In this document: piece after piece, positions 1 to 64,000 of the stretch | How positions within the stretch are numbered: position 1 is the stretch's first letter | Layout: each line of letters opens with the position of its first letter | Origin: Lachnospiraceae bacterium | GTDB taxonomy: Bacteria > Bacillota > Clostridia > Lachnospirales > Lachnospiraceae | Assembly (NCBI GenBank): GCA_045117315.1 | Contig: JBGUNJ010000204.1 | Coordinates: 4,378 to 68,377, forward strand | DNA length: 64,000 nt | Direction of reading: 5' to 3' | Translations under genes and position numbers: made by a program | The notes under the pieces: model-generated | The model's input: the letters and a program-made list of their open reading frames with translations, nothing else | What the model was told of the DNA's origin: nothing | Databases searched by the model: none

Positions 1-1
1 C

Positions 2-124
2 AAGAATAAGAGTGATATTACCGGGATTATCTATGAGCCCTGGCACTACAGATATGTCGGAAACGAAGTCGCCAAGGAAATCCAGGAGAGAGGGATCTGT
101 CTGGAGGAGTACCTTGCGGAATAA
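2..124 (+). CDS. 3' end of a VanY-like D-alanyl-D-alanine carboxypeptidase (M15 family); 5' end is outside the window
   Basis: The frame translates to KNKSDITGIIYEPWHYRYVGNEVAKEIQERGICLEEYLAE*. This parallels the C-terminal ITGIIFEPWHYRYVG...CLEEYL of the next gene. Stop TAA is at 122-124. Confidence 0.7.
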   Translation, partial: KNKSDITGIIYEPWHYRYVGNEVAKEIQERGICLEEYLAE

Positions 125-168
125 CCTGTTCAAAGCAAAGAATCCTATGAAGGGAAGACAGCTGAGAG

Positions 169-3147
169 ATGCAATTGGACCCGAATGATTTAAAAAAGAC
201 AATAAATAATGCCGCGCATTCCTTTCAGGAAAAAACAGGGATAAAGGGTAAAACCGCAAGTGCCCGTCAGGAGAAGGAAACTCCGTCCTCTGATGAGCCT
301 GCTGTGTCCGGACAGGGCGATTCTGCCGGAAAAAGCGACAGCCCGCAAAAGCTGACAAGAAAGCAGAAAAAGTCCCGGCGGTCGAGAAAATCCGGAAAAG
401 GGGCTAAATCAGACCGGACAGCCCGATCCGGTCAGCCGCACCAGAGCGATCATCCGGACGGGCAGAAAACAGATTCCGGTCGGCCGCATCAGGACGACCG
501 GACAGCGGAGTCCGGCCAGAATGCAAAGACCGGTCAGCCTGATCAGAACAATCATCCGGACGGTCAGAAGACAGAGCAGGCTCAGCAGCGTCAGGACTAC
601 CGGAAAACAGAACCGGGACAGAAGGAAGAATCCGACAGATCCCATCAGAACGAACACCGGGACGGACAGTCAAAACAGTCCGGCGCGCACAAGGCCGGAA
701 TCACAGGGAAAACAAAGAAGGGACTGTTCCTGAAAAAGGAAAGGAGCCCGGAAATACAGGTTCCCGATACAGAAGATGCCCCTTCCCGGAAAAATCAGGA
801 CAGGAAAGAACTCTGGGCAGGACCTGCTCAGAAAATATCGGAAACTGTCAGGAAAATCGGAAAAAATACTTCCAGACGAAAAGCATCTGAAGATGCTAAA
901 GCCCTGCAGGAGACAGACATTCCTGTAACGGGTTATACTCATGAGCAACCGAAGATATCCAGCTCTGAAAGAGCGAAAACGCAGGATTCGCCAAAGGCAT
1001 CCGAAAGAGCGAAACCGCAGGATTCGCCAAAGTCATCTGAAAGAGCGAAAGCGCAGGATTCGCCAAAGTCATCCGAAAAAGCGAAAGCGCAGGATTCGCC
1101 AAAGGCATCCGAAAAGGAAAAAACTCAGGATCAGACAAAGGAATCCGAAAAGGAAAAAGCCCGGGGCCGGTCAAAGAAATCCAGAAGAGCCAGAAAAAAG
1201 GACCGGTTAAAAAGAACCGGGAGTGCAAAGACACAGGATCACTCAAAAGAATCTGAACCGGTAAAAATCAGGGGCCGGTCGATTGTCACTGAACCGGGTA
1301 AAGATTCCGGAAAAACACCGGATCATACTAAAATCTCCGGGACCGGGATGGCTCCGGAAGCAGAGACTTCCCGGCCTGAGACTCCGCCGGAGCCGGCAGA
1401 TCATTCCATCCAGGGACCTGCAGCTTCCGCAGAGAGGGATGCGGAAGAAAGCCCTGCTTCGGAAAAAGGCACAGCTCCGAAAAGAGGCTTTGATCCGGAA
1501 AAAGATACAGCTCCGATAAGAGCTTTTGATCCGGAAAAGGATACAGCTCCGGTAAGAGCCTTTGCTTCGGAAAAAGAAACGGCTCCAAAAGGCCAAACCC
1601 TTTCAGGGGGAGAAACGCCATCAGACGACAGGGACCTGAAGTCAGGATCCGTGAAACCGGAAACCGGCGCTGCCCTGTCCGGAGAAGAGCTGAAGGCGTC
1701 TGAAGAGACATCCGACGGCGGTCTTCAAAAGACAGACGGAACACTTTCAGAAGTTCCCGCAAAAACTACCGGCTTTCTGCGGAATGTCTGGCTGCTGCTT
1801 GTCACCTGGTGGAAAGCGTTTTTTGCCTCTCTTGTAAAGAAGGTCGGATATACACTTGCTGCAGCAGGAGTCATCGCCTTTGTGGCCGCCCTGTTCTGCT
1901 GCATCCTCTATCTGAGCACGATGGGATCCCGGAGCGGACAGACAGTGGATTCCGGAGACCGGGACAGAGAAGAAATGATCCCGGAAGAGGGAGCGGAAGC
2001 TGATTACGACGGAATCGCTCCGGCAGATGAAGCCGGGCCTACCGGATGGTCCCAGGTCCTGCCTGACCAGACCGGGGGGACCGATGGCGACCAGGCACTC
2101 GCCAAAGCATTTGAGGGACTTTTTTCGCGGACCCGTGAAGCTGCTGTCGTCCTGAGACAACAGGCGGAGGATACGATTCGCGAAGAATATATGGAAATCC
2201 TTGAAAGCGGCAGAGGAGCGGAGTATACACCTGAATCGGAAGCCCAGAAAAAACTGTGGGAGAAGGTCAGGAGCGAACGCAAAGAGGAACTGAAGGAAAA
2301 GCCCCTTCTCATTCTGGTCAACAAATGGCACACTCTCCCTGAAGACTATGTGGTGGAGCCGGTTGACCTGGAGAACGGACAGCAGATCAGCAGTATCTGT
2401 TATGACCAGATGGTGGAAATGCTTCAGGATTGCCGCAACGCAGGGGGTACGCCCATCGTCTGCTCAGGATACAGGCCGCATGATACGCAGGTCTATCTTT
2501 TTGACCAGCAGATCAACAGATGGCTCTATATGGGCTATGGGCAGGAAGAGGCGGAGGCCATGGCGGCCACTGCCGTAGCAGTTCCCGGAACCAGCGAGCA
2601 TGAGCTGGGACTTGCCGCGGACATCTATTCCTCCGAAAATATGGATCTGGATGAGAGCCAGGTCAACACATTTACACAGCAGTGGCTCATGAAACACAGC
2701 TGGGAGTACGGATTCATCCTGCGTTACCCCAATGGTAAAAGCAGTATCACCGGAATCATTTTTGAACCCTGGCACTACCGGTACGTAGGGAGAAAATACG
2801 CGGAAAAAATATATAAAGCCGATGTCTGCCTGGAAGAATATCTCGATGAGGCGGACCACCCCTATTCACCGCTGGATCCTTTTGCGGAAACCGCGGAAGA
2901 GACAGGGGACGGAACTGAAGATGAATCCACGAACGGGACAACAGATGGAATCGAAAATGGATCTGCCAATGAAACAACAGACGGATTTCAGGATGGATCT
3001 ATGAATGAATCAACGGATCAGTCCGGCAATGAATTCATGAACCAGCCGACGGACGGGGCCGGAGACGGATTCACAAACGGTACAACAGACGGATTCCAAA
3101 ATGAACCCATAAATGGAACATTTAGCGGCACTTATAACGGGTATTAA
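169..3147 (+). CDS. Membrane-anchored VanY-like D,D-carboxypeptidase with a very long low-complexity N-terminal region
   Basis: 992-aa ORF. The C-terminal part carries SEHELGLAADI and EPWHYRYVG (VanY/M15 zinc-peptidase motifs). A hydrophobic segment (WLLLVTWWKAFFASL...AAAGVIAFVAALFCCILYL) lies mid-protein. The first ~540 aa are K/S/E/P/Q-rich with tandem peptide repeats. Confidence 0.8.
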   Translation: MQLDPNDLKKTINNAAHSFQEKTGIKGKTASARQEKETPSSDEPAVSGQGDSAGKSDSPQKLTRKQKKSRRSRKSGKGAKSDRTARSGQPHQSDHPDGQKTDSGRPHQDDRTAESGQNAKTGQPDQNNHPDGQKTEQAQQRQDYRKTEPGQKEESDRSHQNEHRDGQSKQSGAHKAGITGKTKKGLFLKKERSPEIQVPDTEDAPSRKNQDRKELWAGPAQKISETVRKIGKNTSRRKASEDAKALQETDIPVTGYTHEQPKISSSERAKTQDSPKASERAKPQDSPKSSERAKAQDSPKSSEKAKAQDSPKASEKEKTQDQTKESEKEKARGRSKKSRRARKKDRLKRTGSAKTQDHSKESEPVKIRGRSIVTEPGKDSGKTPDHTKISGTGMAPEAETSRPETPPEPADHSIQGPAASAERDAEESPASEKGTAPKRGFDPEKDTAPIRAFDPEKDTAPVRAFASEKETAPKGQTLSGGETPSDDRDLKSGSVKPETGAALSGEELKASEETSDGGLQKTDGTLSEVPAKTTGFLRNVWLLLVTWWKAFFASLVKKVGYTLAAAGVIAFVAALFCCILYLSTMGSRSGQTVDSGDRDREEMIPEEGAEADYDGIAPADEAGPTGWSQVLPDQTGGTDGDQALAKAFEGLFSRTREAAVVLRQQAEDTIREEYMEILESGRGAEYTPESEAQKKLWEKVRSERKEELKEKPLLILVNKWHTLPEDYVVEPVDLENGQQISSICYDQMVEMLQDCRNAGGTPIVCSGYRPHDTQVYLFDQQINRWLYMGYGQEEAEAMAATAVAVPGTSEHELGLAADIYSSENMDLDESQVNTFTQQWLMKHSWEYGFILRYPNGKSSITGIIFEPWHYRYVGRKYAEKIYKADVCLEEYLDEADHPYSPLDPFAETAEETGDGTEDESTNGTTDGIENGSANETTDGFQDGSMNESTDQSGNEFMNQPTDGAGDGFTNGTTDGFQNEPINGTFSGTYNGY
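964..1179 (+). repeat. In-frame 36-nt tandem repeat, about 6 copies, encoding SE(R/K)AK.QDSPK(A/S)
   Basis: Direct reading: tccgaaagagcgaaaccgcaggattcgccaaaggca-type units repeat back to back and become more divergent toward the 3' end. Confidence 0.85.
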
Positions 3148-3214
3148 GTAAAACGAAACGGGGAGAGTTCGACCTGTATGCTGTGCAGGCTGACAGGATA
3201 TGGGGGGATCGCCT

Positions 3215-3266
3215 GAATATGGGGACTCACTCCCAAAATGGAATATGGGGACTCACTCCCAAAATG
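3215..3266. repeat. Perfect 26-bp tandem duplication just upstream of the pyrophosphatase start
   Basis: gaatatggggactcactcccaaaatg occurs twice in tandem (3215-3240 and 3241-3266). Confidence 0.95.
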
Positions 3267-3282
3267 GAAAAGGAGAAATAAT

Positions 3283-4920
3283 ATGACACAGGATGTGATC
3301 TATATTACCGGACATCAGCACCCTGATACAGATTCCATCGCCTCCGCGATCGGCTACGCATTTTTCAAGCGGGCCAATGGCGTGAAGGCCGTTCCCTGCA
3401 GACTCGGAAAAATCGGAACCGAGACCAGATTCCTTCTCGACAGATTCGGCTTCCAGGAGCCCATGCTGCTTGAGGATGCCCGCGTCAAGATGTCCGAGAT
3501 CGAGATTGACGACCCCACCACAATCATGCCGGACAAAACCATCTTTGAGGCGATTCAGCTGATGCATGGCGCGGACAAGCAGACCTGCGGCGTTGTTGAC
3601 GAAGAAAACAGAGTCGTCGGCATGGTTACCATGAACGATATCGGCCTGGTCGCCATGGGCGATACGGCCAGTACCGAGAAGCTTCTCGAGGATATCTCTC
3701 CCGAGAACATCAATACCGCGATCAACGGAAAGATCATTTACCGCGCGCCGGACCGCCACATCCGCGGAAGAGTGTCGGTCATCGCCATCACCAAAGAAGA
3801 TATCGCCATCCACGAAGTCAAGGACAAGATCGTTATCGTCGGTGACGACATAGACGCCCAGAAACACGTGATCGAGATGGGCGCAGGCATGCTGATTCTG
3901 GTGCGTGCGGATCAAGTGAGTGAGGAAGTATTGGAACTGGCCAGGGAATACGGCGTCTCCGTGATCATTTCCGGTCACAGCACCATGAACACTTCCCGAT
4001 ACACATATTTCGCCCCTCCCATCAGCAAGATCATGGCGACCAAGATCGTCAAGTTCTATGCAAACGAGCTGGCTGAGGACGTCGGTATCAAGATGATGAG
4101 AACACGTTATCACGCCTATCCCATCGTCGACGAAAATGACAGGATCGTGGGCTGCGCTTCCCGCTACCACATCATGAACAGCAAGAACAAAAAGATCATT
4201 CTGGTCGACCACAACGAGTTCTCCCAGTCCGTCAGAGCTATAGACAAGGCAGAGGTTCTGGAAGTAATCGACCACCACAGGATCAACGACTTCTCGACAA
4301 AGAGGCCGGTGGCTTTCCGTAACGAGATCATCGGCAGTACTGCGACCATCGTCGCGACCATGTTCCGTGAGAACCAGATCCCGATTCCCCAGAATCTGGC
4401 GGGACTCCTGCTCGGAGCCATCCTCTCAGACACCCTCAAGTTCCAGTCCCCGACCACGACTGAAAAGGACAAGCGCACAGCGAATATCCTTGCCGCCATT
4501 GCGGATCTGGACATCGACGAATTCGCCAATGAAATGTTCTCTGTCGGAGCGGATATCAAGGGCAAGGGCATTTCCGAGCTTCTCAATCAGGATATCAAGT
4601 ACTTTGAGATCGAGAACTGCAAGACCATGGTCTCCCAGGTCATCATCTCCACCTTCAAGGCTCTCGAGGGCAAGAGCGATGAGATTCAGTCTGTTCTCAG
4701 CGAGTTCACCAAGAAAAAGAACCTGGATCTGTGCCTGATGGTCTTCACCAGCATCCTGGACAACGGTTCTATCGTCTACTGCGCCGGTGAAAAATCCGAC
4801 TGGGCACTGGAAGCCTTCCCGGACAAGGACAATGAAGTTCACTCCCTGCAGAAGGGAGTCCTTTCCAGAAAGTCCCAGATCATTCCGATCCTGACAGCAA
4901 CGATCCAGAAGTACTCATAA
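3283..4920 (+). CDS. CBS-domain-containing DHH/DHHA2 family II inorganic pyrophosphatase-like protein
   Basis: N-terminal ITGHQHPDTDSIASAIGYA (DHH motif I) and later DHNE and DHHRI are present, with CBS-like inserts between and a DHHA2-like C-terminus. Start chosen at ATG 3283, preceded by aaaaggagaaataat; the ORF track start at 3238 lies inside the 26-bp repeat. Confidence 0.8.
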   Translation: MTQDVIYITGHQHPDTDSIASAIGYAFFKRANGVKAVPCRLGKIGTETRFLLDRFGFQEPMLLEDARVKMSEIEIDDPTTIMPDKTIFEAIQLMHGADKQTCGVVDEENRVVGMVTMNDIGLVAMGDTASTEKLLEDISPENINTAINGKIIYRAPDRHIRGRVSVIAITKEDIAIHEVKDKIVIVGDDIDAQKHVIEMGAGMLILVRADQVSEEVLELAREYGVSVIISGHSTMNTSRYTYFAPPISKIMATKIVKFYANELAEDVGIKMMRTRYHAYPIVDENDRIVGCASRYHIMNSKNKKIILVDHNEFSQSVRAIDKAEVLEVIDHHRINDFSTKRPVAFRNEIIGSTATIVATMFRENQIPIPQNLAGLLLGAILSDTLKFQSPTTTEKDKRTANILAAIADLDIDEFANEMFSVGADIKGKGISELLNQDIKYFEIENCKTMVSQVIISTFKALEGKSDEIQSVLSEFTKKKNLDLCLMVFTSILDNGSIVYCAGEKSDWALEAFPDKDNEVHSLQKGVLSRKSQIIPILTATIQKYS

Positions 4921-5146
4921 AACCGGAGCAGTTCTGTACACGCCCCGGTCCGGGGTATGTACTTGAAACTTCTTTTTCCTGAATCAGACCATAAAAATCT
5001 GCCGCGTCCGTAAAAAAGACATTCTGTATTGCCAAAATGCCTTCGAATGTCTTCGGACGTGGCAGATACTGCGTGATAAGACAGAAATTGTGTGTTATGA
5101 TTGCAGAAGCGCTCTTTCTCCGATCTGCTGCCCGTTCAGCGTCAGA

Positions 5147-5257
5147 GGAGTTCTTTTTCAGCTTCAGGAGCGTTCTTTTTCAGCTTCAAAAGCGTTCTTT
5201 TTCAGCTTCAGGAGCGTTCTTTTTCAGCTCCAGAAGCGCTCTTTTTCAGCATCAGAA
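5147..5257. repeat. 22-bp tandem repeat, about 5 copies (ggagcgttctttttcagcttca)
   Basis: Direct reading of consecutive near-identical 22-mers. The three overlapping ORFs in the track here (5037-5370) are artefacts of the repeat. Confidence 0.9.
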
Positions 5258-5314
5258 GAGCGGAGCCGTCACGCGGCAGACAGCAGGCTGCACCTTCCCA
5301 AGCTGCATGCTGTC

Positions 5315-5369
5315 AAATGAAAAATGCGTGCGAATATATTTTGAAAAATGAAAAATGCGTGCGAATATA
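5315..5369. repeat. Direct duplication of aaatgaaaaatgcgtgcgaatata with a 31-bp period
   Basis: Two identical 24-mers at 5315-5338 and 5346-5369. Confidence 0.9.
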
Positions 5370-5433
5370 AAAAAGGAAACAAGGAAATATATTAAAAAAA
5401 AGGATACAAGAAAACAGAAAGCAGTATTGACTT

Positions 5434-6366
5434 ATGAATGAAAATAAAGACTACATGATTCGTGCTGTAGCCGCGGATGCCCAGATCCGTGCTTTCGCGG
5501 TCACTTCCCGAAACCTGACAGAAAAGGCCAGACAGGCCCACAATACCAGTCCCATTGCCACAGCCGCCCTCGGACGCGCCATGTCAGGCGCCCTGATGAT
5601 GGCCGAGATGCTCAAAGGTCCCCGCGACCTGCTCACCATCCAGATTGACGGGGACGGTCCCATGCAGGGCCTGGTGGTCACGGCGGACAACCACGGCCAT
5701 GTCAAAGGATATGTCAAGAATCCCAATGTCATCCTTCCGCCCAACGCGCAGGGACACCTGAATGTCGGCGGGGCAGTCGGAAAGGGCACCCTCACCGTGA
5801 TCCGGGATATGAATCTCAAAGATCCTTATATCGGCCAGATTCCCCTGGTGACAGGCGAGATCGCCGAGGACCTGACGGCTTACTACGCACAGTCGGAGCA
5901 GATTCCTTCCGCTGTGGGACTCGGTGTGCTCATGAGCAAAGACAACACTGTCCGCAGAGCGGGAGGCTTTGTCGTACAGCTCATGCCCTTCGCGGATGAC
6001 GAAGTGATTGCCCGTCTGGAAGAAAATATCCGTAAAATCTCTTCAGTCACAAACATCCTGGCAGAGGAGAATACACCCGAACACCTTCTGAAGGTTGTCC
6101 TGGAAGGATTTGAACCGGAAATTACATCCCGGGAGGATGTCAGCTTTTTCTGCAACTGCAGCAAAGAAAGATTCGCCCGCGGACTGATCCTTCTCGGAAA
6201 AGATGAGCTGGAGAACATCATCAGCGAGGGAAAGGATATAGAGCTCAAGTGCCAGTTCTGCAACAGCTCCTACAATTTTTCCACGGATGAGGTCAGGAAA
6301 CTTCTGCCCCGCACACAGGTTTCCGAATCGGATGCGGAACCGCAGACCGAATCCGAGGATTCATGA
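5434..6366 (+). CDS. hslO: Redox-regulated chaperone Hsp33
   Basis: The size (310 aa) fits, and the C-terminal zinc-centre motif FFCNCSKERF...LKCQFCNSSY (CxC...CxxC) is present. The N-terminal MIRAVAADAQIRAFAV pattern is typical of Hsp33. Confidence 0.85.
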   Translation: MNENKDYMIRAVAADAQIRAFAVTSRNLTEKARQAHNTSPIATAALGRAMSGALMMAEMLKGPRDLLTIQIDGDGPMQGLVVTADNHGHVKGYVKNPNVILPPNAQGHLNVGGAVGKGTLTVIRDMNLKDPYIGQIPLVTGEIAEDLTAYYAQSEQIPSAVGLGVLMSKDNTVRRAGGFVVQLMPFADDEVIARLEENIRKISSVTNILAEENTPEHLLKVVLEGFEPEITSREDVSFFCNCSKERFARGLILLGKDELENIISEGKDIELKCQFCNSSYNFSTDEVRKLLPRTQVSESDAEPQTESEDS

Positions 6367-6530
6367 GAACTTATCAAATTTGATGAAAATCACTTAAGTT
6401 CTCATAAGATTCATGATAAATCACGAAAACCACTTAAGATCTCACAAGATTTATACAAATCATGAAAATCACTTGAGATTCTTTAAAAATCATGAATATT
6501 CCTCATGATTTATGAGAATACATGAGGATT
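6367..6530. repeat. Degenerate A+T-rich tandem repeats (catgaaaatcacttaagatct-type units)
   Basis: Repeated atcacttaag / tcatga(a/t)aa elements are visible by eye. Unit boundaries are imprecise. Confidence 0.6.
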
Positions 6531-6804
6531 GCAAAACAAAGTACATCTTATTATAATGATATCGATTTTTTGATACTTCCGGAGTAATCCGAGTAATAAT
6601 AACATATACCCTGCGCCGGAAGCTCCATGTGTGGAGCTTCGGACGGATCAGCTCAGCTCCGCAGAAAAACCCTTCGGGCTGCCCGCGGCTGTATAAAGCC
6701 TGTAAGAGCGGGAACTGCGCAGAGGGAAAAGCGGGGCGCAGGACTCGCGGTCAGATTATATATCACGCGGGTTCTGAATATATAGGATAAAGAGGACAAA
6801 TAGA

Positions 6805-8637
6805 ATGTATTGTGCAAAATGTGGCGCCAGGCTGGCAGACGGCGCCAAAAAGTGTGACGAGTGCGGCAATGCCGTGCGCGTGCGTCCCGCTGTTGCATCC
6901 GGAAAACGTTCAGAGATAGCTTTTGATTATGCTCCCGGCAATCTGAATAAAGCGGACAATTCCAAAGAAAAGTCCGGCGATTATTTTCCTGTGGATCAGG
7001 AAGTCAAAGATCCCGCTTTTTGTGAAGAGCCGGGGGAAAATGTCGATGTTCAGTCGATCATAAGGATTGCGCATGGAGAAGAGCCGGCTTCCAAAAAGGA
7101 GAGCTCTGATCCCGAGGACGGAAAAAAGCCGGCGTCCAAAAAGGAGAGTTCTGATCCTGAGGACGGGAAAAAACCGGTTTCCAAAAAGAAAGTCTCTGAG
7201 TCTGAGAACGGAAAAAAGCCGGCTTCCAAAAAGAAAGTCTCTGAGTCTGAGAATGGAAAAAAGCCGGTTTCCAAAAAGAAGAGTTCTGAGTCTGAGAACG
7301 GAAAAAAGCCGGTTCCCAAAAAGACAGTCTCCAATCCTGAAGAAGGAAAAAGGCCCGTGATCTCAAACGGCGGGGGAAGGCTTCGTTACGGCGCAGTCAC
7401 TCCCCTGGAGAAAGTGCGCCGCCGGATCGCCGAAATAAGGCATCATCTGGAAGAAACGGCGGAAGAAAAGCGCATGAGCAGGCACATAGAGCGCGCAGCC
7501 AGGCACTATGAAGAGCTCGGAGCTCCTGCCACACCGATTTTAATTTCATCAGTGAAAAAGACCGGGGAATCCCGGAAACCTGCTGTCGATGCTGTGATCC
7601 CGGCACAGGAGGCAAAGCAGGCTGCGAACGGGCACGAAGAAAAAGTCCGTGCGCAGCAGGAAAAACAGACACGGGAAACCGGCGGACAGGCCGAACATGA
7701 AAAGACAGTCGACATTCTGTCCTCGAAGAGTGAGGTGACACCCTCTCAGAAAAACGTTCCGACCGGGCAGAAGGCGCATGCGGAGTATGCTGAAACTGTT
7801 GGGCAGGCTGTTTTGAAAGAAGAAATCCCTGATACAGAAGCAACCGCAGAGGTTGGAATTCCGGAAAGAAATGTATCCGCAGAGGCCGGAACTCCTGAAA
7901 GAGAAGTATCCGCAGAGGGCACTGCTCCTGAAAGAAAAGTATCCGCAGAGGGTCCTGCTCTGGAAATAGAAACGGCAACAGAGAGTGAAGCCCTGCAAGG
8001 TGAGGCAGCCGGGAGAAAGGCTGTCGAGGAAAAAATCCTGGCCGAACAGAAAGCAAGGGCTGAGCAGAAAGCTCTCGCCGACAGGGAAGCCGCTGAGAGA
8101 GAAGCTGTCGAGAGAAAGGCCGCCGAAGAGAAGATCCTGGCCGAACAGAAGGCCCGCAAAGCCCTGGAGGAACAGGAGCGCAGGGACCGTGAAAGACTTG
8201 CGCGCAAGAACGCCGCAGTCGCGGAAAGAACTCTCTCGGAAGAGGAAAAGCAGCTTCAGGAAGCCCGCCGTATCCGCAGGTATTACGAAGAGGAACCCGA
8301 TGCGATGGAACTCTTCCTCGACAAATTCGGACTTACCAAGGAGACCGGGGTCAAGATCGCAACGCTCTTCCTGATCGTTGTTCTCAGCCTGATTTATGTG
8401 ATCGGCCGCGGCAGATCCGGCGGAAGCAGCAGTCCTTCACCTTCCGGTGAGGGCGCCGCAGGAGAAACCTTCTCTGTCTCCCCCGAATCAGAAGACGATG
8501 GCGGCAGCGGCGTTTTTGATGACAGTGATCTTCCGACCGGCGGCGGAGACTTCGAGAATTCTCAATCCGACAAAGACACAGACGCGCAGCAGGAAGGACC
8601 TGATACACAGGAACCGACTGAGAACGAAGCGCCGTAA
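6805..8637 (+). CDS. Zinc-ribbon membrane protein with repetitive low-complexity regions
   Basis: N-terminal MYCAKCGARLADGAKKCDECG is a zinc ribbon. GKKPASKKESSDPED repeats and an A/E/K-rich coiled-coil-like stretch follow. A TM segment (IATLFLIVVLSLIYVIG) sits near the C-terminus. RBS aagagga lies 9 nt upstream. Confidence 0.7.
   Translation: MYCAKCGARLADGAKKCDECGNAVRVRPAVASGKRSEIAFDYAPGNLNKADNSKEKSGDYFPVDQEVKDPAFCEEPGENVDVQSIIRIAHGEEPASKKESSDPEDGKKPASKKESSDPEDGKKPVSKKKVSESENGKKPASKKKVSESENGKKPVSKKKSSESENGKKPVPKKTVSNPEEGKRPVISNGGGRLRYGAVTPLEKVRRRIAEIRHHLEETAEEKRMSRHIERAARHYEELGAPATPILISSVKKTGESRKPAVDAVIPAQEAKQAANGHEEKVRAQQEKQTRETGGQAEHEKTVDILSSKSEVTPSQKNVPTGQKAHAEYAETVGQAVLKEEIPDTEATAEVGIPERNVSAEAGTPEREVSAEGTAPERKVSAEGPALEIETATESEALQGEAAGRKAVEEKILAEQKARAEQKALADREAAEREAVERKAAEEKILAEQKARKALEEQERRDRERLARKNAAVAERTLSEEEKQLQEARRIRRYYEEEPDAMELFLDKFGLTKETGVKIATLFLIVVLSLIYVIGRGRSGGSSSPSPSGEGAAGETFSVSPESEDDGGSGVFDDSDLPTGGGDFENSQSDKDTDAQQEGPDTQEPTENEAP
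7075..7344 (+). repeat. In-frame 45-nt tandem repeat, 6 copies (GKKP(A/V)SKK(E/K)(S/V)S(D/E)(P/S)E(D/N))
   Basis: Direct reading: ggaaaaaagccggcgtccaaaaaggagagttctgatcctgaggac-type units lie back to back. Confidence 0.9.
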
Positions 8638-8782
8638 TCAGAAGCGGTACAGCTTACGGAGAACGAAGCGCCGTAATAAACGAAGTTTTGAAAAAAACAG
8701 AACAGCTACAGCGAACGAAGTTCTTTAATTAATGTATTTTTATAAAATAAAAGGACAGCTTACGGAGAACGAAGCACCATAG
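8618..8782. repeat. Dispersed/tandem copies of the 3' terminus of the preceding gene (gagaacgaagcgccgtaat; acagcttacggagaacgaagc)
   Basis: The last codons plus stop of the 6805-8637 CDS reappear at 8657-8677. Related copies lie at about 8702-8720 and 8755-8782. Confidence 0.8.
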
Positions 8783-8814
8783 CAAAAAAGCAGGAAAGTA
8801 AAGGTATCGTAATT

Positions 8815-10170
8815 ATGCAAAGAGAATCTTTGGGCAGTCGTTTGGGATTTATACTGATCAGCGCGGGCTGCGCGATCGGTATTGGTAATGTATGGAGATT
8901 TCCGTATTTGTGCGGACAGTACGGCGGTGGCGCATTCGTGCTTGTCTACCTGTTTTTCCTCTTCATCCTGGGTCTTCCGGCAATGTGCATGGAGTTTTCT
9001 GTCGGACGTGCCAGCCAGACCAGTCCCATAAGCATGTATCAGAAGCTTGAGCCCGAAGGTTCCAAATGGCATCTTCACGGCATTGCCTGCCTGGCAGGCA
9101 ACTACATTCTGATGATGTTCTACACCACCGTCGCGGGATGGATGGTTCAGTATTTCTTCCAGGAAATCAGAGGAACATTTGTCGGACTGGACCCTGACGG
9201 TGTAGCCAATGTCTTTTCACAGAGCCTCGAGAATCCTGCCATGCAGGTGGGCTTTATGGGACTTGTTGTCCTGATGGGCTGTTTCGTCAACATGAGAGGC
9301 CTGCAGGCCGGACTGGAGCGCGTGACCAAGGTCATGATGATCGCCCTGATCATCATTATGATGATTCTTGCTGTGAACAGCCTCTTCCTGCCCGGGGCAT
9401 CTGAGGGAATCCGCTATCTGCTTATCCCTGATTTCAAGAGAATGCAGGAAGCCGGAATCTGGAACGTGATCGCGGCTGCAATGAACCAGTCGTTCTTTAC
9501 ACTCAGTGTCGGCATCGGTTCCATGGCTATTTTCGGAAGCTATATCGGAAGAGAGCGGTCTCTGTTCGGAGAGTCCGTCAACGTCGTTCTGCTGGATACA
9601 TTTGTCGCGATCTGCTCCGGCCTGATCATCATCCCCGCATGCTTTGCGTACGGTGTTGAGGCGGGCGCAGGCCCCAGCCTGATCTTCATCACCCTTCCCA
9701 ACATTTTCAACAACATGCCTCTGGGAAGAGTCTGGGGAAGCCTGTTCTTTGTCTTCATGTCCTTCGCGGCATTCTCCACAGTTCTGGCTGTGTTTGAGAA
9801 CATCATGGCCATGTGCATGGATCTGTTCGGATGGAGCAGATTCAAGTCCGGACTGTTTAATATTTTCGCGATCTTCATCGGATCCCTGCCCTGCGCTCTG
9901 GGATTCAATGTACTCTCCTGGATCCAGCCCCTCGGAGAGGGCACCGGGGTCCTCGACCTCGAAGACTATATCGTCAGCAACTATCTGCTGCCTCTCGGCG
10001 CCCTGGTCTTTGTCCTTTTCTGCACCCGCAAAATCGGATGGGGATGGGATAATTTCAAGAAGGAAGCCAATGAGGGCGAGGGCATGAAGATACATGACTG
10101 GATGAAACCCTACATCACATGGGTCCTGCCTGTCCTGATTATTATCGTCTTTATCAAGGGAATAATCTGA
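8815..10170 (+). CDS. Sodium-dependent transporter, neurotransmitter:sodium symporter (NSS/SNF) family
   Basis: N-terminal GFILISAGCAIGIGNVWRFPYLCGQYGGGAF is the NSS signature. The 451-aa protein is polytopic and hydrophobic throughout. Confidence 0.85.
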   Translation: MQRESLGSRLGFILISAGCAIGIGNVWRFPYLCGQYGGGAFVLVYLFFLFILGLPAMCMEFSVGRASQTSPISMYQKLEPEGSKWHLHGIACLAGNYILMMFYTTVAGWMVQYFFQEIRGTFVGLDPDGVANVFSQSLENPAMQVGFMGLVVLMGCFVNMRGLQAGLERVTKVMMIALIIIMMILAVNSLFLPGASEGIRYLLIPDFKRMQEAGIWNVIAAAMNQSFFTLSVGIGSMAIFGSYIGRERSLFGESVNVVLLDTFVAICSGLIIIPACFAYGVEAGAGPSLIFITLPNIFNNMPLGRVWGSLFFVFMSFAAFSTVLAVFENIMAMCMDLFGWSRFKSGLFNIFAIFIGSLPCALGFNVLSWIQPLGEGTGVLDLEDYIVSNYLLPLGALVFVLFCTRKIGWGWDNFKKEANEGEGMKIHDWMKPYITWVLPVLIIIVFIKGII

Positions 10171-10202
10171 CCGCCCATATTGGAAAGGATAACACACGGA
10201 AA

Positions 10203-11633
10203 ATGCAGTCTGTACAAAACGGCACAACTGAAAATGTTTCCGCGAAAAAGACAGCGCGGCGGGGAAAACTATGGATTTTTCCGGTCGTGCTTCTTTTGTG
10301 TGTCCTGGCTGCTGTCCTGGGAGGTCTCCTGATCTACCGTTTCTACACGCCTTTGGAGTACACCGAGAGCGAGGTCAATGAATATGTCAGGGACATTTAC
10401 GGCGATTCATGGAAACTCCAGAAGCAGACCCCTCTCTCTGATGAAAGAGGACAGGGGATCCGCTACCTCTACGCCAATGGAGACGGGGACAGTTTTTCCG
10501 TTTTCTCTATTTCAGTGCCGGTCTACGAGAACGGCGAGGCTACCGGGCGCTGGGAAAAAGCTTTGTCCGACAATTATTTCAGCACCGTGATCGAAAAAAA
10601 CATGAAGGCGCTGAAAAAAATTGAAAAGAAGCTTAATAAGAACCCGGAAATCCGTATGGAAATAGAGAAAACGGGAGATGAATCCGGAATCTACGGGGCT
10701 TCCTATACTTTCAGAATGTATCTGGAGACCAACACCTGCTTTGAAGAGGCAGCCAAAACTTTGCAGAAGATGGACAAACTCTTTTCATTCTCCTGCGGGG
10801 CAGGCACACCGCCCTACGACCAGATGCGCAAGGAGAATCCGGATGTGCGGATCTATCTGAAACCCGAAAAATCAGGCCCCGCCGCAGATGTGATCTCCTC
10901 ATCCGCCCCCATTGTCCGCAAGGGGGATGGTGACAGCATTCCCAATCTGTCAGCTGACTGGAGCGCGTCCGGAGAGCGTGAAAAATACCGCATCAGCACG
11001 ATTCCCTTCACGGACGCAACATCATCTTCCCGCCTTCAGGCCGAAGATGTCTTGATCCGTATTGAAAATGATTACGTGGATGCCGCGAAAACATTCGGCA
11101 AGACCTGTTATGCGGCTCCCGCGGAACTCAAGGACAAATACCCGGCCCCGGAGCTTTCCCTGGTCAATATAGGCGGGCATAAACTCAAGGCTTCCGACAA
11201 CGGCGGCTATAAGTTCTATTATCACCGGGGGACCGGCACCTACTGGCTGGCCGGACTCGACGTCTGTGAGGACTTCGACGGAAATCCCTTCGGGGACTAC
11301 TCCGGAAGAGGGACTTTCGCCAAACTGATCGATTACCTGGGCGGCAGCTACAGCTGTGACAAATGGAAGAGCGGATGGAAAATCGGCAACAATCAGTGGA
11401 CCGCCGAGGCGGAGACTGAAAAGACCGGAAAGAGCCCCTATACCTACAAGGGCATGACCCTCTTCAGGAACGGGAACAACGAAAACCTGGACCCGATACC
11501 GAAAATCTTCGAGGGCACAGGAGCCCTTCCCTCCGGCAGACCCTACAGCATCAGAGACCTGATCCGCATGCTGGACGTCCGCATAACGATCAATCAGAAA
11601 GATATGACGGCTGTAATGTTCAGGAATTTCTAG
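10203..11633 (+). CDS. Hypothetical N-terminally membrane-anchored protein
   Basis: Long ORF with coding-like composition. Start set at ATG 10203 (MQSVQNG...), downstream of the transporter stop. A TM segment (LWIFPVVLLLCVLAAVLGGLLIY) is present. I recognise no family motif. Confidence 0.55.
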   Translation: MQSVQNGTTENVSAKKTARRGKLWIFPVVLLLCVLAAVLGGLLIYRFYTPLEYTESEVNEYVRDIYGDSWKLQKQTPLSDERGQGIRYLYANGDGDSFSVFSISVPVYENGEATGRWEKALSDNYFSTVIEKNMKALKKIEKKLNKNPEIRMEIEKTGDESGIYGASYTFRMYLETNTCFEEAAKTLQKMDKLFSFSCGAGTPPYDQMRKENPDVRIYLKPEKSGPAADVISSSAPIVRKGDGDSIPNLSADWSASGEREKYRISTIPFTDATSSSRLQAEDVLIRIENDYVDAAKTFGKTCYAAPAELKDKYPAPELSLVNIGGHKLKASDNGGYKFYYHRGTGTYWLAGLDVCEDFDGNPFGDYSGRGTFAKLIDYLGGSYSCDKWKSGWKIGNNQWTAEAETEKTGKSPYTYKGMTLFRNGNNENLDPIPKIFEGTGALPSGRPYSIRDLIRMLDVRITINQKDMTAVMFRNF

Positions 11634-11830
11634 GATGCCGTCCCGGACATTTTGATCCTGATTATCGAAACCGCACGTAAAACCCCGGCAGACAAACCAT
11701 AGTCATCCGCGGGTACATTACGATTGAGATGTCACACTTGTGGTCATGGGTGAGTGTCCGCAGACATGTATGATTAAAGCCTGTAAAAAGAGAAAGCGCA
11801 CAAAGACGAACAGATCATTCGGCTTTATGC

Positions 11831-11962
11831 GCTTTCTGTATCTGAATTCCTGTATCTGAAAATGCTTTCTGTATCTGAATTCCTGTATCTGAAAAAGCTT
11901 TCTGTATCTGAATTCCTGTATCTGAAAATACTTTCTGTATCTAAATTCCTGTATCTAAAAAA
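11831..11962. repeat. 33-bp tandem repeat, 4 copies (gctttctgtatctgaattcctgtatctgaaaat), each holding an internal ctgtatctgaa sub-repeat
   Basis: Direct reading. It lies immediately upstream of the vanZ-like RBS. Confidence 0.95.
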
Positions 11963-11982
11963 TGGAGGAATGAAACCGTAGA

Positions 11983-12585
11983 ATGAAAAACAACAGAACA
12001 ATTCGCAGAAAGGTCCTGACCGCGCTCACCCTTTTCTGGATGCTGTTCATCTTTACCATGTCTTCAGCTGTAAGTACGGTGTCCGACTACCAGAGTGACA
12101 GCTTTATAGATTTTCTCTGTACCATTTTTGTAAAAGGCTACACGGAAATGCCTCCCGCCAAAAAGATGGAACTGCAGGACAAGGGCACCTTTCCGGTCAG
12201 AAAATGTGCCCACATGACGGAATATGCCATACTGGGCGCACTGCTTTCACTCACAATCACTGAATATCTGCAGGATTCCGATTCTGCTCAGCAAAAAAGA
12301 CTCGGCAAATCCGCACCGCGGAAAGAGCAAAGTAATTCAGAATCGCAGACCAAACAGAGCAGTTTCGCCTCGAAAATTCTGCGCCTGGCGGTTTTTATCG
12401 GATTCCTCTATGCCTGCACGGATGAATTCCACCAGACTTTTGTTCCGGGGCGGTCGGGAGAATTCAGGGATATCCTGATCGACACATTCGGAGTCTTGCT
12501 GGGAACCCTGATCATCACCCGCCTTCTTCCTTCACTTGCACGGCACAGAACTGCAGAGGGTAAAACCGGTCAGAAGTATAACTGA
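11983..12585 (+). CDS. VanZ family protein
   Basis: Four hydrophobic segments with RKCAHMTEYAILGALL and DEFHQTFVPGRSGEFRDILIDTFGVLLG (VanZ-like motifs). RBS ggagga lies upstream. Confidence 0.75.
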   Translation: MKNNRTIRRKVLTALTLFWMLFIFTMSSAVSTVSDYQSDSFIDFLCTIFVKGYTEMPPAKKMELQDKGTFPVRKCAHMTEYAILGALLSLTITEYLQDSDSAQQKRLGKSAPRKEQSNSESQTKQSSFASKILRLAVFIGFLYACTDEFHQTFVPGRSGEFRDILIDTFGVLLGTLIITRLLPSLARHRTAEGKTGQKYN

Positions 12586-12679
12586 CCCGGCATAGAAATG
12601 ACCCGGCATAGAAATGATCCGGCATAGAAATCATCCGGCATCTAAATGATCCGACATAGAAATGATCCGGCGCAGAACC
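12584..12679. repeat. 16-bp tandem repeat, about 6 copies (gacccggcatagaaat)
   Basis: Direct reading. It begins at the stop codon of the vanZ-like gene and lies between convergent genes. Confidence 0.9.
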
Positions 12680-12726
12680 GGGCGCAAAACATGCCGGACG
12701 TAAAAGAGTCTCCGCGCAGCGCCCGA

Positions 12727-15366
12727 CTACAGATTCTGGCCGGTCAGGCTCTCTTTGCAGGCGCGGACTTGCGCCGGCGTGCCGCTCACGACAATGCGGC
12801 CTCCCTCCGCGCCTCCTCCCGGCCCCATATCGATGATATAATCCGCGCTTCGGATGACGTCCAGATCGTGCTCGATGACGATGACAGTGGCTCCGTGGTC
12901 GAGGAGGCTGCGGAATACATCAAGGAGCACGCGCACATCTTTGGGGTGGAGGCCGATGGTGGGCTCGTCAAAAACAAAGACGGAGTCCGACTGTCCCCTG
13001 CCCATCTCGCTGGCCAGCTTGAGGCGCTGTGCCTCTCCGCCCGAAAGACCGGGTGTCTCCTCTCCCAGGGTCAGGTAGCCAAGACCGAGGTCGTGCAGGA
13101 CCTGCAGGCGCCTGTGTGTGGATGCCAGATCGGAGCAGGTTTCCATGGCTTCATCGACGCTCATGGACATGAGATCGGGGAGGCTGAATGCGGTCCCGTT
13201 TTTTGCTCTTCGAAGCACTTCGTGGGCTTCCCGGCGGTATCTTCCTCCCCTGCAGTCCGGGCAGGGAATATCGACATCCGGCAGGAACTGGACATCCAGG
13301 GAGATCTCACCGGTTCCGTCGCAGGTGGGGCAGCGCAGTTTTCCGGTATTATAGGAGAAGTCCCCCGCCTTATAACCCCGCTCTTTCGCGTCCGGCGTTC
13401 GGGCATAGATTTTGCGCAGGTCATCGTGGACATTTGCATAGGTCGCCACAGTGGACCGCACATTGATGCCGATCGGAGTGGCGTCGATCAGCTTGACCTG
13501 ATTGATGCCGGGCGCCTCCAGCGACTTCACATGGGTGGGCAGTTTTTTGCCCTTTATGGAGGCGGAGAGGGCAGGAATCAGGCTCTCCAGGATCATGGTC
13601 GTCTTGCCTGAACCGGACACGCCCGTGACCACCGTCAGCCGGCCTTTGGGAATCCGGACATCCAGAGGATGCACCGTGTGGATCTGTCCGGTCCGCATGC
13701 GGATCGTGCCGCCAGCAAACAAATCTTTGTATAAATCTTTGCGCGAATCTACATGCAAATCTTTGCGCGAATCTTTGCGCGAATCTTTGAGCGAATCTAT
13801 ATGCAAATCTGTGTGCGAATCTGTATGCGAATCTTTTTGCAAGTCTTTGTAAAGACAGGAGGAATCAGGATCATCGGCGATCAGGATGGCGTCCTGTCCC
13901 GACAGATAAGGCCCGATCACGGACTCTGGATTATTTTTGATTTCCTCAATAGTACCCTCGGCGATGACTGTGCCGCCCGAAGCTCCGGCGCCGGGTCCCA
14001 TCTCGATCATCCAGTCCGCGTGGGCCAGGACCTGAATGTCGTGGTCGACGATCACGACGGTATTTCCGTCCGCCGCCAGGTCATCCATCACCCCGGTCAG
14101 CCCCTTCAGATTATAGGGGTGGAGGCCGATGGAGGGCTCATCCAGGACATAGAGAACACCGGTCGTCCGGTTTCGGACCGCCCTTGCAAGCTGCACCCGC
14201 TGGCGCTCGCCCGTGGACAGGGTGGAGGCCGCCCGGTCCAGGGAGAGATAGCCAAGCCCCAGATCGATCAGGCGGACAGAGGTGTCCAGAAAAGATTCGC
14301 AGATATTTTTTGCCATGGGGCGCATGGGCTCCGGCAGGGTATCCGGAACGCCCCTGACCCATGGAATCAGATCCGAGAGAGTCATGGCCGTCGCCTGATC
14401 AAGCCCGATCCCCCGCAGCCGGGGTGCACGCGAAGCCTCGGACAGACGCGTTCCCCCGCAGTCCGGGCAGGTGCCCTCTGTCAGAAAGCGCTCGATCCGC
14501 TTCATCCCCTTTTCATCCTTTACTTTGGACAGGGCATTTTCCACGGTATAGACGGCGTTAAAATAGGTGAAATCCATCTCCGCGGTCTGCTTTGTCTGCG
14601 GATTCATGTAAAAAATATGCTTCTTTTCGGCGGGGCCGTGATAGACCATTTCTTTTTCCGCCTCAGTCAGTTCTTTGAAAGGCACATCAGTGCGGACACC
14701 CATCTCCCGGCAGACATCCTTCATGAGCGACCACATGAGGGTTCCCCAGACCACGACCGCGCCCTCGTCGATGGTCAGATCCTCGTTGGGTACCAGAGTG
14801 GACTCATCGACCGTGCGGGTGACACCGGTACCCCCGCAGGTGGGACAGGCGCCGCTGCTGTTGAAGGCCAGGTCTTCCGCCCCGGGCCCGTAAAAACCGA
14901 CGCCGCACACGGGGCAGATTGTCTCATGCATGGCCGCCACATCCATGGAAGGCGGCACATAATGTCCGTTGGGGCAGCGGTGGCTGGCCAGACGCGAGAA
15001 CATGAGTCTGAGGCTGTTGAGCAGCTCCGTCATGGTTCCGAAAGTGCTTCGGATCCCCGGAACCCCGGGTCTCTGGTGCAGGGCAAGAGAGGCAGGCACA
15101 TAGCGGACATCATCTACATGTGCCCTGGCGGCCTGGGTCATGCGCCTTCTGGTGTAAGTCGAGAGCGACTCCAGATACCGCCTGGATCCCTCGGCGTAGA
15201 GCACGCCCAGAGCCAGAGAGGACTTTCCTGACCCCGAGACGCCGGCTATAGCTGTGATCTGATTCAGCGGAATGTCCACATCGATATTTTTGAGATTATG
15301 TACGCGAGCTCCCCGCACCTCCATGCTGCGGGGAAGCATCTTCATCTTCTTGTCTTTTTGATCCAT
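12727..15366 (-). CDS. UvrA-like excinuclease ABC subunit A paralog (class II-like; appears to lack the UvrB-binding domain)
   Basis: Two Walker A sites (GVSGSGKSS, GVSGSGKTT) and two ABC signatures (LSTGERQRVQLA, LSGGEAQRLKLA) are present. Zinc modules are also present (CPVCG...CPTCGGTG; CPDCGGTRL; CPTCDGTG...CPDCRGGRY). Start set at ATG 15366 (MDQKDKK...), because the upstream part of the track ORF is translated tandem repeat. Confidence 0.85.
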   Translation of the reverse strand: MDQKDKKMKMLPRSMEVRGARVHNLKNIDVDIPLNQITAIAGVSGSGKSSLALGVLYAEGSRRYLESLSTYTRRRMTQAARAHVDDVRYVPASLALHQRPGVPGIRSTFGTMTELLNSLRLMFSRLASHRCPNGHYVPPSMDVAAMHETICPVCGVGFYGPGAEDLAFNSSGACPTCGGTGVTRTVDESTLVPNEDLTIDEGAVVVWGTLMWSLMKDVCREMGVRTDVPFKELTEAEKEMVYHGPAEKKHIFYMNPQTKQTAEMDFTYFNAVYTVENALSKVKDEKGMKRIERFLTEGTCPDCGGTRLSEASRAPRLRGIGLDQATAMTLSDLIPWVRGVPDTLPEPMRPMAKNICESFLDTSVRLIDLGLGYLSLDRAASTLSTGERQRVQLARAVRNRTTGVLYVLDEPSIGLHPYNLKGLTGVMDDLAADGNTVVIVDHDIQVLAHADWMIEMGPGAGASGGTVIAEGTIEEIKNNPESVIGPYLSGQDAILIADDPDSSCLYKDLQKDSHTDSHTDLHIDSLKDSRKDSRKDLHVDSRKDLYKDLFAGGTIRMRTGQIHTVHPLDVRIPKGRLTVVTGVSGSGKTTMILESLIPALSASIKGKKLPTHVKSLEAPGINQVKLIDATPIGINVRSTVATYANVHDDLRKIYARTPDAKERGYKAGDFSYNTGKLRCPTCDGTGEISLDVQFLPDVDIPCPDCRGGRYRREAHEVLRRAKNGTAFSLPDLMSMSVDEAMETCSDLASTHRRLQVLHDLGLGYLTLGEETPGLSGGEAQRLKLASEMGRGQSDSVFVFDEPTIGLHPKDVRVLLDVFRSLLDHGATVIVIEHDLDVIRSADYIIDMGPGGGAEGGRIVVSGTPAQVRACKESLTGQNL
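13720..13850 (-). repeat. In-frame ~12-nt microsatellite inside the uvrA-like gene, encoding (D-S-H/R-T/K)-type repeats
   Basis: The plus strand shows aatctttgcgcg / aatctgtgtgcg units. On the minus strand these translate to KDSHTDSHTDLHIDSLKDSRKDSRKDLHVDSRKDLYKDL, in the linker between the two ABC halves. Confidence 0.85.
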
Positions 15367-15388
15367 GTGTAACTGCCAGTCTCCCTGT

Positions 15389-15535
15389 TTGTATGATGAT
15401 TGTGTTTGTATGATGATCGTATCTGTATGATGATTGTGTTTTGTATGATGATTGTATCTGTATGATGATTGTGTTTGTATGATGATTGTATCTGTATGAT
15501 GATTGTGTTTATATGATGATTGTTTTTGGATCGTA
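15389..15535. repeat. ~17-bp tandem repeat (tgtatgatgattgtgtt), about 8 copies, upstream of the uvrA-like start
   Basis: Direct reading. It accounts for the HHTDTIIIQTQSSYK repeats in the over-extended track ORF. Confidence 0.9.
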
Positions 15536-15709
15536 TTTTTCTGTGGCAACTTTCCCGGATGGGTTTCCTTCGCTTCCTGTCCCGGAGGCGGATTTTTTCG
15601 GGACAGATTATTTCCGGGACATGCCCCGAAGACGGATTTTTACCGGAACAGAACATTTCTGCGGCCTGTCCACGGGACAGACTATTCCGGGACATGTCTC
15701 CAGGAGAAT

Positions 15710-16876
15710 TTATTTTTGAGGCATGGCCGCAGGCAGGTCAAAGGTCGAATCTATGGATATAAACCGGTGTTCCTTTGCGGAGTTGATGATGGCCTCGCCT
15801 ACCTCGAGAGAATGGAGCGCCATGGCGCCGCCGGCTCTGTTTGGCCGGCTTTCCGCGATTGCCCGCACCAGATCCACAAGGCCGATCCCCCGGTCATTTG
15901 TCACGAAGCTGGTCGCATCGAAATCATGTTTTACCTCGGCAATTTCCCACGGAATATCCTCGTCCCCCTCGTGGCGGGGCATATTTTTCCAGCGGTAGGT
16001 CTCGACAGTCTTCACCAGGGTATCTCCCCCGAAAACATTCGGCCCCTTGTTGGGGTCTTCCTCCGCCATGACCAGCGTCGCCTTTGTCCCATACAGTTCC
16101 ATGCGGGGCATGACGGAATCCCAGGCGTCCCAGATCATGTTGTAACTGACGACAGCACCGCAGCGGAATTTGAGGACCGCCATCAGCGAGGTCATGATCT
16201 CCGGATCCACCTTCAGTTTCTTTCCCTTGAAAGGTTCGGAATAGATCATCCGCTCCTGCTCCGGCTGGATTCCCATGGCAGTGACCGATTCCACCGGCCC
16301 CAGAAGGGACAGAAGAGCAGTCATGTAATAAGGTCCGATATCCAGAACCGGGCCGGCACCCTTCTGATAGAAAAACTCAGGATTGGGGTGATACCACTCC
16401 CAGCCGTGGGAAACGCAGTTGGCGGTCCCGCCGACGATCCTGCCCGTGACGCCTTCATCGATCAGCCTGCGGAAGGTTTGCAGCCTGGCACCCATGAAGG
16501 TGTCCGGCGCGCATCCCACATACAGGCCTTTCTCTGCAGCGGCTTCCATGATCTCCCTGCCCTCAGCGTAGGTCGCGGCCAGAGGCTTCTCGGAATACAC
16601 ATGCTTGCCGGCCCGCAGCGCGGCAATATTATATTGATAATGAGCCGCCGGCGTTGTCAGATTCAGGACGACATCCACATCCGGATCCTGCAGCAGCTCA
16701 TCGCCTGTATCATAAGCCTTTTTGAAGCCGTACTGCTCCTTCCTGGCCCTCGCCTTTTCCGGCGTGCGGCAGGCACAGGCGTACAGCTCCACTTCGTCCG
16801 GATATTTCTGGAGATTCGTCAGATAAGCGTTGCAGATATCCCCCAGACCGATGACACCTATACGTAAAGCACTCAT
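15710..16876 (-). CDS. Gfo/Idh/MocA family NAD(P)-dependent oxidoreductase
   Basis: N-terminal MSALRIGVIGLGDICNAYL is a Rossmann motif and HVYSEKPLA is the EKP motif. Start set at ATG 16876, preceded by aggagggg on the minus strand. Confidence 0.8.
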   Translation of the reverse strand: MSALRIGVIGLGDICNAYLTNLQKYPDEVELYACACRTPEKARARKEQYGFKKAYDTGDELLQDPDVDVVLNLTTPAAHYQYNIAALRAGKHVYSEKPLAATYAEGREIMEAAAEKGLYVGCAPDTFMGARLQTFRRLIDEGVTGRIVGGTANCVSHGWEWYHPNPEFFYQKGAGPVLDIGPYYMTALLSLLGPVESVTAMGIQPEQERMIYSEPFKGKKLKVDPEIMTSLMAVLKFRCGAVVSYNMIWDAWDSVMPRMELYGTKATLVMAEEDPNKGPNVFGGDTLVKTVETYRWKNMPRHEGDEDIPWEIAEVKHDFDATSFVTNDRGIGLVDLVRAIAESRPNRAGGAMALHSLEVGEAIINSAKEHRFISIDSTFDLPAAMPQK

Positions 16877-17245
16877 AAAACCCCTCCTGTATATTTGAAA
16901 AAATGGAAAACGATGCAGTAAGAGACATAAGAGACAAGGGACGTTCCTCAAAAAGAGACAGGGACGGTCCCCTGTCTCCGGATCCCTTGTGGAGAAGACG
17001 AAGAACCGTCCCCTTCCCCCCTGTCTCCCCGGAAAAAACCGGAACCGAATATCAGAAGGGACCGGTTGACATTGCCTCAATCCCAGAATAACATGGAATT
17101 GTAAAAAAAGGTGCGGCGCCCGGAATATTTCCGCAAATCCTTAAATCGCATTTGCGTATATTCTTCCACGCTGCTCAATTTATTCTTCGTCGCGCAATAC
17201 TCGCGAGCGAGTCTTGAATACAGCCCAGAAAGGAGAAACTCAAAG

Positions 17246-17923
17246 ATGTCGGATTATGAAAACAACTGCTGCAACAGTATGCCTTTGATCGGCGATCCCG
17301 CCCCCGCCTTCCGCTCTATGACCACAATGGGAAAGGTGAATTTCCCGGAAGACTATAAGGGCAAATGGGTCGTCTTTTTCTCCCATCCCGCGGACTTTAC
17401 TCCCGTGTGCACCACCGAGTTCATCGCGCTGGCAAGGCGCGCCGATGAGTTCCGTGAGATTAATACAGAGCTCCTGGGGCTTTCCATTGACTCCCTTCAT
17501 TCCCACCTGGCATGGGCCGAGAGCATCGAGCACATCGATCTGGGCGGAAAAGGCAAAGTCAAGATTCCCTTCCCCATCGTGGCGGACATCTCCATGAGTG
17601 TGGCCAAGGCATATGGAATGCTTCAGTCTGTTGCCAAGACTCAGACTGTGCGCGCCGTCTTCATCATCGATCCCGACTCGATTATCCGCGCCATCCTGTT
17701 TTACCCCATGTCCACCGGCCGCAATATTGACGAGATCAAGCGCATCATCCTCTCTCTTCAGAAACACGATGCGGACAACGTCTCTACGCCCGCGGACTGG
17801 AATCCCGGTGATTCCGTTGTCATGGGTGCTCCGCTGACCCTTGAAGTAGCAAAGGACAGAATGGAAAACGCCGACGATAACATGATCCCCTACAGCTGGT
17901 ATCTCACCATGAAAAAACAGTGA
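17246..17923 (+). CDS. Peroxiredoxin (Prx6/1-Cys-like subgroup of the AhpC/TSA family)
   Basis: WVVFFSHPADFTPVCTTEF carries the peroxidatic Cys motif. RBS gaaaggagaaac lies upstream of ATG 17246. Confidence 0.85.
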   Translation: MSDYENNCCNSMPLIGDPAPAFRSMTTMGKVNFPEDYKGKWVVFFSHPADFTPVCTTEFIALARRADEFREINTELLGLSIDSLHSHLAWAESIEHIDLGGKGKVKIPFPIVADISMSVAKAYGMLQSVAKTQTVRAVFIIDPDSIIRAILFYPMSTGRNIDEIKRIILSLQKHDADNVSTPADWNPGDSVVMGAPLTLEVAKDRMENADDNMIPYSWYLTMKKQ

Positions 17924-18110
17924 CTGTAATAATCCTGCTGTGAAAAAACAGTGACTGTAATTATCCGGCTGTAAAACAGTGGCCACAGGTAATTCACAGT
18001 GAAAAAAGTGGCTGCAAGTATCCTGCTGTGAAAAAACAGTGACTGTAATAATCCCGCTGTAAAAACAGTGGCCATAGGTAATTCACAGTGAAAAGAAGTG
18101 GCCGCAAGCA
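17911..18110. repeat. ~30-bp imperfect tandem repeat, about 7 copies, starting inside the last codons of the peroxiredoxin gene
   Basis: gaaaaaacagtgactgtaataatcctgctgt and the variant aaaacagtggccacaggtaattcacagt alternate. The first unit includes the stop codon (aaacagtga). Confidence 0.9.
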
Positions 18111-18204
18111 ACGGAAACAAAAATAACCAATCCATTGACCGATCATTTACCAATCCAATAATCAGTCAACTGACCAGTCAATCATTCAAACATTTTGCGA
18201 AGAA

Positions 18205-18238
18205 GGAGCCGCAGTCCTCAAATGCGGCTCCTGTTTTA
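18205..18238 (+). terminator. Rho-independent terminator after the peroxiredoxin gene
   Basis: GGAGCCGCA (18205-18213), a 9-nt loop, TGCGGCTCC (18223-18231), then TGTTTTAT. Confidence 0.75.
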
Positions 18239-18261
18239 TAACACGGCCCGCGTAATGTTAT

Positions 18262-18432
18262 TTTCCATCTTGAGGCGGGCACAGGCCAGTCTTGGCAGAG
18301 GGCTGCGTGCTCACTTCAACCCTATTAACATGGTCTGTATAATGTGCTTTCTGCTTTGAGGCGGGCACAGGCCAGTCTTGACAGAGAGCATCGGTGCCAC
18401 TTCATCGGTGCAACCTTTACCCTATTGGTAAA
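18262..18432. repeat. Duplicated ~85-bp leader element (ttgaggcgggcacaggccagtcttg(g/a)cagag...accctatt) upstream of the isomerase-like gene
   Basis: Two copies are read directly, at about 18268-18330 and about 18352-18430. Confidence 0.8.
18315..18343 (+). promoter_or_regulatory. Candidate sigma-A promoter with an extended -10 box
   Basis: TGTATAAT at 18336-18343 (TGnTATAAT) and TTCAAC at 18315-18320, with 17-nt spacing to TATAAT. It sits between the two copies of the duplicated leader. Confidence 0.5.
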
Positions 18433-18447
18433 TCATGGAGAACAGGA

Positions 18448-20301
18448 ATGAGCAGCTATCAGAAATATCCTTCCACGTATGTGAAGACACATGACGGTGA
18501 GCTCCTGGCAGGTTATGACGCCATCACAGGGCGGATTCGGCAGGAATATGAGGCATTTGAGAGCAGCGGAAAAAAAGATTATCTGATCGCCATAGACACC
18601 TATCCCGGAGTCTGCGATGAGGAGGTCCTGGAAGCACTGAAGGGGCTTCCCTGCAGCAGCCTTTTTGACATGCAGACTGTTTTCCGTGAAGAAGAGGAAC
18701 TGGCGGAGCAGCTGAAATATCATCTCACTGACGACCGCGTCTTCGGAAGGATGTTCTTTGGGGAGCTCGAAGACCTCATGGATCCCGGCCGGCTTGCCAA
18801 AATGCGGGAAGATGTGAAGACAGCAGAGGGTCTGTCTATTGTCTACGGATTCGGCGCCTTTCTGGCGGCGCCTCCGGCGCAGGGACAGGCCGTATTGCCA
18901 ACCGGAGCCGTCGTGGACAAGGCTGGCGGAGAGACTGAAGACAGCACCGGATCGCCAGCCTCTGCAGCTGACGATTTCCGCCATCCTGACCTCTGCCTCT
19001 ATCTGGACATGGCCCGCTGGGAGATCCAGCTCCGCTACCGCAAAGGCATGCCCAATTACAACTGCACCAATTACGACGAAGATATACTGCGCAAATTCAA
19101 AAGGGGATATTTTATCGAATGGCGGGTTGCGGACAAGCACAAAATGCACTGGTTTGATCAGGTCGATTATTTTATTGATACCAACTGCGCCGGTCAGCCT
19201 AAAATGGTGCCCGGTCAGGCCATCCGCGATGCCCTGCGGGAGCTCACCGGGCGCCCTTTCCGCACTGTTCCCTATTTTGATCCCGGCGTCTGGGGCGGAC
19301 AGTGGATGAAAGAAGTCTGCGGACTGGACAAAAGCAAGCCCAATTACGCCTGGAGTTTTGACGGAGTCCCCGAGGAGAATTCCCTGCTTCTGGACTTTGG
19401 CAGCGGGATCTTCGAACTGCCGGCCATGGACCTGGTCCTGGCATACCCCAGGCAGCTGCTGGGCGAAAAGGTCTACTCCCGGTTCGGTGCCGAATTCCCC
19501 ATCCGTTTTGACTTTTTGGACACGATCGGCGGCCAGAACCTGTCGCTCCAGGTCCATCCCGTGACCGATTATATCCGCCGCCAATTCGGCATGGCCTACA
19601 CCCAGGATGAGAGTTATTACATCCTTGACGCCGCGGAAGACGCCTCCGTCTACCTGGGACTGGCGCAGGACGCCGATCCGTGGCAGATGTTCGCGGAACT
19701 GGAGCGGGCCAACCGCGGAGAGTGCCTGTTTGACGCGGAAAAATACGTCAACCGCTTCTCTGCCAGAAAACATGATCATTTCCTGATTCCTGCGGGAACC
19801 TGCCACGGAGCCGGCTCCGGCACCATGGTGCTGGAGATCAGCGCGACGCCCTACATTTTCACATTTAAACTATGGGACTGGGGGCGCCTGGGACTTGACG
19901 GAAAGCCCCGCCCCGTCCATCTGGAACACGGACGGCAGGTGCTGCAAACGGACAGAAAATATGAATGGGTAAAAAAGAACCTCATCAACGCAGTCCATAT
20001 AGTTAACGATAATGACGATTATACAGAGGAGCATACAGGTCTCCATGAACTGGAATTCATCGAGACCCGCCGTTACACGATCCGCGGCAAGGCAGACCTG
20101 GACACAGAGGGCAGCGTCAACATGCTGAACCTGGTGGAGGGAAGTGCGGCAGTGATCGAGAGCTCCGCCGGCGGATTTGAACCCTACACAGTCCACTATG
20201 CCGAGACATTTATCCTGCCTGCGAAGGCGGGACCCTTTACCATCCGCCCAGCCAATAAGGACGAAAGGATCATCGTTATACGGGCCTATGTCAGAACCTG
20301 A
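18448..20301 (+). CDS. Class I phosphomannose isomerase-like protein (long Firmicute form)
   Basis: Cupin-type motifs LSLQVHP, DESYYILDA and HFLIPAGTCHGAGSGTMVLEISATPY are present. Start at ATG 18448 is preceded by ggagaacagga. Confidence 0.7.
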   Translation: MSSYQKYPSTYVKTHDGELLAGYDAITGRIRQEYEAFESSGKKDYLIAIDTYPGVCDEEVLEALKGLPCSSLFDMQTVFREEEELAEQLKYHLTDDRVFGRMFFGELEDLMDPGRLAKMREDVKTAEGLSIVYGFGAFLAAPPAQGQAVLPTGAVVDKAGGETEDSTGSPASAADDFRHPDLCLYLDMARWEIQLRYRKGMPNYNCTNYDEDILRKFKRGYFIEWRVADKHKMHWFDQVDYFIDTNCAGQPKMVPGQAIRDALRELTGRPFRTVPYFDPGVWGGQWMKEVCGLDKSKPNYAWSFDGVPEENSLLLDFGSGIFELPAMDLVLAYPRQLLGEKVYSRFGAEFPIRFDFLDTIGGQNLSLQVHPVTDYIRRQFGMAYTQDESYYILDAAEDASVYLGLAQDADPWQMFAELERANRGECLFDAEKYVNRFSARKHDHFLIPAGTCHGAGSGTMVLEISATPYIFTFKLWDWGRLGLDGKPRPVHLEHGRQVLQTDRKYEWVKKNLINAVHIVNDNDDYTEEHTGLHELEFIETRRYTIRGKADLDTEGSVNMLNLVEGSAAVIESSAGGFEPYTVHYAETFILPAKAGPFTIRPANKDERIIVIRAYVRT

Positions 20302-20317
20302 TAGGACGCTCCGATGC

Positions 20318-20510
20318 AGTAAGGACCTGAGAGGACAAACCTATGTCGGGAGAACCTGAGAGGATTAGTCAATCCTGGAAGAGCCTGAGAGTTCAAACAA
20401 TCTTAGACGGACCGGGCGGACGCACCAATGCCGGAAGAGTCTTAGGGGACGCACCAATGCCGGAAGAGGCTTAGGGGACGATCTATTGCCGGGAGAGAAG
20501 AACATGAGAG
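20318..20510. repeat. Imperfect tandem repeats (aacctgagagga units; gacgcaccaatgccggaagag(t/g)cttagggga twice)
   Basis: Direct reading between the isomerase-like stop and the next start. Confidence 0.8.
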
Positions 20511-20519
20511 GACAAACTA

Positions 20520-21233
20520 ATGATAGACATTCATTCCCACATTATTCCCAGAGTTGATGACGGCTCGGGCAGCATAGAAGAATCCCTGAAAATGCTGCGC
20601 AGTGCAGTAAGGCAGGGCGTCACCGCGATCATGGCGACTTCCCACAGTGACGCCTTCCTGTTTAATGCAAATCTGGTGTCCGTAAAGTATAAACTTCTTC
20701 AGGATGCGGTAAAAGAGAAAGGAATTCCCATCACCCTGGGATTTGGCACGGAACTCTACTGCTCAGTCCGATATATCGAAGAGAACCTGGAGCTTCTGAA
20801 TTCCGGAACATATCCGACCATGAACGGCACTGATTACGTCTTGGCTGAATTCAGCACACGAGTATCAGAAGAAAACGCGGTATTTTGCCTTACCAGGCTG
20901 CAGGAAGGCGGCTACAGGCCCATCCTGGCCCACGCCGAGCGCTGCGCTTTTATCGATGAGCACGCAGCTGACAGTCTTCGCGAGCGGGGAATCTTCTTCC
21001 AGATCAACGTCTACAGCGTCAAAGAGGAAAAAGACGCAGCCATCAGAAACCGGGCAAATATGCTGCTGCGGAAGGGACTGGCGGACTTCGCCGGATCGGA
21101 TGCCCACAGGATGATCCACCGGCCGCCTGCCTACACCGAAGGCATTAAGCATATGTACCGCGAATATGACCATGATTACATCGACAAGGTCCTGATCCAC
21201 AATCCTCAAAAATGTTTTTTTGAAATAGGGTAG
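20520..21233 (+). CDS. CpsB/YwqE-type PHP-family protein-tyrosine phosphatase
   Basis: N-terminal MIDIHSHIIPRVDDGSGSIEESL is the hallmark of the manganese-dependent CpsB family. The 237-aa size fits. Confidence 0.8.
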   Translation: MIDIHSHIIPRVDDGSGSIEESLKMLRSAVRQGVTAIMATSHSDAFLFNANLVSVKYKLLQDAVKEKGIPITLGFGTELYCSVRYIEENLELLNSGTYPTMNGTDYVLAEFSTRVSEENAVFCLTRLQEGGYRPILAHAERCAFIDEHAADSLRERGIFFQINVYSVKEEKDAAIRNRANMLLRKGLADFAGSDAHRMIHRPPAYTEGIKHMYREYDHDYIDKVLIHNPQKCFFEIG

Positions 21234-21318
21234 AGGGGACTGTGCCGTCCTTTGCCCCACGACCGGCCAGTGTCCGCCGCAAGGCGGCAAATATATTTCA
21301 CGGGCCCTATCATAAAAC

Positions 21319-21353
21319 AGCCCGGCCGGTTTTCTGCCCGGCCGGGCTTTTCC
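21319..21353. terminator. Bidirectional rho-independent terminator between convergent genes
   Basis: AGCCCGGCCGG (21319-21329), an 8-nt loop and CCGGCCGGGCT (21338-21348) form a perfect 11-bp stem. AAAAC flanks it on the left and TTTTCC on the right. Confidence 0.85.
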
Positions 21354-21377
21354 TGCAAAATATTGACAGCCTCAATC

Positions 21378-22088
21378 TTAACGTTCAAGAGTGCCGTCCC
21401 TCCAAATGCTAAAATACTCGCTCCAATCTGAAAAATAGTAATTGGAACCGACCTTTTTATAAGTCCGGATCCATACCCTGTATCTGTAGGCGGTAGAAGA
21501 GATTTTTATCTTGTGTGTGGTTGCGCGGGCATTTTTGATTCTGACACGATTTAAATTCGGACTGAGGTGAGGATATCTTGCTCCGCTGTAGGTAATCTGG
21601 TAACCGCTTGTCTGCTTGCTTTGCCTCTTCCAGCATACGGTCATGATGGAACCGTTGCGTTTCAGCAATGTCAGTGCGGTCGGTTTGGGCTTGATTATGA
21701 AAGTCTTTGTGATTGTACCAGTGTACTTGCCCCTGCCCCGGATGATCATCGTTGCCCTGCCAACATTTATGTTTGATTTGTAGCTGATTTTGTAATCAGT
21801 GCCTTTTCTCAGCGTCCTGCTCCCCAGTTTCACAACAGGATTCTGGGTCAGCGCCTTACCGGTCCAGGTCCTGCACTTGAGTCCTGTCACCTTCGCATTC
21901 GAGATAGATGTGGCTGCAGCCAGGCTGATGGAATCAGCGGCCCCGACCTGCGTGCCGCCGGCAAATACCGCACAGGGATATAACGCGACAGCCGAAACAG
22001 CGATGACCAGCGTCAGGAACCAGGCGGTCAGCCTTTTTTTGCAAAGCCCTTTCACTTCTTTTGAACGATCATAGATTTTTGTCTCCAT
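21378..22088 (-). CDS. Secreted/cell-surface protein, function unknown
   Basis: A signal-peptide-like N-terminus (LTAWFLTLVIAVSAVALYPCAVFA) is followed by a WTGKALTQNPVVKLGSRTLRKGTDYKISYKSNINVGRATMIIRGRGKYTGT module. That module is typical of clostridial surface proteins. Confidence 0.6.
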   Translation of the reverse strand: METKIYDRSKEVKGLCKKRLTAWFLTLVIAVSAVALYPCAVFAGGTQVGAADSISLAAATSISNAKVTGLKCRTWTGKALTQNPVVKLGSRTLRKGTDYKISYKSNINVGRATMIIRGRGKYTGTITKTFIIKPKPTALTLLKRNGSIMTVCWKRQSKQTSGYQITYSGARYPHLSPNLNRVRIKNARATTHKIKISSTAYRYRVWIRTYKKVGSNYYFSDWSEYFSIWRDGTLER

Positions 22089-22113
22089 AATGCCTCCCTA
22101 TAGAAAAATTGAA

Positions 22114-22220
22114 TCTGCCGAAAACACTACGACTGCTGCAAAATGCTTAAATCTCCCTCCGTGGAAAATATGAAAACCCGGGTCTGCTGAAAACACTGTG
22201 ACTGCTGCAAAATGTTTAAA
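22114..22220. repeat. Two copies of a 38-bp element (tctgc(c/t)gaaaacact..gactgctgcaaaatg.ttaaa) with a 69-bp period
   Basis: Direct reading at 22114-22151 and 22183-22220. Confidence 0.85.
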
Positions 22221-22602
22221 ACCTAAATATATTATATCACAGTTTTTATTTTGAAATACGGTAAATAGAACTTGAAAAAACGTTTAAAATCCATGGCGAT
22301 TTCCTGACAATTCTTCTGATGATATTCCATTGAATGTAAAAGTAACTGCCAGATTTCGAGAGTAGTTGTAAGGAAAAACTTGCAGTTAAAAATACAATTA
22401 ACCAACCCCCCTGACCCGTATTGAGGGAAGATTTTGGGACTTATTCGCGTTCTATAATCGTATCATCAACAGGCAGCTCTCTATATCTATACCCATTTTT
22501 ATCTGTTTTGACAGCTTCTGACAGCCAATTCCCACCTTTGTGGTGGGAATGGACAAAAGCCGGAGATGATATAATCCACTTTATGTGAGCGGAGGTGTCG
22601 AT

Positions 22603-23178
22603 ATGACGATTATAGACAAACTCAATAAGGACGATATATTTGCGGAAGATGAGTATTTGAGGCTGAGAAAACTGACTTCTGAGGACCGTGCGGATTACTT
22701 CCGGGTACTGAAGCAGGTCAGCCCCGTTCCCGAAATCTTCAACCTGGACGGCTTTGAAGATCTTTTGTGGAAAGAGACCCTTTCTTCCAACACAGAGATG
22801 GCTCTGGCGATCGAGAAAAAAGGACCCGCTTATGTCGGGGAGTGCATGGTGAAAAACCCGGAACCCGGTATCCTGGAGCTGGGGGTAGACGTCGGGACAG
22901 AATACCAGAAAAGGGGGATCGGAACCAGGGCCATGCGTCTTCTGATTACCGGAATCCGACAGCGCTGCCCCGGCTGCAGACTCATCGCCAGGATTTACTC
23001 TGACAATGTGAAAAGCATTCATATCATCCGGAAGCTGGGTGGCATGAAGATTGCCGAGGAACCCGGCGAATATAAGGAAGCGGCTGCCGTAGCCGCTGCT
23101 GCCGGCAGGCAGAGCAAGCCTTCCTCACCAGGTCTCCCCGGCAGCGTCCATATAGAGGTGTTTGAGATTCTGCCATGA
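22603..23178 (+). CDS. GNAT family N-acetyltransferase
   Basis: QKRGIGTRAMRLLI is the acetyl-CoA-binding Q/RxxGxG/A motif. Start at ATG 22603 is preceded by ggaggtg. Confidence 0.7.
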   Translation: MTIIDKLNKDDIFAEDEYLRLRKLTSEDRADYFRVLKQVSPVPEIFNLDGFEDLLWKETLSSNTEMALAIEKKGPAYVGECMVKNPEPGILELGVDVGTEYQKRGIGTRAMRLLITGIRQRCPGCRLIARIYSDNVKSIHIIRKLGGMKIAEEPGEYKEAAAVAAAAGRQSKPSSPGLPGSVHIEVFEILP

Positions 23179-23239
23179 ACCGTCACCTCCATATGGCAGA
23201 GCGAATCCTATAGATATAGTCCTCTGTTGCTTTGGCAGC

Positions 23240-23410
23240 CCCGGCAGCCTCTTCAGATCCGGAAAACCATAAAAACCCCGGCAGCCCTTCAGATCCGGAA
23301 AACCATAAAACCCCGGCAGCCCCTTCAGATCCGGAAAACCATAAAAACCCCGGCAGCCCCTTCAGATTCGGTAAACCAGAAAACCCCGGCAGCCCCTTCA
23401 GATCCGAAAT
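23240..23410. repeat. ~36-bp tandem repeat, about 4.5 copies (ccccggcagccccttcagatccggaaaaccataaaaa)
   Basis: Direct reading. Units are contiguous, with no unique spacers between them. Confidence 0.9.
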
Positions 23411-23569
23411 AATCCAACTGGAGATTGTTCACACAAAAAGTCACTATTCCGGCCACGATTGCTCCAAAAGAATGTAGAAGGATGGAGCAGAAAATGGTAC
23501 ACTATTATAGTTGGATAATTTGCTGACTTTATTGAAATAAGAACAAAGAAAAGGATAGGAGGATTAAGC

Positions 23570-23767
23570 ATGACGGTCTCTTATGGTGGATTATGGAAAT
23601 TATTAAAAGAGAACGGATTACGCAAACAAAATCTGGTCGATGACGTGGGAATCAGCCCTGTGACAGTGTCCAAAATGGGCAAGGGAAAACTGGTGACAGA
23701 CAAGGTCATTGACCGCATCTGTGAATATCTGGACTGCGAGCCCAGGGACATCATAGAGATTGAGTAA
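23570..23767 (+). CDS. Small XRE/Cro-like helix-turn-helix transcriptional regulator
   Basis: This 65-aa protein has LRKQNLVDDVGISPVTVSKMGKGKLVTDKVIDRICEYLDCEPRDIIE, the typical short HTH-regulator layout. RBS aggagga lies upstream. Confidence 0.7.
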   Translation: MTVSYGGLWKLLKENGLRKQNLVDDVGISPVTVSKMGKGKLVTDKVIDRICEYLDCEPRDIIEIE

Positions 23768-23787
23768 TCTTGAGTCTTGTATATTAA

Positions 23788-25752
23788 CTCAGACAAAGCA
23801 TTCAAATACTGAAAGCCGGGGATTCCGAAACTCCGGACGATACTGGTGTCCCGGCAGATGAGACAGCCTCCTTCGATGGTCCCATCGATGAAACGGAAGA
23901 TGTTTCCTCCGATATCACTGACGACGGAGATATGGTCTCTGATGAGATGCCCGGCGCAGATCAGGAAACGGAAGAGGTCCCTGCTCCTGTTCAGGAAGAC
24001 AATGCTTTTACAGAAGATCAGACAGCCACGGAGGAGTCTGCTGAATTCCTGACAGAGGAGCCTGCCGAATTCCTGACAGAGGAACCTGCCGAATTCCTGA
24101 CAGAGGACCCTGCTGCTGTTGCGGACCCTGCACTGGCAGATGATGATGCAGCACAGACCGCAGATACCGGAATCTCAGAGGAAGCGGATACTGAAGAAAC
24201 TGTTTCCGAAGAGCAGAAGGCTGAAGGTGAGGCGGACTTTAATCCGATCACCCTGGACTACACATCGGTGGACCTGCTGATTGGACATCAAAGGACGTTC
24301 AATATAAAGTGGGACGAGTCAGGTCCCGATAATCATGAACTTATTGATATTATAGACTCAGATACCGATGGCATAATAGAGTTTACAGCTTTTCAATATA
24401 CCTCCTTCGAGATCCGGGCTAAGAAAGTGGGAAGCACATTACTAACGATTAACGGAAATGAGGGCACTGTTCTCAAACTCCAGATCAATGTATTCTCCTG
24501 CCTTGCAAAAGACTCTGTGACGGTAAAAGCGGAGTATAAGACAAAAGTGTCTATGTATGAGGACTACTTCACCGGATCGTGGGAACATCCCTACGATAAG
24601 CGTTATTCTGTTTCTACATCGAATAAAAATATCGCAACGGCCGCATTGGAAATGGATAAAAGTGATTATCGTTATTATCTGATCATCACGGGGGTCGGTG
24701 TCGGAAACGCGGTTATTTCAGTTACAAGTGACAGGACCCAAGGTACCAGTACAATCTCGGTCAAGGTGGAAAAACCCACATTCAGTCTGAATGCTACAGA
24801 TATCAATATACAGGCGTCGGATGTATATGACCTGAAATCCTCCGGAAGTAATATCAAGACTGCCACGAGCTCCAATACAAGCATTCTTACTGTGGAAAAA
24901 ACCGGAGACAAAACGGTCCGGCTGAAACCGGTCAAGCCGGGAAAAGCAACAGTTACAGTCAAAAATTATTTCGGTGACGTAAAAAAAGCAACAGTTACTG
25001 TCACCACCTTCCTCAGGTTTAAGAGCATGGTCCTGACCGCCGGAGTAGAAAGGGAACTTTCTGAAGCCAGTATATTCAGTGCTTCTGACTATCAGAAGTG
25101 GGGAAAAAACTTCACTGTCTCCAATAAAAATATTGCGACAGTAAGCGGAAAAACCAGTAAAAACTCCTATAAATTCAAAGGACAATATCCCGGCAAGACC
25201 ACTATTACTGTGAAATGCGGAAAAACGGGTGCCACTGTACCCATTGCTGTCACTGTAAAAGCACCTGCCTTTAATCTGAGCGCTTCAAAGGTCACGATCG
25301 ACAAGGTGAAGACCTGGCAGGTCACATCCTCGGGGAGCGATATCGGAAAGGTATCCAGTTCCAACACAGGGATACTGAAAGTCAAAAAAGTCAGTTCCAG
25401 GAAAGTACAGCTCATACCTGTTGGTCATGGAACAGCAACTGTGACGATCACAAGCATCTATGGTGTTAAACGCACCGTCACAGCTGCAGTTTCCTACAAC
25501 TATTTTAAAGCCCTTTTGACCGCCAAAACCAGGCCGGACTCCGTAACTCATGGTTCTAAGATTCTGACTGGAAAGACAGCCCCCTCAGCGACAGTGAGCG
25601 TGCCCATTGGAGGATAGACATACACCTGCAAGGTGGATTCCTCCGGAAACTACGTGATCCGGAACATACCGGCTGTAAAAGCCGGGGCAAAACTGAAACT
25701 GACATTCAAACTGGAAGGCGTATCCATTACCAAAACTGTAACAGTTAAATGA
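23788..25752 (+). pseudogene. Surface protein with Ig-like (Big_2-type) repeats; 5'-truncated and interrupted by an in-frame TAG
   Basis: The frame is open from 23788 with acidic linker sequence, but has no signal peptide or credible start before ATG 23932. TAG at 25615-25617 is followed in frame by 44 more codons (TYTCKVDSSGNYVIRNIPAVKAGAKLKLTFKLEGVSITKTVTVK*), ending at 25752. Confidence 0.6.
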
Positions 25753-25874
25753 TCAAATTCAAACGCGTCCTCTAATGCCAGCCTCTCATTTGATGAGAAT
25801 GGTAAGGTAGATGATTGGTCAATCTATAATTATTGATCCTTACAGAAAAGTATCTTTGTTATCAATATAAAACC

Positions 25875-25917
25875 ACAGGTGAGTCAGGAGATATTCCATA
25901 TCTCCTGACTCACCTGT
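25875..25917. repeat. Perfect 20-bp inverted repeat with a 3-nt loop
   Basis: ACAGGTGAGTCAGGAGATAT-TCC-ATATCTCCTGACTCACCTGT. The T-run (ggttttatatt) is present only when it is read on the minus strand. Confidence 0.9.
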
Positions 25918-26003
25918 AACCTATAATCCATAACCAATAATCAATCATTTTTGATCAATAACCCATACACCGCAACCATTGCCTTAAAAAACGGAGCCTC
26001 ACT

Positions 26004-26480
26004 ATGCACAGAATCGCCGTCATATCCGATACACACAACCTGCTTCGCCCGGAGGTGCTTGACATCATCAAGACCTGCGAGCTCGTTCTGCATGCCGGCG
26101 ACATCTCCAGACAGGACATACTGGACACGCTACAGGACTTGAAAAAGGTATACGCCGTTCGCGGCAATAACGACAGGGGAGGCTGGACAGCAGACATTCC
26201 CTGTTTTCTTGACTTTAATCTATTCGGATGCAGGATTTACATGACCCATATCAAGAGGAATATCCCCGATGATCATGGGGCGAATCTGGTGATCAGCGGT
26301 CACAGCCATCGGTATTCCTGCGTGCAGGATGGAGACACCATTTATCTGAATCCAGGCAGCTGCGGACCCCGCAGATTCAACCAGGACATCACCATGGCGA
26401 TCCTGACGATAGACGAGGAGAAAAAAACTCCGGGATCAGGTGCATCTATTTCCATTGAGCGGATAGACATTCCGCATTGA
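26004..26480 (+). CDS. YfcE/MJ0936-type metallophosphoesterase
   Basis: MHRIAVISDTHN, HAGDI, GNND and SGHSH metallophosphoesterase motifs occur in order. The protein is 158 aa. Confidence 0.8.
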   Translation: MHRIAVISDTHNLLRPEVLDIIKTCELVLHAGDISRQDILDTLQDLKKVYAVRGNNDRGGWTADIPCFLDFNLFGCRIYMTHIKRNIPDDHGANLVISGHSHRYSCVQDGDTIYLNPGSCGPRRFNQDITMAILTIDEEKKTPGSGASISIERIDIPH

Positions 26481-26579
26481 GGTTTAAAACTCCGGGATCA
26501 GGTGCATCTATTTCCATAGAGCGGATAGACATTCCGCATTGAGGTTTTGAGCAGATCCACATTCCGCACTGAGGTTTCC
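26425..26579. repeat. 61-bp tandem duplication (2 copies plus a partial third) of the 3' end of the metallophosphoesterase gene
   Basis: aaactccgggatcaggtgcatctatttccattgagcggatagacattccgcattgaggttt at 26425-26485 repeats at 26486-26546. A diverged partial copy runs to about 26579. Confidence 0.9.
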
Positions 26580-26584
26580 AATTC

Positions 26585-28129
26585 ATGATTTTCAAGCAGA
26601 TATTCAGAATAAAGGCAGTACTGGCGTGCCTGGCCGCGCTGGCGATAATGATCTGCCTGCTTCCCGCCGCGGTCAGCGCGGCGCCTGATCAGGGTCCCAT
26701 TCCGGAATACACGGAATTTGAACAGCTGAGCGGGTGCAACATAGGCATGATCACCGGTGCTCCCTTTGAAGAACTGGTCAAAAGCAAGATCCCGGACGCA
26801 GGACCGGTCCTTTACTACAATTCCCCGGCGGATATGGTGACAGCTCTTAAAGCCGGGAAAGTGGAAGCCTATTTTAATAGCAATGCGGTCGGTTCCCTGC
26901 AGGTCAACCAGGACAGCTCTCTGGCGATTTTTCCCCATAGCCTGGGCGAGACAAATTTCGGATTCGCCTTTAAAAAGAACAGCAAAGAGCGTCAGAGATG
27001 GGAGAGGGCTTTCAGTACTATTTCTGAAGAAGAAAAACAGAAGATATGGGAAAAATGGACCGGCGCGGATGAAAGCGTCAAGGTCCTTCCCGAACAGGAC
27101 TGGCCGGGAACTGCCGGCACTGTCAAAGTCGCCGCCTGCGACACCCTTCCTCCCATGAGCTACCGCGGCCCGGGCGGAAAACTGGTCGGATTTGATATGG
27201 AGATCATTCTACGGATGGCTAAGGAACTGGACGTGCATGTCGAGTTCAAGGGGATGGAGTTTTCAGCCGTCCTGCCCTCTGTAGAATCAGGAATGGCCCC
27301 GATGGGAACGGGGTCAATTGTTGTGTCTCCCGAGCGAAAGGAAGTCGTTGATTTTATAGAATATCACCCCGCCTCCTATGTCCTGATCGTCCGCTCCCTG
27401 GGGAATGAAGAGACAGGCGTTGGATTCTTTGCAGGTCTGAAACAGAGCTTTTACAGGACTTTTATCAAAGAAAATCGCTATCGCCTGGTGCTCTCAGGAT
27501 TTCTGACTACTCTCATAACCTCCTTTATGTCCGGCATCTTCGGGCTGATCCTGGCCTTCTGCCTGGTCTTTCTGCGCCACAAAGACAAGGGCCTGATCAA
27601 TCGCCTGATCGGTATCTACACCAGCCTTGTAGCAGGGATACCGGCGGTCGTCATTCTCATGGTTCTCTACTACATTGTATTCGGGAAATCAGGCCTTTCC
27701 GCGATCATAGTTGCCATCATCGGATTCTCGATCATCTTCGCCGCCCGCGCATTCGGTGTGATCTGGAACACGCTTGAAGGGATCGACCCAGGACAAAGAG
27801 AGGCGGCGCTGGCGCTTGGCTACACGGAAGCCCGGGCTTTTAGGGAACTTATCCTGCCTCAGGCCCAGCGGGGCTACAGACCTCTGCTCGTCGCGCAGTT
27901 TGTCTCCCTTGTCAAGGAGACCAGCATAGCGGGCTACATCACCGTCGTGGAACTCACCCGTGCCGGCGACCTGATCCGCAGCAGGACCATGGAGGCCTTC
28001 TTCCCCCTGCTGTCGATCGCCCTGATCTACTTTGTCCTGATCTGGCTTCTGGAAAGGATAGCCGGGCTGTTGGACAAACACCTGGCAAAGAAACACGAAG
28101 AACGAAAGATCAAGGGGGTGGATGCATGA
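26585..28129 (+). CDS. Fused substrate-binding protein / permease of a polar amino-acid ABC transporter
   Basis: A signal-like N-terminus and a periplasmic-binding-protein-like half (VAACDTLPPMSYRG..GKLVGFDMEI) are followed by a permease half with the EAA-type loop (EAALALGYTEARAFRELILPQA). Confidence 0.75.
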   Translation: MIFKQIFRIKAVLACLAALAIMICLLPAAVSAAPDQGPIPEYTEFEQLSGCNIGMITGAPFEELVKSKIPDAGPVLYYNSPADMVTALKAGKVEAYFNSNAVGSLQVNQDSSLAIFPHSLGETNFGFAFKKNSKERQRWERAFSTISEEEKQKIWEKWTGADESVKVLPEQDWPGTAGTVKVAACDTLPPMSYRGPGGKLVGFDMEIILRMAKELDVHVEFKGMEFSAVLPSVESGMAPMGTGSIVVSPERKEVVDFIEYHPASYVLIVRSLGNEETGVGFFAGLKQSFYRTFIKENRYRLVLSGFLTTLITSFMSGIFGLILAFCLVFLRHKDKGLINRLIGIYTSLVAGIPAVVILMVLYYIVFGKSGLSAIIVAIIGFSIIFAARAFGVIWNTLEGIDPGQREAALALGYTEARAFRELILPQAQRGYRPLLVAQFVSLVKETSIAGYITVVELTRAGDLIRSRTMEAFFPLLSIALIYFVLIWLLERIAGLLDKHLAKKHEERKIKGVDA

Positions 28130-29424
28130 GTCTGATAGAGATCAGAGATCTGAAAAAAGAATATGGCTCTGTCTCCCCTCTGAAGGGAGTCAACGCGGAC
28201 ATCGAAGAGGGAGAAGTGATCAGCATCATCGGCCCCTCCGGGACCGGAAAATCCACACTTCTCCGCTGTATCAACCGGCTGGAGACTCCCACCTCGGGAA
28301 CCGTGACCGTGGACGGCGTAAACGTGTGCGACACTTCCGCAGACCTTCCAAAAATTCGCAGGATCATGGGAATGGTCTTCCAATCCTTTAACCTCTTTCC
28401 CCACAAAATGGCGGTGGAAAATATCATGATCCCGCAGCAGAGCCTTCTGGGAAAATCTCTTCAGGACGCCTACAGCGAAGCCATGGAACAGCTGGCAAGA
28501 GTCGGCCTGGCCGACAAGGCCCGCCACTATCCCGACGAACTGTCCGGTGGCCAGAAGCAGCGCGTCGCCATCGCCAGAGCCCTGGCCATGCACCCAAAGA
28601 TCCTGCTTTTCGATGAGCCGACCAGTGCCCTGGATCCAACTATGGTGTCCGAGGTGCTCTCCGTCATCCGAGACCTGGCCGGCACCGGCCTGACCATGCT
28701 GATCGTGACCCACGAAATGCGCCTTGCCAAAAACGTCTCCGACCGGATCTTCTTCATGAATGAGGGCGAGATCTGCGAAGAAGGACCTCCTGAGCAGATC
28801 TTCGAAAACCCCCGCCGCGAGGCCACCAGGAACTTTATCTTCCGCATCCGCAACTGGAATTACAAGCTGTCCCCCACCGAACAGGACTTCCCCGCGATGA
28901 TGGCCTCCCTGGAAAAATTCTGCAAGGACCAGTTCCTGGGCAGACGCCAGGCCGACAACTGCCAGCTTGCCGTGGAGGAACTGGCATCATCCGTCCTCCT
29001 GCCCGCGATTAACCGGACCAAGCAGGGCTCCTTCTCCCTCACTCTCCAGGCCGGGGAAGAAGGCACCAACCGCAAACTTACTCTGGACGGAAGCGATTTC
29101 CCGGAGTGGAAACCGATCGCGGATAAGCTGACAGAGATAATTCCCGCGGACGAAGGTGCGGAAAAGCCCCTGGCTGAAAAAGAAGACAAAGTGGCGAAAT
29201 ACGGTACCGGCACCGGGGCGACTTCTGATAAAAATGATTCCTCCGCAGCCGTGTTTGAAACAAATCCCGATATCAGCGATCTATCTACGAATCGGCAAAA
29301 GAAGAGAGCACACGGATCAGAAGGAGAAACCATTGAAGAGGCCTCCGCAGCGATCCTCGCGAAACTGCTCAGACGACTTCCTGAAGAAGGAAAGCCCAAT
29401 ACTGCTGAATTCAGGATTCTTTGA
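28126..29424 (+). CDS. Amino-acid ABC transporter ATP-binding protein with a ~170-aa C-terminal extension
   Basis: GPSGTGKST (Walker A), LSGGQKQRVAIARAL (signature) and ILLFDEPTSALD (Walker B) are present. The ATGA start overlaps the permease stop. The tail after about residue 250 has no motif I recognise. Confidence 0.85.
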   Translation: MSLIEIRDLKKEYGSVSPLKGVNADIEEGEVISIIGPSGTGKSTLLRCINRLETPTSGTVTVDGVNVCDTSADLPKIRRIMGMVFQSFNLFPHKMAVENIMIPQQSLLGKSLQDAYSEAMEQLARVGLADKARHYPDELSGGQKQRVAIARALAMHPKILLFDEPTSALDPTMVSEVLSVIRDLAGTGLTMLIVTHEMRLAKNVSDRIFFMNEGEICEEGPPEQIFENPRREATRNFIFRIRNWNYKLSPTEQDFPAMMASLEKFCKDQFLGRRQADNCQLAVEELASSVLLPAINRTKQGSFSLTLQAGEEGTNRKLTLDGSDFPEWKPIADKLTEIIPADEGAEKPLAEKEDKVAKYGTGTGATSDKNDSSAAVFETNPDISDLSTNRQKKRAHGSEGETIEEASAAILAKLLRRLPEEGKPNTAEFRIL

Positions 29425-29675
29425 AACAACATTTTTGCGTTTTGTTTAGAATTATTGAGCTATAAGCGCTACTTTATCGTATTTTTTACGAGGAAGATTG
29501 CTGGATGAATATTGAATCTGCATGATTAGTCAGACTAAGAAACTGAGTTGAAACGAATCATTGTTAGAAGAGGGTTGTTGCCAAGAAGACTAACATTATA
29601 TTTGCACACAAATGGTGAATGCCCTGACTATGTAATGCGGAAATCAAAAAGATGTTTTTTTGAGAGGAGGAAAAA

Positions 29676-31073
29676 ATGAATTGTCCGTATTGTAATCAGG
29701 AAGTTATGCCGGGGAATAAGTTTTGCCCTAACTGCGGAGCAAAGCTGATACAAGATTCCAATATTAATCCAGGGGTGAATGCACAACCTGTTAATAATGG
29801 AATTGGTCAGAATGGCCAGTATCAACAGATGAATACTCCTCAGCCGCAGGGAGGACAGCCATATAATCAATATCAGCAGCAGGGACGACAGCAAGGGCAG
29901 CCAAATTATCAAACCCAATACCAGGGAGGACAGCCGGGGCAGCCAAATTATCAATCCCAATATCAGGGAGTCCAGCCGGGACAGCCATATAATCAATCTT
30001 CAATACCGTCCCCTAACAACCAGAATAATACTAAGAAGAGAAGAAGGAAAAAAGGCGGATTTGTCAAATATGTACCTTTAGTTGTTTGCGGCCTACTCGC
30101 CATTATTCTTTTGGGAGCATTGTTTTCGGATTCTGATGAAAAACCCCAGGAAAAAGAACAGGTCACAAGTGAAGAAAAGGCAATTACAGAAACAGAAGAA
30201 ACTGTTGAAAGCCAGGCGGAAGCAGAAAATGGAGAAGAAAACCAGGGCCAGGCTGAAATAGAAGGAAATGCATCTGATACTGAAATTATTGTGGAGGAGG
30301 AAAGGCGAGATCCTGCGGAATTAGATTTTTCTGCTGCCAGAGAAGAACTTGAAAACGGTGGGTATGCATATATCACACTGGAAGATATGAGCCGCTATAT
30401 TGTCAATATGACCGGACAGAGAATATATACAGTCATGACAGTGGGCGATGTTAAGTCTGACAGAGTTCAGACACATGCTGACGATGGTTTTCTTTACCAG
30501 TCATTCGTAACACCAATAGATTATTCAGAGTATTTTCATGAAGGCGATGTTGTTGCAGTTTTTGGAACTGTTGGTGAAACACAGAAATTATTCGGAGCGG
30601 ATTGGACCGATGTTGTTGACAGTCAAGTGTTTGCATATGGAGAAGAGGCGGAAGCTTATAGGAAAGATTCTACAGATGAGTCACTTTCGGGGTATCTTGT
30701 TTTGACAGAAGCAGTTGCGAACTCGCAAGGAAAAAACAAGATCAGCGAGGATGAATTCAAGTCTCTTTGTGAATACTATTCATATGAAGATATACTTCGT
30801 AATCCTGACAGCTATGAGAAGAGATATGCAGTTCTCTCTGGCGTAGTCGATCAAAGTGCTGAAGGTGTTTTTGGCTTGTATACCACTTTGTATATAACAG
30901 ATGGAAATGGCGATAAATGGGATTGCACAATCACTTATAAAGAAGGGCAAAGCCATATTCTGGAAGGAGACTATGTAACGGTTTATGGAATATTAAACGG
31001 TACATCGACAGCTACCACTGTTTTAGGACAACAAGTCACCATGCCTTCTCTTCAGATTGAATATGTTGAGTGA
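29676..31073 (+). CDS. Zinc-ribbon membrane protein with a Q/P/G/Y-rich region
   Basis: MNCPYCNQEVMPGNKFCPNCG is a zinc ribbon. QGGQPGQPNYQSQYQG-type repeats and a TM segment (YVPLVVCGLLAIILLGALF) follow. Strong RBS gagaggaggaaaaa. This is the first gene of the A+T-rich block. Confidence 0.65.
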   Translation: MNCPYCNQEVMPGNKFCPNCGAKLIQDSNINPGVNAQPVNNGIGQNGQYQQMNTPQPQGGQPYNQYQQQGRQQGQPNYQTQYQGGQPGQPNYQSQYQGVQPGQPYNQSSIPSPNNQNNTKKRRRKKGGFVKYVPLVVCGLLAIILLGALFSDSDEKPQEKEQVTSEEKAITETEETVESQAEAENGEENQGQAEIEGNASDTEIIVEEERRDPAELDFSAAREELENGGYAYITLEDMSRYIVNMTGQRIYTVMTVGDVKSDRVQTHADDGFLYQSFVTPIDYSEYFHEGDVVAVFGTVGETQKLFGADWTDVVDSQVFAYGEEAEAYRKDSTDESLSGYLVLTEAVANSQGKNKISEDEFKSLCEYYSYEDILRNPDSYEKRYAVLSGVVDQSAEGVFGLYTTLYITDGNGDKWDCTITYKEGQSHILEGDYVTVYGILNGTSTATTVLGQQVTMPSLQIEYVE

Positions 31074-31160
31074 ATAATTTCCGTTGAGAACAGTTAACAG
31101 GTTCAATATCGCAAATTATCTATTGCTGAAAATGGTGCATTCAAAGGCAGGTAGAAACTA

Positions 31161-32006
31161 ATGTCTACTGAGAACTATGTCTATAAAAAAGAAGTTGATT
31201 GGTCCCTCTTCAACTATGGTTTCGCTATTCCCTTGGAATATCAAGTGGTCTTCAAACAGATTGCCGGCCGCTTTCTTGAGCGTGGAGAATCTAAACCAAT
31301 CAAGCTTTATTTGAACGGAAAATCTTATGAAGCTAAGCTCCAGAACAACCGGATAGACAAAAAATTCGGAAGCAGGGCCGATATTGTTCAAATTCGCTAT
31401 TCTCAGAACTCGGACATTGCGATTGCGCTGAGAGGTTCCTTTCAGCGCAGCTACCTGTATATCCAGAAGATAAAGCAGATGCAGCAAAAAGGATCTAAGT
31501 CACGAGTGTCGCTGCCCGAGGATTACAAAGAGTATTTGGTAATTTACACCACCGAATATGATGATTCCTATATCCTTGAGGCCATCGGTTCAGAGGAAGT
31601 CGAAACGATGAGAGAGGCTGTTAAAGGGAAAGCAGAGCGTACGGTGGAGTCAGAAATCGATTACGAAGCTGTGGATGAGGGAGCCGGTATTCAAACAAAT
31701 CATCGATTGGTCAAGCTTAGGAAACTAAATAGGAAGATTGGAGAAAATCTGAAATTACTGTACGGGTATCGCTGCCAGCTCTGCGGTCAGCTGATTGGAG
31801 AGGAATTCGGTTCTCACATTGCAGAGGCTCATCACATAGAATATTTCGTGAAGAGCCTGAATAACGATGCCAGCAACCAGATTATCGTCTGTCCAAATCA
31901 CCACAGTATCATTCATGATGCGGATCCGGTCTTTGACAGGAAACGAAAGCTGTATAGGTACGGAAATGGGAAGGAGCAGAGGTTAGTTCTGAATCGACAT
32001 CTTTGA
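31161..32006 (+). CDS. HNH endonuclease with an uncharacterised N-terminal (possibly DNA-binding) domain
   Basis: The C-terminal CQLCGQ...AEAHHIEYFVKSLNNDASNQIIVCPNHHSIIHD is a beta-beta-alpha-Me HNH motif. The N-terminal ~110 aa (GFAIPLEYQVVF...IKLYLNGKSYEAKLQNN) are unassigned. Confidence 0.8.
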   Translation: MSTENYVYKKEVDWSLFNYGFAIPLEYQVVFKQIAGRFLERGESKPIKLYLNGKSYEAKLQNNRIDKKFGSRADIVQIRYSQNSDIAIALRGSFQRSYLYIQKIKQMQQKGSKSRVSLPEDYKEYLVIYTTEYDDSYILEAIGSEEVETMREAVKGKAERTVESEIDYEAVDEGAGIQTNHRLVKLRKLNRKIGENLKLLYGYRCQLCGQLIGEEFGSHIAEAHHIEYFVKSLNNDASNQIIVCPNHHSIIHDADPVFDRKRKLYRYGNGKEQRLVLNRHL

Positions 32007-32177
32007 TGTTTTTGTCTTTTGATATCTATTAAAAAAAGCTATGAACAAAGTACTCTGGGTCATGCCACACAGGATACAAAGAGAACAGACAAACTGAATT
32101 GGCTTGATAATGAAAAAACATAAGCTGAAGCAGCTATATCCATAGAGCGCATTAACTTAATCAGTTAAATTAATAAC

Positions 32178-32774
32178 ATGAATACAAACACCACACTTGA
32201 TTATTACAATAATAACGCGTATCGCTTCACAGCGGATACCCTGGATGTCGAATTCTCCGACATCCAGGACCATTTCCTTGCCGAATTGCAGCCCGGGGCA
32301 TTGATCCTTGATTTTGGTTGCGGTTCTGGCCGTGACAGCCGATATTTCCTTCAAAAAGGGTACAAAGTTGAAGCCTGCGACGGATCGGAAGAGATGGTGA
32401 AAACAGCAACCAAAAACGCGGGAATTCCTGTAAAGCAGATGTTGTTTTCTGAGCTGGATGAGCAGGAGCGGTTTGATGGGATTTTTGCCTGTGCTTCGAT
32501 TTTGCATGTGCCGTCAGCAGAGCTTCCGGACATTATCGGGAAGATGAAGAAAGCTGTGAAAAAGGGTGGCATTCTGTACATATCTTTTAAATACGGAACC
32601 TTTGAGGGGGTCCGCAATGGCAGGTATTTTACTGATCAGACAAAAGAGAGTCTCAAACAGATTCTTGATCAGGTCGGCGGACTAAACATTATCAGCACTG
32701 GAATTACAGGCGATGCCAGGCCGGGAAGAGAAGACGAGAAATGGCTGAATGTATTGCTTCGCAGGAGAGCTTGA
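32178..32774 (+). CDS. Class I SAM-dependent methyltransferase (small-molecule-type fold; no DNA-methyltransferase motif IV)
   Basis: ILDFGCGSGRDSRYF (motif I) and KVEACDGSEEM (motif II) are present. No (D/N/S)PPY or PC-Q motif is visible. Confidence 0.75.
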   Translation: MNTNTTLDYYNNNAYRFTADTLDVEFSDIQDHFLAELQPGALILDFGCGSGRDSRYFLQKGYKVEACDGSEEMVKTATKNAGIPVKQMLFSELDEQERFDGIFACASILHVPSAELPDIIGKMKKAVKKGGILYISFKYGTFEGVRNGRYFTDQTKESLKQILDQVGGLNIISTGITGDARPGREDEKWLNVLLRRRA

Positions 32775-35368
32775 ATAATACAATCGAATATTGTCAAAGC
32801 GAATTACTGAAACGGATTCAAGAAGACTGCGGACTGAAGCTGGCAGAAAACTATTACTATGATGAAAAGCATCACTCCGCAGTTCTGCTCTGTGATAAAA
32901 CCTGCGTCGTACTGGACTTTGATCTTTGCTCAGTCGATGAGAACACAGATAAGGTTTTTGACTACTCAAAATACTGCGAGATGCAGAATGCCTGGATGCT
33001 GTCCTCCGACAGATTATTCCGTTTCTATATTCCTGCGGAATCCTTTTCTGGGAAACCAGATTCATCTGATTCTACAGATTCCTCCCTGAAATCCTGTAGA
33101 ACAGATTTCATCCAGCCTGTCTGCGATGAAATCAACCATTGGCTGACCCTGGATCCCGGGAATATCGAGGTCAGTGATAACGGTGGATCATTTGATAAAG
33201 GGCATATTGATAATACTCCTCTTGAGAAGACATTCGAGGATTTATTTATTGATGCCTATGGTTATGATGCCTTGAATTATCTGCAGAAAGAGTACTCAAT
33301 ATCCCTTAATCAGGGAAGAAATGCTTTTGTTGATTATGTGATTGAGACTGCTGAAGGTACCTTTGCTGTAGAAGAAAACGGTGTTCGCTACCATCACCCA
33401 CAGATTATTCACTTGGCTGCTTACAGCAGACAACTGGAAAAGCAGAATACCCTAAGTCTTCTGGGATTCAAGACATACAGATTTTCTTTTGAAAACCTAC
33501 GATTCCGGGAGCAGGCAATCGACAGTATAAGGACCTTTTTCGGGCCGAAGAGCGGCTTCCGCAGTGCTCATCTGATTAAAGGTACAAGACCTTTCGCTCT
33601 CTATACCCATCAGGAGACCTTTCTGAAGGAAATGAATGAAGCCCGTGAAAATGGCATTACAACATCTTTGATTGTCAGTCCGACCGGTTCCGGAAAGTCT
33701 CAGATTGCGATTGAAGATATCAATGAGCTTCAGATAGAAGGCAAAATCAGCCGCGTACTGATTATGGTTCCGACCACCCGTATCCGTGAAGACTGGGAAA
33801 AGCGTCTTACTTCATACAGGGGTAAGCTCGATATTACCATTGATCTGTATAACAGATCCTTCCTGAGAAGGAGTGACACACCGCCGGATTATTATGATTA
33901 TCTGCTGTTTGATGAGGCGCAGCACGCGCAGGCGGCAAACTGTGCCAAGACCCTGCAGTTTTTTACCCCTAAATATCTGGTGGGCCTTACAGCAACTCCC
34001 GACCGCCTGGACCACAAAAAACTGGAAGATATCTTCGGCCATTACAAGACATCAATGACTCTGAAGGAAGCTATAGACAAGGATATTATCGCCAATATTC
34101 GCTGCTTCCGGCTTATATCCAATATCGATCTTTCCATGGTCCGTTATAACGGAAAAGATTATAACTATGCGGATCTGGAAAAAACTCTGATAGTGGAATC
34201 CCGCAACGAACTCATCGTAAAAACATTAAAGAAATACTTCTTCCCCAGAGAAGATTTCTATAAACAGGGGATACTGTTTTGTGTGAATGTAAGCCATTGT
34301 AAGAAGCTGGAAAAACTCATGACAGCTGCCGGATTTAAAGCGAAAGCTGTTTACGGCGGAAACAAGCACAATGACGAAATCTTTGAGAAATACGCGAACA
34401 GACAAACCCAGTTCCTTATATCCTGCCAGCTGATTTCGGAAGGGTGGGATTCCCCCCAGACCGAAGTGGTTGTCATGGCTCGTCCGACCCTGTCTAAGGT
34501 ACTCTACACACAGCAGATCGGACGCGGCGTCCGCAAATATCCTGGAAAAGAATGCCTCTATGTTATCGATGTGGTTGATAACTATGAAGGAAAGCTTTCC
34601 CCGATGAACTTCAATGCCCTGTTTGGACTGTCCCATTATTCGGATTTCATGGGCGTCAAAAACAATAACCATGACTATCTGTCAATCCTGGGACTGGACG
34701 AGACAGAGATTGCCATGCAGGAGATTGACATTCATACATTTGAAGAGAAATACAGCGGATATCTTTCTCCGGAGCAGGCAGCACGAGAACTCTTCATCGG
34801 CACTGCAACCATCATGAGCTGGTACAGAAAAGACAATTCCATCAGCTCCCTGCAACTTCCGATCGGATCACGCATGGTTCCGTATTTTTCTGAGGACGAC
34901 ATAGAAATAATCCGTGAAAGTCGCGGACTCGGACGTCACGATGACACAACTATCCTGAAAGACTTTGAAGATTTCATCGATGAAAACACACTGACATTCT
35001 CCTTCAAACTGATCTTCATGCTCAGCATGCTGAAACTGGCGGACAAGGAGGGCGAGGTCAATATCGATGACCTGATCAACGAATACCGTTCATTTTACGT
35101 TGACAGGATTGAACGAGGACTGCCGGTTGACAGACCAAATTGTGCGTATACAAAAGAATTCCTCGATGATCTTGTCAAAGTAAAAAGATCGATCCTGACA
35201 AACCCATTTGAAAAGTTTGAGCGCAAACGCTTTGTCTATTATTCAAAGGACCTGAACATGCTGTCCTTCCATCCGGCACTGTGGGAGCAGATGACGAAGG
35301 AGAAGAAACAAGTGATCAGGGAGAAGGAAGAACGGTTTTTGGAAGAGTATTATGAGAAGATTGGGTAA
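32741..35368 (+). CDS. SF2 DEAD/DEAH-box (type III restriction Res-like) helicase with an N-terminal DUF559/Vsr-like nuclease fold and a C-terminal extension
   Basis: Nuclease-like VDYVIETAEGTFAVEENGVRYHH...GFKTYRFSFENL, then SPTGSGKS (motif I), LLFDEAQHA (II), GLTATP (III) and QQIGRGVR (VI). The start overlaps the methyltransferase gene by 34 nt. Confidence 0.8.
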   Translation: MAECIASQESLNNTIEYCQSELLKRIQEDCGLKLAENYYYDEKHHSAVLLCDKTCVVLDFDLCSVDENTDKVFDYSKYCEMQNAWMLSSDRLFRFYIPAESFSGKPDSSDSTDSSLKSCRTDFIQPVCDEINHWLTLDPGNIEVSDNGGSFDKGHIDNTPLEKTFEDLFIDAYGYDALNYLQKEYSISLNQGRNAFVDYVIETAEGTFAVEENGVRYHHPQIIHLAAYSRQLEKQNTLSLLGFKTYRFSFENLRFREQAIDSIRTFFGPKSGFRSAHLIKGTRPFALYTHQETFLKEMNEARENGITTSLIVSPTGSGKSQIAIEDINELQIEGKISRVLIMVPTTRIREDWEKRLTSYRGKLDITIDLYNRSFLRRSDTPPDYYDYLLFDEAQHAQAANCAKTLQFFTPKYLVGLTATPDRLDHKKLEDIFGHYKTSMTLKEAIDKDIIANIRCFRLISNIDLSMVRYNGKDYNYADLEKTLIVESRNELIVKTLKKYFFPREDFYKQGILFCVNVSHCKKLEKLMTAAGFKAKAVYGGNKHNDEIFEKYANRQTQFLISCQLISEGWDSPQTEVVVMARPTLSKVLYTQQIGRGVRKYPGKECLYVIDVVDNYEGKLSPMNFNALFGLSHYSDFMGVKNNNHDYLSILGLDETEIAMQEIDIHTFEEKYSGYLSPEQAARELFIGTATIMSWYRKDNSISSLQLPIGSRMVPYFSEDDIEIIRESRGLGRHDDTTILKDFEDFIDENTLTFSFKLIFMLSMLKLADKEGEVNIDDLINEYRSFYVDRIERGLPVDRPNCAYTKEFLDDLVKVKRSILTNPFEKFERKRFVYYSKDLNMLSFHPALWEQMTKEKKQVIREKEERFLEEYYEKIG

Positions 35369-35622
35369 TGGCAAGCAATTGTTTCTAAGACTGCCCTGAT
35401 TAATAAGTAATAGATTAGCATCAAAGTAGAAATTCACTGTTTTTCAATATGATATTGTGCTTTTACCATGGCGCTGTTATATCATATTATTTTTGCTTAA
35501 ACTACACAGTCTAAGGAGTCAGCACATGGTATTCATCAAAAACAAAAAAAGATTTTCGTAATGAAAACAGGTTAATTATCTATCCACCTAATCAACTAAC
35601 AAAAGACTATGAGGATTCGTGA

Positions 35623-36133
35623 AAAAGATTAGCTACAATCGTACCAAGGGCACTTATGGCAGCGCCACATTTACGGAGAAAAGAACAGCGACTATTCACG
35701 CACTTACAGATAAAGAAGAATGTGCAGGATTATAGCTTTGCCGACGGCTATGCAAAGGAAACAGTGTAGAACGCCGTATGGTCGAGGATATGGATCTAAC
35801 GGAAGAAAATCTGCATCTCTACCAAGTTGTCGAAGGGAATCTACATGCCGACACCTGTGGGAAATAATCTTCTCCGTCTGGTCCATTGCCTTCAACATAT
35901 GGTCAGGGAAGCATATCTTCTTTATTGCCGAACCAAAAGGCACTATGGAGACGCTGTACATCAAGCCCATAGAACAGGCCAAAATCAATTGTGTAAAGAA
36001 GCTGTTTGCAGACCTCTACGCAGTAGACATGGTTTACCGTAATGTGGACAGCTGCCAGAGTCTGTTTAACATCATGGAGAGTTGCAACAAAGAACTAGAA
36101 AGGATAATACTATGGCGCAGCATATTACTGTAA
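35623..36133 (+). pseudogene. Frameshifted remnant of the 3' end of a type III-like restriction enzyme Res subunit
   Basis: Fragments in two frames resemble a Res C-terminal nuclease region. These are IYMPTPVGNN then (frameshift) FSVWSIAF, then GKHIFFIAEPKGTMETLYIKPIEQAKINCVKKLF, compared with the TPxGxYxPDWAI ... YFVxETKG ... KIxCxxxHF layout recalled from memory. Stops interrupt the upstream sequence. Confidence 0.45.
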
Positions 36134-39100
36134 GAGTCCCGTGGCACGATGATGGATGGAAGGGAACGGTCTGCCAGAATCCATCTTCTAACATGGCTTG
36201 TTTACGACTGAAAAACATCCACGAGAATCGTAATGACGTAGTTGAGTGTAAGCTCTGCGGGCAGGGGATGATAGAACATGAACGTGACATTCCCTGCATA
36301 GAAGAGGGTGCTGCTTTTATGTGCGATCATGAGCTTCATAAAATGACTGTGCATCCTTATAAGAAGAGCAATCCGGACACACATGGTCATTTTTTGGAAA
36401 CGGAACTAATCTTTCCTGCGTATTCCTTCCCTGCCAGACCATTTTCCTGGCTTATGCGGGATAATTTGAAGAAGAGAGCGGAATTCTATGGCATCAACTA
36501 TAGACCGGAAATCGAACCTGAACTGAAATTTAAGACAATCTGGGTACAGGCAGCAGACAATCACAGGGCTGTCTTTGATTACTTTTATAAAGATGTTGTT
36601 CCAGATACTTCACTGTGCATAGCGTATGCTAAGCAGGTCCCATTTGTTGAGGATCACCGCCGAGTGATTATCGGAATGGGACATGTAAAAAAAATAGTTC
36701 CTGCTATTGAGCACAGGCATACAGAAGAAGGCGTTCTTCGCTCCATGATCTGGGACACGATGGTGTGTCATTCGATTAGAGACCATCATAATAACGGTTT
36801 TGTTATTCCATATCAGGAAATGATGAAATATGCGGAGGAGCATCCCGAATTTGATCTTACCTCTATTGTTGTTTTTGCGCCAGAAGATGCATTTGACGAG
36901 TTTTCTTATGCAACGGAACATGTCAGTCATGATGCTGTAATTGATGTGATTTTGTCATGTATTAACTCTTTCAGAATCATTCAGAAATGTCTGGATGAAG
37001 ACTATACCAATGTGCTTTCATGGCTGAATAGTCAATTGGACACTGTTTGGAAAGACCGGGGTCCTTTTCCTGGATTAGGGCCTGTTCTGACTGCTTTTGG
37101 AATTAAATTAGGAATCCCTATGGCAAAAGAAATCAGGGAGCAGATGCAGAAAACAGACGATTACTGGGGGTATCTCGATAGAGTAATCGCCCAACCGGAA
37201 AGCTATCTTTCCAAAGAGATTGCTTCAACGGTAACACCTATCATCCAAAAGACATGGAAAGATCTTAAAAGAATTAGAAAAGAATACCTCAAACTTCTCT
37301 GCCGCTTCTCTTTAAATATTGATCAGGCAAATGCTCTTTACGATCAGAATACGCGGGAGAATGAACAGATACATTGCACAGACCTAGAGATTCTTGAAAA
37401 CCCTTACCTGCTCTATGAAAAAATGAGATTGAAGCAGGATGCCCTATATCTTTCTGTACAGAAAGTAGACCGCGCAATCTTTCCTGTTCCCTCCATTTCC
37501 GAGAAGTACCCTCTGCAAGCTCCTTCAAAGTTGCAGTCGGATAATGATGAACGTCGTGTCAGGGCAGTTGTCATTTCTGTCCTGGAAGCTGCTGCAGACA
37601 GCGGACATACATTTTTGCCCTGTAATATTGCCGTGAAGCATGTACAGGAGCTTACTCTTGATCCAGCCTGTCCAGTCACTTCAGATATGATTTCTGCAAT
37701 TGAAGCATTTATGTCCTTGGAAATCATCAAACGTGAGATGAAAAACGGAGATGAGTATTATAAACTTGTTCGTCTAAATGTGTTTGACCACGAGATAGAG
37801 CGTCGCATCAAAAAAAGGATGAAGGCAAAAAAGATTGACGTACAGGCAGACTGGAGGCAGATGCTGGATAAAAAATTTGATGGACTAGGTGCTGGAAAGC
37901 CTGGTTCTAATCTGGAAGATATGGCTAGGGCAGAAAAAGCAGAAGCCTTAAAAGTTCTTGCAGAATCACGTCTGTCTGTTCTGATCGGTGACGCAGGAAC
38001 CGGAAAAACTACTGTCTTGTCTGTTCTGTGTAGCCATCCGGATATTGCAGCAGGTGGCGTGTTGTTGCTTGCACCCACCGGTAAAGCAACAGTACGGCTT
38101 GTTGAAAGCGTTGGAACTGGTGGGCAGAAATTCACCGCATTAAACGTAGCCCAGTTTCTGATCAAAAGCCATCGTTTTGACTGGAAGAATTTCCGATACA
38201 GGCTTTCAAATGAAAACTATACGGATCTCCCGGAAACGGTGATTGTAGACGAAGCTTCCATGCTGACAGAAGAAATGTTCGGAGCATTGATTCAGGCAGT
38301 CGGGACCGTAAAACGTATTGTTTTCGTTGGAGATCCAAACCAGCTTCCTCCCATTGGTGCAGGAAAACCCTTTGTAGATCTTGTAAATCTCCTCAAAGAA
38401 GACCTTCCAGAGATACAACCTCTGGATCAGCCGCGGGTTGCCCCTTGCTTCGCTGAATTGAGAATCAACCGAAGACAACAGCTGAAACAGCAGATTGAGG
38501 AAGAACGGCTTGATGTGAGCCTTTCACATTGCTTCACCCGCTCCGAGAACCTGGAAGATGATGAAGGAATTATCTCCGAGATTGTGAAAGGGACAAGCGA
38601 AGAGATACAAATCCTTCATTGGGAATCTGGAGAAGAACTGGAAAGCAAATTGCTTCACATAGTGGCAAAAGAATTGCAGATGAAAGATCCAGATGATCAG
38701 GATGGCTTTAATCGTGCTATGGGTGCCAAAGTACTTGAATATGAAACCTTTTTTAATAAGGAATGCGTAGAATATGTGAATAAGTGGCAGATTCTCGCGC
38801 CTATTCGGAACATGCCCCAGGGTGTGATAAATATGAACAGGCTCTTTCATCAGAAATATCGAGGTCGTCAGCTTGAACTCTCACGGCGCACAGGTTATAA
38901 AAAGAAGATTCCAGTTGCTTATGGATCCGAGGAAATTGTTTATGGAGATAAGGTCATAAATGTAATCAATTCCAAAAAAATTGCATTCCCTAAGGATTCC
39001 TCCGCGAATAACTATGTTGCAAATGGAGAAATCGGTATTGCCTGCGGTAGCTATGCCAAGAAAAATCAAAAGGCAAATAATTATTTGAATGTGTGTTTTT

Positions 39101-39837
39101 CTTCTCAAAAAGGATTCACCTATTCATACGAGAAAAAGGACTTCAACGACGAGACCGGTTCAGAAAGCCTGGAACTCGCTTATGCCCTAACTGTCCATAA
39201 AGCGCAGGGAAGCCAGTTCGATACCGTAATCCTCGTCTTAGCAGAACCATGCAGGATCATTTCCCGTGAGCTCCTGTATACTGCACTCACGAGACAGAAG
39301 GATAAGATTATCATTTTGTATAATCAGGAGCCGTATCATCTAATGAAATATTCCTCTGATGTTCATTCGGATATTGCCAAAAGATTCACGGATCTCTTTG
39401 CTGATGTATTTACAGATGATGATGGTGCTCACAGACCTAAGTACACAAAAGTTGGAGACACCTTCTACGATGAGAATCTGATTCACAAAACTGCCCGTGG
39501 AGAACTTGTACGCACTAAATCTGAAGTCATTATTGCAAACGCGCTTTTCTATAATGATCTAACCTATGAATATGAACCAAAATTGATTCTGGATGGTCAT
39601 GTTAAGCGTCCTGATTTTAAAATCATCGATGCAGACACTGGTGACATTTGGTACTGGGAACACTGCGGATTGATGTCCGATAAACGTTACGTGAAGCGTT
39701 GGGCGGATAAAGAACAGTTTTATGCAAAACATGGAATTGTGCGCGGCAAGAACCTGATTGTCACTGAAGAAAAAGCAGGAGAAGGAATAGAATCCGATAA
39801 GATTGATGCACTTATAAAAGAGGTTTTTGATCTCTAA
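36112..39837 (+). CDS. Large RecD/Dda-like SF1 helicase with a Cys-rich N-terminal domain and a C-terminal PD-(D/E)xK nuclease domain
   Basis: GDAGTGKTT (Walker A, 37987-38013), LLLAPTGKA, VIVDEASML, VFVGDPNQLPPIG and YALTVHKAQGSQFDTVILVL are present. The C-terminal RTKSEVIIANALFYNDLTYEYEP...KRPDFKIID...IWYWEHCG is nuclease-like. The N-terminus is ITVRVPWHDDGWKGTVCQNP..NMACLRL. ATG 36112 is preceded by gaaagga. Confidence 0.85.
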   Translation: MAQHITVRVPWHDDGWKGTVCQNPSSNMACLRLKNIHENRNDVVECKLCGQGMIEHERDIPCIEEGAAFMCDHELHKMTVHPYKKSNPDTHGHFLETELIFPAYSFPARPFSWLMRDNLKKRAEFYGINYRPEIEPELKFKTIWVQAADNHRAVFDYFYKDVVPDTSLCIAYAKQVPFVEDHRRVIIGMGHVKKIVPAIEHRHTEEGVLRSMIWDTMVCHSIRDHHNNGFVIPYQEMMKYAEEHPEFDLTSIVVFAPEDAFDEFSYATEHVSHDAVIDVILSCINSFRIIQKCLDEDYTNVLSWLNSQLDTVWKDRGPFPGLGPVLTAFGIKLGIPMAKEIREQMQKTDDYWGYLDRVIAQPESYLSKEIASTVTPIIQKTWKDLKRIRKEYLKLLCRFSLNIDQANALYDQNTRENEQIHCTDLEILENPYLLYEKMRLKQDALYLSVQKVDRAIFPVPSISEKYPLQAPSKLQSDNDERRVRAVVISVLEAAADSGHTFLPCNIAVKHVQELTLDPACPVTSDMISAIEAFMSLEIIKREMKNGDEYYKLVRLNVFDHEIERRIKKRMKAKKIDVQADWRQMLDKKFDGLGAGKPGSNLEDMARAEKAEALKVLAESRLSVLIGDAGTGKTTVLSVLCSHPDIAAGGVLLLAPTGKATVRLVESVGTGGQKFTALNVAQFLIKSHRFDWKNFRYRLSNENYTDLPETVIVDEASMLTEEMFGALIQAVGTVKRIVFVGDPNQLPPIGAGKPFVDLVNLLKEDLPEIQPLDQPRVAPCFAELRINRRQQLKQQIEEERLDVSLSHCFTRSENLEDDEGIISEIVKGTSEEIQILHWESGEELESKLLHIVAKELQMKDPDDQDGFNRAMGAKVLEYETFFNKECVEYVNKWQILAPIRNMPQGVINMNRLFHQKYRGRQLELSRRTGYKKKIPVAYGSEEIVYGDKVINVINSKKIAFPKDSSANNYVANGEIGIACGSYAKKNQKANNYLNVCFSSQKGFTYSYEKKDFNDETGSESLELAYALTVHKAQGSQFDTVILVLAEPCRIISRELLYTALTRQKDKIIILYNQEPYHLMKYSSDVHSDIAKRFTDLFADVFTDDDGAHRPKYTKVGDTFYDENLIHKTARGELVRTKSEVIIANALFYNDLTYEYEPKLILDGHVKRPDFKIIDADTGDIWYWEHCGLMSDKRYVKRWADKEQFYAKHGIVRGKNLIVTEEKAGEGIESDKIDALIKEVFDL

Positions 39838-39877
39838 ACAGCAGACGGAACAGGTTAAAAGGAAAGAAATAGAGAAG

Positions 39878-42800
39878 ATGGATGAGAAATATATCGTAAA
39901 TACAATAAACACATTTCTTCATGCTTCAGCCAGTAGTCTTTGCGCCTGGCTTGAGAAAAGACTGCCCTGCGTGTCTGATACATGGTGGGAAGATTGTGTT
40001 CTTGGGAGCTTAAGTCCCTTGCAGCGTGAAAACATACAGAATATGGGATACAGCAAGCTTTCAGAACTTAGTCTCTCGGAATTACTTCGTATTACCAATA
40101 AGTCATGGTATGACATCTGTACGGTGGCTGAACTCCCATCTTCTCTGCGTGAACTAGTGCGAGATATGATCTCGGTATGTAACAACTGGTCATATTCTGT
40201 AAGCACGATTCCAGGTAAAGATATAATTATTTCGGATCTTCATATAATTTCTTCTTTTATAGACGCGATAGGTGAAGGAACTGCTAAAAATAAGGAAATT
40301 GCAGAACTGATAGAGGAAATAGAAAAGCCAGACAGTTTGAAATCGGTTCGAAGAAGTACCGGTAGTTTCGAAAATGAAAGCGGGCAGTCGTCAGCCGATT
40401 CTGCAGAAGATGAGATAAAGGAAAACAGCCTTATATATCTTGTCTCAGATCCAAACGTCAAAGGAGTGGTCCGATCCATTAAAGACCTAGGCAGTATCAA
40501 AAAATATGTGGTTTTCATCAGCAATGATGTAGGAAGTCAAGTTTTTTACTCCGGGCAGATTGCACTTGTCAGAGAAAGTACTGCTTATAATTGGGTGAGT
40601 GCGGACACGGTCAGAAGTTTTCTGGCTGCATACCAAATAAAATATCCTTCTTCACAAAATCTATATTCGCTCAATTCCGCAAAAATTGATTTTGTACCAT
40701 ACCAGTTCAGACCGGCATTGAAGATGATCCATGCGGATGAACCTCGAATACTGATCGCTGACAGCGTTGGTGTCGGCAAAACGATTGAGGCTGGTCTGAT
40801 CATAAAGGAATTGGAGGCAAGAAATGATATACAGAGTATTGTAGTCATATGCCCACGGCCATTAGTTGCTGAGGGAAAATGGAAAATGGAGATGGAACGC
40901 TTCGATGAAGGCTTTTCATCCCTGGATGGAGCGACATTCAGGCAAATATTGTCTGATACTGATCGTGACGGTGAGTGGCCATCTCAATATAACAAAGTCA
41001 TCATTCCATATTCGATAATGGACAGCCGTTCCTATGAAGGGGAAGAGCAGGGAAAAAAGAGATTATTTGGATTATCAGAACTATTTCCAGAACCACACTT
41101 TGACTTGGTAATTGTTGATGAGGCACATCATATACGAAACGGCAGCATGGAGAAAGAAAAAGCCTTTGCGTATAAGTGCACAAAATATTTTTGTGACCAT
41201 GCTGATGCAGTTGTCATGCTGACGGCAACCCCTTTGCAAACCGGAGACAAGGATTTGTTCACGTTACTGAATGTCCTGCGTCCTGACATAATTATCGACG
41301 AGCAGACATTCCAGGTTATGAGCAAACCGAATGAATACATTTCGAGGGCAGCTCATTGCATTCGAACTGCAGAGTATAATTGGGCAAAAATGGCTATAAA
41401 GGAACTGCTGGGAGTTCGAAAAACACAGTGGGGCGATAATGTCATATCCGAAAATCCGCTCTATGACAGTATCCTACAAAGGCTGGAAAAACATGACATT
41501 ACAAGAGAAGAACGCGTCAGGCTGATTTCTGATGTAGAATCCTTGCATAGCTTTTACACCCTGATCAACAGGACCAGACGCCGTGATATTCAGGATTTTT
41601 GTATTCGCAGAACATTTACCTATGAAGTTGCTTTCACGGAATATCAGCAGGATCTGCATGACGAACTGCTTGAGTTTGAAAAGAATGCGCTGTCCATACT
41701 TCACGATCCGCGGGGCGTTTCTTTTATGATGTCAACGATTAAAAGACAGGCTGCAAGCTGCATTTTTGGACTTGGACCTCATATTCGAGGAATTCTTGAA
41801 AGAAGAATCCGGCAGATGAATGATGATCCTGATTTGGATTATGACTTTATCAATCTTGATGCCGCAGCAACAGACCGTCTGTCTCAGACTGCAAAACGGG
41901 TTCTGGACCTTGCAGAAAACCTTCCGGAAGAAGATCCAAAGTTTGATGAATTGATAAAAATCATCGAGGTGAAATATCAACTCGAAAACAATAAGATTAT
42001 GTTATTCAGTACCTTTCGTCATACGCTTGCATATTTGAAAAAGAGGCTGAAGAATCTTGGATATAGGGTTGAGCAGATTGACGGAAGTGTTAAGGATGAT
42101 ATCCGATTCGCATATAAAGAAAGGTTTCAACTGAGTAAAAACGAACCAGATGCAATTGATATCCTTCTATTTACAGAAGTAGGTTCAGAGGGGCTTGACT
42201 ATCAGTTTTGTGACACCATGATCAACTATGATCTGCCATGGAACCCTATGCGGATTGAGCAGAGAATAGGCAGAATAGATCGGCGTATGCAGAAAAGTGA
42301 AGCTGTAAACATTTATAATATTATCACGGAGAATACTGTCGATGCCGTAGTCTATCATAGATGTCTTGAAAGAATAGGCGTATTTGAACGTAGTATAGGT
42401 GAATGTGATGCAATATTAGGTGAAATAGCGGCTGGCATCGAGATTATTATGATGGACAATTCCCTAACGGATGAAGAACGAAAGATAAAGTTAGAGCAGA
42501 TGGCTGACAATGAAGTCAGAAAGATGCAGGAACTTGAAAAACTGGAGGAAGAAGAAAAGGATTTACTTGGATTCGATTTTTCTGAAATTGGGACTGCACA
42601 GGAAATCAAACATGCGGAAAATCCCTGGCTGACACAAAGAAACCTTCGGCGCCTGGTAGAACAGTATCTGAAAGAAAGACTTGGGGAGGGACCCTATATA
42701 CTGGGATCTTCTTCAATTAATACATTGCGGCTTTCTGCACAAGCCCGGAAGCTGATACGGGAAGACTTGTATAGGCTCTCTGGAAGGGGAAAGCATGCAC

Positions 42801-43483
42801 ACACAATATGGGATGCTTATTTGGGTGGAAAAAAGCCAACTATTCCAATCACATTCGATTCAGAAGCGGCAGCAAAGGCCAGGGACAATTCTACAATATT
42901 TGTGACTCCCATGCATCCCCTTGCACGTCAGGCTGCGGATTTGCTCACCAAGAGTTCAACGATGCAGTTGTGCCTGCATCTCTATTCTGACAAAATTCCT
43001 GCAGGACAGTATTTGTATTCAGTATATGCATGGAGATATGCCGGTTTTAACTCATACACACGAATTATTACAGTTTGTGAGAATGAAGAAATTGAATCTG
43101 AGTTGCCTGACATTCTAGAGGATTCAACCGAATATCCTATCGGGTCTTCAAATGCATTTGACTGGACGGGCTTGGAACTTCGCCATGTGATGAAGTGGCA
43201 GAATGCTGTTGCAGACTATCAGAGACGTATTAATACATCTAAAGCCTTTAAGTTAGAAACTCTTTCCAATAACTACAGGAATCAGATGAGATCCCTTGAG
43301 CGAAAAATTAACGTTGCTGCCAATGATTCCATAAGACGTATGTATATGAGCGAAATGGATAATATATCAGATATGTTTGAAAAGAAGAAAATAGAAATCG
43401 AGCAGACTAGGGCAGAAATTTACACGAATATACTGGTCAATGGTGTAGTTAGAGTCTCAGAGGAGATAGAGAGTCATGCTTAG
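39878..43483 (+). CDS. SNF2-family (RapA/HepA-like) helicase with a ~290-aa N-terminal extension
   Basis: ADSVGVGKTIEAGLIIKEL (motif I, from 40760), VIVDEAHHIRN (II, 41117-), MLTATPLQ (III) and LFTEVGSEGLDYQFCDTMINYDLPWNPMRIEQRIGRIDRRMQ (V-VI) are present. ATG 39878 is preferred over the TTG at 39827 in the ORF track. Confidence 0.85.
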   Translation: MDEKYIVNTINTFLHASASSLCAWLEKRLPCVSDTWWEDCVLGSLSPLQRENIQNMGYSKLSELSLSELLRITNKSWYDICTVAELPSSLRELVRDMISVCNNWSYSVSTIPGKDIIISDLHIISSFIDAIGEGTAKNKEIAELIEEIEKPDSLKSVRRSTGSFENESGQSSADSAEDEIKENSLIYLVSDPNVKGVVRSIKDLGSIKKYVVFISNDVGSQVFYSGQIALVRESTAYNWVSADTVRSFLAAYQIKYPSSQNLYSLNSAKIDFVPYQFRPALKMIHADEPRILIADSVGVGKTIEAGLIIKELEARNDIQSIVVICPRPLVAEGKWKMEMERFDEGFSSLDGATFRQILSDTDRDGEWPSQYNKVIIPYSIMDSRSYEGEEQGKKRLFGLSELFPEPHFDLVIVDEAHHIRNGSMEKEKAFAYKCTKYFCDHADAVVMLTATPLQTGDKDLFTLLNVLRPDIIIDEQTFQVMSKPNEYISRAAHCIRTAEYNWAKMAIKELLGVRKTQWGDNVISENPLYDSILQRLEKHDITREERVRLISDVESLHSFYTLINRTRRRDIQDFCIRRTFTYEVAFTEYQQDLHDELLEFEKNALSILHDPRGVSFMMSTIKRQAASCIFGLGPHIRGILERRIRQMNDDPDLDYDFINLDAAATDRLSQTAKRVLDLAENLPEEDPKFDELIKIIEVKYQLENNKIMLFSTFRHTLAYLKKRLKNLGYRVEQIDGSVKDDIRFAYKERFQLSKNEPDAIDILLFTEVGSEGLDYQFCDTMINYDLPWNPMRIEQRIGRIDRRMQKSEAVNIYNIITENTVDAVVYHRCLERIGVFERSIGECDAILGEIAAGIEIIMMDNSLTDEERKIKLEQMADNEVRKMQELEKLEEEEKDLLGFDFSEIGTAQEIKHAENPWLTQRNLRRLVEQYLKERLGEGPYILGSSSINTLRLSAQARKLIREDLYRLSGRGKHAHTIWDAYLGGKKPTIPITFDSEAAAKARDNSTIFVTPMHPLARQAADLLTKSSTMQLCLHLYSDKIPAGQYLYSVYAWRYAGFNSYTRIITVCENEEIESELPDILEDSTEYPIGSSNAFDWTGLELRHVMKWQNAVADYQRRINTSKAFKLETLSNNYRNQMRSLERKINVAANDSIRRMYMSEMDNISDMFEKKKIEIEQTRAEIYTNILVNGVVRVSEEIESHA

Positions 43484-46400
43484 AGAAATAAATGAATTGT
43501 ACGGAAATACTGACTGCAGAGATCTTGGATCCCGTCAACTGGAAGAGTTGAGGGATGGCTTAAAAAACGTTTCACCTGAAGAAATCAAATCGTCATCCGA
43601 TGGGATTATGTATATTAAGCTACTCCATATGTTCAGATTTGCGGTTGCGGAAAATGACAAGTTTCATGGGGAGAATTATCCAAGCCTCCTCAACTCTTTG
43701 CTATCAGTCGGAGAGGATGGACTATACTCTAACAATCTTCGTTTTATTTTTGAATTGATTCAGAATGTTGATGACTGCGATTATCCAAACTCTGAAAACT
43801 GTCGGCTTGATATGCAATTTCGATTTGATGAAGATGAGATTATCCTCACATATAATGAAGTTGGATTTACACCGTTTAACGTTTTTGCTATCACAGGAAT
43901 TGCAGAAGCTGCTAAGAATATTTCTTCTTCAAAAAATGAAATTGGTGAAAAGGGGATTGGATTCAAGTCGGTATTTGGCGTTGCTGATAAAGTCTTGATT
44001 CAAAGCGGCTGGTTTTCTTTTATTCTGAATAAAGAAAACTTTACAGTACCTATTTCAGCATATTCATCATCCTCCGATCCTTACATTGAGGGAACGAAAA
44101 TGACTCTGTATGTTCCCGGGAAAGCAAAGCTTATTTACAGTCAAATCAAAAACCAGTATTGCAAAAAAGAAGCAATCTTCAGTCGAAATCCACTGCTCTT
44201 TCTGAATAAGCTTACGTCTCTGAATATCTTCTTCGACGAATGGAGAAGAATGGAGTTTCATGTGTCTAAGAAAGCACATATGACAGAAGGCGGTATTCAC
44301 AGAGAGGACAATATACAGGTCTTTGTTGACCTGCATGATTATGATAACGGACGAGATACGAATGTAACAGAATCATTTATGTGTACCAGATATACCCTTC
44401 CTGTTACATACAGCAGGGAGGCTTGCCAGGCCCGCTATGGAGATAATACAAAGGTGGGTGAAAATGGCGGGAAAAGAATGCTGTTACAAGCGGTTCTTCC
44501 GACCCCGGAGCATGTTGCAGATGTCGGGAACGGATCATTATACTCTTTCCTCCCTACACAGCTGAAGCTGACTGTGCCGATTGTAATACATGTTCCCTTT
44601 AAGCTGGATGCGTCAAGAGAATTTGTTGATCCGCAGAATCATAATCGTTGGTTTCTTGAATCTTCACAGAAACTGTCAGAATTGATGGAGTATCTGTATA
44701 AAGACTGGTGTAAGACTGTTAGAAGTGACATTGTATTCTTTCTTCCAGGGGCCAGAGAGAGCCTGTTTGCTCCAAACAATGGGAAAGAAAAGTGTCTCAG
44801 TGATAACAAAGATTTCCAGGGGATTCATTTTTTGAAGATGCCTGTCTTTATAACAACAGACGATGAATACTGTCCCCATCAAGATGTTTTTTCTTTTAAC
44901 CCGGATGAAAATGTGATGGATCCGGAAAGAGTATACAAAATGCTTATGGTAGAGGAAAATCTTTTCCTGGTACCTGAAACAGTGAATCCAAGAAAATATG
45001 ATATAAAAATTTTTAAAGATGCAGCTAAGGAACTTCTGCAAAAGGCCATTTCCAACCCGAATGTGACAGAGGAAGCGCTTGAATATTTAGATAGTGTTTC
45101 ATATTTATATGGTCCAAAGGATATTCCTGACAACAAGCAGATTAGCCTGACATGCAGACAGATTGAGATCATTATGAAGCATGAACAGCTTGCGAAGATC
45201 TTTACAGAAGTAACCTGCAGGTTGCTGAAAATGCAAAAAAACATCCAAGTATCCATTGCTGATTTGAAGCCTGTTCCCATTCACAAAGCTGTTCAAGCGG
45301 GCTTTGATAAAAGTGAAACCCCAAAGCGTGTGGAAAGATACTTGGATAAAGTGAATTTGCAAAGTGTATGCTTGGATATTAAGGATAACCAGTATTTGCC
45401 TTGCAGTAACGGTCTTGTATTATCTATGGCAAATCCGACATCATCCTTAGCGTCTTTATGCTTTGCTGTTGATGAAAAGGATACATTTGCAATACGGATA
45501 AAGCTGAAAGAAGCTTCTGAACGCCTGAACCAATTTATTGAAGATGATGCAGGTTCTGCTGAGGATTATTTAAGAGAGCTTCGAAATATCAGGCTGACGG
45601 TTAGGGATTCTTTGGGTAATGAAGGCTACAAAAGCTATATAAATCTAATCCTCCGTTCGGGAACAGAGCGTAAACGTTTTATTCAGGAGCTTATCCAAAA
45701 TGCTGATGATTGTGTATACGATAAAGATATTATCCCAGCATTTTATTTACAACAGGATGGAAGCAAAGTTGTCACACAATATAATGAGGAGGGGTTTACC
45801 CGAGAGAACATCCGCTCTATTACAGCTATTGGGGAATCTACCAAAAACAGACTGCTCAAAGGGGAATATCAGACAATAGGCGAAAAGGGGGTTGGCTTTA
45901 AAACAGTCTTTGCTGTTGCATCTCAGATTAATATATTCAGTGGTGAATACAATTTCTCACTGACAGATGAGGCGCCTACAATTCCAAAGATTTATAAACG
46001 TACTGACCTTAGTAGAGTAGATGGTACAAGGATGGAGATTTTCCTGAAGGGAAACAGGAATATCATCGACTTTAATGAAAAAAACATACTTGAGCTCTGC
46101 CTTTGCCTGAGGCAATTAAAAGAAATCACAATTGGGCCCCACAAAATCAATATATCTGACACTGACGATACAAGAACATTGGTTATTGATGGAAGAAAAC
46201 AGGTATTTAGAAAGTTTGTACATAAGTTTGAAATTTCAGACCCAGATGCGATTAAGGAACGCGCAAGGGGTATGCATGTTGTTTTACCACAGCAGCAGAT
46301 TATTTGCTATGTTCCTGAACGGTTTGGCTCTCAGGAATATCATATTTACAGTGGGCTTCCGACAAGACATATGGTAAAGATCCCTGTTGCTTTCGATGCT

Positions 46401-48188
46401 CCTTTTGAGCTGACGACTTCCAGAGAGCAGATTGAAGAAGATTGCGAGGCATGGAATGGTCGTGTACGTCTGGAAATGTATAGGGCATTAAGGGAACTTA
46501 TTGTCTTTCTTCGAAATGAGCACAGAGTAGATATTCTTAGGCTTACCAGATATGTCCCCAGGTTGAAGGGAAAAATCAGAGAGTACGTGAATGATATTTT
46601 TGATAGCCCCTATTTGACCGGCTACAATTTTTTGGAAATCTTGAAAAACACCGAGATTTTACCAACTTATAATCACGATATATTTGAATCGGCAAACAGT
46701 GGACGAGCTCTGAGGTTTCCTGAAGTGGCACATTTCCTGTTTAAACAGGGCTGTTTTGGGGAGATTGACCCTTCTTCCGTTCTTGATATTAATTCAAAAG
46801 ATTATGAAGCGGCTATTAATGCGCTGGACTGTAAGTCTGCAATGTTTGATCAGGTATTTCCTTTGCTAATGATATACTCTGATAATTACGTACATGATAA
46901 AGAATATAGAACATTACTATATGAATATTTACAGGAATCACCTCATGAATATGCTGATCAGATAAAAAAACTTGCCATTATACCTGTATATGGAAATGTT
47001 CCAGATGCCACACGATTCGTGAAGTGGCAGCCGGACAAGATATTTGTCAAGAAAAATGTAAATAAATCAACGGATGATTATTTCATCTTAAACACGGATG
47101 AGCTTTCAAAAGCTTTCTGTGAAAGAATGTTAAATGTAAACATCAATGAGATGAATGATGAATGGGAACGTAGAAAATATGACGAGAAATTTAGAGCAAT
47201 CCTTGACTGGGAGGATGTAGAAGATATTTACAATATGCTTCTCTATGAATTCAAATATGGGAATGTGCGGAGAAACTATCCTTCCGGTCTACCAATGGAT
47301 TATAAGGAACGTATCCCCCTGAAAAACAGGAATGGGGTAATCGCCCGACAGCATCTGTTCCTCTGTCGGGAAGAAGTAGAATACTTCCCTGTAGCTATAG
47401 TTAAACAGATTACAGTAGCTGATGAATGTGCAAGGATGGCTGAATCAATTGGCAGTACTGATCTCTGTGATGTACATTATGAAGATTTTAATTACGACAA
47501 GCAGTTAGACGAAGATGATATTGAAGTTTTGATGGATGATTACTTTAATAATTCAGATGAGATTCTTAGAGGCTTTTATCAAGACGGGCTTCTGTCGGAT
47601 GAATTATTAGAAGAATATAACCTGAATTATCTGGCGAATAGTCGTGTAGATGACACTATGGATGATGAAGACTTTCCTAATGATCCTGTTTATAACAGAG
47701 AACAGCTGAGAAAGCACGTGAACAAGAAATTTGCTTCGCTGGTAAAAATAATTCCAATTGTTGTCGAAAGGACCGTTTATCGGGGGAAAGACCAAAGCGG
47801 AAATGTTTTTGATTTGCAAAACCGGGATACACGCGAAGGCGCGCTTCATATTTACGCATCATCTAAAAAGTATGGAATTTGTTTCTGCCAAATGTGCAAA
47901 AAGAGGAAGCCTAGCTCATTCATTGAGGTAAATAATCTTCAGATTTTACCCAAATACTATTTTCCTCAGATGAGAGTATCATTATGCCTTGAATGCAGTA
48001 AAATCTTCGAGGGCCTCCGTAAGAATGACTCCGTGCGAAAAGAGTATTTTAATTCGATAAAAAATCAAAAGATTGGAAACGAGGGAAACATTTGTGTTCC
48101 GATTGGTAATGACGAGTCATTAACCTTTACTGCTAAACACTTGGCTGAGATTCAAGAAATATTAAAAAGGTATGGGGATGATATTTAA
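43476..48188 (+). CDS. 1570-aa protein with two sacsin/MORC-like GHKL (Bergerat-fold) ATPase modules and a C-terminal Cys4 cluster
   Basis: There are two N-box-like motifs: RFIFELIQNVDDC (from about 43752) with GEKGIGFKSVFGVADKV, and RFIQELIQNADDC (from about 45687) with GEKGVGFKTVFAVASQI. The C-terminus has CFCQMCKK...CLECSKIF. The ATG overlaps the upstream stop by 8 nt, with gaggaga upstream. Confidence 0.8.
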   Translation: MLREINELYGNTDCRDLGSRQLEELRDGLKNVSPEEIKSSSDGIMYIKLLHMFRFAVAENDKFHGENYPSLLNSLLSVGEDGLYSNNLRFIFELIQNVDDCDYPNSENCRLDMQFRFDEDEIILTYNEVGFTPFNVFAITGIAEAAKNISSSKNEIGEKGIGFKSVFGVADKVLIQSGWFSFILNKENFTVPISAYSSSSDPYIEGTKMTLYVPGKAKLIYSQIKNQYCKKEAIFSRNPLLFLNKLTSLNIFFDEWRRMEFHVSKKAHMTEGGIHREDNIQVFVDLHDYDNGRDTNVTESFMCTRYTLPVTYSREACQARYGDNTKVGENGGKRMLLQAVLPTPEHVADVGNGSLYSFLPTQLKLTVPIVIHVPFKLDASREFVDPQNHNRWFLESSQKLSELMEYLYKDWCKTVRSDIVFFLPGARESLFAPNNGKEKCLSDNKDFQGIHFLKMPVFITTDDEYCPHQDVFSFNPDENVMDPERVYKMLMVEENLFLVPETVNPRKYDIKIFKDAAKELLQKAISNPNVTEEALEYLDSVSYLYGPKDIPDNKQISLTCRQIEIIMKHEQLAKIFTEVTCRLLKMQKNIQVSIADLKPVPIHKAVQAGFDKSETPKRVERYLDKVNLQSVCLDIKDNQYLPCSNGLVLSMANPTSSLASLCFAVDEKDTFAIRIKLKEASERLNQFIEDDAGSAEDYLRELRNIRLTVRDSLGNEGYKSYINLILRSGTERKRFIQELIQNADDCVYDKDIIPAFYLQQDGSKVVTQYNEEGFTRENIRSITAIGESTKNRLLKGEYQTIGEKGVGFKTVFAVASQINIFSGEYNFSLTDEAPTIPKIYKRTDLSRVDGTRMEIFLKGNRNIIDFNEKNILELCLCLRQLKEITIGPHKINISDTDDTRTLVIDGRKQVFRKFVHKFEISDPDAIKERARGMHVVLPQQQIICYVPERFGSQEYHIYSGLPTRHMVKIPVAFDAPFELTTSREQIEEDCEAWNGRVRLEMYRALRELIVFLRNEHRVDILRLTRYVPRLKGKIREYVNDIFDSPYLTGYNFLEILKNTEILPTYNHDIFESANSGRALRFPEVAHFLFKQGCFGEIDPSSVLDINSKDYEAAINALDCKSAMFDQVFPLLMIYSDNYVHDKEYRTLLYEYLQESPHEYADQIKKLAIIPVYGNVPDATRFVKWQPDKIFVKKNVNKSTDDYFILNTDELSKAFCERMLNVNINEMNDEWERRKYDEKFRAILDWEDVEDIYNMLLYEFKYGNVRRNYPSGLPMDYKERIPLKNRNGVIARQHLFLCREEVEYFPVAIVKQITVADECARMAESIGSTDLCDVHYEDFNYDKQLDEDDIEVLMDDYFNNSDEILRGFYQDGLLSDELLEEYNLNYLANSRVDDTMDDEDFPNDPVYNREQLRKHVNKKFASLVKIIPIVVERTVYRGKDQSGNVFDLQNRDTREGALHIYASSKKYGICFCQMCKKRKPSSFIEVNNLQILPKYYFPQMRVSLCLECSKIFEGLRKNDSVRKEYFNSIKNQKIGNEGNICVPIGNDESLTFTAKHLAEIQEILKRYGDDI

Positions 48189-48623
48189 TCATAAATATAC
48201 CGATACTTTGAAACTTCAGGTTGCGAAGTATGAATTATAGCAGATTATGCCATATACTAAAGATTGTTGTGACAATTAGGAATGTTTGATGATTCTTGGA
48301 TTATCGGGACATCGTTCCTGTAACTTTCGGACAAGATTCCTGAATTATCTGGACAAACTTACATCTTATAAAAGGTGGCCTTAGGGTGTTTTAAACATTC
48401 TAAGGCTGTACCATATGCTATGCACATCTACAAAAAGACCTTCAAAAGAGTGCAGATGAATAGATGTAGAAGATAACTGCTGCGATGGAAAACGTATGCA
48501 GGATACTAATGCAAGCGCAGAGTTGCAACGATATCACGCCAAAACATCTGGCAGGAGCACCGGCAAAAAGTAAAGAAATCCATTTTGGTAATTGGTTTTT
48601 AGGTAAATAATTGAGAGGAAGTC

Positions 48624-49355
48624 ATGAAACTTGAACTAATTCAGACAAACATCGTCAATGTTTCAGCGGACGTGATTGTCCTGCCTGCCAATACAATGCT
48701 GAAGGAAGGAAGCGGTGCTTCCACTGCTATTTTCGAAGCTGCCGGACGCAGAAAACTCACCCAGGCATGTAAGAAGATTGGCTCGTGTCCGGCGGGAAGC
48801 GCGGTTCCGACATTGGCATTTAATCTGAATGCGAAATATATCATCCATGCAGTGGTTTCCAAATGGATCGACGGAAACCACGAAGAGTACGATCTGCTCA
48901 GCTCTGCTTATCTGTCTTCATTGAAAATTGCTGATGTTATGGGCTGCCAATCGATTGCATTTCCTCTGCTTGCTTCCGGGAATAATGGATACGATAAAGA
49001 ATTGGCATTTCAGATAGCAAAGGAAAGCATTGAATCTTTTGAAGGAAGCAGCCTGAAAAAAGCGGAACTTGTAGTCTATGGTTCCCGGATTACCGCGTGG
49101 CTCAGGGAACAGGGAAATGAAGTGATTGAAATTCCTGAAGATTTGGAAAAAGAGCGACAGAAGCAGGCTCATAAAGAGAAGGCAAAGCAATTTGCCGAAG
49201 AAGGAAAGGAAATAGCATATCGCTTCCTCGAAGACCAGATACAAAAAGGATTGGATTATCTGAAGGTGAAAGAAAACCGGGAAGAGCTTTTGAAGAAAGC
49301 CGTGAAAAATGTCAGAAAAGCAAAGAGTAAAAAAGAGAAGGAAAATATAAAATAA
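48624..49355 (+). CDS. Macro-domain protein with a K/E-rich C-terminal tail
   Basis: NIVNVSADVIVLPANTML..GSGASTAIFEAAG...AKYIIHAV...SIAFPLLASGNNGY matches the macro (ADP-ribose-binding/hydrolase) layout. RBS gagaggaag. Confidence 0.75.
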   Translation: MKLELIQTNIVNVSADVIVLPANTMLKEGSGASTAIFEAAGRRKLTQACKKIGSCPAGSAVPTLAFNLNAKYIIHAVVSKWIDGNHEEYDLLSSAYLSSLKIADVMGCQSIAFPLLASGNNGYDKELAFQIAKESIESFEGSSLKKAELVVYGSRITAWLREQGNEVIEIPEDLEKERQKQAHKEKAKQFAEEGKEIAYRFLEDQIQKGLDYLKVKENREELLKKAVKNVRKAKSKKEKENIK

Positions 49356-49425
49356 ACAATTATAGATAGAAACATCTGTGTCTGAAAAAATAAATATTAT
49401 TTTATTGAAGCTGGGACTTTACGAC

Positions 49426-50127
49426 ATGATTGATATATCTTTCGATTTCCGATCGGATTCAAAGGGCAGGGATCCTGATACCTATAGCCCGACATTAAAT
49501 GCATATCACAGAGCCCTGTGGAGCAAAGAGCTTCCTAACGGTCAGGTGATGGAGTTGCAATCGAAGAGCGCTCCTTTTGTCCTGAACTGGAGAGACTTCT
49601 ATTTCACAAGTGATACGATCATTGTTGAAATGAGTCATTCCAAGAACAGGAAGATCATGGACCGGGTATATGAACAGGTTGAGGACTTTGAGGAGTACTA
49701 TCAGCATCTGCTGCACAGGTCATATACAATTGGAAGCATGATTATATTCCCAGTGCATGCCAATAGCATGAACCAGAGAAGGGGAACAAATATCAAGATC
49801 TCTGACCGATGGGATCTGACCCTTGAGTGTATCCGCAGGCATTATGCCGGAGAGGAGAGTCCGCTTTCGAAAGTGATTGAAGCCGACAAGTCCTTCTATG
49901 ATTTATTTGTAGACTTCAAAGGATACGTGGATTTCTTTTTTCTCCAGGACTGCGTTTCGGAGGATTATTCTTCAGTCAATATATGGATGGGAGATGCATC
50001 CTTCGAGAAAAGCGGTTTACCGGATACTGTGAAAGAGTATTTGAACTTTCTCGTTAAGGAACATATCTTTTTGGATAAGCGAAACCGGAGGATTCAGGAA
50101 TACTGTATAACACACAAATTGCTTTGA
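49426..50127 (+). CDS. Conserved-looking hypothetical protein; start is ATG 49426 or GTG 49378
   Basis: ORF tightly following the macro gene, with MIDISFDFRSDSKGRDPDTYSPTLNAYHRALWSKELPNG... and ...ISDRWDLTLECIRRHY. I cannot name the family with confidence. Confidence 0.6.
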   Translation: MIDISFDFRSDSKGRDPDTYSPTLNAYHRALWSKELPNGQVMELQSKSAPFVLNWRDFYFTSDTIIVEMSHSKNRKIMDRVYEQVEDFEEYYQHLLHRSYTIGSMIIFPVHANSMNQRRGTNIKISDRWDLTLECIRRHYAGEESPLSKVIEADKSFYDLFVDFKGYVDFFFLQDCVSEDYSSVNIWMGDASFEKSGLPDTVKEYLNFLVKEHIFLDKRNRRIQEYCITHKLL

Positions 50128-50305
50128 TAAGAGGGGACGGTAAGTATCCGGCAGGATATTTCAGTACTATGAGGCATAATACATGAGACAAAAAGGACGC
50201 ACTGAATGCTGCGAAATGTGGGAGTATTCCAGGAGAAGACACGTCTATTGATTTCCGTGTCACCGAAGGATATATTGTATTGATATTGACTGGGGGAAGA
50301 CTGTA

Positions 50306-50824
50306 ATGTTGGACACTATGTTTACACTGAAATACTTCTTTATGGGTACTGTTTTTGGTGGATCAGTGCTTTTGCTTGGAAGTGGGCTGGCCACGAGTTC
50401 AAATGATCAGGCTTTTGCTCTGCTTCTTATCGTAGTGGGAATCGCAGCGTTGGCGATAGGGCTGTGGGATTTATATAAGCGGATCAAGCTAATGCATGAT
50501 GTTCGGCTATCTCCTGACTATGAAGCTATGGAAGCTGATTTTGCTGCTTCGGAAAGCTTTTTGGATGGATGTATCTTTGTTGGAAAAAAATATCTGTTCA
50601 GTGTTTACGACGGAAGCATAGTTCAACGCGAGGACTTGTCGAATGTTTACCTGAAAGTTTCCGTACATTCACGGGGAGGTACAACAATGGATTTGAAAGC
50701 CGATATACCGCGGGGAACCGATGTTGTACTCGCCAGGTGTGGGTATGATACTGAAAAAAAGAAAGAGGCTGAGCGGTTGGAGAATGCTCTTGGAATCCAG
50801 ATTCGAAGAATTGGTTTGGATTAA
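50306..50824 (+). CDS. Small membrane protein, function unknown
   Basis: Two N-terminal hydrophobic helices (FFMGTVFGGSVLLLGSGLA; FALLLIVVGIAALAIGLW). RBS gggggaag lies upstream. Confidence 0.55.
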   Translation: MLDTMFTLKYFFMGTVFGGSVLLLGSGLATSSNDQAFALLLIVVGIAALAIGLWDLYKRIKLMHDVRLSPDYEAMEADFAASESFLDGCIFVGKKYLFSVYDGSIVQREDLSNVYLKVSVHSRGGTTMDLKADIPRGTDVVLARCGYDTEKKKEAERLENALGIQIRRIGLD

Positions 50825-51077
50825 GGAGCAGATGTGGCATATAGAAGATTTGTATCCGGGATTGATAGCAATCTGAAGATGTCGGGAGAAATGTCTCTCA
50901 TCTGTCGAGAATCAGTAAATATATTGGAGCTCCTTTGAAGGAACCGTGAAGGCTGAAACGGCCGTTTCCCTGGCCACAAGTAAGAGGTTTTCTTTTTTAC
51001 CACAGCTTTTTCAGGAATAGTACTTTCCATTCACCCTGTGAGGGCTGATGAATCATCTTTGTGGAGAGGAATAGATC

Positions 51078-52880
51078 TTGTATCATATAGAACAGACAAA
51101 AACCGGATTTGCCGTATGGAACGAGGACAATCCGGGGATAATCTTCATGGAGGGGCCCGGGCTGTTTTCGTGGATAGAAAACAGTGAAGGGATCACGATC
51201 AAAGGCTATAAGGGAAACTATCCGGAGATTTTCATTCCAGAGATTATTGACGGAAAGCCCGTGACTAAAATAGGCCGAAGAGCGTTTCATGAATGTAAAA
51301 TTCTGAAAAGCGTGGGAATCCCTGAAAGTGTGGCTGTTATTGGTGACTTGGCTTTCAGCAGATGTGACAGCCTGACGGATATCTCAATCCCGTCCAGTCT
51401 GACCCATATAGGGGATAATGCGTTCTGTCATTGCTCAAGCCTGCGGCGGGTGGAGTTCCCCGACAGCCTGAAAACCATCGGATATTCCGCGTTTTATGGC
51501 TGCCGCAGCCTGACAGAGGTAACCATCCCGCGCAGCGTGACAGAGATCGGGACGGCAGCCTTCTCCGATTGCGCAAGCCTTGGGGTAATTGCGGTCGCGC
51601 AGGATAATCCTGTTTACAGTTCTGAAGACGGATGTCTTTATAACAGCGATTATACCGGGTTGATCTGCTGCCCTGCCGGAAAAACAGGGATGGTGAGTAT
51701 CCGGCAGGGCGTGACCTGCCTGAGGTGGGGAGCCTTTAAATGCTGCGGCGGACTTACGGAAATCAGGATCCCGGACAGCGTGAAAGCAATAAGGAGTGAA
51801 GCCTTCTCTGGCTGCGGCAGCCTGAAGAACATAACAATTCCCGACAGCGTGACCAACATGGGCAGTAACGTGTTTGAGGGATGCGTGCTCTTGACGCGCA
51901 TTGTGATTCCGCGCGGCGCAGTTTCTTTTGACGCGTCCGCTTTTCTGGGCTGCACCAATCTGACCGACATTGAAGTCGTTACGGAAAATCCGATATTTGC
52001 TTCCGCCGACGGTTTACTGTACACGAAGGATTATTCCGCACTGGTCTGCTGTCCCCCTGGGAAAACGGGTTCTGTACGGATTCTTTCGGGTGTGGAAAGA
52101 ATATGGAGTCAGGCATTCCAAGGCTGTTACCGGATCACCAGTGTGGAGATTCCGGACAGCGCGAGAGGGGCCTGGTGGAATTCGTTTTATGACTGCGGCA
52201 GCCTGACAGAGGTCAGGGCATCCGAATGGTTCAAAGCCCGTTTTGCTGATTGCTTTATGGGCAGTCCCTGGTTTAAAAACCAGGGCTGGATCGAAGCAGG
52301 ATTCTTTGAAGACACAACCTGGATCCTGCAGGCAGATGATACTCTGAGGATGGTTTGTGACGGAGATATGGGTGGCTACGATGTGGCCAAGATATTATGG
52401 TTCGGATGGAAAAAGGTCAAGGACCGCGTGCGGCGCCTGACTGTCGACGACGGCGCGAACTCTGTTGGCAGCTTCGCTTTCGATGGGTTCCAGAACATGA
52501 CGGAAGCAGTGCTCCCGGACGGCCTTACCCGGATCGGCTTCCGTGCTTTCTCCCGCTGCCGCCGTCTGAAACAGATTGTCATTCCGGACAGCCTTACGGA
52601 GATTGGCACGGCGGCATTTAAAGGCTGTAAGAGCCTTGAGAATATTGTGATCCCGGAGAATGTCCGTGTGATCGGCCACAGTGCCTTCGCTTACTGCAGC
52701 GGCCTGGTTTCAGTCACGCTGCCCAACAGCGAAGTCCGGATTCAGTCGAATGCTTTCAAGGAATGCGATAGCCTGAAGGAGATCCGCTGCATCGGAAAAG
52801 AAGAAAACTGGAAAGAAGTGATCAATGTCCTGCCCCGGTATTTCGGGCTTGAGATCCGCTTTATCGAAGAAGAGTCGTGA
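51078..52880 (+). CDS. BspA-type leucine-rich repeat protein with no obvious signal peptide
   Basis: Many IP(D/E)SVxxIGxxAFxxCxSLxxIxIP repeats. TTG start at 51078 is preceded by ggagagga. This segment is G+C-rich, unlike its flanks. Confidence 0.75.
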   Translation: MYHIEQTKTGFAVWNEDNPGIIFMEGPGLFSWIENSEGITIKGYKGNYPEIFIPEIIDGKPVTKIGRRAFHECKILKSVGIPESVAVIGDLAFSRCDSLTDISIPSSLTHIGDNAFCHCSSLRRVEFPDSLKTIGYSAFYGCRSLTEVTIPRSVTEIGTAAFSDCASLGVIAVAQDNPVYSSEDGCLYNSDYTGLICCPAGKTGMVSIRQGVTCLRWGAFKCCGGLTEIRIPDSVKAIRSEAFSGCGSLKNITIPDSVTNMGSNVFEGCVLLTRIVIPRGAVSFDASAFLGCTNLTDIEVVTENPIFASADGLLYTKDYSALVCCPPGKTGSVRILSGVERIWSQAFQGCYRITSVEIPDSARGAWWNSFYDCGSLTEVRASEWFKARFADCFMGSPWFKNQGWIEAGFFEDTTWILQADDTLRMVCDGDMGGYDVAKILWFGWKKVKDRVRRLTVDDGANSVGSFAFDGFQNMTEAVLPDGLTRIGFRAFSRCRRLKQIVIPDSLTEIGTAAFKGCKSLENIVIPENVRVIGHSAFAYCSGLVSVTLPNSEVRIQSNAFKECDSLKEIRCIGKEENWKEVINVLPRYFGLEIRFIEEES

Positions 52881-53027
52881 CGGGAATGGACATCTGTGGA
52901 TAATGAAACCAGGCGGGGAGTGAATAATAAGAAAACATAAAAAACTAATAACGACAATCCAAAGGACGGAGAATGGATGGTCTGTGAAAAGAAAGGGACT
53001 TTATTTCAGTCCCAAGAGGCATAATAC

Positions 53028-53948
53028 ATGAGGCATAAAGAATACACTATCCAGACATATACAGATATCAGCAAGATTCCCTATGGTCACGCAAGCTCGG
53101 AGATTACTCCCGGCTGCATTGTCCTGGAGGGCGGCGCTTTCCGAGGGCTCTACAACCAGGGCGTGCTGGATGCGCTGATGAAGAACGACATCAATTTTGC
53201 CTGTACTATAGGCACGAGTGCCGGCGCGCTGGCCGGTTTTAACTATACGGCAGGCCTGATCGGAAGGTCCGCGAGAGTCAACCTGACCTACCGCCACTAC
53301 ACGGATTACGTTGGCTGGGGCGCTCTTGCCCACGCCCACAGTCCGGTCCGGCTGGACTTCCTTTTCAATGAATACAATGAGATAGAACCCTTTGATGAAG
53401 AGGCCTTCTTTTCTCCTAAACGGCGCTTTGTGGCCGTCGCCACAGACTGCCTCACAGGAAAGCCGGCATATTTTGAGAAAGGCGAGTGCCGGGATATTTT
53501 CAGCGCAATCAAGGCTTCCGCATCCATGCCCTTTATCTCACCCATGGTGGACGTGGACGGAAGGCCCTGCCTGGATGGCGGGTGCAGCTGCAAGATTCCC
53601 TACCGGTGGGCACTGGACCAGGGATTTAACAAGATCATAGTGGTCCGTACCAAAGATCCGACCTTCCGCAGAAAGGTTTCGAAGAGAAGACACCGGCTCC
53701 ATGCTTATAGCAAATACCCGGCTTTTGCCAAAAGCCTTGCAAACAGCAACCGCAATTACAATCACCAGTGTGACGAGATTGAGAAGCTGGAAAAGAAAGG
53801 GCGGCTCTTTGTGATCGCACCCTCCCAAAAAGTCACTGTCAGCCGCCTGGAGGGGAACATGGATAAACTCGGCAGCCTTTACTGGCTGGGTTATAACGAC
53901 ATGTTAAACCAGCTGGATTCCCTGCGGAATTACCTTGAGAAGAACTGA
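53028..53948 (+). CDS. Patatin-like phospholipase
   Basis: GGAFRGLY (oxyanion GGxRG), GTSAGAL (GxSxG nucleophile) and LDGG (catalytic Asp) are present. RBS aagagg. Confidence 0.85.
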   Translation: MRHKEYTIQTYTDISKIPYGHASSEITPGCIVLEGGAFRGLYNQGVLDALMKNDINFACTIGTSAGALAGFNYTAGLIGRSARVNLTYRHYTDYVGWGALAHAHSPVRLDFLFNEYNEIEPFDEEAFFSPKRRFVAVATDCLTGKPAYFEKGECRDIFSAIKASASMPFISPMVDVDGRPCLDGGCSCKIPYRWALDQGFNKIIVVRTKDPTFRRKVSKRRHRLHAYSKYPAFAKSLANSNRNYNHQCDEIEKLEKKGRLFVIAPSQKVTVSRLEGNMDKLGSLYWLGYNDMLNQLDSLRNYLEKN

Positions 53949-54049
53949 TTGATAAAGAGCATAGGATATCATCTGTGTGAGAACTGACATTTCAGAGGCT
54001 GATGTTTTCAGCGGAAATCCTGAATTGCATCGAAAAAGAGATGGAGGCG

Positions 54050-55408
54050 ATGATGAGACTCATAAATTTGACCTGCCCGAACTGCGGGGCACGGCTTCAG
54101 ATAGATCCTGACAGAAAACAGGTTTACTGCGAACACTGTGGAACAAAACTATTGGTAGATGATAACGTTCATCATATTCAATATGATAATGCTGAGGAAG
54201 CCGGCTATAAGTTTGAAAAAGGCAGACAAAGAGCAATGGCGGAAAGCAGAATGCCAGGCAGTCAGGCCATGCCATATCAGCAGCCTCAGCAGTTCCGATA
54301 TGCGCAGCAAAACCCGCCTAAGAAGAGAAGGACATGGCTTTGGGTACTGGGATGGATCTTCATCTTTCCTATCCCTTTGACTATCCTGATGCTTCGCAAA
54401 AAAGACATGAAACCTGCCATCAAATACGGCATTATTGCTGCGGCATGGATAATATATCTGGCAATCGGAGCATCCGGCAACAGTAAAGACACCAATACTG
54501 CTAAAAAGGAAGAGACTCCTGTAGTCGAGGAAACTGAGAAGGACGTAACTCCTGAAATAGAGGAAAATGAAAAGGAGACGGCTCCTGAAGTCGAGGAAAA
54601 TGAAAAAGAAGCGGCTCCTGAAGTCGAGGAAATTAAATCGGATAACAATGACACAGATGCTGATAAACAAGCTGTGGAAGACAATACAGATGATGAGTTA
54701 TTAACTGATGATAATGCAGATAACGATGGTGGAGCATCTGCGTCTATGGGATTGAAGCCTATCGAAATAGTGGATTCCGGCTATACAATTACCGGTGATA
54801 GTGGTGATTACTATATTCGTTATGGAATCATCCTTTATAATCCAAATCCGGATTATTATCATGAGTTTCCTTCGTTCCGCATTATTGCTGAGGACGAATC
54901 TGGAAATGTATTGGATACAGAAGAGGAGGTTATGCAGTATTTGAACGGCAACAGAGTCAGTGGCTATGCTGGCTCGGCATGTGATCTGAAGGAAAAGCCT
55001 GCGAACGTTACATTTGAAATAATTGACGACCCTGATTTTTGGGTTAAGGGGACTTCCGGAGATCTTGGACTTAATGCTGCGAGTCTGACCAAAACAATTG
55101 ATGGTGGAAGTGGGACAATTGCGGGTAAAATCAATAATCCTACAGAAAATACTTATGATTCTGTTTCTGTTACAGTAATATTCAGAGACTCAGACGGTAA
55201 TATTCTCGGAGGCGATACAACTTATATTGACAATGTCAAGGCAAAGGGATCCACAGCATTTTCCATGGATTTGTTATCGAAGAAATATATGTCTGATCAG
55301 TATGAACTTTATTTTCATAACCATGGAAATAATACGTATGATACTGTTATAGAAGGAACAGATGTTACTTTCGTTAATACTGATGGGTTCCATGGAAAGA
55401 ATCAATAG
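54050..55408 (+). CDS. Zinc-ribbon membrane protein with an acidic repeat linker
   Basis: MMRLINLTCPNCGARLQ...CEHCG is a zinc ribbon. Two TM helices and TPEIEENEKETAPEVEENEKEAAPEVEE repeats follow. Start is after ggagg, at 54050 or 54053. Confidence 0.65.
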   Translation: MMRLINLTCPNCGARLQIDPDRKQVYCEHCGTKLLVDDNVHHIQYDNAEEAGYKFEKGRQRAMAESRMPGSQAMPYQQPQQFRYAQQNPPKKRRTWLWVLGWIFIFPIPLTILMLRKKDMKPAIKYGIIAAAWIIYLAIGASGNSKDTNTAKKEETPVVEETEKDVTPEIEENEKETAPEVEENEKEAAPEVEEIKSDNNDTDADKQAVEDNTDDELLTDDNADNDGGASASMGLKPIEIVDSGYTITGDSGDYYIRYGIILYNPNPDYYHEFPSFRIIAEDESGNVLDTEEEVMQYLNGNRVSGYAGSACDLKEKPANVTFEIIDDPDFWVKGTSGDLGLNAASLTKTIDGGSGTIAGKINNPTENTYDSVSVTVIFRDSDGNILGGDTTYIDNVKAKGSTAFSMDLLSKKYMSDQYELYFHNHGNNTYDTVIEGTDVTFVNTDGFHGKNQ

Positions 55409-55808
55409 TATATCAGGGACGATTGGATTTTAGGGCGAAAGTGTATCCAGGATTCCTTTTGTAAGGCTGGCCCTGTAATGCTCGCAGCAGATGAATCTGG
55501 ATTAACAACAGACACATGTTATAAAAGGGAAGAAAAAAGCCCTCGCAGTATTAATACCTGGAAACTATTTATACAGTCATACCGCGCGGAAATCCGTTAT
55601 AATAGAATCAGATACTGTCGACGCCCCGGCAAGAATGTTTATGCAAGAGTGTTTATAAAGCCGGACATTGGAGTTGGAGTTAATAAGCTAGCAGGTACTT
55701 TGACACTTGTCAGAGCTGGCTGAACAGATATACACAGACCAACGACCTGCCAGCCGTTCCCGGTGAGACCATTAACGGCACAAAGCCTGAAATATGGAGG
55801 ATAGGGGT

Positions 55809-56753
55809 ATGATCATGAAAGCGCTCAGCTGTCCGTATTGCGGAGGCGACCTGAAAGAGTTTGATAAGAACAAAGTACACACATGCCCATATTGCGGGAA
55901 ATCGATTCGTTTCGACAATGAACGCAGCTTCACCTACGAAAAGATTTATACGAAAGAGGATAAGGCCAGGATTCGGGAAGCAGAAGCAGCAGAATCTATC
56001 AGAAGCCAGGAGATTGCTTTTGAAAAAGAAAAGTATTTTGATAAAGAAAAGCGCAAAGAGAAGAAGGGTAGATTCATAGTTGTCGCTTCACTTATCGCGT
56101 TGGTTTTGCTTGGTTTAATTGGCAAACTTGCTATTAGGGAAATTAATGCCCGGAAGAAAGAGGAAATGGTCTATGATCAGTTAGTTGTGGATCAAAACTC
56201 ACCTGAAGATACGATCATAGAGGAGAGAACAAAGAAAGTATCCAAGAGGACTCTTCAGGGTACAGTTTCTTCTGCCAGTGAAATCGTGACATACAAATAT
56301 TACTATACAAATCTTGGTGAGACAGAAAAGGATAAGAAGATTTTCAAGTCAGTTTCAGTTCCCTTCACAAAAGAAAAAACTCTTTTCACATATGATGGCG
56401 TAATCAGTGCAGGATATAACCTTAAGTCAGTAGAGATTGATGTTGACGATGAGAAACAGGTTATTACCGTGACTCTTCCTGAGCCCAGAATTCTGTCCCA
56501 TGAAGTAGATATGGACAGTTTTAGAATATATGACATCAAAAAGTCGATATTTACATCTATGGAAATGGAGGAATACACAGAGTATATTAATGCGCTGAAA
56601 AAATCACAGGAAGAAACACTCAATAATAAAGAAGAATTCTGGGAGCAGGTGAGAACCGGGGCCGAGCTGTCCGTGAAAGAGCTCCTGATTGCGACCGGCG
56701 CTACCGGAGACTACACCATCACCTTTGACCACAAGAGCACGTTTGGATTCTGA
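55809..56753 (+). CDS. Zinc-ribbon plus TM plus DUF4230-like protein
   Basis: CPYCGGDL...CPYCG, then TM (FIVVASLIALVLLGLIG). The C-terminal VTYKYYYTNLGE...VPFTKEKTLFTYDGVISAGYNLKSVEIDVDDEKQVITVTLPEPRILS matches my memory of the DUF4230 pattern. Confidence 0.6.
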   Translation: MIMKALSCPYCGGDLKEFDKNKVHTCPYCGKSIRFDNERSFTYEKIYTKEDKARIREAEAAESIRSQEIAFEKEKYFDKEKRKEKKGRFIVVASLIALVLLGLIGKLAIREINARKKEEMVYDQLVVDQNSPEDTIIEERTKKVSKRTLQGTVSSASEIVTYKYYYTNLGETEKDKKIFKSVSVPFTKEKTLFTYDGVISAGYNLKSVEIDVDDEKQVITVTLPEPRILSHEVDMDSFRIYDIKKSIFTSMEMEEYTEYINALKKSQEETLNNKEEFWEQVRTGAELSVKELLIATGATGDYTITFDHKSTFGF

Positions 56754-56911
56754 CAGAGGACATTCCGGGTATCCAACAGTGTCGTAAATACAGAAACTTT
56801 GAAATGGCGGCCTGGTACAGAGGATGAACGCTAGACTATGTCGGTGAGCACCGCAAACAGAAAACAAGAAGAAAAAACGATCTGTTTAGCTGGGAGGAAA
56901 CTGAACGAGAT

Positions 56912-58096
56912 ATGTTTGGGCTGGAAAACAAAGAGAAGCAGAAGAGAATAGCGAGGCAGGAATTGATCCGCCGCAATGCAGTCTGCCTGTTCGAGGACGG
57001 AATCTCCCAGGAAGATTTTGAGGCAATCGCTTTAGGAGAGTGCCAGCGTACTGAAAATGTTTTGGACGCGCAAGTTGATGGTCCTGTAATACAAGGTATA
57101 ATGTCTGGTCAGCACAGTTTTGCTGAATGGGAATTCAAGATCGATTTCAATGATTATGGACATATTACAGGAAAATACTGGCTGTGGTCTGAGAATGACG
57201 ATACAGAGATTCCTGAAATGGTTGCTGAGAATATATGTCAAGCCCTGAGATATTATCAACCTGCGCCATACTATGAACAGTCTGAAACTTACGAGAGCGA
57301 CGAACCTGAGCATGAGAACTCAGCGGTTCACCACATATCTTTCTGTCCCTATTGTGGCAGCAAGCAGTATGAAGCGAATCCCAATTTCTGCCTGGTATGC
57401 GGAAAGAGACTTTCTTCAACAGACAATTCCTCTGCGCAGCAAAATGAAAACGCGGACTATAATAATAGATTCTCATACGGTACAGGACCCGCAGCTGGGG
57501 CCGCATTCGCACATGGTACAGGACCCGCAGCCGGACCCGGATTCTCACATGGGACAGGACCCGCAGCCGGGTCTGAATCTTTATATGGGACAGGTCCTGC
57601 ATCCCCAACAAGATTCCCGGCCGGAACGAATACTGCTGAAAATGTTTCGGTGACGAATACTTCCAATACCCGAATGCTTCCCGTAACAGCTGTGGAAGTC
57701 AAATGTGAATATTGCGGTGCGCCCACTGTTGTCAGAACTTTCCGCAGGTTTGTGCGCTGCCCCTATTGCACGAGCAAACTTGCCTTTCCGGGATTTACCT
57801 ACAAGAATATCGACCGCAGATCCGACAAATATTCCTCTGTAAAATACTGGATGAGCTGCCCCTCCTGTCGTGGGGACAATATGTGCCTGTGGCCGTCGTC
57901 CGACCGCTGGATCTGCCAGGACTGCGGATATTTTCTGACTGAACAGCAAAGGCTCAGAACTGTTTTCTGGTTCTGCGATGGCTGCGAAACATATATGAAC
58001 GTGCAGACCGGATTTAAACAGAACAGAAGCGATACCTGGAGATGTACCGAGTGTGGCTTTGAGAATGATGTGAGTCTCAATAATATTGACGAATAG
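56912..58096 (+). CDS. Cytoplasmic multi-zinc-ribbon protein with (H/Y)GTGPAAG repeats
   Basis: There are four or more CxxC pairs (CPYCGS..CLVCG; CEYCGA..CPYCTS; CPSCRG..CQDCG; CDGCET..CTECG). The stop abuts the next ORF (58096/58097). Confidence 0.65.
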   Translation: MFGLENKEKQKRIARQELIRRNAVCLFEDGISQEDFEAIALGECQRTENVLDAQVDGPVIQGIMSGQHSFAEWEFKIDFNDYGHITGKYWLWSENDDTEIPEMVAENICQALRYYQPAPYYEQSETYESDEPEHENSAVHHISFCPYCGSKQYEANPNFCLVCGKRLSSTDNSSAQQNENADYNNRFSYGTGPAAGAAFAHGTGPAAGPGFSHGTGPAAGSESLYGTGPASPTRFPAGTNTAENVSVTNTSNTRMLPVTAVEVKCEYCGAPTVVRTFRRFVRCPYCTSKLAFPGFTYKNIDRRSDKYSSVKYWMSCPSCRGDNMCLWPSSDRWICQDCGYFLTEQQRLRTVFWFCDGCETYMNVQTGFKQNRSDTWRCTECGFENDVSLNNIDE

Positions 58097-58150
58097 ATGC
58101 GCTTTATGAAAAGTCGACTAACAAGAGATATAAACGTGGAGGATGATTTC

Positions 58151-59515
58151 ATGAAAGCAGACAAGACGAAAATTGAAACCAGACTGGAAAACATGAAGAA
58201 CTTCTATATTAAAACCGGAGAACTTCTTGACAACCTTCCGGAGGCTATTCCTGATAAAACAAGAGAACTATTAAAGAGTACGATTCTTGGCGACAACGAT
58301 CTCAAAAAATTAATGGACGGTATTGATTCACACAGGCCGCCTAGAATCTTTCTTATTGGAAGGACAGGAGTTGGAAAAAGCAGTCTTATCAATGCACTAT
58401 GTGGAGCGTACGTTGCAAAGGTTAGTGATACAAAAAGCTGTACAGAAGGAGCACAGGTATATCAATGTCAACATGAGGGCAGGGTACTGATGGAGATACT
58501 CGACACTAGAGGAATCGCGGAATCAGAATCGCTTAACAGCAGTCTGTCTGCAGAACAGATGCTGATCAATCAAATCAATGAATTTTCGCCTGATGTCGCT
58601 ATCATGATGCTCAACTGCACACACAGGGACGATATCGTGTCAGATGTTGAGTTTATGAAGAAGGTGGCGAAGGACTACGCAGCAACAAATGATTTGAGAC
58701 TGCCTATAGTTGTTGTAGTAAATAAGTGCGATGAGATGGCTCCCGCACGTTTTAAGACACCAGATGAATATCCAAAGAAAAAACTGGAGAAGATTAACGA
58801 AGTTGTACAGTATTACAAAGGGATAATAATGAAAAACGGGTTGAAAATTGATGATATTATCCCTGTAGCATCTCTGATTGACTGGATGACCCCGGATGGC
58901 ATGGAAATCCCCGTTGAAGAGATAGATAATCTTCCAAAACGCGATGTAGAAAATCTGCAGATTGCATTTGACGGCCGTTACAGAATCGAGGAACTCCTTG
59001 ATATATTAGAAGAGGCCATCCAGGACTTTGAAGCTCAGATGGGGTTGAGGATGGCCGCAAGATTGAATGATGTAGTAACAAGAATCGCTAATCACCTTAC
59101 GCATGTTTTTTCGGGACTATCTATGACAGTTGCAGCAACTCCCATTCCAACATCAGATATTTATATTCTTCTTATTCTCCAGAGTTTGCTTGTTGCATTG
59201 ATCGCGTCTCTTAGTGGAAGAGAATTATCTCTGGATGCAGCAAAAGAGTTTGTTCTTAGTGTAGGGGGCGTTGGAGCTTTGGGGTATGGATTGAGGCTTA
59301 CCGCACAGCAGGGAGCTAAGTTCGTTAATGCTATTTGGCCTGGTGCAGGTTCGGCACTAAGTGCAGGTATTGCCGGTTTAGGAACGAATGGAATCGGGAA
59401 AGCTGCCATTGCATATTACATCGATGGACGAAGCATAGAAGAAGCCAAAGAAAAACTTGAAGAGGCAAGAGCAAAGAAAAAAAGTGGGAAAAAACCTTTT
59501 TTCTTAAGTAACTGA
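58151..59515 (+). CDS. TRAFAC-type small GTPase fused to a DUF697/YcjF-like hydrophobic C-terminal domain
   Basis: GRTGVGKSSLINAL (G1, from 58358), DTRG (G3) and NKCD (G4) are present. C-terminal hydrophobic stretches are TPIPTSDIYILLILQSLLVALIASL and GGVGALGYGL...AGIAGLGTNGIGKAAIAYYI. ATG 58151 is preceded by ggagga. Confidence 0.75.
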   Translation: MKADKTKIETRLENMKNFYIKTGELLDNLPEAIPDKTRELLKSTILGDNDLKKLMDGIDSHRPPRIFLIGRTGVGKSSLINALCGAYVAKVSDTKSCTEGAQVYQCQHEGRVLMEILDTRGIAESESLNSSLSAEQMLINQINEFSPDVAIMMLNCTHRDDIVSDVEFMKKVAKDYAATNDLRLPIVVVVNKCDEMAPARFKTPDEYPKKKLEKINEVVQYYKGIIMKNGLKIDDIIPVASLIDWMTPDGMEIPVEEIDNLPKRDVENLQIAFDGRYRIEELLDILEEAIQDFEAQMGLRMAARLNDVVTRIANHLTHVFSGLSMTVAATPIPTSDIYILLILQSLLVALIASLSGRELSLDAAKEFVLSVGGVGALGYGLRLTAQQGAKFVNAIWPGAGSALSAGIAGLGTNGIGKAAIAYYIDGRSIEEAKEKLEEARAKKKSGKKPFFLSN

Positions 59516-59635
59516 GCTGCTCTGTCAAAATTGATACAAATGAAACGGCTAATGTCAGTCACCAAAGACGATTACGAAAATACAGACACAATACCAGTGC
59601 AGTCAGATAACAAATTTTAATCGAGGTATTTGATA

Positions 59636-61291
59636 ATGCTCTCTCCAGAATTAAAGTTGCCCACCGTAGAATTGAAGTATAATTCATTTACGAATAGAAC
59701 AAAAATCCGTTTCAACGGACATGATCCCCGGATTAACAGTCTTGTTGAAAAATATCAGGATAAAATGCTTCAAACCTGGATCAACAAGATTCCTAAAATA
59801 TTCCATGATGAGATGAATGGATATAATTTTGAACTGGTGTTTCACGGGACAAAACGAGATTTTTCAGAGCTTGAAAAAGTATTTGATGCTGTAAAAGAGG
59901 CTGATCCAAAAGTTAATGTCAAACTTTCCCATAAAGTCAAATTAGAGGAACGTGAGGAAAAGCTGAAGAAACTGGATGAACTTCTCAATTGGCTGAAAGA
60001 AAATGAAAACAATCATTTTAACTTGAATGCTTTTTTAACAGACAACCGAAAGCTTTTCGATGAGCCATATTCTTTCTTGATAATAGGTGGAAGGGGATTT
60101 AATACATCAAAGTTGGAGGCAAAAGATATTTCCGTCGAGGAAGTTGAGGATGTGAAAAAACTGGACGACACAGTCCTGAAGGACACGCCTTTACTGATTT
60201 GTGTAGACAGGAAATCGCTCCCGGATCTGCAGGGAATCATTCAATACTTTAAGGCGCGGAAAAGTGATGTACGTGAGGAGCAGATTTTTTTCTACATTCA
60301 TCCGTCAATGGATGCGGGCAATGTTATGCGTATTATCCAGGATCTGGGTATTCAAAAACCTAATATTGTGGAGGGTGCTGACGATGAGAAAATCATGCGT
60401 TATTTCGAGATTTTTCCATTTACTCAATATATTGTCAATGTGACCATGCTTCTTGATGAACAGATTGCTTTTATTGAATCTGTGCTCGATACAGAGGATG
60501 AAAAAACCACTCAAAGCAACGCTCTTGTTCATGCACATTTAAAGGAAATAGATGAAACGATTTCCCGCCTGAAAATAACTGGGGATTTTCTTGAAAAGCG
60601 GGAAGAAATGGAAATACCGGGACGATGGAAAGATATTAAAAGAGATTTCATCGATTTAATTCTGGATTGGAAAAAGAATAAGACGCGGATCACTAATGAA
60701 AATCAGGCATATAGGCAGGCCGAAGAATTTAATGTGGAAATAGGTCGCCTGTATGACAGGTATACACATAATATATTGAAAGACCTGGATTTAGAGAAAG
60801 AGGCTCAAAAACGCATGCTGTCTACCCTGTATGCCTGTGCAAAGACGGATACAGATTATTCACCGGAGCTGCCTCAGATTCCGGTGATAGGAGCAGAGAA
60901 GGTACCCAATCTCATTTTGTATTTTATGGACATGAAAGAAGAGGTAACTGTTAATCCCATGGATGATTTTATGGGATTTTTCCTCAAAGGAGGTATGCAG
61001 CAGCCGATTATCGAGACAGGGTATTATTACAAGAACTGGCGTGAATATGCGGTTAAAGCTGTTGAACCTCTGGCGGATCGCCTGATTGAGCGCTGCTACG
61101 CTGCTCTTCGTGCCTTCGATGCGGAGGCCACTGAGATTTATATAAATCATGTCCAGGAACTTATTGATTTCTATACAGAGGAGCACAAAAAGGCCTCGGA
61201 AAATCTGTCCGCAGAAGAAAAGAAAGTGCAGCAAGATAAGGCCTGGCTCCAGGAATTGACAGACCGGGTGAAGGACATACAGACTGGCTGA
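59636..61291 (+). CDS. 551-aa hypothetical protein, partly coiled-coil, with no P-loop
   Basis: Long ORF in operon position between the GTPase and the ATPase. No Walker A or other catalytic motif is visible. ATG 59636 follows gaggtatttgata. Confidence 0.6.
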   Translation: MLSPELKLPTVELKYNSFTNRTKIRFNGHDPRINSLVEKYQDKMLQTWINKIPKIFHDEMNGYNFELVFHGTKRDFSELEKVFDAVKEADPKVNVKLSHKVKLEEREEKLKKLDELLNWLKENENNHFNLNAFLTDNRKLFDEPYSFLIIGGRGFNTSKLEAKDISVEEVEDVKKLDDTVLKDTPLLICVDRKSLPDLQGIIQYFKARKSDVREEQIFFYIHPSMDAGNVMRIIQDLGIQKPNIVEGADDEKIMRYFEIFPFTQYIVNVTMLLDEQIAFIESVLDTEDEKTTQSNALVHAHLKEIDETISRLKITGDFLEKREEMEIPGRWKDIKRDFIDLILDWKKNKTRITNENQAYRQAEEFNVEIGRLYDRYTHNILKDLDLEKEAQKRMLSTLYACAKTDTDYSPELPQIPVIGAEKVPNLILYFMDMKEEVTVNPMDDFMGFFLKGGMQQPIIETGYYYKNWREYAVKAVEPLADRLIERCYAALRAFDAEATEIYINHVQELIDFYTEEHKKASENLSAEEKKVQQDKAWLQELTDRVKDIQTG

Positions 61292-61385
61292 ATTCTGGAT
61301 TGGTTCATGCAACAGAATAGATTGAGTGATTTCACAGTTAATGAATGGCTGTTCTATCTAATAGATTGATTGAGGCTCTACAAAG

Positions 61386-64000
61386 ATGAATGAAGTTACA
61401 GAAATGCGGAAAAATGAATTACAGCAAGTAGGAGAAATGCAGGTGACTACAGTTTCGGAAGAACCTGAAGTCATGGAAGCCACTCTGGAGAACAGGCTGG
61501 AAATTCTGGGGGAATGGATTCGCAAAAAATATCTGGCCAGGCTTACAGAGATGCAAATTGCTCCTCTACCGGACAATATGATTTCTCTGGAGGATGACTT
61601 GATCGATAATGTCCGTCTCTATCATATTAAGGAGATGGTCTACCAGAAGGGTGAGTCGTCTCTCGACAAGTTCACGACTGTGTTCAACAGTTTATATGCT
61701 TATGACGCGACCCTGTTTGTCATTCTCGATTCAGATGGGAAAAAGACGGACATTTATCTCGGTGTGCGAAATGACGAGATGGATATACAAAAAAAACGTT
61801 CTACTGTAACGCTCGGGGATACCCTGAAAAATGCACTGATTGGACATTTCCCCGGTGTTAAGATTGAAAATGAGGACCGTGAGCATATTCATGTGTTGTG
61901 TAAAAAAATTGAAGAGAAACACAATCTGTCTTCTGTAAGTGTGGCTGGAAACAGCAAAGGAAAAAAAGAACAGACGAATGAGCAGTTTGTACAGGGGCTT
62001 GAGAAGCTTCTTCTGTCCATGCAGGGAAAGGAATATATTGGAGTTATCATAGCGGATAAACAGTCTTCTCACGACATCGAGATTATCCGCCAGAATTATA
62101 TGGAACTGTACACCAGGCTGTCCCCGCTTCAGAAAGTGCAGACTACGGAGAGTACGAGCGAGGGAAAAACCAGAAGCCAGTCCTTTACCGAAATGACCGG
62201 CAAACAGAAGGCTGCTATGATCGGCAGTGCGCTGGCTCCTGTTTTGACAACGATCGGGGCGGCAGCTCTGGCCGGAAAAGCGGCAGCAGCTGCTGTTCAG
62301 GCCGCAAGCGGTGTTGTTGAGACCGCTGCCACTACAGTAGGTACAGAAGCTGCAAGTACTACTGCAGGAGGACTTCTCAACGCGGCTTATGGAGGTGTCG
62401 GCGGCGCTGGCCTCATGATGGTTGGCGGTCAGGTGGGAAGTCAGCTAGGCAGCCTGATCAATTCCCTGGCTCCTGTGGAGACAATTTCCGAGACCACTTC
62501 GAAATCACAGAGTTCTACTGTGGAAAATAAGGCAGTCACCGAAATGCTTCGCCGCATAGACGACATCCTGAAAAGAACGGATGAATTTGACAGCTACGGC
62601 ATGTGGAATGTGGCAGCCTATTTTATATCGGATGATATGTCCGCTGCAGAAATAGCTGCAGGCAATTATCGCTCTCTTATGAACGGAGATGAATCTGGCA
62701 GAGAGGTATCTGCAATCAATTCCTGGAGAATGAATGATCCGAATCTATCCGGCAGCTTTCAGGATCTTGTGAAGAGCCTTTCCAGATTCCGGCACCCGGC
62801 ATTTTTCTATGGATATACCGGTGAATATCGCAATATTGTCAATGCTGCGACTTACATAAGCGGAAAAGAACTGGGGTTGCATATCGGCCTGCCGCGGGCT
62901 TCTGTCCCGGGATTTCCGGTGATTGAACATGCCGAATTTGGGAAAGAAGTATATGCATATCAGCTTGAGGGGGACCAGAAGGAATCCAGGCCCGAGGACC
63001 GGATGACGCTGGGGCGTGTCTTTGATCTGGGGCAGACTACCAAAAAGACAGTCGAACTCGACAACAAAAGCCTGAACATGCACACTTTTATTACTGGCTC
63101 CACTGGTTCCGGAAAAAGCAACTCTGTCTATCAGATACTCTCTGAACTCCATCAGGATCACATTCCTTTCCTTGTCGTGGAGCCGGCAAAGGGTGAGTAT
63201 AAAGATTATTTCGGTTATCTGCCTGATGTCAATGTATATTCTACGAACCCCAATATAGCGCAGATGATCAACATCAATCCATTCAAATTTCCCGAATCTA
63301 TCCATGTACTGGAACATGTCGACGGGCTGATTGAGATTTTCGGTGTCTGCTGGCCTATGTATGATGCCATGCCTGCTTTTTTCAAAAATGCTGTTCTGCG
63401 TTCTTATGAAATGCTAGGGTGGGACCTCGGATCTTCCACATATGACGGAAACTCAAAAACGCCTGAATATCCGGATTTTGACGACCTTGCTATGCAGCTG
63501 GATGAGCTGATCGAGTATTCCGATTATGCCTCCGATATCAAATCAAATTACCGGGGGGCTCTGCTTACACGTGTGAAGTCGCTGACTGTGGGATTAAATA
63601 AATATATCTTCACATCAGAACAGACTTCCTATGAGAAGCTGTTCGATCAGAACTGCATCCTGGATATCAGCAGGGTGAAGTCTTCTGAGACTAAGGCTCT
63701 GCTCATGGGGCTGATAGTGTATATTCTGAATGAGTACAGGATTGATCAGAAGAGAGGAAGCGACGAAGATTTAAAACATGTTACTGTGCTGGAAGAAGCA
63801 CACAATCTTCTGAAAAATACAGCTGCTTCAGGAGAATCCGGTATTATTGGAAAATCCGTAGAAATGCTGACCCAGACTATTGCGGAGATTCGGACATACG
63901 GTGAAGGCTTTATTATCGTCGATCAGTCTCCCTCTTCGGTAGATATTTCAGCAATCAAGAATACAAACACCAAGATTGTCCTGCGCACGCCGGAAACCAA
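61386..64000 (+). CDS. HerA/FtsK-clade (DUF87-like) P-loop ATPase with a long N-terminal region; 3' end is outside the window
   Basis: This ORF is absent from the track because no stop is reached. My own translation from ATG 61386 is open to 64000. It contains ITGSTGSGKSN (Walker A), LVVEPAKGEY and HVTVLEEAHNLL (Walker B-like), plus a G/A-rich hydrophobic stretch at about 62220-62480. Confidence 0.75.
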   Translation, partial: MNEVTEMRKNELQQVGEMQVTTVSEEPEVMEATLENRLEILGEWIRKKYLARLTEMQIAPLPDNMISLEDDLIDNVRLYHIKEMVYQKGESSLDKFTTVFNSLYAYDATLFVILDSDGKKTDIYLGVRNDEMDIQKKRSTVTLGDTLKNALIGHFPGVKIENEDREHIHVLCKKIEEKHNLSSVSVAGNSKGKKEQTNEQFVQGLEKLLLSMQGKEYIGVIIADKQSSHDIEIIRQNYMELYTRLSPLQKVQTTESTSEGKTRSQSFTEMTGKQKAAMIGSALAPVLTTIGAAALAGKAAAAAVQAASGVVETAATTVGTEAASTTAGGLLNAAYGGVGGAGLMMVGGQVGSQLGSLINSLAPVETISETTSKSQSSTVENKAVTEMLRRIDDILKRTDEFDSYGMWNVAAYFISDDMSAAEIAAGNYRSLMNGDESGREVSAINSWRMNDPNLSGSFQDLVKSLSRFRHPAFFYGYTGEYRNIVNAATYISGKELGLHIGLPRASVPGFPVIEHAEFGKEVYAYQLEGDQKESRPEDRMTLGRVFDLGQTTKKTVELDNKSLNMHTFITGSTGSGKSNSVYQILSELHQDHIPFLVVEPAKGEYKDYFGYLPDVNVYSTNPNIAQMININPFKFPESIHVLEHVDGLIEIFGVCWPMYDAMPAFFKNAVLRSYEMLGWDLGSSTYDGNSKTPEYPDFDDLAMQLDELIEYSDYASDIKSNYRGALLTRVKSLTVGLNKYIFTSEQTSYEKLFDQNCILDISRVKSSETKALLMGLIVYILNEYRIDQKRGSDEDLKHVTVLEEAHNLLKNTAASGESGIIGKSVEMLTQTIAEIRTYGEGFIIVDQSPSSVDISAIKNTNTKIVLRTPET

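Follow-up and report, generated by a model that had tools for sequence, protein, structure and literature searches.

A candidate restriction-like methyltransferase-helicase pair beside a putative type IV-like HNH nuclease in a Lachnospiraceae defence island

Three genes encoding an HNH endonuclease, a small class I SAM methyltransferase (MTase) and a nuclease-helicase follow one another in the 64,000-nucleotide stretch of DNA analysed here (the window), which raises the question of whether they form one defence system or more than one. As claimed in a preliminary description, three open reading frames were found on the same (plus) strand (Table 1), and the reported overlap of the last two was matched by their coordinates, the helicase ATG at 32741 lying 34 nt within the MTase frame. 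This overlap suggests translational coupling, whereas the HNH and MTase genes are separated by an AT-rich spacer of 171 nt. The best reading of the locus is a new restriction-like two-gene module (unit 2) beside an unrelated type IV-like nuclease (unit 1). The two-unit architecture by itself is highly probable, a restriction-modification-like (R-M-like) mechanism of unit 2 by itself is a tentative proposal that falls somewhat short of an even call, and the whole statement, that two independent candidate phage-defence determinants stand side by side with unit 2 being restriction-like, is an evenly balanced judgement.

Table 1 Features of the two units, in positions of the window
Feature	Residues	Position	Strand	Remarks
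HNH gene (unit 1)		31161..32006	+	ORF, 281 aa
HNH protein, N-terminal domain	~1-165	31161..31655	+	putative DNA or modification reader; no Pfam/PDB match
HNH catalytic domain	~204-253	31770..31919	+	invariant residues, weak database matches
MTase gene (unit 2, gene 1)		32178..32774	+	ORF, 198 aa
Overlap of MTase 3' end and helicase 5' end		32741..32774	+	34 nt
Helicase gene (unit 2, gene 2)		32741..35368	+	ORF, 875 aa; REase-SF2 helicase-HTH-winged-helix
Helicase N-terminal region	~30-150	32828..33190	+	most variable part; FDYSKYCEMQN motif
Putative Vsr-type (MTES_1575-like) restriction-endonuclease-fold domain	~184-262	33290..33526	+	PF18741 sub-threshold, invariant residues
SF2 helicase/translocase core, SauUSI/HsdR-like	286-618	33596..34594	+	ResIII, Helicase_C, PDB 7clg, 3h1t
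MerR/excisionase-type HTH	~675-728	34763..34924	+	AlphaFold model, Foldseek
Winged-helix-like 'X' domain	~738-875	34952..35365	+	AlphaFold model; no Pfam or PDB match
NPFEKFERKRF motif	821-831	35201..35233	+	invariant

The MTase and helicase genes form a conserved pair. Among the 30 informative GTDB species genomes carrying the helicase, a class I SAM MTase of ~200 aa abuts it in 27, and the same adjacency was found at loci L058 and L056 (Colwellia). The junctions mostly range from -40 to +2 nt, with the MTase upstream or downstream; the division of the MTase into two subfamilies follows that of the helicase into clades, between which the gene order reverses. The helicase family extends over Firmicutes, Bacteroidota, Spirochaetota, Proteobacteria, Fusobacteria and the archaeon Methanomicrobium. 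Fusions of the MTase with the helicase C-terminal domain (CTD) were also found (P0289, P0325). At four loci (L008, L015, L021, L023) an intact MTase stands beside a frameshifted or stop-bearing helicase, and at L039 the helicase is only a remnant; by analogy, such loss beside an intact MTase would be an R-M-like decay pattern. No MTase was found within 7 kb of the intact helicase at L007, L019 and L033, and at L001 it is 6.9 kb distant. Fourteen loci have a MazG-like ORF that overlaps the helicase start.

The most variable stretch of the helicase is its N-terminal region, where the mean pairwise identity is 48 % and the FDYSKYCEMQN motif is invariant in the alignment. It had been proposed that the protein carries an N-terminal DUF559/Vsr-like nuclease. 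Pfam MTES_1575 (PF18741), a family described as a 'novel Vsr REase' (PMC3710099), was matched by all 18 family members compared (best E-value 3.5e-4), each time under the Pfam gathering score, and the catalytic residues D198, E211, H218 and H219 are invariant among homologues. Support for a Vsr-type assignment is consistent but weak. The SF2 core motifs noted earlier (Walker A PTGSGKS, DEAQH, TATP and QQIGRGVR) are all present and invariant across 30 homologues. The core matched Pfam ResIII (3.3e-21) and Helicase_C (8.6e-12), its best PDB match was SauUSI (7clg, 1.8e-28 by phmmer, core only), and 3h1t also matched (1.5e-16). Likewise, the PADLOC mREase_IV model matched at 3e-31 over the core only, and the EcoAI HsdR (3e-21) and REase_III models also fell on the core.

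The C-terminal extension, estimated earlier at ~230 aa, was located at residues ~631-875 and has no match in Pfam (HMM search). An AlphaFold model (pLDDT 85.6) places in it an HTH, for which the local Foldseek matches were RacA, BldC, Tn916 Xis and phage MerR/AlpA-type HTH proteins, and a winged-helix-like 'X' domain. The structure search with the 'X' domain gave no PDB match at E <= 1e-3, the local fold matches being only winged-helix-like (forkhead, MarR, MukE); in BFVD its fold strongly matches a DUF262 protein (E 9e-12) and an AAA ATPase (E 2e-14). The 11-residue NPFEKFERKRF motif does not vary among 40 sequences with identities as low as 31 %, nor at any locus checked, and in the model it closes a long helix that runs into a beta-hairpin. 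Conservation of the DNA-binding CTD is 66-70 %, against 73.5 % for the motor, and the CTD shows none of the diversification expected for a sequence-specificity domain.

The MTase belongs to subfamily A, with GCGSG as motif I, and matched only generic class I families in Pfam (Methyltransf_25, 1.8e-15; TehB, 2.2e-10). Its best PDB match was the uncharacterised RPA2492 (3e23, 1.9e-27), and all relatives found in the databases are either of the small-molecule type or uncharacterised. The motif search revealed neither DPPY/NPPY nor PCQ/ENV, and no target-recognition domain. The earlier view that the genes are not a classical R-M system is supported. A match to PADLOC mad2 was regarded as non-specific, since HHpred/PDB alignments had been used to build the MADS HMMs.

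In the restriction-like reading, unit 2 (32178-35368) would combine a conserved, translationally coupled MTase with a four-part nuclease-motor-HTH-winged-helix protein. The C-terminal HTH and winged-helix module would bind DNA, the SF2 motor would translocate on ATP, the Vsr-type domain would cut, and a methyl mark or SAM-dependent licence from the co-encoded MTase would keep the nuclease-helicase off host DNA. The logic would be that of restriction-modification, except that the MTase is non-canonical and has no target-recognition domain; we infer that its substrate is DNA and that it serves self-protection. The invariant catalytic residues of nuclease and motor, the conserved pair, the decay pattern and the defence neighbours appear to support an R-M-like mechanism. 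As far as sequence comparison can tell, the missing DNA-MTase motifs and target-recognition domain and the small-molecule-type relatives seem to count against a DNA-protecting MTase, and the intact helicases with no MTase nearby, the distance at L001 and the undiversified CTD against strict R-M logic.

The same features bear on an alternative that we consider unlikely, although it is the foremost of the rivals, in which the pair works as an ATP-driven nuclease of type IV-like, modification-dependent character, analogous to SauUSI but with PLD replaced by a Vsr-type nuclease. Recognition of a modification or structure of foreign DNA would then fall to the HTH and winged-helix CTD, and the MTase would be a non-protective accessory, acting as a regulator, as a SAM sensor or guard, or as a handler of nucleotides from degraded modified DNA alongside the MazG-like gene of many loci. 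SauUSI is indeed the closest relative of the helicase core, the MTase lacks DNA-MTase motifs, intact helicases occur with no MTase nearby, and the MazG-like frame overlaps the helicase start in the 14 loci mentioned. An undiversified CTD with a motif invariant across phyla is what would be expected if a chemical mark, not a sequence, were read, and, judging from the model, the recurrence of its fold in an AAA ATPase and a DUF262 (GmrS-like) protein would fit a type IV-like reader equally well. However, type IV enzymes can do without a cognate MTase, whereas this helicase has one directly beside it, with overlapping frames, in 27 of the 30 species; helicase decay next to an intact MTase is what a toxic restriction partner would be expected to show, and the two MTase-CTD fusions suggest that the MTase acts on the ligand of the CTD.

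The protein of unit 1 has a clear HNH motif (CxxC...HH...N...CPNHH...H), in which C205-x2-C208, H224-H225, N239, C244-P-N-H247-H248 and H252 are invariant (alignment A2). Its database matches are weak: Pfam HNH scored 17-18.6 bits, below the cut-off of 21.4 (E 0.002-0.006), and TagI (6ghs) and NCBIfam PT-DNA_restrict were matched at 0.01 and 0.0015, respectively. The N-terminal ~165 aa had been called unassigned, and sequence searches of Pfam and PDB indeed gave no match. The same was true of sequence comparison with SRA, EVE, YTH, SBD, NEco, DUF3427 and winged-helix domains, and of a profile comparison with an approximate B3 sequence, a segment of the domain having been likened, speculatively, to B3/EcoRII-N-type folds. 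The domain has 570 relatives; it heads the McrB-like AAA_5 proteins P0433, P0454, P0426 (with EVE) and P0450 (with MrcB_N), and P0448 and P0465 are fusions of it with other HNH domains. The HNH family comprises 1192 matches, nearly all of ~281 aa, and is far larger than the helicase family. Homologues with 67-70 % identity are solitary in four unrelated contexts, i.e., between mecA and tsf/rpsB, beside a type I R-M system, and in GmrSD and SLFN islands. Because of these solitary homologues and the position of the N-terminal domain, which is that of the reader in McrB-like proteins, the most likely reading of unit 1 is a modification-dependent (type IV-like) nuclease that acts autonomously. Its N-terminal domain would bind DNA, in the likeliest case sensing a DNA modification, and target the C-terminal HNH nuclease. 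A rule from the literature classes nuclease fusions as type IV where they stand alone and as R-M where an MTase is adjacent (PMC11037411). The suggestion of a modification-dependent restriction module is a good reading for the HNH protein, but only for this protein and not for the trio.

An HNH gene adjoining the helicase was seen only in the window and in L006 and L001, which are close Lachnospiraceae relatives (one informative species genome and one metagenome contig); the other 29 of the 30 informative species loci with the helicase lack it. Thus, co-occurrence held for the MTase-helicase pair and, among close relatives, for the trio, but the HNH gene is missing at longer range, and the single three-gene module claimed earlier did not survive the synteny test. 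Only the three-gene block is common to the window and L006 (90-98 % nt) and the flanks are unrelated (~50 %); the trio therefore persists together at short range, and there may be a local functional link between the HNH gene and the pair. That the HNH nuclease, MTase and nuclease-helicase make up one three-component system is highly improbable. The close spacing on one strand, the shared block and the HNH gene directly upstream of the helicase at L001 are in its favour, but it has to face the 29 loci lacking HNH, the solitary homologues in a much larger family, the spacer where the other two genes overlap, and L001 itself, where the MTase has moved away while HNH and helicase remain adjacent.

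The earlier suggestion of uncharacterised defence genes was supported by the surroundings, as the window holds a low-GC defence island with PDC-S68, DrmD and TmtA as neighbours, and PADLOC v2.0.0 assigned none of the three genes to a known system and left the MTase-helicase pair unmatched. Neighbours at homologous loci include BREX (L001, L002), GmrSD (L058), SLFN helicases and SauUSI-like genes adjoining the helicase locus (L026, L057). The least probable account, that the pair is not anti-phage but a selfish addiction module or a mobile-element repair or maintenance device with a toxin-like nuclease-helicase and the MTase as antidote, could draw on its patchy, horizontally transferred distribution across phyla, the integrase and mobilisation genes alongside at L002-L005 and the helicase decay beside intact MTases, but recognised defence genes dominate the neighbourhoods (BREX, SauUSI-like, GmrSD, SLFN helicases, PDC-S68), and addiction and defence are compatible in R-M-like modules.

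Compared with known systems, the 281-aa protein resembles TagI, ScoMcrA/SBD-HNH, VcaM4I EVE-HNH and EcoKMcrA in being a small, stand-alone product with N-terminal DNA-binding and C-terminal HNH parts. TagI is the best PDB match of its HNH part and PT-DNA_restrict the best NCBIfam match, and on McrB-like proteins its N-terminal domain takes the place of EVE and MrcB_N or occurs together with them; unlike these enzymes, however, this domain resembles none of the known readers by sequence, and the HNH similarity is marginal (E 0.01-0.05). Unit 2 shares with type III R-M (Mod and Res), type I HsdR and MANTIS/Gao_RL MtsD the coupling of an MTase gene to an ATP-dependent SF2 helicase-nuclease, and MtsD has a SauUSI-type motor in a methylation-protected system and can restrict unmethylated DNA. 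The MTases of those systems are canonical N6-adenine enzymes, with a specificity domain of their own or one that they recruit, and MANTIS needs four proteins, whereas here a 198-aa class I MTase has neither a recognition domain nor DPPY, the DNA-binding module is on the helicase and undiversified, and no HsdS, HsdM, Mod or MtsA-C homologues were found by PADLOC and NCBIfam searches. The helicase nuclease shows the (D)...E-x-(D/N)-G-x-x-(Y/H)-H pattern of Vsr/DUF559/MTES_1575, but Vsr itself is not fused to a helicase, being a small repair enzyme that nicks at mismatches and is paired with Dcm. The closest motor is that of the type IV ATP-dependent SauUSI, which has the same single-polypeptide order of nuclease, motor and C-terminal DNA-recognition region. 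SauUSI, with its N-terminal PLD nuclease and C-terminal DUF3427 (neither PLDc nor DUF3427 was detected in the helicase by Pfam and structure searches), needs no MTase, whereas the helicase described here has a predicted Vsr-type fold, an HTH with a novel winged-helix CTD, and an almost obligatory MTase partner.

The three genes lie on one strand, with the helicase start 34 nt inside the methyltransferase (MTase) ORF, as in the preliminary description. They form the left end of a low-GC stretch (~29.5 to ~51 kb, ~42 % GC vs ~52 %). Since this stretch also holds other defence-type genes, the setting is a defence island. Directly downstream of the helicase gene is the PDC-S68 gene. The gene of the DrmD-like SNF2 helicase overlaps the start of the TmtA-like gene (39827-48188), and the two possibly make up a two-gene unit that is not DISARM. 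The macro-domain and DUF6994 genes at the right end of the island may be another defence or counter-defence pair. A promoter/terminator scan of the gap between the HNH and MTase genes gave nothing informative, no repeats were found around the three-gene block, and Rfam and tRNA scans of the whole window found none.

Coordinates of the island genes in the window and of selected genes in homologous loci (L numbers)
Sequence	Feature	Position	Size	Details
Window	Protein encoded directly upstream of the HNH gene	29676-31073	465 aa	N-terminal zinc ribbon, long Q/P/G-rich low-complexity stretch, predicted membrane segment
Window	HNH endonuclease	31161..32006	281 aa	
Window	Class I SAM MTase	32178..32774	198 aa	
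Window	Nuclease-SF2 helicase	32741..35368	875 aa	
Window	PDC-S68, PADLOC candidate single-gene system	36082..39837	1251 aa	RecD-like SF1 helicase; end-to-end match, E = 0, 1512 bits
Window	DrmD-like SNF2 helicase	39827..43483	1218 aa	In low-GC stretch
Window	TmtA-like (Tiamat) protein	43476..48188	1570 aa	Two sacsin/HSP90-type ATPase modules
Window	Macro-domain gene (ADP-ribose-binding/hydrolase), then DUF6994 gene 23 nt on	48624-50127		DUF6994 match 3.7e-80
L002	MazG-like ORF	7685-8011		
L026	MazG-like ORF	6615-6962		
L001	Recurrent ORF of ~118 aa	10670-11026		
L007	Recurrent ORF of ~118 aa	6583-6822, 12252-12767		
L009	Recurrent ORF of ~118 aa	2620-2961		
L056 (Colwellia sp. MSW7)	Helicase ending in S24 domain	5310-8248		
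L057	SLFN-g3 helicase	11139-13496		Weak S24 match

The proposal that the three genes act as one defence module was not borne out by synteny. Among 30 informative helicase loci, the HNH gene was present in one, L006 of an uncultured rumen Lachnospiraceae, whose helicase is 95 % identical to that of the window; it was also found on the metagenome contig L001. When the window was compared with L006, the three-gene block alone aligned, the HNH, MTase and helicase genes being 91.1 %, 97.7 % and 90.2 % identical, respectively. Flanking sequences of 300 nt were ~50 % identical, which is a random level, and the 465-aa upstream protein is not kept beside the block in L006. In L001 the helicase gene adjoins the HNH gene, and the MTase orthologue is 6.9 kb upstream. 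Because the block alone is shared with L006, and partly with L001, the three genes do remain linked over short evolutionary distances; island neighbours would be expected to do so, and this is no proof of functional dependence. The HNH family comprises 1192 matches, almost all of ~281 aa, and its 67-70 % identical members have four unrelated gene contexts, from all of which this helicase and MTase are missing. One is a GmrSD/SLFN island; in another the neighbours are an SLFN helicase and a MazG-like gene; in the third the gene stands alone between mecA and tsf/rpsB; and in the last it adjoins a type I R-M system carried by an integrative element. The homologues in L045-L055 lack an MTase partner, and those in L050-L052 are solitary among housekeeping genes. 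The HNH gene is very probably a unit separate from the MTase-helicase pair, and the case illustrates that neighbours in a defence island should not be merged into one system without a synteny test.

The HNH protein has an invariant CxxC...HH...N...CPNHH...H pattern (the HNH beta-beta-alpha-Me motif). Its database matches are marginal (Pfam HNH, sub-threshold; TagI, E 0.01; PT-DNA restriction endonuclease, 0.0015), and Pfam HNH is significant in remote relatives with the same N-terminal domain (P0448, 8.9e-11; P0465, 8e-8). Sequence and profile searches with the first ~165 residues gave no match in Pfam or PDB sequences. Comparison of the N-terminal profile by hhalign gave a probability of 0.4 % with an approximate plant RAV1 B3 sequence and of 0.3 % with a DUF3427 domain. 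An exhaustive HMMER search with the N-terminal 170 residues retrieved 570 relatives, mostly reader-HNH proteins of equal size, and the HNH pattern was present in 37 of the 50 listed relatives 240-310 aa long. The domain was also found at the N-terminus of McrB-like AAA_5 proteins, alone (P0433, P0454), together with EVE (P0426) or after MrcB_N (P0450). This N-terminal position is the one occupied by the modified-DNA readers of McrB-family type IV systems. Stand-alone nuclease fusions, moreover, must be modification-dependent to be tolerated (PMC11037411). Based on this rule, the solitary settings and the McrB reader position, the best reading of the sequence data is that the HNH protein is a type IV-like enzyme, a member of the reader-HNH class with an undescribed candidate reader domain. 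The earlier idea of a modification-dependent restriction module can thus be retained for the HNH protein alone, and synteny does not allow its extension to the whole trio. This N-terminal domain, which McrB-type systems share, may be a new reader of DNA modifications and could find use in epigenetic mapping as a reagent, like existing modification-dependent restriction enzymes.

For the MTase-helicase pair, an alignment of 30 helicases was scanned against one genome per GTDB species and the gene content of the loci was read by local phmmer searches on their ORFs. The 35 loci with the helicase family came from Lachnospiraceae, Erysipelotrichaceae (Solobacterium, Sharpea), other Clostridia, Acholeplasmatales, Bacteroidales, Sphaerochaetaceae and the archaeon Methanomicrobium mobile. 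In 27 of 30 informative loci the helicase directly adjoins a class I MTase of ~200 aa, and most often the two genes overlap or are no more than 2 nt apart; the MTase is upstream of the helicase in the clade of the window and downstream in other clades. The MTases fall into two subfamilies that share 25-30 % identity and follow the helicase clades. Intact helicases with no MTase within 7 kb were found in L007, L019 and L033. Next to an intact MTase ORF, the helicase is broken by a frameshift or in-frame stop in L008, L015, L021 and L023 and cut down to its C-terminal domain in L039; since many loci belong to metagenome-assembled genomes, frameshifts may reflect errors of assembly, but Sarcina sp. 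DSM 11001 and Sharpea azabuensis DSM 18934, which carry two of the disrupted helicases, are cultured isolates. The pair is widespread in gut and rumen Firmicutes, with further occurrences in Bacteroidota, Proteobacteria and a methanogen. If it is a working defence system, the transfer of phages and plasmids in these communities could therefore be limited by a common but unrecognised barrier.

Other genes recur at these loci. A small MazG-like ORF (PF12643, ~105-120 aa) overlaps the helicase 5' end in 14 loci, for example L002 and L026, and helicase plus MazG looks like a recurrent pairing in defence islands. MazG-like genes also adjoin SLFN-group-3 helicases in L048 and L057. The intact helicase of the rumen methanogen Methanomicrobium mobile BP (L033, NZ_JOMF01000009.1) is 61 % identical to bacterial ones, has the MazG-like ORF beside it, and looks like an inter-domain transfer. 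The ORF of ~118 aa near family helicases in three loci had no Pfam or PADLOC match. In L058 (MT836124.1, labelled 'UNVERIFIED: Bacteriophage sp.') the pair is beside a GmrSD_N gene, and the record also holds a TRAP transporter. Because of this transporter, MT836124, the sole 'phage' record with the helicase C-terminal domain (CTD), looks like a bacterial chromosomal fragment and was set aside as a phage record.

The partner MTase appears to be a small-molecule-type class I enzyme, in agreement with the preliminary description. It lacks any amino-MTase or C5-MTase motif. Its Pfam-type matches were only to the generic class I families Methyltransf_25/11/23 and TehB, with none to N6_Mtase or DNA_methylase, and the closest structure was the uncharacterised RPA2492 (3e23, 1.9e-27). 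In an alignment of 28 partner MTases, each of ~200 aa, motif I (GxGxG) is present, the motif IV position reads FACASILHV or IADLSLHYF, and (D/N/S)PP(Y/F/W), PCQ/ENV and a target-recognition domain are absent. A match to PADLOC mad2 (3.6e-20) was considered as a lead to a DNA MTase and dropped as non-specific, because the MADS HMMs are generic profiles built from HHpred/PDB alignments.

The helicase matched ResIII (3.3e-21) and Helicase_C (8.6e-12) in Pfam. The closest solved structure was SauUSI (7clg, 1.8e-28), which matched the motor alone (residues 294-625), and the PADLOC matches to type IV (mREase_IV, 3e-31), type I and PbeA models were likewise restricted to the motor. All SF2 motor motifs reported earlier are invariant in 30 homologues (59-94 % identity), and so are D198, E211, H218 and H219 of the putative nuclease region. 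This N-terminal region matched MTES_1575 (PF18741) in 18 of 18 family members, with a best E of 3.5e-4 and all scores under the 38.2-bit gathering cut-off, so the nuclease assignment rests on sub-threshold profile matches. MTES_1575 was introduced as a 'novel Vsr REase' (PMC3710099); when the N-terminal profile was searched against the PDB, the only matches, to SarA, were spurious, with none to Vsr. With a mean pairwise identity of 48 %, the N-terminal region is the sole variable part of the helicase, compared with 73.5 % for the motor and 66-70 % for the CTD.

The C-terminal extension noted before corresponds to the last ~245 residues of the helicase; a Pfam search of residues 621-875 gave no match, DUF3427 included. 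An AlphaFold model of the CTD from 40 sequences (mean pLDDT 85.6, pTM 0.73) predicts two domains, a MerR/excisionase-type HTH and, after it, a larger one that is winged-helix-like. Foldseek of this model against the PDB returned nothing at E <= 1e-3, only generic local HTH and winged-helix likeness, and did not match 7clg. Against predicted viral proteins (BFVD) there were two strong matches, annotated 'DUF262 domain-containing protein' (8.9e-12) and 'AAA ATPase' (2.4e-14); the query TM-scores were 0.73-0.74, and both proteins come from one Siphoviridae metagenome contig. The 11-residue motif NPFEKFERKRF is invariant in sequences down to 31 % identity, and if the pair is a working defence system, the CTD would be a new DNA-binding domain defined by this motif.

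Some apparent CTD fusions were rejected as new architectures. Those with S24 peptidases are C-terminal pieces of split, longer helicases, as shown by L056, and P0271 and P0273, in which the fusion is to an RF3-like GTPase, look chimeric. The Colwellia pair has an extra C-terminal S24 peptidase domain and a split helicase, and in a Desulfobulbaceae island the pair is a decayed MTase-CTD-S24 fusion. P0325, in which the MTase N-terminal half is joined to the CTD and an S24 domain, may have arisen by deletion instead of being a designed fusion. Proteobacterial helicase versions end in a LexA-like S24 domain, and a weak S24 match was also seen on the SLFN-g3 helicase of L057. S24 domains on defence helicases suggest control by autocleavage.

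The MTase-helicase pair is probably a defence module of some kind. Its mode of action is less certain, and we tentatively suggest, from sequence and gene order, an R-M-like logic in which the MTase would protect or license the host and the nuclease-helicase would restrict. This is consistent with the near-obligate, translationally coupled MTase, with helicase decay beside an intact MTase and with the MTase-CTD fusions P0289 and P0325. As the MANTIS preprint shows, a motor of the SauUSI type can work in a methylation-protected, R-M-like system. However, four findings argue against R-M logic, and because of them a type IV-like system with the MTase as an accessory is kept as a rather unlikely alternative: the MTase has neither DNA-MTase motifs nor a recognition domain, the CTD is conserved like the motor, the CTD fold recurs on a GmrS-type protein, and three helicases have no nearby MTase. 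A more far-reaching version of the R-M-like reading, which we regard as improbable, is that the pair represents an unnamed, phylum-spanning class of methylation-based immunity. Here the minimal, small-molecule-type MTase would write a non-canonical mark, other than the m6A, m4C or m5C of classical DNA MTases, and the methylated DNA would be held by a novel module of HTH and winged helix. On the Vsr-nuclease/SF2-motor protein, this module would read the mark and so tell self from invader. If the pair works as defence, R-M-like immunity would gain a type of MTase never linked to DNA protection.

The HNH protein shares with reader-HNH type IV enzymes the HNH motif and a stand-alone gene without cognate MTase; its N-terminal domain matches none of the known type IV reader families by sequence. 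The helicase resembles SauUSI in its SF2 helicase-like ATPase core, but the N-terminal PLD nuclease of SauUSI is absent (no PLDc match), MTES_1575 matching instead, and its C-terminal DUF3427 recognition domain is absent from the CTD. The partner MTase differs from classical N6A/N4C and C5 DNA MTases in lacking their motif IV, PCQ/ENV and target-recognition domain. Unlike type I and type III R-M systems, no Mod or HsdM/HsdS with specificity domains is beside the helicase in the window or the 30 loci; the view that this is not classical R-M is supported, and the pair has none of the MTase features that define type I, type III and MANTIS. MADS is represented by the mad2-like match alone, with no other gene of the eight-gene mad1-8 operon present. 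No PADLOC v2.0.0 model claims the pair, only the helicase core and the generic mad2 profile being matched, and no description of it was found in the literature. Tight MTase-nuclease linkage is what the pair has in common with R-M systems in general, and the pair is probably a restriction-like nuclease-helicase defence.

Follow-up and report, generated by a model that had tools for sequence, protein, structure and literature searches.

Our results suggest that an operon of three large genes in a Lachnospiraceae genome encodes a three-component, ATP-driven system built on a core of the Tiamat family and most likely aimed at the DNA of phages or other mobile elements, a reading to which we give a probability of about 0.6. 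From its sequence the operon probably serves in defence by targeting DNA. Since two of its parts fall into catalogued families (Tiamat and PDC-S68), it is best taken as a multi-gene form, itself new, of an anti-phage family that is already known. The operon lies in a stretch of 64,000 nucleotides, referred to below as the window.

Results

Layout of the operon

The three genes (g1, g2 and g3) are intact open reading frames on the forward strand (Table 1), and re-reading returned the same coordinates and tight junctions for the three giant ORFs as the preliminary description had given. The TAA stop of g1 (39835-39837) is followed by a 40-nt spacer and the g2 ATG (39878), 5' of which stands AAAGGAAAG. 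The TAG stop of g2 (43481-43483) overlaps the g3 ATG (43476) by 8 nt, with GAGGAG placed 5' of that ATG. A pattern scan revealed no terminator-like site at the g1/g2 or g2/g3 junction. The GC content is ∼0.38-0.44 at 30 to 50 kb against ∼0.52 in the flanks, in agreement with the A+T-rich island reported earlier. The SF1 motifs of g1, the SNF2 motifs of g2 and the two GHKL modules of g3, previously read by eye, were found again, and the ATPase motifs are intact in all three genes (Walker A, DEAH and both N-boxes), as is the nuclease-like motif of g1.

Compared with a sister block, dN was 0.13 (g1), 0.19 (g2) and 0.23 (g3), and is reported without dN/dS since dS was saturated. Judged from their sequences, all three genes evolve under constraint. 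Identical proteins were recovered from a second, independently assembled sample, and a megablast search of all complete E. coli genomes gave no match to the 12.3-kb block.

Table 1. Positions of the operon, its motifs and its neighbouring genes within the window.
Feature	Position	Strand	Remarks
ResIII helicase	32741-35368		875 aa; upstream of g1
Type III Res C-terminal endonuclease fragment	35720-36133		
g1 ORF	36082-39837	+	ATG 36112, giving 1241 aa
g1	36112-39837	+	1241-aa RecD-like SF1B helicase; match to PADLOC candidate PDC-S68
g1 Walker A, GDAGTGKT	37987-38010	+	Residues 626-633; nearly invariant in two alignments
g1 nuclease-like motifs	39514-39669	+	TKSE 1135-1138, RPDF 1166-1169, WYWEHCG 1180-1186
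g2 ORF	39827-43483	+	ATG 39878, giving 1201 aa
g2	39878-43483	+	1201-aa RapA/DrmD-type SNF2 helicase with N-terminal Swt1-like HEPN
g2 degenerate HEPN motif, VCNNWSY	40175-40195	+	From alignment and motif scan
g3 ORF	43476-48188	+	1570 aa
g3	43476-48188	+	TmtA family; two sacsin/HSP90-type GHKL modules, 560-aa C-terminal region
g3 GHKL module 1	43752-43967	+	N-box ELIQNVDD 93-100, G-box GEKGIGFK 157-164
g3 GHKL module 2	45687-45902	+	N-box ELIQNADD 738-745, G-box GEKGVGFK 802-809
g3 Cys4 motif, CQMC...EVNN...CLEC	47886-47996	+	Common to all relatives
Macro-domain gene	48624-49355	+	243 aa; Pfam Macro 6.5e-28

Domain content of the three proteins

The g1 protein matches the PDC-S68 model PDLC05065 over its full length (E=0, 1510.9 bits; residues 2-1239 on 5-1219 of 1221). 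Pfam domains AAA_30, AAA_19 and UvrD_C_2 fall at residues 608-1070, and the PDB match is RecD2 (3e1s, 1.6e-23); scores against the NCBIfam RecD2 and RecD models were below cutoff. Among 16 g1 relatives of 35-63% identity, the E, D and E-H of the nuclease-like motifs are invariant. The weak Pfam matches of this C-terminal domain, all sub-threshold, are to PD-(D/E)xK families alone: TPD was matched in 5 of the 16 members of the alignment (best 0.005), and there were further matches to DUF790 (0.0011) and TnsA_N (0.21). A profile of the domain gave no match to PDB sequences. We predict from these motifs that the C-terminus of g1 is a PD-(D/E)xK-like nuclease domain. The N-terminal region is Cys/His-rich; no homologue was detected for its 600 amino acids, and the model of residues 1-600 (pLDDT 67) had no structural match in the PDB (best E=0.73). 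A PUA/EVE-like fold (2hd9) for these residues was discarded at a probability of 0.08. Whether solitary or linked, copies of g1 share one architecture and align over their full length even at 25-30% identity.

The g2 protein carries Pfam SNF2-rel_dom and Helicase_C, with the motifs GVGKT (298-302), DEAH (414-417) and QRIGRIDR (795-802). It matched the PADLOC DrmD model PDLC02623 at 6e-110, NCBIfam DrmD at 296 bits (cutoff 610) and RapA at 7e-57, and the closest solved relative in the PDB is RapA (5e-34). The HEPN_Swt1 match is weak in g2 itself (0.007); several homologues reach E<=1e-5 and others are weak. Most relatives of g2 show (V/I)RN(N/R)W(A/S)H at the HEPN site, where the window copy has VCNNWSY and the sister clade VWNNWAF, so that the Rx4H kept by most SNF2 partners is lost in both (C...Y and W...F, respectively). 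The HEPN segment displays a dN of 0.31 against 0.11 for the SNF2 core.

Both N-boxes and both G-boxes of g3 are invariant in an alignment of its relatives. The protein matches Pfam SACS twice and HATPase_c_3, NCBIfam P_loop_sacsin (3e-30), the PADLOC TmtA model PDLC03972 (2.2e-70; residues 75-408 on 29-345 of 1302) and seven other TmtA models, and covers about a quarter of the TmtA profile, its N-terminal part. In hhalign comparisons g3 is collinear (probability 99.3) with SNF2-linked relatives of 1500 aa, themselves strong TmtA matches (1e-120 to 1e-147), which have one GHKL module versus two in g3. Searching the PDB with a g3 profile returned the N-domains of HSP90 and sacsin, and phmmer with the g3 sequence returned nothing. 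This sequence evidence places g3 in the Tiamat (TmtA) family, as a divergent member. Residues 1005-1570 gave no fold match in the PDB (AF2 pLDDT 87; best Foldseek E=0.47), and domain profile searches found no nuclease-family match in g3. A stand-alone TmtA (locus L040) carries a NOV_C domain of REase fold. In the AF2 model the Cys4 motif lies on a beta-hairpin, a strand and a helix, and it resembles a zinc finger derived from HNH but without the histidines: an archaeal relative (L053) has EAHHI...LCHHHH at the same position (Pfam HNH_2, 2e-4), and no HNH match was obtained at this site in the window sequence. Since EVNN is invariant over the whole double-module family, we regard this as a conserved state and not as recent decay.

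Linkage of the genes in other loci

Loci were gathered by conserved peptide patterns and the best 80 matches, which makes the sample a biased one. Within it, g2 stands directly 5' of g3 in 22 of the 23 close loci with enough upstream DNA, and the 23rd holds a permuted version of the pair. Among distant TmtA-like loci, the two genes are adjacent in 22 of 38, from Poribacteria, Desulfobacterales, Chloroflexota, Terriglobia, Cloacimonadales and the archaeon Methanoculleus. Gaps in near-full-length pairs are typically 1-8 nt. The conserved core is thus the g2-g3 pair and not, as the preliminary description had it, the trio: g1 is present in 4 of 79 g3-centred loci, most g2-g3 pairs have no g1 within 10 kb, and most g1 relatives are solitary, with no g2 or g3 nearby for ∼45-49 of the ∼55 full-length ones (those at 25-46% identity). 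Each module can therefore exist alone.

The exact g1-g2-g3 block does recur in two other genomic contexts, with amino acid identities of 80/72/69%, a 37-nt g1/g2 gap and an 8-nt g2/g3 overlap. One lies beside Zorya-like ZorAB genes (L164), the other beside a reverse transcriptase and a SLATT gene pair. The same families also occur in other arrangements: g3-g1-g2 in L009, where the g1 start overlaps the g3 stop; g2-g1-g3' in L130; g2-g3'-g1 in L084, L085 and L170-172; g1...g2-g3'; and, in a proteobacterium (L082), a g2-g3-g1-like order with g1 at 28% identity. In all, at least five gene orders bring g1 together with the pair. For g1 proteins at least 55% identical to ours, a sacsin-type GHKL gene is adjacent in 8 of 9 informative independent loci. 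Taken over all loci g1 is facultative, but members of its closest clade almost always sit with g2-g3. The co-localisation on which the earlier proposal had been staked is borne out, and the trio is a genuine unit, both conserved and mobile.

Other loci have type I R-M, GmrSD, Abi_2, PemK and integrase genes as neighbours, and in L092 an N6_N4 methylase and a ResIII gene are inserted; the contexts of the g2-g3 and g1-g2-g3 loci are defence islands. Of the defence neighbours previously listed for the window itself, the helicase, the restriction-enzyme fragment and the Macro gene were recovered and the HNH endonuclease was not, two upstream ORFs giving zinc ribbons or no match. The 875-aa helicase, considered as a counterpart of the ResIII helicases 5' of the SNF2 gene in L085 and L170, bears no meaningful similarity to them and is therefore treated as a separate restriction-like gene. 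A Macro homologue stands directly 3' of g3 in L026 and L033 and directly 3' of g1 in L085; the Macro-domain gene is a possible accessory gene.

Discussion

Relation to known systems

The preliminary description took the operon to be undescribed and to fit no named system. That no longer holds, given the full-length PDC-S68 match of g1 and the Tiamat membership of g3; the trio as a whole is assigned to no named system by PADLOC or DefenseFinder, and two of its three genes fall into catalogued families. The 2022 "expanded arsenal" study (PMC13223576) lists Tiamat as an anti-phage system; its preprint, from 2022, gives neither the name nor the domains of Tiamat. Elsewhere Tiamat is presented as one gene whose product has a PD-(D/E)xK domain (bioRxiv 10.1101/2024.10.26.620412). 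No paper on its mechanism was found in the literature searched. With Tiamat, g3 shares the sacsin/HSP90-type GHKL N-terminal module (TmtA HMMs, 2e-70) and a location in defence islands. It differs in having two ATPase modules instead of one, in showing no detectable NOV_C/PD-(D/E)xK nuclease such as the NOV_C of L040, and in being paired with an SNF2 helicase, here together with a helicase-nuclease, whereas Tiamat is a single gene. PDC-S68, of which the literature searched made no mention, is a single-gene "phage defence candidate" of PADLOC; g1 matches its model end to end and has stand-alone relatives of equal architecture, yet together with its closest clade it stands in a multi-gene block with SNF2 and GHKL genes.

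SF2 helicases, including SWI2/SNF2 enzymes, accompany MORC and paraMORC ATPases in R-M-like operons (Iyer, Abhiman and Aravind 2008, PMC2292703), and GHKL proteins with a REase domain in cis are known there as stand-alone genes (paraMORC3). Our block resembles these conflict systems in setting a GHKL ATPase beside an SNF2-family helicase and nucleases: GHKL and SNF2 genes are adjacent, and relatives carry HEPN, HNH or REase domains. However, it has no DNA methylase, and that study mentions neither sacsin-type modules nor the HEPN fusion, the doubled GHKL module or the RecD-like partner. The MORC and paraMORC1-5 families have S5-domain motifs of their own and often DNA methylase and Vsr partners. 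The literature searched contained no relevant paper joining GHKL, SNF2, helicase and phage. Both g3 modules match the models for sacsin ATP binding in Pfam (SACS) and NCBIfam, and sacsin, too, joins a HEPN domain to a series of HSP90-like modules (PMC3710099). Its HEPN, however, is of another family and on the same polypeptide, and sacsin is described as a chaperone; a survey of HEPN domains from 2013 and an eLife paper from 2021 refer to it in eukaryotic contexts only.

The earlier exclusion of DISARM, Zorya and Hma stands, because their partner genes are absent. The helicase core of g2 is most similar to class 1 DISARM DrmD and to RapA, from which g2 differs by its N-terminal HEPN domain. 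This is the single DrmD-like match, below the NCBIfam cutoff, and DrmA, DrmB, DrmC and DrmMI/methylase are absent nearby. The match of g2 to HmaA (8e-46) runs through shared helicase domains only, g3 has no match to HmaC at E<=0.01, and the block lacks a DNA methylase; as had been stated before, none of the three genes contains a DNA methyltransferase domain. Neighbours in the window gave no ZorA/ZorB MotAB-like match, and the ZorAB-like genes beside the sister block in L164 are a separate adjacent locus. Nhi-type helicase-nucleases and the RecD-like components of other systems resemble g1, which joins an SF1 helicase and a REase-like nuclease on one polypeptide, but g1 has no match to Nhi models at E<=0.01, its domains come in another order with the nuclease C-terminal, and it carries the 600-aa N-terminal region. 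More broadly, Nhi, Gabija and Mokosh models gave weak helicase-core matches to g1 or none.

Proposed mechanism and alternatives

According to our hypothesis the core consists of g2, as a RapA/DrmD-like SNF2 translocase, and g3, as a GHKL ATPase of the sacsin/HSP90 type that binds ATP in two modules. Because the two genes are translationally coupled, their proteins are probably made in a fixed ratio and held in a complex. If g3 works like MORC and similar GHKL clamps, ATP binding would make it close on DNA; g2 would move or remodel DNA or nucleoprotein, and g1 would be the effector nuclease, unwinding the target and degrading it. In this sub-clade the Rx4H of the g2 HEPN and the HNH-like site of g3 are both degenerate, which leaves g1 as the sole predicted catalytic nuclease. 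The complex, the DNA target, the allocation of roles and the defence phenotype are all inferred. Going by domain content, nuclease sites vary across the family, with NOV_C in L040, HNH in L053 and HEPN on SNF2 partners.

The full-length agreement of g1 with a single-gene model, its unchanged architecture in stand-alone and linked copies, and the many g1 relatives and g2-g3 pairs that stand apart could also mean that two independent systems, PDC-S68 and an SNF2/TmtA-like pair, lie side by side, perhaps additive but uncoupled. We consider this unlikely, insofar as g1 is inserted between the two core genes in L130 and, with overlapping start and stop, in L009; it joins the pair in several orders down to the distant L082; and its closest clade is almost always linked, the block moving whole between contexts. 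Moreover, the loss of HEPN residues in the sub-clade of the window would leave g2-g3 without a predicted nuclease of its own. The residue losses in the g2 HEPN and the g3 HNH-like site could instead reflect partial decay, and VCNNWSY in place of VRNNWAH, EVNN/LCLECS in place of EAHH/LCHHHH and the raised dN of the HEPN segment would fit a decaying remnant in which g2-g3 is non-functional and at most g1 is active. That is highly improbable for three ORFs intact over 12 kb, with every ATPase motif preserved, dN of 0.13-0.23 against a sister block at saturated dS, EVNN fixed throughout the double-module family and the same proteins present in a second assembly.

A role outside immunity, as a DNA-transaction or chromosome/transcription maintenance module on mobile elements, appears very unlikely. 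Such a module might, for example, comprise a RapA-like remodeller, a GHKL clamp and a RecD-like helicase for replication, repair or silencing of the element. RapA, the nearest solved relative of g2, is an RNA-polymerase recycling factor, eukaryotic GHKL proteins serve in chromatin compaction (MORC) or as chaperones (sacsin) (general knowledge and PMC2292703), and the block holds no self/non-self marker such as a methylase. Against this speak a patchy phyletic spread consistent with horizontal transfer, variable flanks rich in R-M, Abi, toxin-antitoxin, Zorya-like and reverse-transcriptase genes, the HEPN, HNH or REase nuclease domains of relatives, and the PADLOC models (validated Tiamat; defence-island enrichment), which score family members as defence.

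Implications

With both internal nuclease-type sites dead and a helicase-nuclease added, sensor/motor and effector would be genetically separable under the three-component reading, and the three-gene variant would be a natural experiment on the two. A broader proposal, whose chances we place a little short of even, is that Tiamat is not basically a single-gene system: its commonest and most widespread form, found across bacterial phyla and in archaea, may be a translationally coupled HEPN-SNF2 and sacsin-type GHKL machine with an interchangeable nuclease, of which the window would hold a three-motor variant with PDC-S68 as obligate effector. If so, the nuclease could sit in cis as a REase or HNH, on the helicase as a HEPN, or on a RecD-like helicase-nuclease encoded separately; the three motors of the window would be SF1, SF2 and doubled GHKL ATPases, both built-in nuclease sites having been lost; and PDC-S68 would be a plug-in effector in this clade that also exists as a stand-alone gene. 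The single-gene PADLOC candidate would thereby gain partner genes, a link that gene-by-gene annotation pipelines would miss. Should most Tiamat relatives work with an SNF2 translocase of their own, the family would amount to a machine of helicase plus GHKL clamp, which would move it nearer to DNA clamps of the MORC type and to systems with SNF2 proteins, DISARM among them. Under the broader proposal, eukaryotic sacsin would have a candidate source in those bacterial modules of sacsin type that are paired with HEPN.

Results

The three long same-strand open reading frames (ORFs) claimed in the preliminary description were recovered at exactly the positions proposed: a RecD-like SF1B helicase-nuclease gene (g1), a HEPN-SNF2 helicase gene (g2) and a double-module sacsin-type GHKL ATPase gene (g3). 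Their junctions are as tight as had been reported, with a spacer of 40 nt and a purine-rich ribosome-binding site between g1 and g2, and an overlap of 8 nt between g2 (stop codon TAG, 43481-43483) and g3 (ATG at 43476, with GAGGAG 10 nt upstream of it). A consensus scan revealed no terminator-like site at either junction. The trio lies in the part of the window between 30 and 50 kb, which has a GC content of 0.38-0.44, the surrounding DNA having ~0.52; next to this stretch are an ABC transporter and capsule genes at one end, and BspA-type LRR and patatin genes at the other. Over the window (1-64000) the cumulative GC skew climbs almost steadily and the + strand carries nearly every long ORF, a pattern compatible with leading-strand DNA in a Firmicute-like genome. 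The window contains no tRNA genes.

Positions of the operon genes, their neighbors and the recurrent Macro genes
Feature	Position	Strand	Remarks
g1	36112-39837	+	ATG start, 1241 aa
g2	39878-43483	+	ATG start, 1201 aa
g3	43476-48188	+	ATG start, 1570 aa
Class I SAM methyltransferase	32178-32774		198 aa; SAM-binding domain matches PADLOC mad2 (3.6e-20); 3.3 kb upstream of g1
ResIII/Helicase_C protein	32741-35368		875 aa; start overlaps methyltransferase gene by 34 nt
Res endonuclease fragment	35720-36133		137-aa ORF; Pfam RE_endonuc
Macro gene, window	48624-49355
Macro gene, L026	9804-10244
Macro gene, L033	14691-15131
Macro gene, L085	13705-13932
DUF6994 gene	49378-50127		Pfam 3.7e-80; start 22 nt past Macro gene

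A scan centered on g3, with one genome per GTDB species, yielded 79 loci. Loci samples were drawn by conserved peptide patterns and as the best 80 matches, and the following fractions are indicative only: g2 is the gene immediately upstream of g3 in 22 of the 23 close-family loci with sufficient upstream DNA (the remaining one has a permuted order), and among distant relatives resembling the Tiamat protein TmtA an SNF2 gene is adjacent in 22/38, split or nearby in 7/38 and absent in 9/38. The gap in near-full-length pairs is typically 1-8 nt, with some overlapping and some up to ~100 nt apart, and the short-gap pairs include GHKL proteins only 25-30% identical to g3. Distant pairs came from Poribacteria, Desulfobacterales, Chloroflexota, Terriglobia, Cloacimonadales and the archaeon Methanoculleus. 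Adjacency and short gaps across phyla indicate that the g2-g3 pair is an old, widespread and translationally coupled unit.

From a g1-centered scan of metagenome contigs the best 80 loci were retained. Among them, neither g2 nor g3 lies within 10 kb of most full-length g1 relatives with 25-46% identity, which fits the single-gene view taken by PADLOC of its defence candidate PDC-S68, to whose model g1 is a full-length match (E=0, 1511 bits). On this evidence g1 and the g2-g3 pair could be two independent systems that are merely neighbors. We consider such independence unlikely. The clade closest to g1 shows a different picture: the g1-g2-g3 block recurs in exactly this order, at 80/72/69% identity and with the same spacing, beside ZorAB-like genes and transposases (L164-166), and again beside a HEPN-DUF499 gene and a pair formed by a reverse transcriptase and a SLATT gene (L167-169). 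Other related loci (L170-172) encode a ResIII helicase, a HEPN-SNF2 protein, a single-module sacsin protein and then a g1 relative (71% identity). Further orders, in which g3' denotes a related GHKL gene, are g3-g1-g2 with the g3 stop overlapped by the g1 start (L009), g2-g1-g3' (L130), g2-g3'-g1 (L084 and L085), g2-g3-g1-like at 28% identity (L082) and g1-methylase-ResIII-g2-g3' (L092, 1319-14356). Repeated co-occurrence in varied orders, together with a block that moves between contexts, argues at the level of gene neighborhoods for a functional linkage of the trio rather than chance adjacency.

Additional genes were observed in some loci. In L092 the g1 homologue is separated from the SNF2-GHKL pair by genes for a 956-aa N6_N4 DNA methylase and a 929-aa ResIII protein, which resemble a type III R-M pair. 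L137 (146-13696) is a variant operon that lacks an SNF2 gene; its products are a pair of single-module sacsin-type proteins (1187 and 1149 aa), an SF1 helicase of 938 aa and a homologue of g1 (59% identity). Directly after the g1 homologue in the SNF2-sacsin-g1 operon of L084 is a 1212-aa TPR and PIN protein of the PIN-TPR-GreABC type (11823-15461).

The RecD-like SF1 motifs attributed to g1 belong to an SF1B RecD-like core with the Walker A sequence GDAGTGKT. An alignment of 16 relatives (A5) shows conserved TKSE...YE...RPDF...WEHxG...K motifs in the last 155 residues of g1, and the Pfam matches of this region, all sub-threshold, are all to PD-(D/E)xK families (TPD, DUF790 and TnsA_N). A Cys/His-rich beta-region lies within the first 600 residues, which gave no family match and no PDB fold match.

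The full SNF2 motif set claimed for g2 is likewise present as a complete core (GVGKT, DEAH, QRIGRIDR), nearest to DrmD and RapA and scoring under the curated DrmD cutoff. The N-terminus is a Swt1-type HEPN domain; its match is weak in the window copy (0.007), as it is in some homologues, and reaches E<=1e-5 in several others. In ~36/42 HEPN-bearing g2 relatives the Rx4H motif reads (V/I)RN(N/R)W(A/S)H. The window copy has VCNNWSY (40175-40195, residues 100-106) and the related block at 80/72/69% identity has VWNNWAF; both catalytic positions are thus substituted in both, by residues that differ between the two, and the domain is retained. Between these blocks dN is 0.31 for the HEPN segment and 0.11 for the SNF2 core of g2. 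The HEPN Arg is also gone in a few unrelated lineages (L017, L023/L034/L035 and L070), in some together with the His, and Poribacteria versions of the helicase are entirely without the HEPN domain.

Both GHKL modules proposed for g3 were seen (ELIQN[V/A]DD and GEKG[I/V]GFK), and Pfam SACS and NCBIfam sacsin identify two ATP-binding modules; likeness to HSP90 and sacsin N-domains in PDB is detectable at profile level only. PADLOC Tiamat TmtA models match the first module (2e-70); the match spans only ~25% of the profile, probably too little for the full pipelines to call Tiamat. In profile-profile comparison g3 aligns collinearly from end to end with 1500-aa proteins that are strong TmtA matches (1e-120 to 1e-147); these carry a single canonical ATP-binding module, in contrast to two in the g3 family. 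The last 560 residues have a confident predicted fold (pLDDT 87), for which no PDB match was found. Among 1.84 billion representatives this region is present in only ~196 50%-identity clusters, chiefly at the C-terminus of ~1550-1610-aa proteins. Near the C-terminal end a CQ[IM]C...LCxxC motif is common to all relatives. Where g3 has EVNN, an archaeal relative with no SNF2 partner (L053, Methanophagales, 4974-9596) has a canonical HNH (EAHHI...LCHHHH; Pfam HNH_2 2e-4). SNF2-linked TmtA-like proteins give a weak HNH match at the C-terminal motif, and the whole double-module family reads EVNN...LCLECS with no HNH match. A stand-alone gamma-proteobacterial TmtA with no SNF2 neighbor (L040, 9905-14821; PADLOC 2e-221) has a NOV_C REase-fold domain, in agreement with a preprint in which Tiamat is a one-gene system containing a PD-(D/E)xK domain (bioRxiv 10.1101/2024.10.26.620412).

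Among the neighboring genes, the HNH endonuclease reported previously was not found. The decayed restriction-enzyme fragment upstream proved to come from the C-terminal endonuclease domain of a type III Res protein and shares 44% identity with the C-terminus of the Res-like protein (1023 aa) in L104; because its last 22 nt overlap the start of g1, it looks like what is left of a gene that the incoming block displaced. The downstream Macro-domain gene was also confirmed. Such a gene directly follows the GHKL gene or g1 homologue in four independent loci, the window included; it may be an accessory component, and its recurrence may point to an ADP-ribose-linked accessory step. No DUF6994 homologue was found in the related loci examined. 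A Phascolarctobacterium MAG has a 49%-identical homologue of the methyltransferase shortly after its GHKL gene (L031, 14242-14784), which could be coincidence or a loose association. The best PADLOC matches of the 875-aa ResIII/Helicase_C protein are type IV methyl-directed restriction enzymes (3e-31); as a counterpart of the ResIII helicases preceding SNF2 in L085 and L170 it was rejected, the proteins not being homologous.

Discussion

DISARM, Hma and Zorya are excluded since their partner genes are missing, as the preliminary description had maintained. Its further claim of an undescribed system should be modified insofar that parts are already catalogued, g1 as PDC-S68 and g3 within the TmtA family. 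The GHKL and SNF2 theme was predicted by Iyer et al. 2008 (PMC2292703) in the form of MORC/paraMORC-helicase systems, but sacsin-type modules are not mentioned there. We consequently rate the trio as a variant of a catalogued family, of which four features were not found described in the literature searched: the close pairing of HEPN-SNF2 with TmtA, the presence of two GHKL modules in one protein, PDC-S68 as a recruited member of the operon, and the loss of HEPN and HNH-like residues that goes with it.

We put the probability of a defence role at roughly 0.8. The g2 and g3 proteins probably form a complex, and by analogy with MORC/paraMORC-helicase systems and RapA the GHKL modules would serve as clamps driven by ATP, and movement along DNA or its remodeling would fall to the SNF2 motor. 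To this g1 would contribute 5'-3' SF1B unwinding and DNA cleavage. The C-terminal region of g3 and the N-terminal region of g1 have no likeness to any solved structure. As the conserved block contains no methylase, discrimination by host modification is not indicated. The full model with all three proteins is one that we favor with some reservation.

Judged from sequence, the sole intact predicted nuclease of the window sub-clade is that of g1. The varying state of HEPN, HNH and NOV_C across relatives suggests that the TmtA family is built on a constant GHKL core with a changing predicted nuclease.

Follow-up and report, generated by a model that had tools for sequence, protein, structure and literature searches.

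Four genes at the end of the window

The window analysed here, a stretch of 64,000 nucleotides from a Lachnospiraceae contig, closes with four open reading frames on the + strand (56912-58096; 58097-59515; 59636-61291; and 61386 to the window end) that a first-pass annotation had put forward as a candidate operon. All four frames were confirmed, and the genes are evidently real since each has homologues elsewhere. They lie in an A+T-rich block, as had been stated, with a GC content of 0.39-0.43 between 58 and 62 kb, compared with 0.51-0.52 between 51 and 54 kb; scans of 55.3-61.6 kb for consensus promoters and terminators gave a number of sites not above that in shuffled sequence. The proposal of a conserved four-gene operon failed the test of co-conservation: the third and fourth genes, encoding a 551-aa protein (P551) and a HerA-clade ATPase, are the only ones kept together across 56 genomes and several contigs from metagenomes. 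The four genes are not one conserved system; the first two are lineage-specific neighbours of a cassette that begins with P551 and extends beyond the window.

The first neighbour (56912-58096, + strand) encodes a 394-aa protein with a Gly/Pro repeat and, as had been called, multiple zinc ribbons: there are four of the type CxxC...CxxC, whose Pfam matches all lie under the cut-off. The gene is in none of the 56 genome loci and is present only in a contig (L071) that matches the window at 100% identity; in a 95% relative (L001) it is missing, and the entire patatin-to-GTPase interval differs. The second neighbour was annotated as abutting the first (58096/58097), which is wrong by a gap of 54 nt: we place its start at the ATG at 58151, since GGAGG lies 9 nt upstream and a length of 440-454 aa is shared by every close homologue and by a database protein of 100% identity. 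The 454-aa product (58151-59515, + strand) consists of an Era/EngA-like G domain (Pfam MMR_HSR1, 6.9e-16), in which the annotated motifs GRTGVGKSS, DTRG and NKCD are all found, one strong transmembrane segment, and the DUF697 tail that had been suspected (Pfam DUF697, 3.7e-7; 30.5 bits against a cut-off of 27.7). Its homologues fall into more than 1300 clusters, the best 120 at 72-100% identity. At loci of 72-86% identity with long flanks (the metagenome loci L075, L076, L081, L082 and L084, and Catenibacterium L067-70) it occurs without the cassette, and a GTPase-anchored search found it beside the cassette only in strains above 95% identity with the window (L001, L002 and L073). The gene for the GTPase-DUF697 protein is thus very widespread in its own right and adjoins the cassette only in this lineage. 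The membrane-stress comparison with ycjX-ycjF had as its sole support this YcjF-type tail, here fused to an Era-like GTPase outside the cassette, and no YcjX (DUF463) is found in the window genes scanned.

The cassette components

Component A, P551 (59636-61291, + strand), is a predicted cytosolic protein of 551 aa. It was described as lacking a P-loop, and none is present in its sequence or in the conserved columns of its homologues; there is no hydrophobic segment either. The HMM and PADLOC scans that upheld the annotated HerA ATPase and the GTPase and DUF697 domains left P551 without any match (zero in Pfam, NCBIfam, PADLOC and PHROGs), and we found no homologue of known function. A word search yielded 128 homologues of about 545 aa, and clusters at 50% identity gave 672 representatives with E<=1e-3 and 224 with E<=1e-30, all of about 540 aa, with no fusions among the 150 cluster representatives listed. 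P551 has 0 matches in 50,697 phage records and 1 in 72,556 plasmids. The most conserved part is the N-terminal ~70 aa, with the motifs NSLVEKY and DEMNGYxFE. In the AlphaFold2 model (pLDDT 88.8) two alpha/beta domains are followed by a long helical stalk; the best Foldseek matches are IniA, MxA, LeoA and BDLP, at E-values of 1e-3 to 1e-2 and TM-scores of about 0.2, and for the central alpha/beta domain a CheY-like receiver fold fits at least as well as a Ras-like one. Judged from the model, P551 looks like a dynamin-type scaffold without nucleotide-binding loop. The alpha/beta domain with its long stalk would be shared with the bacterial dynamin-like proteins (IniA, LeoA, BDLP, DynA; Eleos/LeoABC), although the likeness at these TM-scores is one of fold only: unlike them, P551 lacks the P-loop and the other GTPase motifs, and the PADLOC Leo models of Eleos (LeoABC) do not match it.

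Component B, the HerA-clade ATPase (61386-64000, + strand), has 1058 aa in full; the window encodes aa 1-871 and no stop codon. Its 3' part was correctly said to lie outside: the last 187 residues are beyond position 64000, and the gene would end at about 64562, judging by the L071 contig, whose 100% identity extends over 12,615 nt. The large N-terminal region noticed before is there too, with some 550 aa ahead of the Pfam DUF87/HerA central domain (aa 550-774; 8.5e-13, above cut-off). Walker A (GSTGSGKS, aa 571-578; 63096-63119, + strand) is invariant in 30 homologues, and so are E803, E804, A805 and H806 of the Walker B region (VLEEAH, aa 801-806; 63786-63803, + strand). The sole PADLOC matches are to generic models, namely HerA (1e-18 to 1e-7, the best 1.4e-18) and the mad8 P-loop model; the best PDB sequence matches are HerA proteins (8yho, 8wiv, 4d2i and 8xau), and the NCBIfam HerA equivalog models score the protein far under their cut-offs. 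By sequence this ATPase, with its single P-loop domain, is assigned to the HerA clade of the HerA-FtsK superfamily with Walker A and B motifs intact, in agreement with the original call from GSTGSGKS and LEEAH. Identity is 58-67% across phyla, with a mean column identity of 73% over the 30 homologues. The protein has a single weak hydrophobic segment. At aa ~270-360 (62193-62465, + strand) lies a Gly/Ala/Ser-rich, moderately hydrophobic insert, with a Kyte-Doolittle peak of 1.7 at aa 277-304 and a glycine-zipper-like pattern retained in the consensus. The AlphaFold2 model (pLDDT 50) is unreliable upstream of the P-loop, insert included, and a HAS barrel or ring cannot be read from it.

Past position 64000, the identical contig completes the HerA ATPase as annotated and then brings the conserved third gene, a nuclease missing from the annotated set, since its start lies 746 nt beyond position 64000 and so out of view. 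This 515-aa effector gene (component C) begins 183 nt after the ATPase stop and is followed by an acidic 125-aa ORF and four Ser/Thr kinases. Effectors of this kind combine a common leader of about 55 aa, an exchangeable nuclease head, and a common helical/glycine-zipper tail of about 220 aa. The leader is common to different head types (hhalign probability 97.8%), as is the tail, and the heads are non-homologous. The segment preceding the glycine zipper shows a weak profile similarity to the ATPase insert (31 columns, probability 80%); no homology links the tails of GTPase and effector (hhalign probability 0.4%). Among 46 effectors we recognised 11 Endonuclea_NS_2, 5 LHH and 2 colicin-DNase/WHH heads, the rest being of unassigned type; all recognised heads are nucleases, and for the commonest head no homologue of known function was found. 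In this the effector resembles polymorphic toxins, which join a constant trafficking part to an exchangeable toxin domain. PADLOC-DB v2.0.0 gives no match for the window genome's effector, the 125-aa ORF or P551 (three orthologues), and other effector orthologues have only weak matches (E at least 5e-5) to LeoB/ZorA tail regions.

Directly downstream of the effector, five loci, all with HNH-type heads, carry a SUKH immunity gene (component D), and the acidic 125-aa ORF recurs in L057 at 50% identity. Most loci have no conserved ORF of at least 70 aa in this place; a linked conserved immunity gene is lacking for all Endonuclea_NS_2 types except L057 and for most effectors of the commonest type. 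Two metagenome contigs from different samples end 5 nt before the effector start codon, which suggests strain-level polymorphism.

Genomic setting and known systems

Wherever the sequence extends far enough (about 50 of the 56 genome loci), P551 is followed immediately by the ATPase gene; in 46 loci a third gene comes next on the + strand, overlapping the ATPase stop or directly adjoining it. The same three genes recur in metagenome relatives, with ATPases 69-73% identical, and on the Ruminococcus albus 7 megaplasmid; the cassette is found in diderm and actinobacterial assemblies too, so its function is probably not bound to one cell-envelope type. A, B and C, in some loci joined by D, thus make up the functional unit, a self-contained cassette that is widespread and uncharacterised. 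Its flanks differ in almost every genome. In three loci of close relatives (L006, L063 and L065) the sequences on either side of it match the window at 31.2-35.4 kb and 51.1-54.5 kb with at least 90% identity, and the equivalent slot of the window is occupied by PDC-S68, a DrmD-like helicase and a Tiamat-like (TmtA-like) gene. The neighbours in L003 are DUF2357/PDDEXK_7, WYL, AAA_13, DUF4365, DUF4062 and an SLFN-like helicase; those elsewhere include Cas12a, a type I methyltransferase, DpdF, PDC-S01, PDC-S04 and PDC-S22. By this descriptive listing of neighbours, the cassette is seen in defence islands. The families listed for 150 neighbours include no secretion or transfer genes and no recurring partner, and the matches listed for them no WXG100, LXG, EssA, EssB or EsaA; WXG100/LXG and other type VII secretion families are likewise absent from the effector. 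Relaxase, type IV secretion and capsid genes occur neither in the window nor among the listed neighbour families.

The closest known systems are by ATPase sequence SIR2-HerA (Nezha) and DUF4297-HerA (Gao 'Her'), with the structures 8wiv, 8xau, 8j4u and 9c1m; they too place a HerA-clade ATPase beside a killing or DNA-degrading effector in defence islands. The cassette differs from them in that its partners show no SIR2 or DUF4297 in Pfam and PADLOC scans; that it has three conserved genes instead of two, including an obligatory P551 without counterpart; that its ATPase bears the ~550-aa N-terminal extension and the glycine-rich insert; and that its effector is modular (leader, glycine-zipper tail) and sometimes accompanied by a SUKH immunity gene. 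The 'HerA/FtsK capture' anti-invader systems, including DndFGH, are a computational proposal which, in the passages matched by keyword, likewise couples a HerA/FtsK translocase to nucleases in mobile, defence-associated neighbourhoods (PMC10853773; PMC12839542). Unlike the systems described in those passages, the cassette has no Orc/Cdc6 AAA+ ATPases, wHTH proteins, D5 helicases or PglZ, and neither P551 nor the leader/glycine-zipper effector was found in the same passages of either paper. Type VIIb polymorphic toxins (EssC, LXG) resemble the cassette in their constant N-terminus, exchangeable nucleases of the same Pfam families, SUKH immunity proteins and co-encoded FtsK/HerA-superfamily ATPase. 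In contrast to them, the cassette has an ATPase with a single HerA-type domain rather than the multiple FtsK domains of EssC, no WXG100, LXG, EssA, EssB or EsaA among the listed neighbour matches, a variable domain flanked by two constant parts, and immunity genes in a minority of loci. For conjugative type IV secretion (VirB4/VirD4-TraG), transfer genes are missing among the listed neighbour families, and the TrwB/TraG P-loop matches are marginal. PADLOC-DB v2.0.0 yields no system-specific profile match for the cassette signature proteins, and no description of the cassette was found in the profile libraries and literature within our limited reach; the earlier remark that no described system has the annotated gene set agrees with the libraries searched and the papers at hand, albeit within that limited literature.

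Function of the cassette

The reading we favour, with a probability of about 0.5, is that the cassette is a HerA-plus-nuclease anti-invader module. By analogy with HerA-NurA, SIR2-HerA, DUF4297-HerA and 'HerA/FtsK capture', B would be a ring motor engaging invading DNA, and the constant leader and tail of C would be the parts by which B keeps this nuclease bound, places it or switches it on. A would serve as a scaffold or as a sensor; its place might be the membrane, with the glycine-zipper segments of B and C perhaps associating there. Such a system would destroy the DNA of phages or plasmids or, in abortive infection, that of the host cell itself. The HerA clade, the intact Walker motifs, the nuclease heads, the defence setting and the mostly missing linked immunity gene argue for this reading, as do the lack of secretion or transfer genes or a recurring partner among the listed neighbours and the occurrence in diderms and actinobacteria. 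Of the first-pass annotation there remain a HerA-clade ATPase with an unannotated partner family, to which the present analysis adds the place among defence genes; the four-gene membership falls. However, the SUKH genes, the swapping of heads behind a constant leader and the contig breaks at the effector start are hallmarks of secreted polymorphic toxins more than of typical defence effectors. Pure DNA capture would, moreover, need no activity at the membrane, yet such activity is suggested by the glycine-zipper segments and by the dynamin-like partner.

With these hallmarks in its favour, a possible though doubtful alternative is that the cassette serves bacterial competition as a dedicated machine for toxin delivery: the ATPase, anchored by its glycine-rich segment, and the dynamin-like protein would recognise the nuclease toxin by its N-terminal leader and export it or load it into vesicles, and the immunity proteins would shield siblings. 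LHH, WHH, colicin-DNase and Endonuclea_NS_2 heads are typical of polymorphic toxins, the recurring acidic ORF behind the effector counts on the same side, and the dynamin-like protein LeoA is linked to toxin release. VirB4 is matched in Foldseek by the ATPase model, albeit one of low confidence. Type VII and type IV secretion are, moreover, driven by FtsK/HerA-superfamily ATPases (PMC3482391, PMC3113570). Yet the cassette has no conserved membrane channel protein, given that A has no hydrophobic segment and B one weak one; most effectors have no conserved immunity gene; the recognised heads are all nucleases, whereas polymorphic toxins are usually broader in activity; type VII and type IV partners are missing among the families listed for the neighbours; the ATPase sequence is of the HerA clade, not EssC- or VirD4-like; and the location is in defence islands. 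We regard as unlikely the more specific form of this idea, a minimal protein-toxin delivery system of undescribed kind in which just one HerA-type ATPase, anchored in the membrane by its glycine zipper and helped by a dynamin-like protein free of nucleotide, would export nuclease toxins bearing the leader and glycine-zipper tail or load them into vesicles.

That the ATPase instead serves DNA transfer or a mobile element, as a conjugative coupling protein, a VirB4-like or a packaging ATPase, is highly improbable. Weak or marginal Pfam matches (TrwB_AAD_bind, FtsK_SpoIIIE, P-loop_TraG), NCBIfam CedD at 8.7e-25 but far under its cut-off, a PHROG terminase match at 1.5e-10, the VirB4 match of the poor model, and an integrase or recombinase adjoining the cassette in L003 and R. 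albus would fit such a role; the absence of relaxase, type IV secretion and capsid genes, the near absence of P551 from phage and plasmid records, and flanks that differ in almost every genome argue against it. The annotation had considered that the ATPase might prove to be a conjugation or secretion part with transfer genes nearby; none of the families listed for the 150 neighbours is a transfer gene. Very unlikely as well, and already contradicted by synteny, is a single GTPase-centred conflict or membrane system of all four window genes. They do share a strand and short spacers; homology between the window and L001, and with it the block common to 95% relatives, starts just upstream of the GTPase gene (~50-100 nt); and in L060, the only one of the 56 genome loci with a GTPase homologue, this adjoins a 69-aa P551 remnant as a second, independent adjacency. 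A split dynamin-like pair is conceivable, P551 being dynamin-like and LeoA/LeoBC being the best PADLOC matches of the GTPase, but these are confined to the P-loop region (E about 1e-8), and the GTPase tail is unrelated to that of the effector. The GTPase is missing in the 10-kb flanks of all other cassette-bearing genome loci, its homologues at 72-86% identity have no cassette beside them, and the zinc-ribbon gene is nowhere except in the identical contig.

The modular nuclease as third gene suggests a new anti-invader or toxin-delivery module. If the minimal delivery system were true, gut and rumen Firmicutes lacking type VII secretion could attack neighbouring cells.

Gene set, order and conservation of the cassette

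Re-reading the open reading frames of the window recovered, at the positions first proposed, the four plus-strand genes of the candidate operon described in the first-pass annotation: a zinc-ribbon protein, a GTPase with a DUF697 tail, a 551-aa protein (P551; 59636-61291, + strand) and a HerA-like ATPase (from 61386, + strand, running past the window end). They lie in an A+T-rich block, with a GC content of 0.39-0.43 versus ~0.52 just upstream. The domain assignments also hold: the TRAFAC-type GTPase combines Pfam MMR_HSR1 (6.9e-16, Era/EngA-type) with DUF697 (3.7e-7), above cut-off; the ATPase matches DUF87 (8.5e-13) at aa 550-774, preceded by a large N-terminal region of ~550 aa; and the 394-aa protein carries four CxxC...CxxC ribbons, its Pfam matches being sub-threshold only. 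The zinc-ribbon and GTPase genes had been described as abutting (58096/58097); since a GGAGG lies 9 nt upstream of the start codon at 58151, and both the 100%-identical database protein and close homologues measure 454 aa, we place the GTPase start there, which gives a spacing of 54 nt. Exact-sequence look-ups returned no matches for P551, for the zinc-ribbon protein or for the GTPase with either of its two candidate starts, and promoter and terminator scans found no more sites than in shuffled sequence.

A genome scan anchored on an alignment of 24 P551 homologues yielded 56 loci in Lachnospiraceae, Oscillospiraceae, Bacillus/Neobacillus, Streptococcus suis, Periweissella, Turicibacter, Erysipelotrichaceae and Coriobacteriales/Atopobiaceae, and in a few Oxalobacter, Bacteroidales and Desulfovibrio assemblies. 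The ATPase gene lies directly downstream of P551 at every locus with enough sequence, and in 46 loci a third plus-strand gene, encoding the effector, abuts or overlaps the ATPase stop. This cassette keeps its gene set and strict order and, in most genomes, its tight spacing. At these loci the ATPases are 58-67% identical to that of the window, and the P551 proteins only 23-44%. The same trio occurs in metagenome relatives (ATPases 69-73% identical to the window's) and on the megaplasmid of Ruminococcus albus 7, where RefSeq labels it ‘hypothetical / ATP-binding / hypothetical’.

Co-conservation of all four window genes was not borne out: the zinc-ribbon gene is found in none of the 56 P551 loci, and GTPase and cassette are rarely together. 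The GTPase is near the cassette only in strains >95% identical to the window (contigs L001, L002 and L073), and once, in L060, an uncultured Eubacteriaceae MAG, it is beside a remnant of P551; around GTPase homologues that are 72-86% identical and have long flanks, no cassette was found. In the comparison with the 95% relative L001, homology sets in shortly before the GTPase gene, and L001 has other sequence in place of the zinc-ribbon/DUF4230 interval. The GTPase family is also much larger than the cassette, with >1300 clusters. Together these data set the GTPase-DUF697 gene apart as one that is very widespread in Firmicutes and should not be grouped with the cassette. In L060 (8334-10137) a GTPase-DUF697 gene with 65% identity to that of the window directly follows a 69-aa N-terminal P551 remnant, and there is no ATPase; this second, decayed P551/GTPase adjacency has the gene order opposite to that of the window. 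The tail of the GTPase-DUF697 and that of the third gene gave a single BLAST comparison at E 3e-4, and there were weak PADLOC LeoB matches; the GTPase as a stand-in for the third gene was rejected, with a tail-tail hhalign probability of 0.4% and an effector of its own present in the window's genome.

The zinc ribbon itself heads three consecutive genes at 54002-58096, whose products are an FxLYD-domain membrane protein of 468 aa, a DUF4230 protein of 319 aa that has a transmembrane segment and, last, the 394-aa four-ribbon protein; a fourth such gene lies at 29676-31073. In the 394-aa protein four copies of a Gly/Pro-rich repeat, (H/Y)GTGPA, separate the first ribbon from the other three (~57480-57620, aa ~190-235).

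Components of the cassette

The continuation past 64000 that the first-pass annotation had called for was supplied by L071, a contig found through a cluster member of the ATPase (the sole route to it), which matches 51386-64000 at 100% identity over 12,615 nt and extends 10.5 kb further. It completes the ATPase (1058 aa), followed by a 183-nt spacer, a 515-aa effector gene, an acidic 125-aa ORF with a 50% identical counterpart behind the effector of locus L057, and a tandem array of four paralogous genes for Ser/Thr protein kinases (596-791 aa; L071 15546-23177, ~66.9-74.6 kb from the window start), three of which contain DUF6273. The spacer (L071 13178-13360) is unusually long for the cassette and has an inverted repeat (AAAACCGGA...TCCGGTTTT) directly ahead of the effector start codon. 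Contigs L001 and L002, from different samples, both end 5 nt ahead of that codon, which fits strain-level variation in the effector gene; a repeat accounting for these ends was sought within the window and none was found.

Searches of Pfam, NCBIfam, PADLOC and PHROGs gave no match to P551. Its AlphaFold2 model is confident (pLDDT 88.8); in it a long helical stalk follows a pair of alpha/beta domains. The best PDB structure matches are the dynamin-like IniA, MxA, LeoA and BDLP, at TM-scores of only ~0.2; a P-loop is absent, and in the fold search CheY-like folds fit the central domain as well as Ras-like folds. Invariant residues are concentrated in the first ~70 aa. An exhaustive profile search gave 672 cluster representatives, and none of the 150 matches listed is a fusion; 50,697 phage records held no match and 72,556 plasmids a single one. 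At loci L003-L005, L043, L057 and L059, P551 is split into two ORFs (~140-200 aa and 300-380 aa), an identical split recurring in three independent assemblies of one lineage; this could be pseudogenisation or a true two-part version.

By sequence the ATPase belongs to the HerA clade: its best PDB sequence matches are HerA proteins, from defence systems and from Sulfolobus, and Walker A and Walker B are invariant among homologues. An insert at aa ~270-360 is Gly/Ala/Ser-rich and moderately hydrophobic. The segment ahead of the effector's glycine zipper (L071 14500-14800) resembles this insert (window 62193-62465) with an hhalign probability of 80% over 31 columns, and from this profile similarity ATPase and effector may associate through their like segments. 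Residues 253-868 also match, below cut-off, the NCBIfam model ‘ser_rich_anae_1’ (serine-rich protein, 1163-aa model; 1e-17); a longer related family with a glycine/serine-rich insert and the HerA layout probably exists in anaerobes.

The effector is modular. A ~55-aa leader is common to the head types (hhalign probability 97.8%), as is, in nearly all versions, a helical C-terminal stretch of ~220 aa with a glycine zipper, while profile comparison finds the heads themselves not homologous between types. Recognised heads among the 46 third genes are Endonuclea_NS_2 (11), LHH (5) and colicin-DNase/WHH (2). A WHH or LHH head together with SUKH is seen in Bacillus marasmi and Neobacillus sp. OS1-33, and an Endonuclea_NS_2 head in Streptococcus suis 614. 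The commonest head, that of the window's genome, has no match in Pfam families, NCBIfam, PHROGs or PDB sequences; its strongly conserved acidic and lysine motifs (E; DD.P; ND.YVDK; E.IQ.KF) lead us to guess at a PD-(D/E)xK-type nuclease. In the Bacillus versions the leader comes first, then the glycine zipper and last an HNH nuclease, and SUKH immunity genes lie downstream; behind most of the other versions there is no conserved gene.

Genomic context

With its modular nuclease and intact ATPase motifs, the cassette is located in defence islands. Its flanks differ in nearly every genome: 150 neighbouring proteins match 152 Pfam families, no partner recurs, and those families that were listed comprise no secretion or transfer genes. 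Strong PADLOC matches among the neighbours include Cas12a, a type I methyltransferase, DpdF, mad2, PDC-S01, PDC-S04 and PDC-S22, and at L003 the cassette sits within a dense defence island. In three close relatives (L006, L063, L065), with flanks that match the window's 31.2-35.4 kb and 51.1-54.5 kb stretches at 90% identity or more, a cassette occupies exactly the slot held in the window by the RE_endonuc/PDC-S68/DrmD-like helicase/Tiamat-like genes. The island upstream of the window's own cassette (32178-48188) consists of a methyltransferase (32178-32774), a ResIII helicase matching type IV restriction models (32741-35368), a small RE_endonuc gene (35720-36133), PDC-S68 (36082-39837; PADLOC E=0), a DrmD-like SNF2 helicase (39827-43483; 6e-110) and a Tiamat TmtA-like protein (43476-48188; 2e-70).

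Proposed function and significance

We favour, at a probability of about 0.5, the reading of the cassette as a module in which a HerA ATPase and a nuclease act against invaders. Its models are HerA-NurA, SIR2-HerA, DUF4297-HerA and the ‘HerA/FtsK capture’ proposed for anti-invader systems (PMC10853773). A ring of the ATPase would bind to DNA and, by way of the nuclease's constant leader and tail, would control or feed the nuclease; P551 would serve as a scaffold or sensor and may do so at the membrane. In favour of the main rival, a dedicated machine for toxin export or vesicle loading, are an effector designed like a polymorphic toxin, the SUKH genes and the glycine zippers; we consider it unlikely, however, as a conserved channel protein is missing, immunity genes are patchy, the recognised heads are all nucleases and the context is one of defence.

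A DNA-transfer role for the ATPase, raised in the first-pass annotation as a conjugation or secretion component, is scarcely credible: the VirB4 Foldseek matches were not used as evidence because the AlphaFold2 model is poor (pLDDT 50, shallow alignment), and the reading was rejected for want of partner genes among the genes scanned, as was the suggested likeness to ycjX-ycjF. A four-gene system including the GTPase, for which the adjacency in the window would speak and the rarity of that pairing elsewhere speaks against, is very improbable.

As first supposed, the genes are not assigned to a known system: no system-specific model of PADLOC v2.0.0 matched the cassette, and a literature search of limited coverage, including by RefSeq accession, found no description of it. 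A HerA ATPase with an effector in defence islands is a theme already known; new are the P551 partner, the extended ATPase and the leader/glycine-zipper effector. In this emerging theme of bacterial immunity few partner types are understood, and the cassette adds a partner that is obligatory and belongs to a family without annotation (at 50% identity, about 670 cluster representatives), an unusually conserved ATPase (about 60-67% identical across phyla) and an effector of polymorphic-toxin build. These features place it where anti-phage defence meets interbacterial warfare, so that the way in which the two are related can be tested directly. Cultured hosts are at hand in Bacillus marasmi, Neobacillus sp. 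OS1-33, Streptococcus suis 614, Ruminococcus albus 7, Oribacterium spp. and Sellimonas caecigallum.
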